24,148 nt of DNA, from IMG/VR virus record IMGVR_UViG_2671180842_000004. One strand, written 5' to 3'. The position numbers and the translations under genes are program-made. Below, piece after piece: positions 1 to 24,148 of the stretch. The notes below the pieces were generated by a model that ran no database searches, had not been told where the DNA came from, and saw only the letters and a program-made list of their open reading frames with translations. The stretch comes from an uncultured virus (IMG/VR IMGVR_UViG_2671180842_000004). Its lineage: Duplodnaviria > Heunggongvirae > Uroviricota > Caudoviricetes. The first letter of the stretch is position 1; the number at the start of each line of letters is the position of its first letter.

Positions 1-423
1 GTTATCAAGTGCAGTTTCGCTAAAACCCTCCCTCGGCATATGGATAATTAAATTAACAGTTTCTTCGGTTTCATCTGATTCGCTATATACGGGAGGTTCT
101 TCGTAATCACTATTTGGACTTACCCTACCCCCAAGAGCCGCTTCATTGGGACCTTGAATATTTTCAAGAACAGGCTCTGCTTTTGGAAGTGGTGTGTCAA
201 ATTCTTCTGTAACCGCCTTAAAGTTATGAAGGCCTAATAGATCATTAACCAGTTCAGAATTATCTGGTCCTCTGACTACCCCGTTTTTGTCAATGTTGTA
301 GTCTGCCACCTCATATGCAAATGTAGGTGCTCCAAGATATCTTGCAGGAGCATTCAGTTTTTGGCTTATTGCGTTGACTAACTCTTTTCTTTTTGGTCCT
401 GTGACATTATAGTTTATCTGCAT
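1..423 (-). CDS. Phage hypothetical protein (family often labelled 'virulence-related protein'), 5' part only, runs off the left edge
   Basis: Not in the ORF track. ATG at 423 with SD-like GAAAGGCGG upstream; open for 141 codons to base 1: MQINYNVTGPKRKELVNAISQKLNAPARYLGAPTFAYEVADYNIDKNG... Confidence 0.8.
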   Translation of the reverse strand, partial: MQINYNVTGPKRKELVNAISQKLNAPARYLGAPTFAYEVADYNIDKNGVVRGPDNSELVNDLLGLHNFKAVTEEFDTPLPKAEPVLENIQGPNEAALGGRVSPNSDYEEPPVYSESDETEETVNLIIHMPREGFSETALDN

Positions 424-447
424 TTTTTATACCGCCTTTCTATTTTC

Positions 448-490
448 GGTACATACATATATCACTCTAAAGGCTGTTAATATCAAGTCA
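448..490 (-). promoter_or_regulatory. Possible promoter for the gene starting at 423
   Basis: Minus strand reads GACTTGATATTAACAGCCTTTAGAGTGATATATGTATGT: TTGATA followed by a TG-A-TATATG extended -10-like element; spacing is not canonical. Confidence 0.35.
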
Positions 491-524
491 TTTAGAGCAT
501 CTTTCTGTAGAAAAAACTATTCCA

Positions 525-2468
525 TTATTCAGCGGTATTTTCAGCAGATAACACAATGCCAGTCAGCACAAAACAGACGCATGGAAGTGCTACACCATTA
601 CCCCACATTTTATACTCAGCTGAATCAGAATGAGGGTTGTTAAGCCATTTTATAATCTGCTTTCTTGTTTTTGGTTTGCTGCTCTTACCCATGATTTTGC
701 GGTGAGTTTCCCAAACCTCCGTCCAGAATAAAATTTCATCCTCTGTAGGGTTTTCCGTACCGAGGTCATCACACCAATCATCAGGAAAACCTTGCAATCT
801 TGCACATTCCGTTGGTGTAAGCCTTCGAACGATATATTCTGGCTCATCGTTTTTCTTGACTGTAACAAGCATATCGTTTGATGCATCCTGACCGTTAAAA
901 CCACTTGGATGTGCGCCTGCAGAAATCGTACCACTGACATTCTGATAAGGTTGTGCCACAGCCGATGGACCTTGAGCATTTAATGTTGATGCAACACTGT
1001 CTTCTGTTATCCCTAAATTTCTAGCAAAATTCTGTCCGCAGTTAAAGGTTTCACGATCAATTGCATACACAACACTATGTCTATCCACTGTATTAAGAGT
1101 GAAACTCATATTGTCATTTATACCATCGCCTTGAGGACCGTTTTTATCCTGTCTTCCAATCATCGAGCCTTGAAGAGCAACTACTGCAATACCACCTTGA
1201 TTACATCCCGGATTTCCACCATTAGCATCGATGGTTCGGGAAGTATCCGCTTTATATATACCGCTATGAGGATTGCTTGACTGCATAGAGTTGCTCTTAT
1301 CAGAGCAGATGCCAAATGCAGTAGGCACAAAAACGGTCTGGTCATTGTTGCATCCAAGGGTCGCAGACTTATCATCTTGAATTAACGCACCTTTACCGCC
1401 ACCTTCACACCCAGAACGAATTTTTAGGGTCTTTGGAGTCTCATTTAATGATACAGCCGCTGGTACGACTCCTGCCCTTAACGTTGGTGAAATTTCCTCC
1501 TCATATCCAATACTACGACTATCCGATGAATGTTCTGTGCAGAATCCAGCAGTTGTTACAAAAGGTTGATTATTACCACCCTTCCCATATGTAGCGGATA
1601 CAGTTGGTGCTACATCAACGGGGCCTTTGTATCGTGTATCTTGACTGTGGTTTTCAAACATTACACAGGGTGGATGATTTGCTTTTGCTCTAAGTGTTGC
1701 TGTCTTACCATCAAGCACATCGATGCGTTGTCCACCTTGATCGTTTAAGCATACAGTGCCTGTCTTTCCAGTGCAGTTTTTAGCATTTCCGGAAGTTCTT
1801 TGCCACGGGCTGCCGCTCGGCGCAAAATTCCTTGGCATGCCTTCGGACTCAAATAGTATTTCTGCGGCACATCTGCCTGCAAAATCTGCGACAAGGTAGA
1901 TTCTACGACGACGTTGGGGTACTCCGAAATATTGCGCATCGATAGTTCGGTAAGCCACACTCCATCCGTCTCCCATATAGATGTCAGCGTATGGCCATCG
2001 TCCTTTTTCAGGTAAAGGCACCGAGGTGTTCGGCTCTTTGACACCGATGACCGCTTCGAGGACTGCTCTAAAGTCCTCTCCTTTATTTGACGAGAATGCG
2101 CCGGGGACATTTTCCCAGACTGCATACCTTGGATATTGTCCATTGGTCTTACACCTCATTTCCTTAATAATTCGGATTGCTTCATAAAAAAGGACAGATT
2201 GCTCTCCGTCCAAACCAGCTCTTTTACCCGCCACACTCATATCCGTGCATGGAGAACCGAAGGTTATGATATCTACAGGCGGAAGCTCCGCACCATTTAA
2301 TTTGTTTATATCTCCATAATGCTTCATCTGTGGGATGCGTTTAGTCGTAACCCTTATAGGAAACGGTTCAATTTCAGAAGCCCATAACGGCTCAATGCCA
2401 CAAAGCAAAGCACCTAGAGGAAAACCACCACTGCCATCAAAGAGGGAACCGAGTGTCAATTTACTCAT
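525..2468 (-). CDS. DNA (cytosine-5)-methyltransferase, large, probably multispecific
   Basis: C5-MTase motifs in order: I SLFDGSGG, IV FGSPC, VI WENVPG, VIII QRRRRIY, long variable region, IX RRLTPTECARLQGFP, X YKMWGNGV. Start placed at the second ATG (2468) because GGAGGTG abuts the first ATG (2474). Confidence 0.95.
   Translation of the reverse strand: MSKLTLGSLFDGSGGFPLGALLCGIEPLWASEIEPFPIRVTTKRIPQMKHYGDINKLNGAELPPVDIITFGSPCTDMSVAGKRAGLDGEQSVLFYEAIRIIKEMRCKTNGQYPRYAVWENVPGAFSSNKGEDFRAVLEAVIGVKEPNTSVPLPEKGRWPYADIYMGDGWSVAYRTIDAQYFGVPQRRRRIYLVADFAGRCAAEILFESEGMPRNFAPSGSPWQRTSGNAKNCTGKTGTVCLNDQGGQRIDVLDGKTATLRAKANHPPCVMFENHSQDTRYKGPVDVAPTVSATYGKGGNNQPFVTTAGFCTEHSSDSRSIGYEEEISPTLRAGVVPAAVSLNETPKTLKIRSGCEGGGKGALIQDDKSATLGCNNDQTVFVPTAFGICSDKSNSMQSSNPHSGIYKADTSRTIDANGGNPGCNQGGIAVVALQGSMIGRQDKNGPQGDGINDNMSFTLNTVDRHSVVYAIDRETFNCGQNFARNLGITEDSVASTLNAQGPSAVAQPYQNVSGTISAGAHPSGFNGQDASNDMLVTVKKNDEPEYIVRRLTPTECARLQGFPDDWCDDLGTENPTEDEILFWTEVWETHRKIMGKSSKPKTRKQIIKWLNNPHSDSAEYKMWGNGVALPCVCFVLTGIVLSAENTAE
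1745..2143 (-). CDS. Nested alternative-frame (+1) protein, putative second (beta-like) subunit of the C5 methyltransferase
   Basis: 132-codon ORF entirely inside the MTase gene; GAGGTG 8 nt before its ATG; C-terminal half ESTLSQILQADVPQKYYLSPKACQGILRRAAARGKELPEML resembles the L..IL...V..KYYLS segment of phage C5 MTases and, from memory, the M.EcoHK31I beta polypeptide. Confidence 0.7.
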   Translation of the reverse strand: MDNIQGMQSGKMSPAHSRQIKERTLEQSSKRSSVSKSRTPRCLYLKKDDGHTLTSIWETDGVWLTELSMRNISEYPNVVVESTLSQILQADVPQKYYLSPKACQGILRRAAARGKELPEMLKTALERQALYA

Positions 2469-3702
2469 CTGCATTCACCTCCGGCAGGTCACCATATCTG
2501 AATTTCGAACCATCTCTTAAAAGAAACACACCATCCGAGTTTCCGACTTGCTCAATATACCTTTTCACAATGACATCACAGTACTTTTCATCTAGTTCAA
2601 TGGTGTAGCAAATTCTATCGGTCTGCTCACAAGCAATCAGTGTACTTCCTGAACCACCAAAGGGATCAAGCACGATACAGTTACTAAGGCTCGAATTCAT
2701 AATGGGGTATGCTACAAGTGCCAATGGTTTCATGGTTGGATGGTCGCCATTTTTCTTTGGTTTCTCAAACTCCCAGATGGTGGTCTGCTTGCGGTCTGAA
2801 TACCAGAGATGCTTGCCTTTCTTTTTCCATCCAAAAAGTACTGGTTCATGTTGCCATTGATAAGGGGATCGGCCGAGAACAAGGGACTGTTTCTTCCAAA
2901 TACAAGTACCGGAAAGATAAAATCCTGCATCGGAGAACGCTCTTCTAAAATTGAGTCCTTCCGTATCGGCATGAAATACATAAATAGAAGCGTCCTTTGC
3001 CATCGCTGCTTCAGTATTTTGAAATGCTGCAAGCAGGAAATCATAGAACGCTTCATTACCCATATTGTCATTTTTTATTTTTCCAGCAGAACCTTCATAG
3101 TTGACGTTATATGGAGGGTCTGTAACTACTAGATTGGCAGCTTTCCCATCCATCAAGACATCAAAGGTGTCTTTCCTTGTACTGTCTCCGCAGACCAATC
3201 GATGCTGTCCAAGTATCCAAACATCCCCTAAATGTGAAATAGCGGGCTTTTTCAGCTCGCTATCTACATCGAAATCATCTTCTTTTATATTATCCTTAAG
3301 GGAATCCTTAAAAAGATCATCCAATTCTCCTGGGTCAAAACCTGTTAGAGATACATCAAAGTCAGAAGCATTTAAGTCTGTGATAAGTTGCGCCAATTTA
3401 TCTTTATCCCAATCACCACTTATTTTATTTAGTGCAATGTTCAGCGCCTTCTCCTTTTGCTCATCCATTTCAACAACTACGCATTCTATCTCATCCATGC
3501 CCATACTCAGCAGGATTTTCAAACGCTGATGACCTCCGATGACTCTGCCTGTGGTCTTATTCCATATTACGGGTTCTACATATCCAAACTCCTCAAGGGA
3601 GCGTTTAAGTTTCTCATATTCCGGATCTCCTGGCTTTAAGTCCTTTCTAGGATTATAATCAGCAGGGATTAGTAGCTTCGTTTTAATCTTCTCTATTAGC
3701 AT
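2461..3702 (-). CDS. ParB-like N-terminal domain fused to a DNA N6-adenine/N4-cytosine methyltransferase (beta class)
   Basis: N-terminal YNPR...GYVEPVIWN...GGHQR (ParB/Srx-like); catalytic TDPPYN; HPTMKP; SAM-binding LDPFGGSGST. Confidence 0.93.
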   Translation of the reverse strand: MLIEKIKTKLLIPADYNPRKDLKPGDPEYEKLKRSLEEFGYVEPVIWNKTTGRVIGGHQRLKILLSMGMDEIECVVVEMDEQKEKALNIALNKISGDWDKDKLAQLITDLNASDFDVSLTGFDPGELDDLFKDSLKDNIKEDDFDVDSELKKPAISHLGDVWILGQHRLVCGDSTRKDTFDVLMDGKAANLVVTDPPYNVNYEGSAGKIKNDNMGNEAFYDFLLAAFQNTEAAMAKDASIYVFHADTEGLNFRRAFSDAGFYLSGTCIWKKQSLVLGRSPYQWQHEPVLFGWKKKGKHLWYSDRKQTTIWEFEKPKKNGDHPTMKPLALVAYPIMNSSLSNCIVLDPFGGSGSTLIACEQTDRICYTIELDEKYCDVIVKRYIEQVGNSDGVFLLRDGSKFRYGDLPEVNADE

Positions 3703-4858
3703 ACTTTTCCACCACCTCCCTTAATTCGCTGTATCTATTAACATCCTCCCATGGGAACAGACAGCTATTAAAGTGACCATAAACCGCTGTATCAGAATAA
3801 ATCACATTTCTTAGACGCAGCTTTTCAATGATAGCCGCAGGTCTTAAGTTGAAAGTCTCCTGTGCAGCCAGAGTTAATATTTCATCAGAAACAGTTCCAG
3901 TGCCAAGGGTATTTATAGTAAAGGCTACAGGATTTGCCTTACCAATGGCATAGGATATACTAACTTCACATCTCTTTGCATAACCACACCAGACGATATG
4001 CTTTGCAATGTACCGAGCCATATAGGCACCGCTTCGGTCAACTTTGGTGGGGTCTTTACCACTAAGTGCGCCACCTCCATGGGCTGCAAGTCCTCCATAG
4101 GTATCAACCATAATTTTTCTACCAGTTAAGCCTGTATCGGCAGCGGGACCACCTTCGACAAATCTACCAGAGGGGTTAATGAGAATTTCTGTTTCATCAT
4201 CAAATGGGAAGTCCTCAAAGCACTGCCATAGGACATTGTTAAGGATATCTGCCTTTAGTTCTTCCTGTGTTTTATTCTTATCATGCTGTACCGATATCAC
4301 AATAGTCTTTATTCGCACTGGAGTGTCCCCTTCATATTCCACCGTCACCTGAGCTTTTCCGTCGGGGAGAATACCTTTAATGAGCTTACCTTTTCGAGCC
4401 TCATCCAGTCTCTTTACGATTCGATGGGATAGTACAAGAGGTAAGGGAAGCATTTCTCTAGTTTCTATTGTGGCATACCCATACATGGTCCCTTGATCTC
4501 CGGCACCGACAGAACCATATTGTTCGTTTACACCATTTCGTGCTTCCAGTGCAGTATTTACACCAGCTGCAATATCAGGACTTTGATTGTGTACATATAC
4601 ATAAATCAAAAATTTCAAAGGATTATAACCCACTTGTTTTAATACATTCCTGACAATGTATCTGATATCGATTTTCTCGCTGCAGGAGATCTCGCCCGCC
4701 ACGATAATTTTTCCTTTAGTAGCCATAACCTCACAAGCTACGCGTGAGGCCTTATCTTTTCTAAGATATGCTTCCAAAATGCTGTCAGCAATAATATCGC
4801 ACAGTTTATCAGGATGCCCTGCACATACACTTTCTGCTGTTAAATATCTCTTACTCAT
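3683..4858 (-). CDS. metK: S-adenosylmethionine synthetase (methionine adenosyltransferase), phage-borne
   Basis: ESVCAGHPDK, GAGDQG, PDGKAQVTV, DTGLTGRKIMVDTYGG, GGGALSGKDPTKVDRSGAY: all MetK signature segments; full length (391 aa). Confidence 0.97.
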   Translation of the reverse strand: MSKRYLTAESVCAGHPDKLCDIIADSILEAYLRKDKASRVACEVMATKGKIIVAGEISCSEKIDIRYIVRNVLKQVGYNPLKFLIYVYVHNQSPDIAAGVNTALEARNGVNEQYGSVGAGDQGTMYGYATIETREMLPLPLVLSHRIVKRLDEARKGKLIKGILPDGKAQVTVEYEGDTPVRIKTIVISVQHDKNKTQEELKADILNNVLWQCFEDFPFDDETEILINPSGRFVEGGPAADTGLTGRKIMVDTYGGLAAHGGGALSGKDPTKVDRSGAYMARYIAKHIVWCGYAKRCEVSISYAIGKANPVAFTINTLGTGTVSDEILTLAAQETFNLRPAAIIEKLRLRNVIYSDTAVYGHFNSCLFPWEDVNRYSELREVVEKYANRED

Positions 4859-4875
4859 TACACATCTCCTTATCC

Positions 4876-5427
4876 TTATTTGCCTCTACGGGCAGATAGC
4901 AGTCGCTCCATCACATCATCCTGTGGGTTTGTGCCTGTATACTCTGTCGCACAGTTTTCACGAACAATCTGATATATTTCCATCCAGAGCCTATTGGTCT
5001 GGCTCATAAAGTTATGACTCATGGAAACGTATGGGCTTTGGATGGCATTGCCGGTGGTTGGATGCTTAGCAAGAAAACCAAACTCAGTTATCGCTTCCTC
5101 ACATTGAATCCACCTGGCAGCACTCATTGCATAGCGTTCTAATAGCTGTGGTAGAATTAGATGTGCACACCCTCGCTCCTCAAGCCATTTCCATGTGATC
5201 TTGTAGATTTCACTAGCTACCAGAGTTTTTCCGTCCTTTTGTACTGCTGAAAGCATAGCCCTTGGCTGTGGCATCTCCTGCCCTTGAAGTTCGGCGGTAT
5301 TTTTAAATTCGATAATTTCCAGTTTTCTTTTGCCTGGATTACCCTCCGCAATTTTATCTATAAGTGGCTTCTTTTTCTGCCCAGAGCCAATACGAGCACC
5401 ACCTCGATTTGTACCATCTTTGGCCAT
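4876..5427 (-). CDS. terS: Phage terminase small subunit (P27 family)
   Basis: MAKDGTNRGGAR.G.G.KKK...GNPGKR N-terminus and QSPYV motif; lies just downstream of HNH; SD GAGGTGA. Confidence 0.85.
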   Translation of the reverse strand: MAKDGTNRGGARIGSGQKKKPLIDKIAEGNPGKRKLEIIEFKNTAELQGQEMPQPRAMLSAVQKDGKTLVASEIYKITWKWLEERGCAHLILPQLLERYAMSAARWIQCEEAITEFGFLAKHPTTGNAIQSPYVSMSHNFMSQTNRLWMEIYQIVRENCATEYTGTNPQDDVMERLLSARRGK

Positions 5428-5537
5428 TTACTCACCTCTTTTCTCGTTAGGGGTTATTACCCTGTTTGAAACCGCGACTTTTTGCACGAAGCCCCACGCC
5501 CGTTGTCCGCTTAAAAGCTGTAGAGATTCGACTCCCC
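5428..5537. other. Candidate cos/packaging-site region
   Basis: Non-coding gap between HNH and terS with G-rich tracts on the minus strand (GGGGGAG...CGGGCGTGGGG); this is where cos lies in HNH-terS type phages. Positional inference only. Confidence 0.4.
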
Positions 5538-5897
5538 CTACCGGGATGGCCAACGGTCTCCATCTCTTGCTGTGATGGCTGAGTGACAAGGAGTACAAAG
5601 AGCCATCAAGTTGCTTTCATCGTGTGTTCCTCCTTGAGACAAAGGAAGGATGTGATGCACTTCAGCTGCTGGTGTCAGCTTTCCCTCTCTTTTGCACTCT
5701 TCACATAATGGATGAGCTGCAATGTAACGGTCACGTATTCTTTTCCACGCACGCCCGTAACGCTTCCTCGTCTCAGGATCTCGCTGATATTTTTCATATC
5801 GTGAAGCTTCCTTTTTGGCATGCTCCGGACAAAAGCGTCCATCTGTCAGCTCAGGACAACCAGGAGAAGAACATGGTCGTTTAGGTTTCCTTGGCAT
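5538..5897 (-). CDS. HNH endonuclease (terminase-associated, HK97 gp74-like)
   Basis: CEEC...EVHHILP..GG....NLMALCTPCHS; start moved to ATG 5897 (MPRKPK) with SD GGAGGTG. Confidence 0.92.
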   Translation of the reverse strand: MPRKPKRPCSSPGCPELTDGRFCPEHAKKEASRYEKYQRDPETRKRYGRAWKRIRDRYIAAHPLCEECKREGKLTPAAEVHHILPLSQGGTHDESNLMALCTPCHSAITARDGDRWPSR

Positions 5898-5920
5898 TTC
5901 GCACCTCCATTTGGGCATAG

Positions 5921-5955
5921 AGAAAGCCCTCGCGGTTTTTCCACGAAGGCTCTCT
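5921..5955 (-). terminator. 15-bp RNA hairpin in the leader of the late operon (terminator/attenuator-like or stabilising)
   Basis: Minus strand AGAGAGCCTTCGTGG-AAAAA-CCGCGAGGGCTTTCT pairs fully if G-U is allowed; U-tract is weak. Confidence 0.5.
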
Positions 5956-5973
5956 ACATTTTTTCACAATACC

Positions 5974-6017
5974 ATTGTATAACCGATTGTGAGTAAAATC
6001 GTCCACGATATTACTCA
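5974..6017 (-). promoter_or_regulatory. Putative late promoter: TACAAT -10 plus 13-bp inverted repeat operator over the -35 region
   Basis: TGAGTAAAATCGT-CC-ACGATATTACTCA (5990-6017, one mismatch); TACAAT on the minus strand at 5979-5974; no consensus -35. Confidence 0.55.
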
Positions 6018-6476
6018 TTACTTTCCATAGAGTAGTAGTGCTAAATGCTGAAGTGCGCGATTCTTCTTGTTGTAAGCTGAAGAGCGTTCAATGTTAAAAC
6101 GGTCACAGATGTTGTACACTGCATCAATCTGCTTTTGTTCATCGTCCAAATAGAACTCCTTTAACACATACTGCTCATCCTCCGTTAAGGCATCCCATGC
6201 AGGTTGAAACCAGTCCATGTATTCCAGTGCTTGGCGATAGCGTTCTTTTAATACATCAATTTCATTAATGCAGGCAATGAGCCTTTTCTCTCCTGCTTTC
6301 GGATCATGGGTCGCTGGCATGCCATTTAGAACTGGAGATACAGGAGAACTCATTTCTTCGTTGAGGGTAGCAATGTCCTCATCAGTATGTTCTATGATGT
6401 ATTTCATGCTGCTGTAATCTTTTAAGGCATTGATTGCCGCTGCCCTTTTATCTAAATATTGCCAGACAATGTTCAT
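6018..6476 (-). CDS. Putative late transcriptional activator (RinA/ArpU-like, C-terminal sigma-region-4-like HTH)
   Basis: LTEDEQYVLKEFY...ICDRFNIERSSAYNKKNRAL HTH pattern; last gene before HNH-terS. Confidence 0.65.
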   Translation of the reverse strand: MNIVWQYLDKRAAAINALKDYSSMKYIIEHTDEDIATLNEEMSSPVSPVLNGMPATHDPKAGEKRLIACINEIDVLKERYRQALEYMDWFQPAWDALTEDEQYVLKEFYLDDEQKQIDAVYNICDRFNIERSSAYNKKNRALQHLALLLYGK

Positions 6477-6480
6477 CGTA

Positions 6481-7830
6481 TCAGACCTCCTTTAGTGTTG
6501 CTTTTACCGCATCTATCAGTGCGGCTTGGGTATTGTTTTTATCATTTAGGGCTTTCATTACACGCTCATCAATGGTGCCTTTGGCAATCAAGTGATGGAT
6601 CACTACCGTTTCATTTTGTCCTTGACGCCAAAGACGGGCATTGGTTTGCTGGTAAAGCTCCAAGCTCCAAGTCAAGCCAAACCATACAAGTGTTGATCCT
6701 CCGGCTTGCAAGTTGAGGCCATGTCCTGCGGATGCTGGATGGATGACTGCAATGGGAATCTCTCCATCGTTCCATCTCTTAATAGAATCTCTAGTGGACA
6801 GTACTTCGACCTCAAAGCGCTTTTGTATTCGAGATAAATCATGCTTAAACCAATAAGCAATCAGAACAGGCTTGCCATTAGCGGCTTCGATTAAGTCTTC
6901 CAGTGCATCCAGCTTACGGTCATGTATATGAATAACTACACCTTGATCATCATAGACTGCTCCGTTTGCCATCTGCAGGAGCTTTCCTGAAAGAGCTGCT
7001 GCATTGGCAGCAGTAATTTCCTCACCTTTAACCGTTGTAATTAAATCCCGCTTCATGGTATCGAGGGTTTTCATTTCTTTTTCAGAAAGCTTCATTGGCA
7101 CTTCGTTTATAACCAACTCCGGCAGCTTAAGGTAATCAGAACCTTTCATGCTGATAGTGATGTCAGATATGAGCCTATAAATTGCTTCTTCTGCTCCTGG
7201 TTTTGGTTTGTAGGAGAAGATTACTTGTTGATTACGTTTATCCGGTACAAAGTAGTCCTCTCGATATCTTCCAATAAAGCGCCCAAGCCTTTGACCCATA
7301 TCCAAGAGTCGATACTCTGCCCACAAATCCATCAATCCATTGGAGGATGGTGTTCCAGTGAGCCCTACGATCCTTTTTACCTGTGGCCTGACTTTAAGCA
7401 GGCTTTTAAATCGTTTTGCTTGATGGGATTTGAAGGATGACAGCTCATCAATTACCACCATGTCAAAATCAAAGGAGATTCCACTTCTTGAAATTAACCA
7501 TTCGATATTTTCTCGATTGATGATGTATACCTGAGCTCTTTTCATTAGCGCTCGTTTTCTCTGAGCCACAGTACCAACTGCTACGGTGTAGTTAAGGCCT
7601 TTTAGATGATCCCACTTTTCAATCTCTGCAGGCCATGTATCTCTGGCAACTCGAAGGGGTGCAATAACCAGAACCTTACGAACAAGAAAACTATCCAGTG
7701 TTAGATCAAAGATAGCAGATAAGGTAATAACGCTCTTGCCTAATCCCATATCTAACAGCACTGCTGCTATGGGATGGGTAAGAATATACTCAGTGGCATA
7801 TATCTGATATTCATGAGGCTTGTATTTCAC
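6481..7830 (-). CDS. SNF2-family (SF2) phage helicase
   Basis: LDMGLGKS (motif I), VIDELS (II), LTGTP (III), GHGLNLQ (V), QTNARLWRQGQ (VI); GTG start at 7830 with SD GGAGGG. Confidence 0.93.
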   Translation of the reverse strand: MKYKPHEYQIYATEYILTHPIAAVLLDMGLGKSVITLSAIFDLTLDSFLVRKVLVIAPLRVARDTWPAEIEKWDHLKGLNYTVAVGTVAQRKRALMKRAQVYIINRENIEWLISRSGISFDFDMVVIDELSSFKSHQAKRFKSLLKVRPQVKRIVGLTGTPSSNGLMDLWAEYRLLDMGQRLGRFIGRYREDYFVPDKRNQQVIFSYKPKPGAEEAIYRLISDITISMKGSDYLKLPELVINEVPMKLSEKEMKTLDTMKRDLITTVKGEEITAANAAALSGKLLQMANGAVYDDQGVVIHIHDRKLDALEDLIEAANGKPVLIAYWFKHDLSRIQKRFEVEVLSTRDSIKRWNDGEIPIAVIHPASAGHGLNLQAGGSTLVWFGLTWSLELYQQTNARLWRQGQNETVVIHHLIAKGTIDERVMKALNDKNNTQAALIDAVKATLKEV

Positions 7831-8092
7831 GAAGTATCCCTCCAATCTGTTCTATGTGATCCAGGCAGAACACCAAAAAACCAAGTGCTTCTAACTGTCT
7901 TTTTCGCTTTTCCTGTAGAGGCCGTAAAGTTTTACCTGGTGCTTTTACCTCTACAAATGCAGCTTTTCTATTAGGTAACAAAATCAATCTATCTGGCATT
8001 CCATCAAAACCTGGTGATACAATTTTTAGTGCAATGCCGCCTATATCTTTTACTGCTTTTATCAGTTTTTGTTCTATCAATTTCTCTCTCAT
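7811..8092 (-). CDS. VRR-NUC domain nuclease
   Basis: E..IE...GMPDRLIL...FVEVKAPG...RPLQ PD-(D/E)XK pattern; 93 aa. Confidence 0.92.
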   Translation of the reverse strand: MREKLIEQKLIKAVKDIGGIALKIVSPGFDGMPDRLILLPNRKAAFVEVKAPGKTLRPLQEKRKRQLEALGFLVFCLDHIEQIGGILREIQAS

Positions 8093-8094
8093 AG

Positions 8095-8349
8095 TTCCTC
8101 CACGTTCCCTAAATCCAAAAAGTCTCTATACGCGCGTATATACGCGTCTGCAGGTAATTTCCTCTTTTTGTCTTTAGGATTACTTTTAATAATTATTTTT
8201 GGAACAATGGAACAGAAGTTATAAAGTAGCCTACTTTACAAAGGGCTGTCGCCTGTTCCAATGAGGTGTACCAAAAGACCGTTTTTGTTTCACCGGAACA
8301 GGGGAAATCTGTTCCTGAGAAAAAATTGTTCCATGTGTTCCAAACTAAA
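8095..8349. repeat. Repeat- and palindrome-rich intergenic region, candidate replication origin
   Basis: Seven exact GGAACA/TGTTCC copies (8201, 8209, 8254, 8295, 8310, 8327, 8336); overlapping palindromes TATACGCGCGTATA (8127-8140) and CGCGTATATACGCG (8133-8146); TAAAGTAG-C-CTACTTTA (8222-8238); AT-rich stretch about 8170-8200. Confidence 0.6.
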
Positions 8350-10695
8350 TTATGCTTTGGGAACGTAAACCCATTGTGGTCCATAAAGCGGGATACGTTC
8401 TTTTCTCACTAGTCCCGTCCAGCCTCCGATACTTGCCATAATTGCAGATATCTCATTGCCATCCACTCGTCGAAGATTGGCTCGATCTTTTCCAAAGCAC
8501 TCACACCAGATTTCCATATTAGAAACCGATTTTCGTTTCCAAACACCTACCCTTTGACTTTCACCAAACTCAGTCCCGTTGATATAGGCTCGACGTTCAT
8601 ATAAATCCATAGTGTCCCAGTCTTCTGGTAAGAGCATATCTAGGTATTCACGTACCAAACCTTCACGCTCATCTGATTCCATAGCTTCCCGCTGTTCTTC
8701 TTTTGCAAGTTTCTCAAGACTGGTATCAAGGTACAATTTTTCTCCAGCTTTCACATAGGTAAGAGCCTCAGCCCATATCTGCAGAATTTCATCATGCTTT
8801 AGTTGCCAAGACTTTTTTGTACCATTTCCTGGAGTTTTTACCGGCCAGAAACGACGGTTTCCTGTGGTGTCCCGCAAATAGCCTTTCTCAGCATTGGTGG
8901 TTCCGAAAAAGATACATTGTCTTAAGTGCGGAGTAGCTCTCCTGCCAAAGCTGGCACGATAAATGTCATTTTGGCGAGACAAGAAACTTCGAAGTGTTTC
9001 AACTTCAGCTTTTTTAAGTCCGGCTAGTTCTCCAATTTCTAAAATCCAGTAACCCTGAAGTTTTTCCGCCGCAGTCTTGTCCTTGGTATCCGACAAGTTC
9101 AAGCTATCTGAAAACCAGTCTCCACCTAACTTAGCAATGAGAGTGCTTTTTCCAACCCCCTGTGGCCCATTTAAAACCAACATGGAATCAAACTTGATGC
9201 CTGGAGTCAGTACACGAGAGATAGCCGCACATAAAGTTTTTCTTGTTACAGCCCGAACATAAGAGTTATCTGATGCACCTAGATAATCGATGAGCAGGGT
9301 ATCTACTCGCGGTACCTTATCCCATTCAGGGAGTGCTTCAATAAACTCCCGAATTGGATGATAAGATCGGTCGTCAGCTACCTTTGCTACGGCCACATCA
9401 TAGTTTCTTGCAGAGAAGGTTCCGTAATGGGTGTCGATATAACTAATCAACTGGGCATCGTCTGCATCTCTCCAAAACTTAGATGGATGTAGCCAAGGAA
9501 CATCACCTTTAATTTCGAGACTGTCTGATAGCTGATTAAAGACAATGCTTTTCAAGTTTGGATCATTTTCTAATATTAAAATTAAGTTTCTAAGTGTGTT
9601 TTTAACAGCACCTGTCTTGTCAAGCTCCAGCTGCTTTTCCCAATCTTCATCAATAAACTCTTTTTCAGCCTGAGCCTTTCTCTCTTCAGCAAACTGCTCT
9701 TTTACCCGTTCATCCTCCAAAGCCAAATCTGTCATTGCTTTAAACGAAGGCAGTTTACTTGGCGATGTATTTTCTGCAGCCTTTTCATCTAAGTCGCGAA
9801 ACTTATGCACTCGTACCAAATCAAAAGCGTTTAGCAGCATTCCGCAAGCCGGATCGGTGGCATGATGGCTATAAGCAAATTTACCGTCGTAGATTACCAA
9901 GCCCGCTGAAGAATCTGCTGGAATATAATCAAATCGGCCATTCATAGCACTTGGCTCATATACATCCTGTAGGAAAGCTTCGATAGCTTCTTCCATGGTA
10001 TAAGCTCTGCAAAATGCCCCGACAGCGCCCTCTTTACTTAAAGGATCTGCTTGCTTTGTGATTTTCCTTTGTACAACCTCTGATTGTCTTGTGGATACAG
10101 GCCACATGGATGTATCCCGCCAATCCGCATATTTGGAAAGATAAACATCAGGATCTAAAAGCTCTCCATCCTTTTCTTTAAAAACAAATTCTCCATCAGA
10201 CGGAGTCGATGGCCAATACATTAACCTAGATGGCTCATAGGTGGTATCATCGAATAAATTAATCCCAATCTCCTTTGCAACCATCCGGCCAAGAGCTGGA
10301 TATTCATCTTCTGTCACTTCTCTTCTTAGTGGTATGATTAGTCTCAATCTTGGAGCTTCCGGTGTGTGTTTATGTGTGGAATAGATGCAGCATTGAAAAT
10401 CATGAAGTGATTCAATCTGCTCCCAAATCCCAGGTTTTGCATAATCCATATCTAAAGTCAGTAGGGAACGTGAGAGGACATATCCATTTCTACGTTTACC
10501 TTCACGAAGAGCTCCTCCCACAAATCCGCCGACATCTTTTATTGCATCCTGCCTAGCACGACTCATTTTGCGAAATTCAGACACTGTTTCTGTTGTTCGT
10601 ATGGTAGATCTCACTCGGGTGATGAAGTCTTCCCATGTGATGTCTTTGTTCTTCCACTTTTTATCCATCCGGCTGTTACCAACCGCTATCTTCAT
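8350..10695 (-). CDS. VirE/VapE-family primase-helicase (N-terminal primase-polymerase-like domain, C-terminal P-loop helicase)
   Basis: LTLDMD and YSTHKH..PRLRLIIPL in the N-terminus; Walker A GPQGVGKST, ILEIGEL, FFGTTN, DTTGNRRFWPV. Confidence 0.92.
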   Translation of the reverse strand: MKIAVGNSRMDKKWKNKDITWEDFITRVRSTIRTTETVSEFRKMSRARQDAIKDVGGFVGGALREGKRRNGYVLSRSLLTLDMDYAKPGIWEQIESLHDFQCCIYSTHKHTPEAPRLRLIIPLRREVTEDEYPALGRMVAKEIGINLFDDTTYEPSRLMYWPSTPSDGEFVFKEKDGELLDPDVYLSKYADWRDTSMWPVSTRQSEVVQRKITKQADPLSKEGAVGAFCRAYTMEEAIEAFLQDVYEPSAMNGRFDYIPADSSAGLVIYDGKFAYSHHATDPACGMLLNAFDLVRVHKFRDLDEKAAENTSPSKLPSFKAMTDLALEDERVKEQFAEERKAQAEKEFIDEDWEKQLELDKTGAVKNTLRNLILILENDPNLKSIVFNQLSDSLEIKGDVPWLHPSKFWRDADDAQLISYIDTHYGTFSARNYDVAVAKVADDRSYHPIREFIEALPEWDKVPRVDTLLIDYLGASDNSYVRAVTRKTLCAAISRVLTPGIKFDSMLVLNGPQGVGKSTLIAKLGGDWFSDSLNLSDTKDKTAAEKLQGYWILEIGELAGLKKAEVETLRSFLSRQNDIYRASFGRRATPHLRQCIFFGTTNAEKGYLRDTTGNRRFWPVKTPGNGTKKSWQLKHDEILQIWAEALTYVKAGEKLYLDTSLEKLAKEEQREAMESDEREGLVREYLDMLLPEDWDTMDLYERRAYINGTEFGESQRVGVWKRKSVSNMEIWCECFGKDRANLRRVDGNEISAIMASIGGWTGLVRKERIPLYGPQWVYVPKA

Positions 10696-11111
10696 ATCTT
10701 CTGCACCTCCTCGCAGTTTTCGGTAAAATACCGAATAGGAATACGATGCTTCGATGCTTTATCTATTTCTGCTTGCATTCCTTTTGAGATGTAGCGACCA
10801 AATACCCACAACTCCTCGCACTTTCTAAGCCAAACCATTCCAAAGAATAGTCCTAGTTTTCTTTGTTCATGATCGCTATCATCTAGCACTTGTGGGTATA
10901 GCAGGTGAGGAGCAAAAGGAATAGTTCCTTGCTCCACTGCAAACGTCAGGTATTTTCTAGCTTTATTTAGATTTTTTTCTATGTCTCCAGCAAAAGGAGA
11001 ACAAATAAAAACGCAAGGTTTATAGCATTTCGCTTTTTCTTCACGCATGATATTTTCCATGGCTTCTGCTGCAGCCTCTTCTGGATAGCCTTCAGCGTTA
11101 TATTTATCCAT
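10692..11111 (-). CDS. DUF4406-like / nucleoside 2-deoxyribosyltransferase-fold phage protein
   Basis: VFICSPFAGD...PFAPHL...CEELWVFG..ISKGMQAEI pattern. Confidence 0.75.
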   Translation of the reverse strand: MDKYNAEGYPEEAAAEAMENIMREEKAKCYKPCVFICSPFAGDIEKNLNKARKYLTFAVEQGTIPFAPHLLYPQVLDDSDHEQRKLGLFFGMVWLRKCEELWVFGRYISKGMQAEIDKASKHRIPIRYFTENCEEVQKI

Positions 11112-11114
11112 AAG

Positions 11115-11906
11115 TTACATCTCCTCGAATTCGGACTCTTGTTCAATCAATGGTAAAATGCCATGATCCTTAAGAAGCTCATAAATGAATAAGCGTCCTT
11201 TCTGAGTCCAGTAAGTATGAACCTTTGAATGCATCGTCCCATCATTTCCAGAGTACGTATGGGTTTTGGTTGTCGTATATCCATGTTGGGCATACTTTTG
11301 ATATAGAAGCCAGATTTTCCCTTGACGGAACTGAACGCCCAGATTATGCAGATATTCATTGAACCAACGACCAGACTTTCCATAATCCTTGGCGATGGTT
11401 GTAATAGACACCGCATCCTTGCAGTTAAGTACCACATCGTAATAACTGGCTTTGGGTTTCATTTCTGCAATCTGCTGTTCTTGAATGCTAATGGTAGTTG
11501 TTAGCTCGGCATTTTTGGCTCTTTCGGCTTTAAGCTCCTGCAGTGCTTGAATCAAAAAGTCCGGATTAGCAAGCAACTCATCTGTAGCATAAAGTCCATG
11601 CCTTCTGATGGAAGGAAGAACTTCATGAGTTACCCAGCGCTTGAACTTTTTAGCTTCTGGCTTTCGAGAAACCAATATCACGCTATAAAGGCCACTTTCA
11701 TTGATAATAGATACTTCCTGTTTTCCTCCAGGGGTGTCGATAATATCGACTCCCTTTTCATCACTGTCCAATCGAGATGTAACATCACGACTGTTTCCAA
11801 TTTCTAGCACAGAACAGATATCCTTAAGTACCCACCAAGGATTACCATCCTTTAAAATTGTTCTGACATTGTTGCCCTCGTAGTTGAAAATCGTTAATTT
11901 GTTCAT
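11115..11906 (-). CDS. Phage antirepressor (BRO-N plus ANT/KilAC domain)
   Basis: PWWVLKDIC...INESGLYSVIL.SRKPEAKKFKRWVTHEVLPSIRRHG; C-terminal PKASYYD...YWTQKGRLFI; start moved to ATG 11906 with SD GGAGG. Confidence 0.93.
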   Translation of the reverse strand: MNKLTIFNYEGNNVRTILKDGNPWWVLKDICSVLEIGNSRDVTSRLDSDEKGVDIIDTPGGKQEVSIINESGLYSVILVSRKPEAKKFKRWVTHEVLPSIRRHGLYATDELLANPDFLIQALQELKAERAKNAELTTTISIQEQQIAEMKPKASYYDVVLNCKDAVSITTIAKDYGKSGRWFNEYLHNLGVQFRQGKIWLLYQKYAQHGYTTTKTHTYSGNDGTMHSKVHTYWTQKGRLFIYELLKDHGILPLIEQESEFEEM

Positions 11907-11946
11907 ATCGAACCTCCAGCATATAGTTGTAGAGCGATAAAACATG

Positions 11947-11988
11947 CCCTCAGCTATAAGCAAAAAAAGAGGAGGCTTCGAACCCCCT
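11947..11988 (-). promoter_or_regulatory. Promoter-like motif copy 1 (AGGGGGTTCGAA-N15-GCTTAT-N3-TGAGGG)
   Basis: 31 of 42 positions identical, ungapped, to 16166-16207; intergenic, upstream of the antirepressor gene. Confidence 0.65.
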
Positions 11989-11992
11989 CAAA

Positions 11993-13927
11993 TTAATCTT
12001 TTTTATAAAAATAGCATTCAAATCCATCAGCACGAAGTAGAAGCCCATGCGCCCAAGGCGGTACCTGACCCATAAGAACACAGATGTCTTGTACGCATAT
12101 TACTAAAGGAACCTCTAAAACTACCTCGTCATGGACATGCATGACAATATTTAATCCTGCTTCATCCAGTTTTCGCATGGAATGGCAAAGAAGATCTCTT
12201 GAAATGGCCTGCACGATGTTCTCAACAAATTTCGGACCATAGCTTTCAATACGCTCCCACTTCTTTGTGGTACCAACGCCTTCATACGTCACTGCTTCAC
12301 TGCCGAATCTGTTAATCCCCATCCTTGGTTTGACATAGGTAAGCTGTCTCCCGGATGGTAACCATATCAACAGCATTCCACTGCGATATTCAAAACGGAT
12401 ACGATGAGTTTCTGTTCTACATCTTTCTTTTACAGCTTTTTTAACTGCTCTATCGACATCCCACCAAAGCCTAACAATGTTTGGATTCGCATTTCGCCAT
12501 GCATAGACCAAAGGTTTTAATTCTTCTTCGGTAAGACCCATATCAAGTGCTCCCATTGCTTTTAACGCACCAACTGATCCACCATAACCCAAGGCCAACT
12601 CCGCAATTTTTCCTTTTTGTCTGAGTAGACTACCTTTTGTGACTTCTTCCAAGGGGACCCTAAACATCTGGGAAGCGGATGCTTCGTAAATCTTGCCATG
12701 GGTAGCGAATACCTCATTTCTCCATGTCTCGCCTGCGAGCCAGGCAATCACTCTAGCTTCAATTGCACTAAAATCAGCAACAATAAACTTATATCCTTTC
12801 TTTGGAACAAAGGCGGTACGGATTAACTCGGACAAAACCCCTGGAACAGAATCGTACAATAATTCCAAGGCCTCAAAATGACCACCTCTAACTAACCTTC
12901 TCGCCTGCTCCAGATCCGGCAAATGGTTCTGCGGAAGATTTTGAACTTGTATAAGCCTCCCTGCAAATCTGCCGGTTCGATTGGCACCATAAAACTGCAA
13001 TAGACCACGTGCTCTTCCATCAGCACATACTGCATTTTCCATAGCGGTGTATTTCTTTACACTGGACTTTGCTAGCAGTTGCCTCAGTTCCAGCACTTCA
13101 CTCAGGTGATCTGGAGCTTCCTTTAATAGTGCCTTAACTGACGCCTTATCAAGACTATCCGTTTCCAGACCACTTTCCGATAGCCAGGTTTTCATCTGGG
13201 TCACTGAGTTTGGATTTTCAAGATTAGTAAGCTCTTTTAGTCGGCTTGTGAACTCTTCTCGGGTTTGTTCATCACACTGGATAGCCTTCCTTACCAAGTC
13301 TAAATCCAATTGAATACCTCGATCATTAATCTGCTGGTCTAGAATATAGTTCTGCCACTCCTCTTCTGGCATAGGGAACTTCTGAAGCTTTGCCTGTATG
13401 GAAAGTTCAGCTTCAACATCTCGAAGGTTATATGCTTTGAAACTCTCCCACTTTTCTAAAGCATGCTCCGGTAGATTGCGAGTTCGGCCTCCATTAGACT
13501 GAGTCGCTTTGCATGGAACAGAGAAATATCGGATGAGTTCCTTACCCTCAGTCAGCTTTTTCTTATCAGCTCCTGTTACAAGAGCCGCTCCTTCTAGCGA
13601 TAGAGGAAGTCCTAGGTAGGCAGACCACACCATCGTACAACGCCATGAAGCAGGCTCAAGCCAGACACCAAAATGACGAGACAAGCAGATTCGTTCAAAT
13701 TGAGCATTAAATGCCCACTTTATAATCTGGCTATCTAGAACTGCATTCTGGATTTCTTGTGGGATCTTTTCGCCACATGCTAAATCAACTACCTGTACAG
13801 GACCACCATCCACACTGTAGCCCAAAAGTAGGATTTGAAAATCCGGTGCTTCAGCGTAACGATAGACCCCGCTTTTGGCGATGTCTACGCTACTATATGT
13901 TTCTATATCTATGCTGAGGGTTCTCAT
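11993..13927 (-). CDS. Phage family A DNA polymerase with 3'-5' exonuclease domain
   Basis: Exo DIETYS, FNAQFER, YNLRDVE; motif A ADFSAIEARV, motif B RQKGKIAELALGYG, motif C HVHDE. Confidence 0.95.
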   Translation of the reverse strand: MRTLSIDIETYSSVDIAKSGVYRYAEAPDFQILLLGYSVDGGPVQVVDLACGEKIPQEIQNAVLDSQIIKWAFNAQFERICLSRHFGVWLEPASWRCTMVWSAYLGLPLSLEGAALVTGADKKKLTEGKELIRYFSVPCKATQSNGGRTRNLPEHALEKWESFKAYNLRDVEAELSIQAKLQKFPMPEEEWQNYILDQQINDRGIQLDLDLVRKAIQCDEQTREEFTSRLKELTNLENPNSVTQMKTWLSESGLETDSLDKASVKALLKEAPDHLSEVLELRQLLAKSSVKKYTAMENAVCADGRARGLLQFYGANRTGRFAGRLIQVQNLPQNHLPDLEQARRLVRGGHFEALELLYDSVPGVLSELIRTAFVPKKGYKFIVADFSAIEARVIAWLAGETWRNEVFATHGKIYEASASQMFRVPLEEVTKGSLLRQKGKIAELALGYGGSVGALKAMGALDMGLTEEELKPLVYAWRNANPNIVRLWWDVDRAVKKAVKERCRTETHRIRFEYRSGMLLIWLPSGRQLTYVKPRMGINRFGSEAVTYEGVGTTKKWERIESYGPKFVENIVQAISRDLLCHSMRKLDEAGLNIVMHVHDEVVLEVPLVICVQDICVLMGQVPPWAHGLLLRADGFECYFYKKD

Positions 13928-14484
13928 GATAAAAAGTCGTCATCCACGTCAGTGGCAAAGTCATCAGCTGCATTGGTTCTACCGCCTAAAGGCTCACCAT
14001 CGCGGATTTTTTGAATGTTTCCAAGGCCACACGCTATACCCTTATTTCCATTGGAGTTAAAGGCGTAGAAGTTGATACTCACTCTTGCATAGACACCGGA
14101 GTACACTTCTGAACGATCAAGGATTGGATTGACGTTTCTGTCTACAATTTGTGGAGCAGTATTGCTGTTGGCATTGATAAAATAGCTGTTGGCATAAGCC
14201 TCATCATCCGGACGATCAATGTCGCCATCACGCAGAGGGAGCTTGAGAACTGCTTTATTGGGAATCTTCCCACCGAATTTACCTTTACCTTCCTCTATGG
14301 CGGCATTCACTGCTTCGTTGATAGCGCTTAAGGTTTTAGTATCACTCTTAGGGATAATCAGGCTCACACTGTATTTTTCAGTACCGCCATTGATAGATTT
14401 AGGTTCCCAGACATTGGCATAAGAGAGTCGTACAACTCCTGTGATTACTTTCGTTGGGTTCGTTCTTTTTACTGTTTTTGACAT
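13924..14484 (-). CDS. DUF2815 family ssDNA-binding protein (T7 gp2.5-like)
   Basis: RLSYANVWEP...KYSVSLIIPK...LPLRDGD...YSGVYAR...GLGNIQKIRDGEPLGG, acidic tail DDDFLS; start at ATG 14484 with SD GGAGG. Confidence 0.9.
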   Translation of the reverse strand: MSKTVKRTNPTKVITGVVRLSYANVWEPKSINGGTEKYSVSLIIPKSDTKTLSAINEAVNAAIEEGKGKFGGKIPNKAVLKLPLRDGDIDRPDDEAYANSYFINANSNTAPQIVDRNVNPILDRSEVYSGVYARVSINFYAFNSNGNKGIACGLGNIQKIRDGEPLGGRTNAADDFATDVDDDFLS

Positions 14485-14488
14485 AGTA

Positions 14489-15616
14489 TTATACCTCCAT
14501 AAAATCATTTTTTGCTGATGATGTGTTCATTTCAGGACGCTTGTCTGAAACTGGTACTAGCGTCGGTTTGCCTGGTGGCTTCATAATTAGTCCACCAAGG
14601 ACTTCATTAAATTTTGTCTTGCCCATCAATTTCTCCATTTCAGTAATAGTGATGAGACTTTGCTTGTATATGTCGCGATAACCTGCATTCTTTGCCGCTT
14701 CTGCGACCGCTTCTTCATCTTTGTATTTACGGTTGGAACGGCCTTCGACTACTTTAAAGCCGGGCCACTTCTTTCCATGATTAACTGCTGCATCTGTCGC
14801 ATAGGCTATAATCTCATTTGTCCATCTGGTGAGATCACCGATAGAAGATAGAATCTCAGCAATTTCTTCATCTGATAAAAGTGGCGGTAGCGCAAACTCA
14901 AATGTAGCCAGTTTCATTTTCGCTTCTGCTCTTGCTCGACATTTCACTGCAGCCCGACAAAATTGACACCACTCTCCGGGGCAATAGTTTCCGTCACCAG
15001 CGAAGGCCAGTTCAGCTTTAGGTTTCAAAACTTCTTCAGCCCATCGATACAAGCTTTCTTTTGAGACTGTGGACGTGCTGATATTTTCACGACGAGGTTG
15101 ATAAATTGTCATTGAAACCATCTCGATGTCATAAATACCATCAAAGAGATCCAGTGCACCAAGGGCATATAGTTTCATTTGAGGATTGTCCTCTGCGCTG
15201 ACTAAGACACCCTGACCATACTTAAAATCAATAATGTGAAGAGTTCCATCAGCTATAATTACACAATCCCCGGTCCCAAAGCCATCAGGAACATACTTTG
15301 AAAAATCAAGCCGCTGTTCTATCAAGATTAAGGGGTCACTACATGTCTGCTTGGCTTGCTCAATCACTTCAAGCACATACTCTACATATCCATCGGTGTA
15401 ATTATCCATCTCATCTGAGTCATATGGAGAAACCGGCTTTTTTGATCTCATCTTAAGCGCTTTGCGGAGCTTGTGCTCACTTAACGCATGGGCAGCTGTG
15501 CCTTCAGCCGCAGCTTCACCGCTGTTGTCGTCAAACTCCAGCTCCAACCTCGCTGATGGTGTGCAGTTTAACCACCTATGGGCTCCAGATGCAGAGAGAA
15601 TTGCATGTTTACTCAT
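14489..15616 (-). CDS. DUF2800 family PD-(D/E)XK (Cas4-like) nuclease
   Basis: HAILSAS.AHRWLNC, EGTAAH, FGTGD...IIDFKYG, QMKLYALG, C-terminal WCQFC...C cluster. Confidence 0.9.
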   Translation of the reverse strand: MSKHAILSASGAHRWLNCTPSARLELEFDDNSGEAAAEGTAAHALSEHKLRKALKMRSKKPVSPYDSDEMDNYTDGYVEYVLEVIEQAKQTCSDPLILIEQRLDFSKYVPDGFGTGDCVIIADGTLHIIDFKYGQGVLVSAEDNPQMKLYALGALDLFDGIYDIEMVSMTIYQPRRENISTSTVSKESLYRWAEEVLKPKAELAFAGDGNYCPGEWCQFCRAAVKCRARAEAKMKLATFEFALPPLLSDEEIAEILSSIGDLTRWTNEIIAYATDAAVNHGKKWPGFKVVEGRSNRKYKDEEAVAEAAKNAGYRDIYKQSLITITEMEKLMGKTKFNEVLGGLIMKPPGKPTLVPVSDKRPEMNTSSAKNDFMEV

Positions 15617-15930
15617 TTCAATCCCTCCGCATCGGCAAGAAGTGCAGCATACTTGCTTGGATCAATCTGGCTGAGTTTTGATGCACCATACTTTTCTAGA
15701 AGTGCTCTTACTTCAGCTGTAAATCCGTCATGGCTTTTTTCCGCAAGTACCGCCCTTACTTCTTCTAAGGTGAGCTGCTTTTCTTCAGATTGTTTTTCAG
15801 GCTTTGGTTGCTCTGGCTTTGTAATCTCATGAGGCCCATTACTTGCTATTGCATCAGCTACAGCCTGAACACTATCTGCCAGAGCTCTAAGATCTGACAC
15901 CACATCGAGAAGGAGCTTAATCTTACTCAT
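15613..15930 (-). CDS. Conserved phage hypothetical protein
   Basis: MSKIKLLLDVV...LTLEEVRAVLAEKS..G.TAEVRALLEKYGASKLS; SD GGAGGTG before ATG 15930; overlaps both neighbours. Confidence 0.8.
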   Translation of the reverse strand: MSKIKLLLDVVSDLRALADSVQAVADAIASNGPHEITKPEQPKPEKQSEEKQLTLEEVRAVLAEKSHDGFTAEVRALLEKYGASKLSQIDPSKYAALLADAEGLK

Positions 15931-16132
15931 GACCCACACCTCCTTCCTTGATTTCCTTTATTTCTACCGTCTCAACTGAGTCACCGGGAGTAATTACAAG
16001 CAGACTGACTTTCTTTCCAAATAGGAAATCAAGCATTCTCGCTCGGATTGTCTTCCGACTGCTTTGAATTACTGAGCTTCTTTCGCCACCGGGCCTTGCC
16101 ACATTGATTGTGACTTTGTGTTTAAGGTTCAT
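15923..16132 (-). CDS. Small phage hypothetical protein (69 aa)
   Basis: SD AAAGGAG before ATG; stop overlaps the next start; first gene after promoter motif copy 2. Confidence 0.8.
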   Translation of the reverse strand: MNLKHKVTINVARPGGERSSVIQSSRKTIRARMLDFLFGKKVSLLVITPGDSVETVEIKEIKEGGVGHE

Positions 16133-16165
16133 ATTCCATCTCCTTTCTGGGGGCGATTTATCTGC

Positions 16166-16207
16166 CCCTCACCGATAAGCGAAAAAGAGAGTTCTTTCGA
16201 ACCCCCT
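16166..16207 (-). promoter_or_regulatory. Promoter-like motif copy 2
   Basis: Matches 11947-11988; lies just downstream of the sigma-like gene and upstream of the replication operon; followed by a GGGGC...GCCCC hairpin (about 16150-16168). Confidence 0.65.
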
Positions 16208-16249
16208 TTTCAGAAAAGATTTTTTTATAAAGGGTTCTTGCGAACCCAA

Positions 16250-16744
16250 TTAGGATAGAATTTTTCTAAGTCTTTCTTGAAGCTTCTTAAGGCGACCACG
16301 AATAGCCGCTTCTGTAACACCTTCTTCTGTTGCAATATCAGTGTTGGATCGTTTTTCAAGGTATACTTTTTTGAAGAGTTCTTTTTGTTGTGGTAAAAGA
16401 CACTCCATTGCCTTGGTTAACTTGTCCAGCATATCTTGATGTTCAGCCTCATCTTCTGCTTGTATAATTAGCTGTTCTGGATTCGCAGTATCATCTGCAA
16501 GATACTTATTGCGGTCATTTGCCGCTTCCTCTTCGCCATCATGATAAGCATCCAGATGTGTTGTCACTCGATAATCGTACCGGCGCTGCTCGTCCACTTC
16601 GTCATCATCCATAGTATGTAAAAGCTCGATATCAGCTTCGGTGACTCCATCTTCACCTGGGGTAATCACAATCTTTGTTCCTTCAGCAGTGTAATAAATG
16701 TAGTTAGTTCTCTTCTTTTTACTTGTTTTGTACGCTCTTTTCAT
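16250..16744 (-). CDS. Sigma-70 region 4-like transcription factor (phage sigma-like protein)
   Basis: C-terminal LLPQQKELFKKVYLEKRSNTDIATEEGVTEAAIRGRLKKL HTH; start moved to ATG 16744 (MKRAYK) with SD AAAGGAG; the upstream extension in the ORF track runs through a structured leader. Confidence 0.85.
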   Translation of the reverse strand: MKRAYKTSKKKRTNYIYYTAEGTKIVITPGEDGVTEADIELLHTMDDDEVDEQRRYDYRVTTHLDAYHDGEEEAANDRNKYLADDTANPEQLIIQAEDEAEHQDMLDKLTKAMECLLPQQKELFKKVYLEKRSNTDIATEEGVTEAAIRGRLKKLQERLRKILS

Positions 16745-16820
16745 AATTTGACTCCTTTGGTTTTCAAAATTTGGCTTTGAAAAATCCGCAGGAGCCGGTT
16801 TTCTTTTATCCGCAGAGCAG

Positions 16821-16869
16821 AAAAAAAGACGGGCAGGAAACACTTTCAAAGTGTTCATCCTGTCCGTCT
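16821..16869 (-). terminator. Intrinsic terminator in the leader of the sigma-like gene
   Basis: Minus strand AGACGGACAGGA-TG-AACACTTTGAAAGTGTT-TCCTGCCCGTC followed by a T7 run. Confidence 0.75.
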
Positions 16870-16913
16870 AGCGGCTCTGCGGATTATTTCGTATAATTGC
16901 TTGATCACAATTC

Positions 16914-17063
16914 TTAAATTGCCTCAGAGTTAATAACTTTCATGGTGCCATCTTCCATGAACTGAATAACTGTCTTAAACCCTCTCTGAACAATTTCAAC
17001 TATTTTATTTGAAGCATCTGCTCGACAAACTGTCTTACCATTACCATTCTTAATCACTTCCAT
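16914..17063 (-). CDS. Small hypothetical protein (49 aa), first gene of the leftward transcript
   Basis: Below the ORF-track cutoff. SD GGAGGTGA then ATG: MEVIKNGNGKTVCRADASNKIVEIVQRGFKTVIQFMEDGTMKVINSEAI*. Confidence 0.8.
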   Translation of the reverse strand: MEVIKNGNGKTVCRADASNKIVEIVQRGFKTVIQFMEDGTMKVINSEAI

Positions 17064-17126
17064 GCCCTCACCTCCGTTTCACTTAATAAAGATAATTTGT
17101 TTTTATTCGCGCAGTATATTGATGCG

Positions 17127-17155
17127 TTCGCAAATATAAAATTGAAATTTGCGAA
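17127..17155. promoter_or_regulatory. Inverted-repeat operator overlapping the rightward -35
   Basis: TTCGCAAAT-N11-ATTTGCGAA; further TTCGC half-sites at 17106 and in GCGAATTCGC near 17329. Confidence 0.6.
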
Positions 17156-17170
17156 AATACGTGATATAAT
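17142..17170 (+). promoter_or_regulatory. Sigma-A promoter for the defence operon
   Basis: TTGAAA (17142-17147), 17-nt spacer, TG-n-TATAAT (17165-17170). Confidence 0.85.
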
Positions 17171-17188
17171 TGTAAAAAGTTGTGTACA

Positions 17189-17294
17189 TTACAGATGGAC
17201 TGTACAGTGTCAACTTCCTTTGAAACAATTGTAGTAAAAATAAAAAACCATCTCTAACAGATGGGTACAGATGGATACAACCGGATACAAAGCA
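17189..17294 (+). repeat. 10-bp period degenerate direct repeats in the 5' leader of the defence operon
   Basis: TAACAGATGG GTACAGATGG ATACAACCGG ATACAAAGCA in tandem (17255-17294) plus TTACAGATGG at 17189-17198. Confidence 0.7.
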
Positions 17295-17312
17295 TGAAGG
17301 AGGTAATTTCTA

Positions 17313-18467
17313 TTGATATTGACATTTAGCGAATTCGCACAAATCCTGATGCCCATATTAGGTTCTGGGGCAAATACTGCAGAATTTACTAAAGAGTTGT
17401 TCTCTAATATCACTACTTTTCCAGATGATATGGATGGAGATTACAACCCTATTCATGACGTTACAAGTTCAGCTCTAAAAAGCTATTTTAATGGCACTAG
17501 GCCTATTTCATCTATGGCGAAAAAAATTAATAAATACATAGATATAGATAAGTTTGAGAACTATATTAATTCGGCAAATGAAGACGCTCAAAGCTCCTTA
17601 GGTAGTAAACTTTCGGAGTATTTTCCAGACATTAATGCGTTCAATACGCCTGAAAAGTGCGCTAAAATTTTCAAAGATATTCTTATTGAAAGTGCAACAT
17701 CAGGAAAAAGCAAAAAAGCCACTTCTACATCAAGTAAAAGTGGCCAATTAATAAGTGTTGACGTGCTAAAAAACGAGTTTGGTCTACGTCTAATTTTAGA
17801 GTCAAATGGTATTTGCCCCAACGATAATTGCTATCAACCTCTGTATGTTACGAGCAACAATGGTAAGACAGCAGCTAATTACGAAATTGCTCAAATCGAT
17901 CCAAAATTGAAACCTGATAGCTATGAAAACCTTATTGCTTTGTGTCCAAAATGTAAAAATAAGTATTTGTTATCTCCAAGTCAAGATGATATTAAACGCA
18001 TGGCAGATATTAAAAGACATCTTATGCTAGAAGCTAATGCTATTGAAGCTTTGGCTGATTCAAAGATAGAAGAGGGCGTAAATAGAGTTTTAAGAAAAAT
18101 AAGCACCACTCCATTCACAGAATTGATTCCTTTAAACTACGATCCAGTTGAAGTAAAAAGAAAGATTAAGAGAGACAATGTCCCTCTTTTTATCAAAATT
18201 CAAAGCAGTGTTAATATCTACTATCTTTATGTTGAGAATTTATTTCAACAGTTGAGTAAAGAAGGTCAATTACGGTTTGAGCCATTCTCCATGCAAGTGA
18301 AATTAAATTACTGGAATCTACGTGATCAGGGTTTATCACAATCTGATATCTATTATAAATTAGTTGATTGGCTTGCTAAAAACACAAATGAAAGTAAAGA
18401 ACCGTGCGAAGTGATTATTTCATATTTCGTACAGAAGTGCGAGGTGTTCGATGTTATTGCCGAATAA
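17313..18467 (+). CDS. lmuA: ABC-three-component/Lamassu-like effector: HTH-like N-terminal domain, degenerate HNH Zn domain, C-terminal CTD
   Basis: TTG start 8 nt after AAGGAGGT; CPNDNC...YEIAQI...ENLIALCPKC HNH scaffold; C-terminal CEVIISYFVQKCEVF as in ABC-3C CTDs; followed by overlapping small gene and ABC ATPase. Confidence 0.78.
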   Translation: MILTFSEFAQILMPILGSGANTAEFTKELFSNITTFPDDMDGDYNPIHDVTSSALKSYFNGTRPISSMAKKINKYIDIDKFENYINSANEDAQSSLGSKLSEYFPDINAFNTPEKCAKIFKDILIESATSGKSKKATSTSSKSGQLISVDVLKNEFGLRLILESNGICPNDNCYQPLYVTSNNGKTAANYEIAQIDPKLKPDSYENLIALCPKCKNKYLLSPSQDDIKRMADIKRHLMLEANAIEALADSKIEEGVNRVLRKISTTPFTELIPLNYDPVEVKRKIKRDNVPLFIKIQSSVNIYYLYVENLFQQLSKEGQLRFEPFSMQVKLNYWNLRDQGLSQSDIYYKLVDWLAKNTNESKEPCEVIISYFVQKCEVFDVIAE

Positions 18468-18678
18468 AATTTTCACATATAACGAAAGTATATTGTCTAA
18501 ATTCCCTTTTGTCCTTAAAGAACTGTCAATTTCTCCACAATCAGTAATAACTCTTTACATGAAGATGCGGCCTCTGATATCTGATGTGGGCGAATATATA
18601 GAAATCCTCGATTCTCTTTATGCATTACAGAAGATTGAATACGACGAAGATCGAGAGGTGTTGATATATGTTAGTTGA
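18451..18678 (+). CDS. lmuC: ABC-three-component middle component (LmuC-like), 75 aa
   Basis: MLLPNK...ESIL...LDSLYALQKI pattern; overlaps both neighbours; SD GAGGTG. Confidence 0.78.
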   Translation: MLLPNKIFTYNESILSKFPFVLKELSISPQSVITLYMKMRPLISDVGEYIEILDSLYALQKIEYDEDREVLIYVS

Positions 18679-20320
18679 AATACATTGTGATGAATTTATG
18701 TCCTATGGAAAGCCCCGAAAACCTATCATTTTCCATGAAGGACTTAATACTGTGCTCGGCGGCCAATCAGCAGATAATTCTATTGGTAAATCTACGTTCC
18801 TTCTAATCATAGATTATGTTTTTGGAGGCGATACTTACAAGTATTCAGATGCTGCACACAAACTGAAAAACCACTTTATTAAATTTGCTTTTAAGTTTGA
18901 TAATCAACACTATTATTTTTGTAGAGATATTGTTAACAGTGAGGAGGTTTCTGTTTGCGATAAAAACTATAATATTCAAAAAACTATACCACTTCAGGAG
19001 TTTAAAGATTTTCTATTTTCAAAATACAATATTAATCTTCCTCATGTTACTTTTAGAGATGTTGTCGGGCGCTATTTCAGAATTTACGGTAAAGATAATC
19101 ATTCTGAGAAAAAGCCTCTCCACTCAACCAGCTCAGAACCAGCTGAAAAGGCAATCACTGCTTTAGAAAAACTTTTTAATGTTTTTGATAGAATTCAAGA
19201 ATATAAAACGGTTGAGTCAATGAAGAAAGATAAGTTTGCAACATTTAAAAAGGCAAGGAAATTTGAGCTTTTGCCCTTCTCAATTACAACAAAACGTCAG
19301 TATAAAGAAAATGAAAAGGAAATTGCAAGATTACGGGAAGCTTTAGTTAATCTCACAGAACAAATAGACAAAGATTTATCACATGATGATCTAGTCCATG
19401 CGGAAGAAGCGTCAGCCATAAAAGCTGAAATAACCTCTATTAAGAGGCAGAGAAGCAGACTATTATCTCAACTTAAAGTTGTAACAAAAAACTTGAGTGG
19501 CGAACGCGTTATATCTGAAAGCGATATAGTTGAATTAGCGCAATTCTTTCCAGAGGCGGATATAAGAAAAATTAAAGATATTAACAGATTTCATGGTAAG
19601 ATGCAGCAAATATTAAGCGACGAAATGACTGAAGAGGCGGAAAGATTGCGGGTATTAATTGAGTCTACTGAAATAGAAATATCTAGACTTGAAGATGATT
19701 TACGGAAACTTGGTATTCCTGCGAATCTTTCAAAACGTTTTTTAGAAAATTATTCAGAAATAGAACGAAAAATCAATATGCTGGAAGCACAAAATAGTGC
19801 CTATATTAATTCAACTAATCTAAAGGAGGAGGTAAAAATAGCCTCTGAAAATCTTAGAATAGCCCAAGAAAAAGAACTGCGTTTTATAGAGAGCGAAATT
19901 AATGAGCAGATGGTCCGTTTCAATGATTTTATTTATGATGAAACCCGTAAGGCTCCTGTTATTGATTTAGATAATGGAAAGAGATATGAATTTTACACTC
20001 CTGACGATACCGGTACGGGGACTTCATTTAAAAGCCTTATTATTTTTGACTTGAGCATTCTTAAATTAACTCCACTACCTGCTATTGCTCACGATTCTCT
20101 AATTTTTAAAAACATAGGTGATGCTCCGATTGACAAGATAATGGAGTTGTACATGCAAAGTAAAAAACAGATTTTCATCTCTCTTGATAAAGATGGTGCT
20201 TACTCTGAAAAAACAAGGTCTATACTTAACAAAACAGCCGTATTGCATCTTAATGAAGGCGGCGATGAATTATTTGGTCGCTCTTGGAACAAAAAAGATG
20301 CGACCCAAGGAGGCTTATAA
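18668..20320 (+). CDS. lmuB: SMC/Rad50-like coiled-coil ABC ATPase (DUF2326-type, LmuB-like)
   Basis: N-terminal Walker A GLNTVLG...NSIGKST, long central coiled coil, C-terminal DTGTGTS signature-like segment and AIAHDS Walker B-like segment. Confidence 0.82.
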   Translation: MLVEIHCDEFMSYGKPRKPIIFHEGLNTVLGGQSADNSIGKSTFLLIIDYVFGGDTYKYSDAAHKLKNHFIKFAFKFDNQHYYFCRDIVNSEEVSVCDKNYNIQKTIPLQEFKDFLFSKYNINLPHVTFRDVVGRYFRIYGKDNHSEKKPLHSTSSEPAEKAITALEKLFNVFDRIQEYKTVESMKKDKFATFKKARKFELLPFSITTKRQYKENEKEIARLREALVNLTEQIDKDLSHDDLVHAEEASAIKAEITSIKRQRSRLLSQLKVVTKNLSGERVISESDIVELAQFFPEADIRKIKDINRFHGKMQQILSDEMTEEAERLRVLIESTEIEISRLEDDLRKLGIPANLSKRFLENYSEIERKINMLEAQNSAYINSTNLKEEVKIASENLRIAQEKELRFIESEINEQMVRFNDFIYDETRKAPVIDLDNGKRYEFYTPDDTGTGTSFKSLIIFDLSILKLTPLPAIAHDSLIFKNIGDAPIDKIMELYMQSKKQIFISLDKDGAYSEKTRSILNKTAVLHLNEGGDELFGRSWNKKDATQGGL

Positions 20321-20532
20321 TGTATATAAGTTATAACAAACTATGGAAGCTGCTAATTGACAAAAATATGAATAAACAAGATCTAAAAAAACTTAGCGGT
20401 GTTAGTTCTGCCTCTATTGCAAAACTAGGTAAAGGCGAAAACATCACTACAGATGTATTAGTCAAAATCTGTAAAGCACTTGATTGTGATATAACAGATA
20501 TTATGGAGTTAATTCACGAAGAGAAGAAATGA
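20320..20532 (+). CDS. Xre/Cro-C1 family HTH regulator (70 aa)
   Basis: MYISYNKLWKLLIDKNMNKQDL...SSASIAKLGKGENITTDVLVKICKALDCDITDIME; ATG overlaps the upstream TAA (TAATG); SD AGGAGG. Confidence 0.92.
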   Translation: MYISYNKLWKLLIDKNMNKQDLKKLSGVSSASIAKLGKGENITTDVLVKICKALDCDITDIMELIHEEKK

Positions 20533-20573
20533 ACATTCAACAACAAAGAAAATATGGAAAGGAAGCGTTTTAT

Positions 20574-22400
20574 ATGGATAACCAAACCTATAATTCAATA
20601 GTAAACTTTATTTGGGGAATAGCCGACGATTGTCTGCGAGACGTATATGTACGAGGTAAATATAGAGATGTAATCCTGCCTATGACAGTAATCCGCAGAT
20701 TAGATGCTGTATTAGAGGAAACTAAACCTGCTGTTCTTGAAATGAAAAAGAAACTAGACGAGGCAGGTATCACCAATCAGACTGCTGCACTATGCAATAC
20801 AGCTGGACAGTCATTTTGCAACAGTTCACCTTTTTGCTTGCGTGATTTAACCTCTAGAGCAAAGAAACAAACTTTAAAGGCAGATTTTATAGCGTATTTG
20901 GATGGTTTCTCTCCTAATGTTCAGGAGATATTAGATAAATTCAAATTCCGCAACCAAATAGACACTATGATCGATGCAGATATACTTGGTGCTGTTATCG
21001 AAAAATTTGTATCACCTACAATCAATTTAAGTCCCAACCCGGTTTATAAAGATGATGAAAAAAAGGAAATTCGTCTACCAGGTCTTGATAACCATACCAT
21101 GGGGGTAATATTTGAAGAACTTATTCGCCGCTTTAATGAAGAAAACAATGAAGAGGCCGGAGAACACTTTACCCCTCGTGATGTTGTCGAATTAATGGCC
21201 GATCTTATTTTTGTACCAGTAGCGGATAAAATTAAGGATGCAACTTATTCATGCTATGATGGGGCTTGCGGTACAGGTGGTATGCTTACCGTAGCCCAAG
21301 ACCGCCTGATGGAGCTTGCTGAAAAAGCTGGCAAGAAAGTATCTATTCATCTTTTTGGCCAGGAAATAAATCCAGAAACGTATGCTATAGCTAAGTCTGA
21401 TTTACTATTACAAGGCCAAGGAGATCAGGCGGACCATATTGGGTTTGGTTCCACCCTCTCTAACGACCAATTCCCTACCTACCAGTTCGACTTCATGCTA
21501 AGTAATCCACCGTATGGTAAATCATGGAAAGTTGATGCAGATAAGCTCGGTGGCAAGAAAGATATTATGGACAGTCGTTTTGTGACCAACTTTGCTGAAG
21601 ATCCTAATTTCAGTATGATTCCAAGAACAAGTGACGGACAGTTACTTTTCCTACTCAACAATGTTGCAAAAATGAAGAAAACTACCGAGTTAGGTAGCCG
21701 TATCGCAGAAGTGCATAATGGTTCCTCCTTATTTACAGGTGATGCCGGACAAGGTGAAAGTAATGCCCGACGCTATATGATAGAGAACGACCTTGTAGAA
21801 GCGATTATTGCGCTACCAGAAAATATGTTCTATAACACAGGAATTGGCACTTTTATTTGGATTCTTTCTAACAATAAAGCTGAACACAGAAAGGGTAAGA
21901 TTCAACTTATAGATGCTACTTCTTTAAAGTCGCCTCTTCGTAAAAACCTTGGGAAAAAGAACTGTGAATTCACTTCTGAGATTAGGCGCCAGATTTTGGA
22001 TTTATATATGGCTTTTGAGGAAAATGAGTATAGCAAAATTTTTGATAACAACGAGTTCGGTTATTGGAAAGTAACTGTTCTTCGCCCTGCATATAACGAA
22101 GATGGCACTATTCAGAGAGATAAAAAAGGAAAACCTTTTGTCAATAAAGAGCTAACAGATACAGAACAAATCCCTTTTACCTATGAAGGTGGCATCGAAG
22201 CATTCTTTGAAAAAGAAGTAAAGCCCTTTGCTCCCGATGCATGGATTGACGAAAAGCAGACAAAAATCGGTTATGAAATTAGTTTTACAAAATATTTCTA
22301 TAAACCGATTCAGCTAAGAACACTAGAAGAAATAACAGCAGACATTCGTTCACTCGAAGAAGAAACAGACGGATTACTTGCTGAGATTATAGGGGGTTGA
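20574..22400 (+). CDS. hsdM: Type I restriction-modification methyltransferase subunit
   Basis: FIWGIADD..., GEHFTPRDVV, YDGACGTGGML, GQEIN, SNPPYG, FYNTGIGT; start at ATG 20574 (SD AAAGGAAG), alternative 20529. Confidence 0.96.
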   Translation: MDNQTYNSIVNFIWGIADDCLRDVYVRGKYRDVILPMTVIRRLDAVLEETKPAVLEMKKKLDEAGITNQTAALCNTAGQSFCNSSPFCLRDLTSRAKKQTLKADFIAYLDGFSPNVQEILDKFKFRNQIDTMIDADILGAVIEKFVSPTINLSPNPVYKDDEKKEIRLPGLDNHTMGVIFEELIRRFNEENNEEAGEHFTPRDVVELMADLIFVPVADKIKDATYSCYDGACGTGGMLTVAQDRLMELAEKAGKKVSIHLFGQEINPETYAIAKSDLLLQGQGDQADHIGFGSTLSNDQFPTYQFDFMLSNPPYGKSWKVDADKLGGKKDIMDSRFVTNFAEDPNFSMIPRTSDGQLLFLLNNVAKMKKTTELGSRIAEVHNGSSLFTGDAGQGESNARRYMIENDLVEAIIALPENMFYNTGIGTFIWILSNNKAEHRKGKIQLIDATSLKSPLRKNLGKKNCEFTSEIRRQILDLYMAFEENEYSKIFDNNEFGYWKVTVLRPAYNEDGTIQRDKKGKPFVNKELTDTEQIPFTYEGGIEAFFEKEVKPFAPDAWIDEKQTKIGYEISFTKYFYKPIQLRTLEEITADIRSLEEETDGLLAEIIGG

Positions 22401-22404
22401 GAGA

Positions 22405-23796
22405 ATGTTGAAACCCTATGAAAAATATCAAAATACAGAATACGATTGGCTAGGGTTGATACCACTACATTGGCAATGGCTATATTTATCGCAAACATGT
22501 ACGGAGAAGAAGCAAATTAAAAACACAGGAAATATTGAAAAAAAGGTTCTTTCATTAAGCTATGGTAAAATTGTACCTCGTAAAAATGTTGATCTTGGTT
22601 TAGCCCCGAAAGACTATAGTAGTTACCAAATTGTAGATAAGAATGATATTATTCTGAGGCTTACGGATTTACAAAATGATAAAAAAAGTTTAAGGACTGG
22701 GCTTGTAAAGGAACGTGGGATAATCACATCTGCGTATACTTGCCTTAAGCCTTTTCAAAATGCTGCATATTTACAATATCTCCTTCATTCCTATGACACC
22801 CAAAAAGTGTTTTACGGAATGGGAGGCGGTGTGAGACAGTCAATAGGATATAAAGATATTAGAAATATTCGCATTCCTTTTCCTCCCCGCGAGGAACAAG
22901 ACCAAATCGTTCGCTTTCTCGATTGGAAGCTTGCTAAAATCAATAAACTAATTCGAGCAAAGAAAAAGCAGATTGCATTATTTAATGAACAAAGACAAGC
23001 TATTATAAATAACGTAGTTACAAAGGGGCTAGATTCCCACGCCAAGTTGAAGGAAAGTGGAATTTCCGGACTAGGGAGTATTCCATCTACGTGGAGTGTT
23101 AAACCCTTAAAATATTGGGCTAAAAGCAATTTACAATCACTTAACTCGTCAACTGAAGCAGATTTTGAATTTGATTATTTAGATATTAGTTCTGTCGGTT
23201 TTGGCTATGTTAAACAAGAACCCGTACATTATAGATTTGATGAAGCTCCTTCACGAGCAAGAAGAGTTGTAAAATATGGAGATACCATTATTTCAACAGT
23301 TAGAACTTATCTTCGTTCTATGTGTTTTATTGATCATGATATAGAGCATTGTATTGTTTCCACTGGCTTTTCTGTTCTATCACCTATTAAAGGAACAGTA
23401 TTACCAGAGATATTATCTTATGCATTGAGTTCAGATTACTTTGTCAATGAGGTAATAAAAAATTCAATAGGTGTTTCTTATCCTGCAATAAATAATAAAA
23501 AGTTATTAAGCTTAAAGGTTGCTCTCCCCTCAACAATAGAAGAACAACTACAGCTTTATAATGAAATTAAAACAAAAACAACTCTATTAGATAAAGGAAT
23601 TTTATCAATCAAACAGCAAGTTACTACTTTAAAGGAATTTCGTACCCGCCTTATTTCCGATGTGGTAACGGGAAAAGTCGATGTACGTGATATCGAAATA
23701 CCTGAATATGAAGCCGACTCTGATGAAACTATCGACGATGAAATTGATGATAATCTCGTCTTAGATGAAGAAGACGGAGAAATGGAGGTGGAATAA
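22405..23796 (+). CDS. hsdS: Type I restriction-modification specificity subunit
   Basis: Two TRDs each followed by conserved helices (PPREEQDQIVRFLD...; EEQ...LISDVVTGKVDVR); WLG.IP..W repeats; acidic tail. Confidence 0.95.
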   Translation: MLKPYEKYQNTEYDWLGLIPLHWQWLYLSQTCTEKKQIKNTGNIEKKVLSLSYGKIVPRKNVDLGLAPKDYSSYQIVDKNDIILRLTDLQNDKKSLRTGLVKERGIITSAYTCLKPFQNAAYLQYLLHSYDTQKVFYGMGGGVRQSIGYKDIRNIRIPFPPREEQDQIVRFLDWKLAKINKLIRAKKKQIALFNEQRQAIINNVVTKGLDSHAKLKESGISGLGSIPSTWSVKPLKYWAKSNLQSLNSSTEADFEFDYLDISSVGFGYVKQEPVHYRFDEAPSRARRVVKYGDTIISTVRTYLRSMCFIDHDIEHCIVSTGFSVLSPIKGTVLPEILSYALSSDYFVNEVIKNSIGVSYPAINNKKLLSLKVALPSTIEEQLQLYNEIKTKTTLLDKGILSIKQQVTTLKEFRTRLISDVVTGKVDVRDIEIPEYEADSDETIDDEIDDNLVLDEEDGEMEVE

Positions 23797-23797
23797 C

Positions 23798-24148
23798 ATG
23801 AGCGACGATTTTCATATGGAAATATCTATACCAGCAGATAACGATGGATATATACTTTTGCAATGCCCCAACTGTGGTACTTTCTTCAAAGCTACTCCTT
23901 CTGATATTGAGGACGATGGCGTACTTGAACTTTTTTGTCCAAGTTGTGGCCTTGTAGGAGAAGACTACATTACAGAGGATGTATTAGAGTTGGCTATGGC
24001 AATGGCGCAAAACAAGGCGATGGACATGATCCACGAAGAATTTAAAAAATGGAGCGTCAATTTAGGAAAGGACCTGTTACTTTTAAGGCTGGAAAACGTC
24101 CCAAGCATGAGCCTGAAAATCCAATTCGTTCTGGCATTGAAGCTCTAG
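23798..24148 (+). pseudogene. Zn-ribbon (CxxC...CxxC) protein, apparently frameshifted at an A6 run; true frame probably continues off the right edge
   Basis: SD GGAGGTGG, ATG 23798; CPNCG and CPSCG; after TTTAAAAAA (24041-24049) the -1 frame reads MERQFRKGPVTFKAGKRPKHEPENPIRSGIEAL and stays open to the window end. Confidence 0.55.

Follow-up and report, generated by a model that had tools for sequence, protein, structure and literature searches.

A phage-borne short Lamassu (ABC-3C) cassette with a degenerate HNH effector and a linked Cro/CI-type regulator

The window analyzed here, 24,148 nucleotides of DNA from an uncultured Caudoviricetes virus (IMG/VR record IMGVR_UViG_2671180842_000004), carries a Lamassu/ABC-3C cassette beside the early operon of a phage. 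The HNH fold of its effector survives as a Cys4 zinc module that no longer has a general-base or a metal histidine. The most probable explanation, to which we assign a probability of roughly 0.6, is that the cassette is lysogeny-expressed cargo of a Heliusvirales-like temperate phage, namely a short-Lamassu (ABC-3C) anti-phage system with a non-nucleolytic effector.

RESULTS

Organization of the cassette

Three overlapping plus-strand ORFs form the cassette and are divergent from the minus-strand phage early genes (Table 1). The order of effector, small middle component, and coiled-coil ABC ATPase is that of short (type II) Lamassu operons. Pfam assigns CTD11, MC7, and DUF2326 to the three products, and PADLOC returns LmuA, LmuB, and PDC-M68A/B. 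These results bear out the first-pass annotation, made from the sequence alone, which had described a Lamassu/ABC-3C-like cassette with its effector as the first gene transcribed divergently from the early operon.

Table 1. Positions of features in the window
Feature	Position	Strand	Family match
Sigma-70-region-4 (sigma-like) protein, phage early operon	16250-16858	-	
49-aa ORF, first of phage early operon	16914-17063	-	
Perfect palindrome TTCGCAAAT-N11-ATTTGCGAA, candidate operator between/over divergent promoters	17127..17155	.	
Sigma-70-type promoter of cassette operon, TTGAAA-17-TG-n-TATAAT	17142..17170	+	
Leader repeats TACAGATGG / GGTACA / GGATACA, ~10-nt spacing, just before RBS	17190..17290	+	
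RBS of effector, AAGGAGG	17297-17303		
Effector ORF, 384 aa	17313-18467	+	
Effector aa 1-131, acidic all-alpha N-terminal domain (N-dom), uncharacterized	17313..17705	+	
Effector aa 148-222, degenerate HNH: Cys4 zinc module that retains Asn206 but neither catalytic His	17754..17978	+	
Effector aa 245-379, CTD11 docking domain of ABC-3C effectors	18045..18449	+	PF20277, E 5e-35
MC7, the middle component equivalent to LmuC, 75 aa, overlapping the gene on either side	18451..18678	+	PF20292, E 6e-21
Coiled-coil ABC ATPase (LmuB-like), 550 aa	18668..20320	+	DUF2326, E 1e-17
Cro/CI-type HTH_26 regulator, 70 aa	20320-20532	+	PF13443, E 3e-19
hsdM, hsdS (type I RM) and Zn-ribbon PDC-M14A gene, cut at window end	20529..24148	+	

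The effector carries a C-terminal domain of the kind through which ABC-3C/short Lamassu effectors dock on the ATPase and middle component, and its residues 164-380 match PDC-M68A in PADLOC. The modeled C-terminal domain resembles that of LmuA in 9hqx_A (Z 5.9) and 9nxx_A (Z 5.5), although a helical arrangement of this kind can be common. In PADLOC, the ATPase matches LmuB (E 1.7e-11) and PDC-M68B (E 7.6e-14); a phmmer search of PDB sequences gave no match to it. As read from the sequence, the Walker A motif is present (ADNSIGKST) and the Walker B motif is IAHD followed by S, not E. Short Lamassus are described elsewhere as having diversified Walker B motifs (PMC12663957).

A fourth gene, encoding the HTH_26 protein, shows translational coupling with the ATPase gene: it starts at an ATG that overlaps the stop codon of the ABC gene, and it ends in a stop codon that overlaps the hsdM ATG (the listed ORF begins at a TTG at 20284). 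The hsdM, hsdS, and PDC-M14A genes are transcribed in the direction of the cassette. For comparison we used the nearest genome (G001) and a provirus record (G002); in G001, the RM genes are followed by a 261-aa ORF, hsdR (990 aa), and a DUF4357 gene.

Loss of the catalytic histidines from the HNH module

The effector has the beta-beta-alpha-metal fold with zinc-binding Cys pairs. Its family profile matches the McrA HNH domain (6ghc, E 1.8e-5), and its AlphaFold2 (AF2) model aligns with the HNH domain of Cap5 (Z 9.3, rmsd 3.1, 91 residues) and with McrA (Z 7.3), while the Pfam HNH match (E 0.027) falls short of the cut-off. The motifs quoted in the first-pass annotation are all found in the translation: CPNDNC (C168, C173), YEIAQI (Q194), CPKCK (C211, C214, K215), and SSALKSYFNGTRPIS (aa 52-66). 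The four cysteines are invariant in the effector family. Glutamine 194 occupies the position of the general-base His and K215 that of the metal His, so the combination of a general-base His with a metal-ligand His/Asn is missing, with Asn206 retained. Both of these alignment columns vary within the family. The intact N-terminal catalytic domain expected of ABC-3C/short Lamassu effectors is likewise missing. The HNH protein encoded elsewhere by the phage (5538-5918) is canonical (PF01844, E 2e-16), as had been noted from its sequence.

We aligned 78 effectors from 80 related loci, leaving out those of L055 and L072 as unusable ORFs. All 23 short effectors, which have no N-terminal extension, keep the "AH" and the final H of the HNH motif. 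None of the 36 long effectors has His in the general-base column, and only four have the final H. In a third (sister) group, the final HNH position is E in 19 of 19. The loss of the catalytic His is family-wide among long effectors, and it goes with the N-terminal extension and the phage-junction location, a co-occurrence that the first-pass annotation had proposed to check by aligning homologs. These patterns agree with its prediction that the HNH would be catalytically dead.

Among the closest known relatives are the HNH-type short Lamassus (PADLOC PDC-M68), in which the effector is an HNH+CTD11 protein of ∼256 aa; HNH is among the short-Lamassu effectors listed in PMC12663957. CTD11, a related middle component and DUF2326 ATPase, and the gene order are shared with the cassette. 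In contrast, PDC-M68-type effectors have both catalytic His residues (23/23) and lack the N-terminal extension, and their loci have neither a linked HTH_26 gene nor early genes upstream (0/23).

An acidic N-terminal domain shared with other defense systems

The AF2 model of the N-dom consists of seven helices (pLDDT 90.9, pTM 0.83). No fold match to this model was found in the PDB, where the best VIA hit has a Z of 4.7 and the best Foldseek hit an E of 0.17. Fold searches with the whole effector model gave no rows matching aa 1-130, and the ESM Atlas had no usable match to aa 1-135. HTH proteins reach Z values of only 2.7-3.1 in VIA, amid unrelated folds, and no Pfam or NCBIfam HTH family matches the effector N-terminus at E ≤ 0.1. 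The domain has a pI of 4.55 and a net charge of -7 (median pI of 44 homologs 4.73, with two above pI 8), and the basic DNA-binding surface of Xre/Cro-CI HTH proteins is not seen in aa 1-130. The first-pass annotation had taken this N-terminus to be HTH-like, pointing to aa 52-66 as the end of an Xre recognition helix. Family, fold, and charge do not back this assignment, and the similarity of the segment is a short string likeness only.

Homologs of the N-dom are numerous. An exhaustive search yielded 415 representatives, whereas a word-indexed search with aa 1-150 gave two proteins. Among the matches listed, the domain starts at residue 1-22 in 146 of 150 homologs. Sixty-six partner proteins were classified with Pfam: CTD11 is present in 27, NACHT in nine, CTD6 in six, and NB-ARC in two; three more have nothing but repeats (WD40/beta-propeller, TPR, and LRR, one protein each), and 19 have no family. 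The PADLOC LmuA model PDLC03857 matches the N-dom (E 4e-25) and covers the full length of P0239, an N-dom + CTD6 protein (E 2e-86). In three phage records, a gene for an N-dom protein is followed by PDC-S53 helicases or a PDC-S06 ABC ATPase. A scan of viral contigs with a NACHT-type carrier, P0191, yielded no relative. As judged from these sequences, the N-dom appears to occupy the effector position in other defense systems (Lamassu, NACHT/NB-ARC, and other ATPase partners). The novelty of the N-dom is not supported, since a PADLOC LmuA model in the catalogue already has this module at its N-terminus, as do many STAND NTPases. The main texts of the papers searched gave no earlier account of the N-dom or of a His-less HNH Lamassu effector. 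A relation of the N-terminal 200 aa of the sister group to the N-dom was considered and rejected (hhalign probability 0.5%).

Conservation of the N-dom is confined to hydrophobic positions and G61. Because no polar residues are conserved, which is the sole argument on this point, we propose that the effector acts non-enzymatically. The same conservation pattern could also fit an adaptor of the effector-associated or death-like kind that recruits a separately encoded enzyme, with the real effector elsewhere. The presence of the N-dom on many sensor types and its sharing of a stretch with the HamA1 models of a nuclease family (PDLC00151, E 1e-8) agree with such a role. However, tblastn with the effector gave one place per matching phage record and one match in G001, no second N-dom gene was seen in the contexts inspected, P0239-type systems consist of N-dom + CTD only, and no Pfam EAD or death-like family matches. 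We regard the adaptor as improbable.

A conserved HTH_26 gene and a candidate operator

The 70-aa protein is a Cro/C1-type HTH domain alone, with no C-terminal oligomerization or S24 autocleavage domain of the lambda CI type. It matches HTH_3 (E 1.4e-7) and PDB entry 3tyr_A (E 3e-19) and is VanU-like (E 7e-23), yet under the curated cut-off. In long-form loci, HTH_26 follows the ATPase gene in 27 of 36 cases, and three of the nine misses are contig ends. In the sister group it precedes the effector as the first divergent gene in all 19 evaluable loci, and in the short forms it is never found (0/23). The statement in the first-pass annotation that the divergent gene is not a CI consequently needs revision: a conserved Cro/CI-type gene belongs to the same operon, and in the sister group it takes the first divergent position. 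No other Xre/CI-type HTH was detected in a scan of 12 minus-strand proteins of the window; the eight larger ones were compared with PHROGs only. HTH_26 is plausibly a conventional regulator able to explain repression, the very finding that was said to speak against a regulatory effector.

The cassette promoter has 11 of 12 consensus matches and an extended -10 element and is the best site within 16700-20700. Its -35 element is overlapped by the palindrome, both arms of which are kept in locus L015, where the effector is 54% and the HTH protein 82% identical. The IMG/VR viral contig L099 and four phage records have related TGCGAAC/GTTCGCA half-sites ahead of the promoter; in phi1605 and TPDSL_ph1 there is a single copy. 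The palindrome half-site occurs in only 10 of 25 long-form upstream regions, at a mean of 0.6 per 300 bp versus a background of 0.13. Repeat arrays with other cores are found at the position of the leader repeats in related loci and phages. A search of Rfam with 16800-17500 returned nothing beyond a chance lncRNA row (E 0.88).

Four metatranscriptome studies provide RNA contigs whose starts lie at 17159, 17188, 17195, and 17203, with no loose ends, and RNA contigs continue from the cassette into the genes on the hsdM/hsdS side; such contigs do not amount to proof of transcription, of a start site, or of a single transcript. In run X15, early genes are represented as well, by a 16x contig. Some runs have no RNA contigs over parts of 15000-17134, which is no evidence of silence.

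We suggest that the regulator that binds DNA is HTH_26 and not the effector. The palindrome would be its site, expression of the cassette operon would be set by it, and the facing early promoter probably would be as well. A comparable layout exists in phage lambda (cI-rexA-rexB), where the lysogenic promoter drives the repressor together with defense genes and points away from the early lytic operon. The proteins are unrelated to those of lambda, and the repressor-type gene here comes last (first in the sister group) and encodes an HTH domain only.

Could the cassette be part of the phage switch?

The cargo reading, taken plainly, leaves the strict pairing of N-dom and HTH_26 across several sensor types unexplained. 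One alternative is that the sensor has been rewired to the phage switch, such that effector released upon abnormal DNA acts on transcription. For example, the acidic N-dom could titrate the basic HTH_26 protein, giving RecA-independent induction or autoregulation, not killing. Several observations fit this scheme. The nuclease is dead in all phage-linked forms. Five sensor modules of different kinds lie between an N-dom and an HTH_26 at this phage location (CTD11/MC7/DUF2326, a CTD6 Lamassu, a PDC-S53 helicase in two phages, and a PDC-S06 ATPase). The HTH_26 protein is 62-76% identical to the products of the small genes that end the equivalent module in four phages and L099, while the N-dom is only 28-33% identical; the charges are opposite (pI 4.6 and 9.1); and the window offers no second Xre/CI-type HTH in the scan described above. 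However, the N-dom also heads NACHT, NB-ARC, and other proteins, seemingly in the usual effector slot, and no HTH fold or family was matched by it. The phage examples were retrieved with the effector as query, which makes the pairing partly a sampling effect, and elsewhere in the lineage there are phages in which the operon is absent or a metalloprotease module takes its place. We consider this alternative unlikely, and the transcriptional output proposed in the first-pass annotation is not supported.

A more specific version holds that the N-dom and HTH_26 are a functional pair into which varied DNA sensors plug (two Lamassu types, a RecD-like helicase, and an AAA_13 ABC ATPase), with the N-dom, once freed and oligomerized after a sensor meets foreign or aberrant DNA, capturing the repressor and flipping the switch. 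The chances of this arrangement appear slim. If true, a defense-type sensor would choose between lysogeny and escape instead of killing the cell.

Linkage to the early operon of Heliusvirales-like phages

At least two homologous early genes lie just upstream in 33 of 80 loci. By group, this linkage is seen in 15 of 36 long forms and 18 of 21 sister-group loci, and in none of the 23 short HNH forms. The synteny holds at 26-60% protein identity and across many genera. The same arrangement occurs in the phage record phiStag1 and in L099, and the four-gene module adjoins the early operon of Heliusvirales-like phages, described phages included. A search of the Heliusvirales paper (PMC11283538) gave no passage on a repressor, lysogeny, an integrase, or Lamassu. 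In L099, the cassette sits in the same place beside a 49-aa early gene and ends in the same trailing HTH_26 (75% identical), and it is of the PDLC03857 type, with the same N-dom. Systems of that type, unlike the one described here, lack an HNH-like insert and have CTD6 for CTD11, a longer middle component (153 aa), and a longer ATPase (597 aa).

A further alternative is that the cassette has lost its function and is decaying, or that it belongs to a chromosomal island next to the prophage and not to the phage itself. The catalytic His residues are gone, and the GC content of the cassette (0.33-0.36) equals that of the chromosome flanking it in G001, compared with 0.40-0.45 for the phage. However, the four overlapping ORFs are all intact, Cys, Asn, and CTD residues are invariant in the 142 homologs retrieved, the cassette is covered by RNA contigs, and the early-operon synteny extends to distant relatives and to phage records. 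A remnant or island is thus very improbable.

DISCUSSION

Our preferred reading remains that of an anti-phage system carried as lysogeny-expressed cargo. Its mechanism can be sketched from solved Lamassu complexes, for which sequestration, DNA-end sensing, and oligomerization are described in two reports (bioRxiv 10.1101/2025.06.23.660979; PMC12663957). By analogy, the ATPase/MC7 scaffold would hold an effector monomer via its CTD, the DNA ends of a replicating invader would cause the effector to be released, and CTD-driven oligomerization would then cluster the N-terminal parts. We propose that the output is not DNA cleavage but the clustered N-dom, which would bind or sequester a target without enzymatic action, and that lysogens would be protected in an abortive-infection manner. 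The dead HNH may be retained as a structural or DNA-contact module.

The systems from which this sketch derives, Vibrio cholerae DdmABC and Salmonella LmuACB (9hqx, 9nxx), share with the cassette the three-gene plan of effector, small protein, and SMC-like ATPase and the helical C-terminal effector domain compared above, and presumably the regulatory logic. They differ in having a Cap4 nuclease, CTD7, and MC3, whereas the cassette has a dead nuclease, CTD11/MC7, and an ATPase without a PDB sequence match.

Lamassu effectors are usually seen as cell-wrecking enzymes. The phage-borne lineage described here appears, from its sequences, to have silenced the nuclease and to rely on the N-dom instead. 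The N-dom is also found at the head of NACHT/NB-ARC immune NTPases and of proteins that partner other candidate defense ATPases, and therefore its action would explain several systems. The locus also allows one to ask how a prophage can replicate without setting off the DNA-end sensor that it carries. More broadly, it marks out a conserved slot on the lysogeny side of Heliusvirales-like phages, which are abundant in the gut. This slot, with its promoter, candidate operator, array of leader repeats, and small gene of the repressor type, can be used to find more phage-carried defense cargo.

A phage-borne Lamassu variant

The window consists of two compositional halves, with a GC content of about 0.41–0.47 over the minus-strand phage genes and of 0.33–0.36 from about 17000 onward, where all genes are on the plus strand. 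All of the motifs cited in the first-pass annotation are found in the translation, and its proposal that the cassette at 17313-20320 is Lamassu/ABC-3C-like is borne out by Pfam matches to CTD11, MC7, and DUF2326, as well as by PADLOC, which assigns the proteins to LmuA, LmuB, and PDC-M68A/B. The cassette is a real, intact phage-borne Lamassu variant that is apparently expressed.

Features of the window, with leader arrays and selected genes of related loci
Feature	Position	Strand	Description
Phage genes	1-16858	-	sigma-region-4 protein, exonuclease, Gp2.5-like annealing protein, PolA, Ant, primase-helicase, SNF2 helicase, VRR-NUC, canonical HNH, small terminase subunit, SAM synthetase, methyltransferases
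S-adenosylmethionine synthetase gene	3683-4858		complete; between methyltransferase genes and small terminase gene
49-aa gene	16914-17063		first gene of early operon
Palindrome	17127-17155		TTCGCAAAT-N11-ATTTGCGAA, perfect
Promoter match	17142-17170		TTGAAA-17-TG-n-TATAAT; consensus 11/12
Leader array	17190-17290		core GGTACA/GGATACA
A-run	17236-17241
Effector gene	17313-18467	+	CTD11 (Pfam E 5e-35)
75-aa gene	18451-18678	+	MC7 (Pfam E 6e-21)
550-aa ATPase gene	18668-20320	+	DUF2326 (Pfam E 1e-17)
Small HTH gene, then hsdM		+	3' of ATPase
hsdS	22405-23796	+	3' of ATPase
Zn-ribbon gene	23765-24148	+	truncated by window edge; PADLOC candidate PDC-M14A (E 3.5e-35)
Leader array, L092	5900-6000
Leader arrays, L093, L094, L095	just 5' of 5001
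Leader array, L099	5940-5990		core TGCGAACA
Zn-ribbon and 261-aa genes, G001 L004	3847-5113		between hsdS and hsdR
Serine recombinase genes, G001 L005	17288-19978		far prophage end

The SAM synthetase gene is in keeping with the genes of methionine metabolism reported for Ca. Heliusvirales (PMC11283538). Neither PHROGs nor Pfam assigns a family to the 49-aa gene, which is conserved beside the module at many loci and may encode a small Cro-like or anti-defence factor.

Loss of the HNH histidines

The relationship of the effector to HNH nucleases is real, as judged from profile comparison and a predicted structure. A profile of 33 family members matches the HNH domain of E. coli McrA (6ghc, E 1.8e-5), and the McrA His-His pair lies opposite non-His columns in this alignment. 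Residues 148-249 of an AF2 model of the effector (pLDDT 85.7) superimpose on Cap5 HNH domains with Z 9.3 and rmsd 3.1 over 91 residues. Effector homologues found by a word-indexed search number 142. Among 33 that were aligned, none departs from the four Cys or N206, and the residues found are Q, I, V, K, R, F, or L at the Q194 position and S, Y, C, A, H, G, F, or K at the K215 position.

A further alignment of 78 effectors, drawn from 80 genomic loci bearing relatives (L055 and L072 were omitted because of unusable ORFs), resolves three groups. All 23 short forms (about 256 aa, with at most 39 residues ahead of the first Cys) have the general-base His, in the motif 'AH', and the final H. The 36 long forms, which are window-like and carry the N-terminal domain, have the general-base His in no case and the final H in four. 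The third group (n = 19; about 412–433 aa, with another N-terminal region of 180–200 aa) has R, H, Q, or P in the general-base column and a final E throughout. By these counts, His loss strictly tracks gain of the N-terminal extension (general-base His in 0/36 long forms versus 23/23 short forms), which is the co-occurrence raised in the first-pass annotation. The predicted dead HNH is thus, at the level of sequence, a lineage trait.

The third-group effectors (L047, L051, L053, L060, L068, L073-L080, L082-L084, L086, L089, and L090) have a Cys4 module degenerate even beyond that of the window. Their N-terminal domain of about 182 aa corresponds to the N-terminus of the PADLOC HamA1 model PDLC00164 (E 2e-35).

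An acidic N-terminal effector domain

The N-terminus of the effector (residues 1-131) had been described as HTH-like, an idea that no test run supports. No Pfam or NCBIfam family covers the domain, and HTH proteins match its model at only Z 2.7–3.1 in VIA-align, mixed with channels, ACPs, and others. When modelled by itself from a 44-sequence alignment, the domain confidently forms seven helices (pLDDT 90.9, pTM 0.83). No solved structure resembles it in these searches, with the best VIA-align hit at Z 4.7, none at 5 or above, and the best Foldseek hit, to globins, at E 0.17. Conservation is limited to hydrophobic positions and G61. The domain is also acidic (pI 4.55), as are its homologues (n = 44, median pI 4.73, two above pI 8). 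At these loci, the median pI of the HTH_26 proteins, which are Cro/CI-type regulators, is 9.1.

By profile comparison, the domain is already known as a sequence family, since the PADLOC LmuA model PDLC03857 matches effector residues 3-144 (E 4e-25). An exhaustive HMMER search finds it in 415 representative proteins at E ≤ 1e-3, and it begins at residue 1-22 in 146 of 150 among the matches listed. Pfam annotation of 66 carriers, all longer than 270 aa, reveals CTD11 in 27 (several of about 280–290 aa without the HNH-like insert), CTD6 in six, NACHT in nine (four of these with SNaCT14), and NB-ARC in two. WD40/beta-propeller, TPR, or LRR repeats alone occur in one carrier each, and 19 carriers have no Pfam family. 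One protein combining the domain with CTD6 (P0239) aligns with the PADLOC LmuA model over the full length. These architectures place the domain in the effector slot of conflict systems.

A Cro/CI-type regulator in the same operon

The first-pass annotation held that the gene in the repressor position is not a CI. This reading is not supported, as the operon also contains a Cro/C1-type HTH_26 gene (Pfam E 3e-19; solved regulator 3tyr_A, E 3e-19), whose product is VanU-like at E 7e-23, under the equivalog cut-off. The ORF as listed begins at TTG 20284, and the start is most likely ATG 20320, giving 70 aa; this ATG overlaps the ATPase stop, and the HTH_26 stop overlaps the hsdM ATG. Pfam finds no other Xre/CI-type HTH in 12 minus-strand proteins of the window, and a PHROGs-only search names no repressor among the eight larger ones.

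An HTH_26 homologue lies 3' of the ATPase gene in 27 of 36 long-form loci (contig ends account for three of the nine misses), is the first divergent gene, ahead of the effector, in 19/19 evaluable third-group loci, and is found in none of the 23 short-form loci. Three more phage records have a protein with the N-terminal domain divergent from early genes, then a different NTPase and an HTH_26 gene of 67–72 aa. Terrisporobacter phage TPDSL_ph1, from a culture supernatant, and Erysipelothrix phage phi1605 encode a 278-aa protein with the domain and a PDC-S53 RecD-like helicase, and phage NatCom_9287 encodes a 187-aa protein, a 216-aa protein, and a PDC-S06 AAA_13 ABC ATPase. Their HTH_26 proteins are 62–76% identical to that of the window, and the N-terminal domains only 28–33%.

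The strict pairing of the N-terminal domain with HTH_26 and the opposite charges of the two would fit a domain that acts on the HTH_26 repressor. The pairing is a biased estimate because the cases were found with the effector as query, and we regard such an action as improbable.

Linkage to the phage

The effector is 100% identical in the nearest related genome, G001. Its prophage begins with large serine recombinase genes, followed by lysis, structural, packaging, and replication genes and the early operon. Next are the cassette, the HTH gene, type I RM genes, the Zn-ribbon gene, a 261-aa gene, hsdR, and a DUF4357 gene. After these, ordinary chromosomal genes follow a rumA-like U5-methyltransferase gene. 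No integrase is present on the cassette side; the far end has an intact 523-aa large serine recombinase gene and then a second in two ORFs (137 and 233 aa). Window positions 2541-24148 form a mosaic against G001:C2, with 100% identity between about 14000 and the window end and 77–94% leftwards, a pattern that implies recombination inside the phage replication module. Positions 1-2540 have no match in G001:C2.

At least two opposite-strand homologues of the window early genes lie directly 5' of the effector in 33 of 80 loci, and in 28 of the 58 whose sequence reaches 3 kb or more upstream. This linkage is seen for 15/36 long forms, 18/21 third-group loci, and 0/23 short forms. Protein identities in linked loci fall to 26–60%, and the loci span, by record titles, Clostridium, Neobacillus, Gardnerella, Salipaludibacillus, Thermoanaerobacter, and others. 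Loci without early genes include some with a rumA-like gene (L019, L021, L025) or a serine recombinase (L023, L027) 5' of the effector. In Streptococcus phage phiStag1, a minus-strand sigma-like gene faces genes for a CTD11 protein, a 74-aa protein, a DUF2326 protein, and an XRE regulator; in the IMG/VR contig L099, a homologue of the 49-aa early gene faces those for an LmuA with the N-terminal domain and CTD6, a 153-aa protein, a 597-aa ATPase, and HTH_26. Gene order thus assigns the module to the phage.

Related records label the lineage Ca. Heliusvirales; repressors and Lamassu are absent from the accessible passages of the paper describing it (PMC11283538). The operon is absent from Javan630 and NatCom_38182 of the same lineage, where the early genes adjoin lysis genes, and from NatCom_991, which has a metalloprotease module farther out.

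Among near-identical relatives, hsdS is the sole cassette-side gene that diverges strongly (38% identity in L013), and a metatranscriptome contig from run X18 substitutes stretches 22419-22894 and 23024-23641. This variation resembles an exchange of target-recognition domains in a type I RM system carried by the phage. No family was found for the 261-aa gene, which together with the Zn-ribbon gene may be an embedded defence candidate.

Promoter, operator-like repeats, and transcripts

The tabulated promoter is the best match in 16700-20700. The palindrome overlaps its −35 element and also that of a weaker candidate minus-strand promoter. Both palindrome arms are kept in L015, though the effector there is just 54% identical, and phage records repeat related half-sites and the TGATATAAT −10. 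The palindrome hexamer is enriched 5' of long-form effectors (mean 0.6 per 300 bp, present in 10/25 loci) relative to background (0.13), short forms (0.18), and the third group (0).

Repeats of roughly 10 nt form an array that lies 3' of the promoter and 5' of the RBS; its position is conserved and its core differs between phages. Each array has three or four direct repeats, spaced about 10 nt apart, which abut the RBS of the operon's first gene, with cores in other phages of GGTAGGC, GGACT, and GGAGTAA. The third effector group has a comparable ACTCCGC array 5' of the promoter. The leader array may serve the phage switch as a set of binding sites that determines its specificity.

Six metatranscriptome runs contain 0.75–0.91 of the words sampled from 16200-20600. 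RNA contigs were mapped for four, each a separate study, and the long contigs start at 17195, 17188, 17159, and 17203 without loose ends and extend across the cassette into the RM genes. The X15 contig covers 17195-23438, and the X18 contig (12,007 nt) runs from 17159 to past the window end. In three runs the early genes are represented solely by short, low-depth contigs, and in X15 a 16x contig lies over 15000-16162. The contig starts agree with the promoter at 17142-17170, a hint at most, because contigs cannot fix a start site or a single transcript. All four mapped runs have one extra A in the A-run, which reflects either strain variation or a homopolymer error in the window sequence.

Possible mechanism and significance

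In solved Lamassu complexes (bioRxiv 10.1101/2025.06.23.660979; PMC12663957), LmuA is held as an inactive monomer on an LmuB/LmuC scaffold, and sensing of DNA ends releases it to form a tetramer via its CTD; its N-terminal part contacts DNA in the sensing state. By homology, the window effector would undergo the same holding, DNA-end sensing, release, and CTD tetramerisation. The dead HNH might be kept as a zinc-stabilised structural or DNA-contact module, and the output would be the clustered acidic N-terminal domain, acting through binding and not catalysis. The most evident candidate for binding the palindrome is the HTH_26 protein, which would control both the operon and the facing early promoter. 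Such control would parallel the cI-rexAB arrangement of phage lambda.

The locus is unusual in its silenced nuclease, in an unexplained N-terminal effector module that is common to STAND NTPases and other sensors, and in its conserved slot on the lysogeny side.
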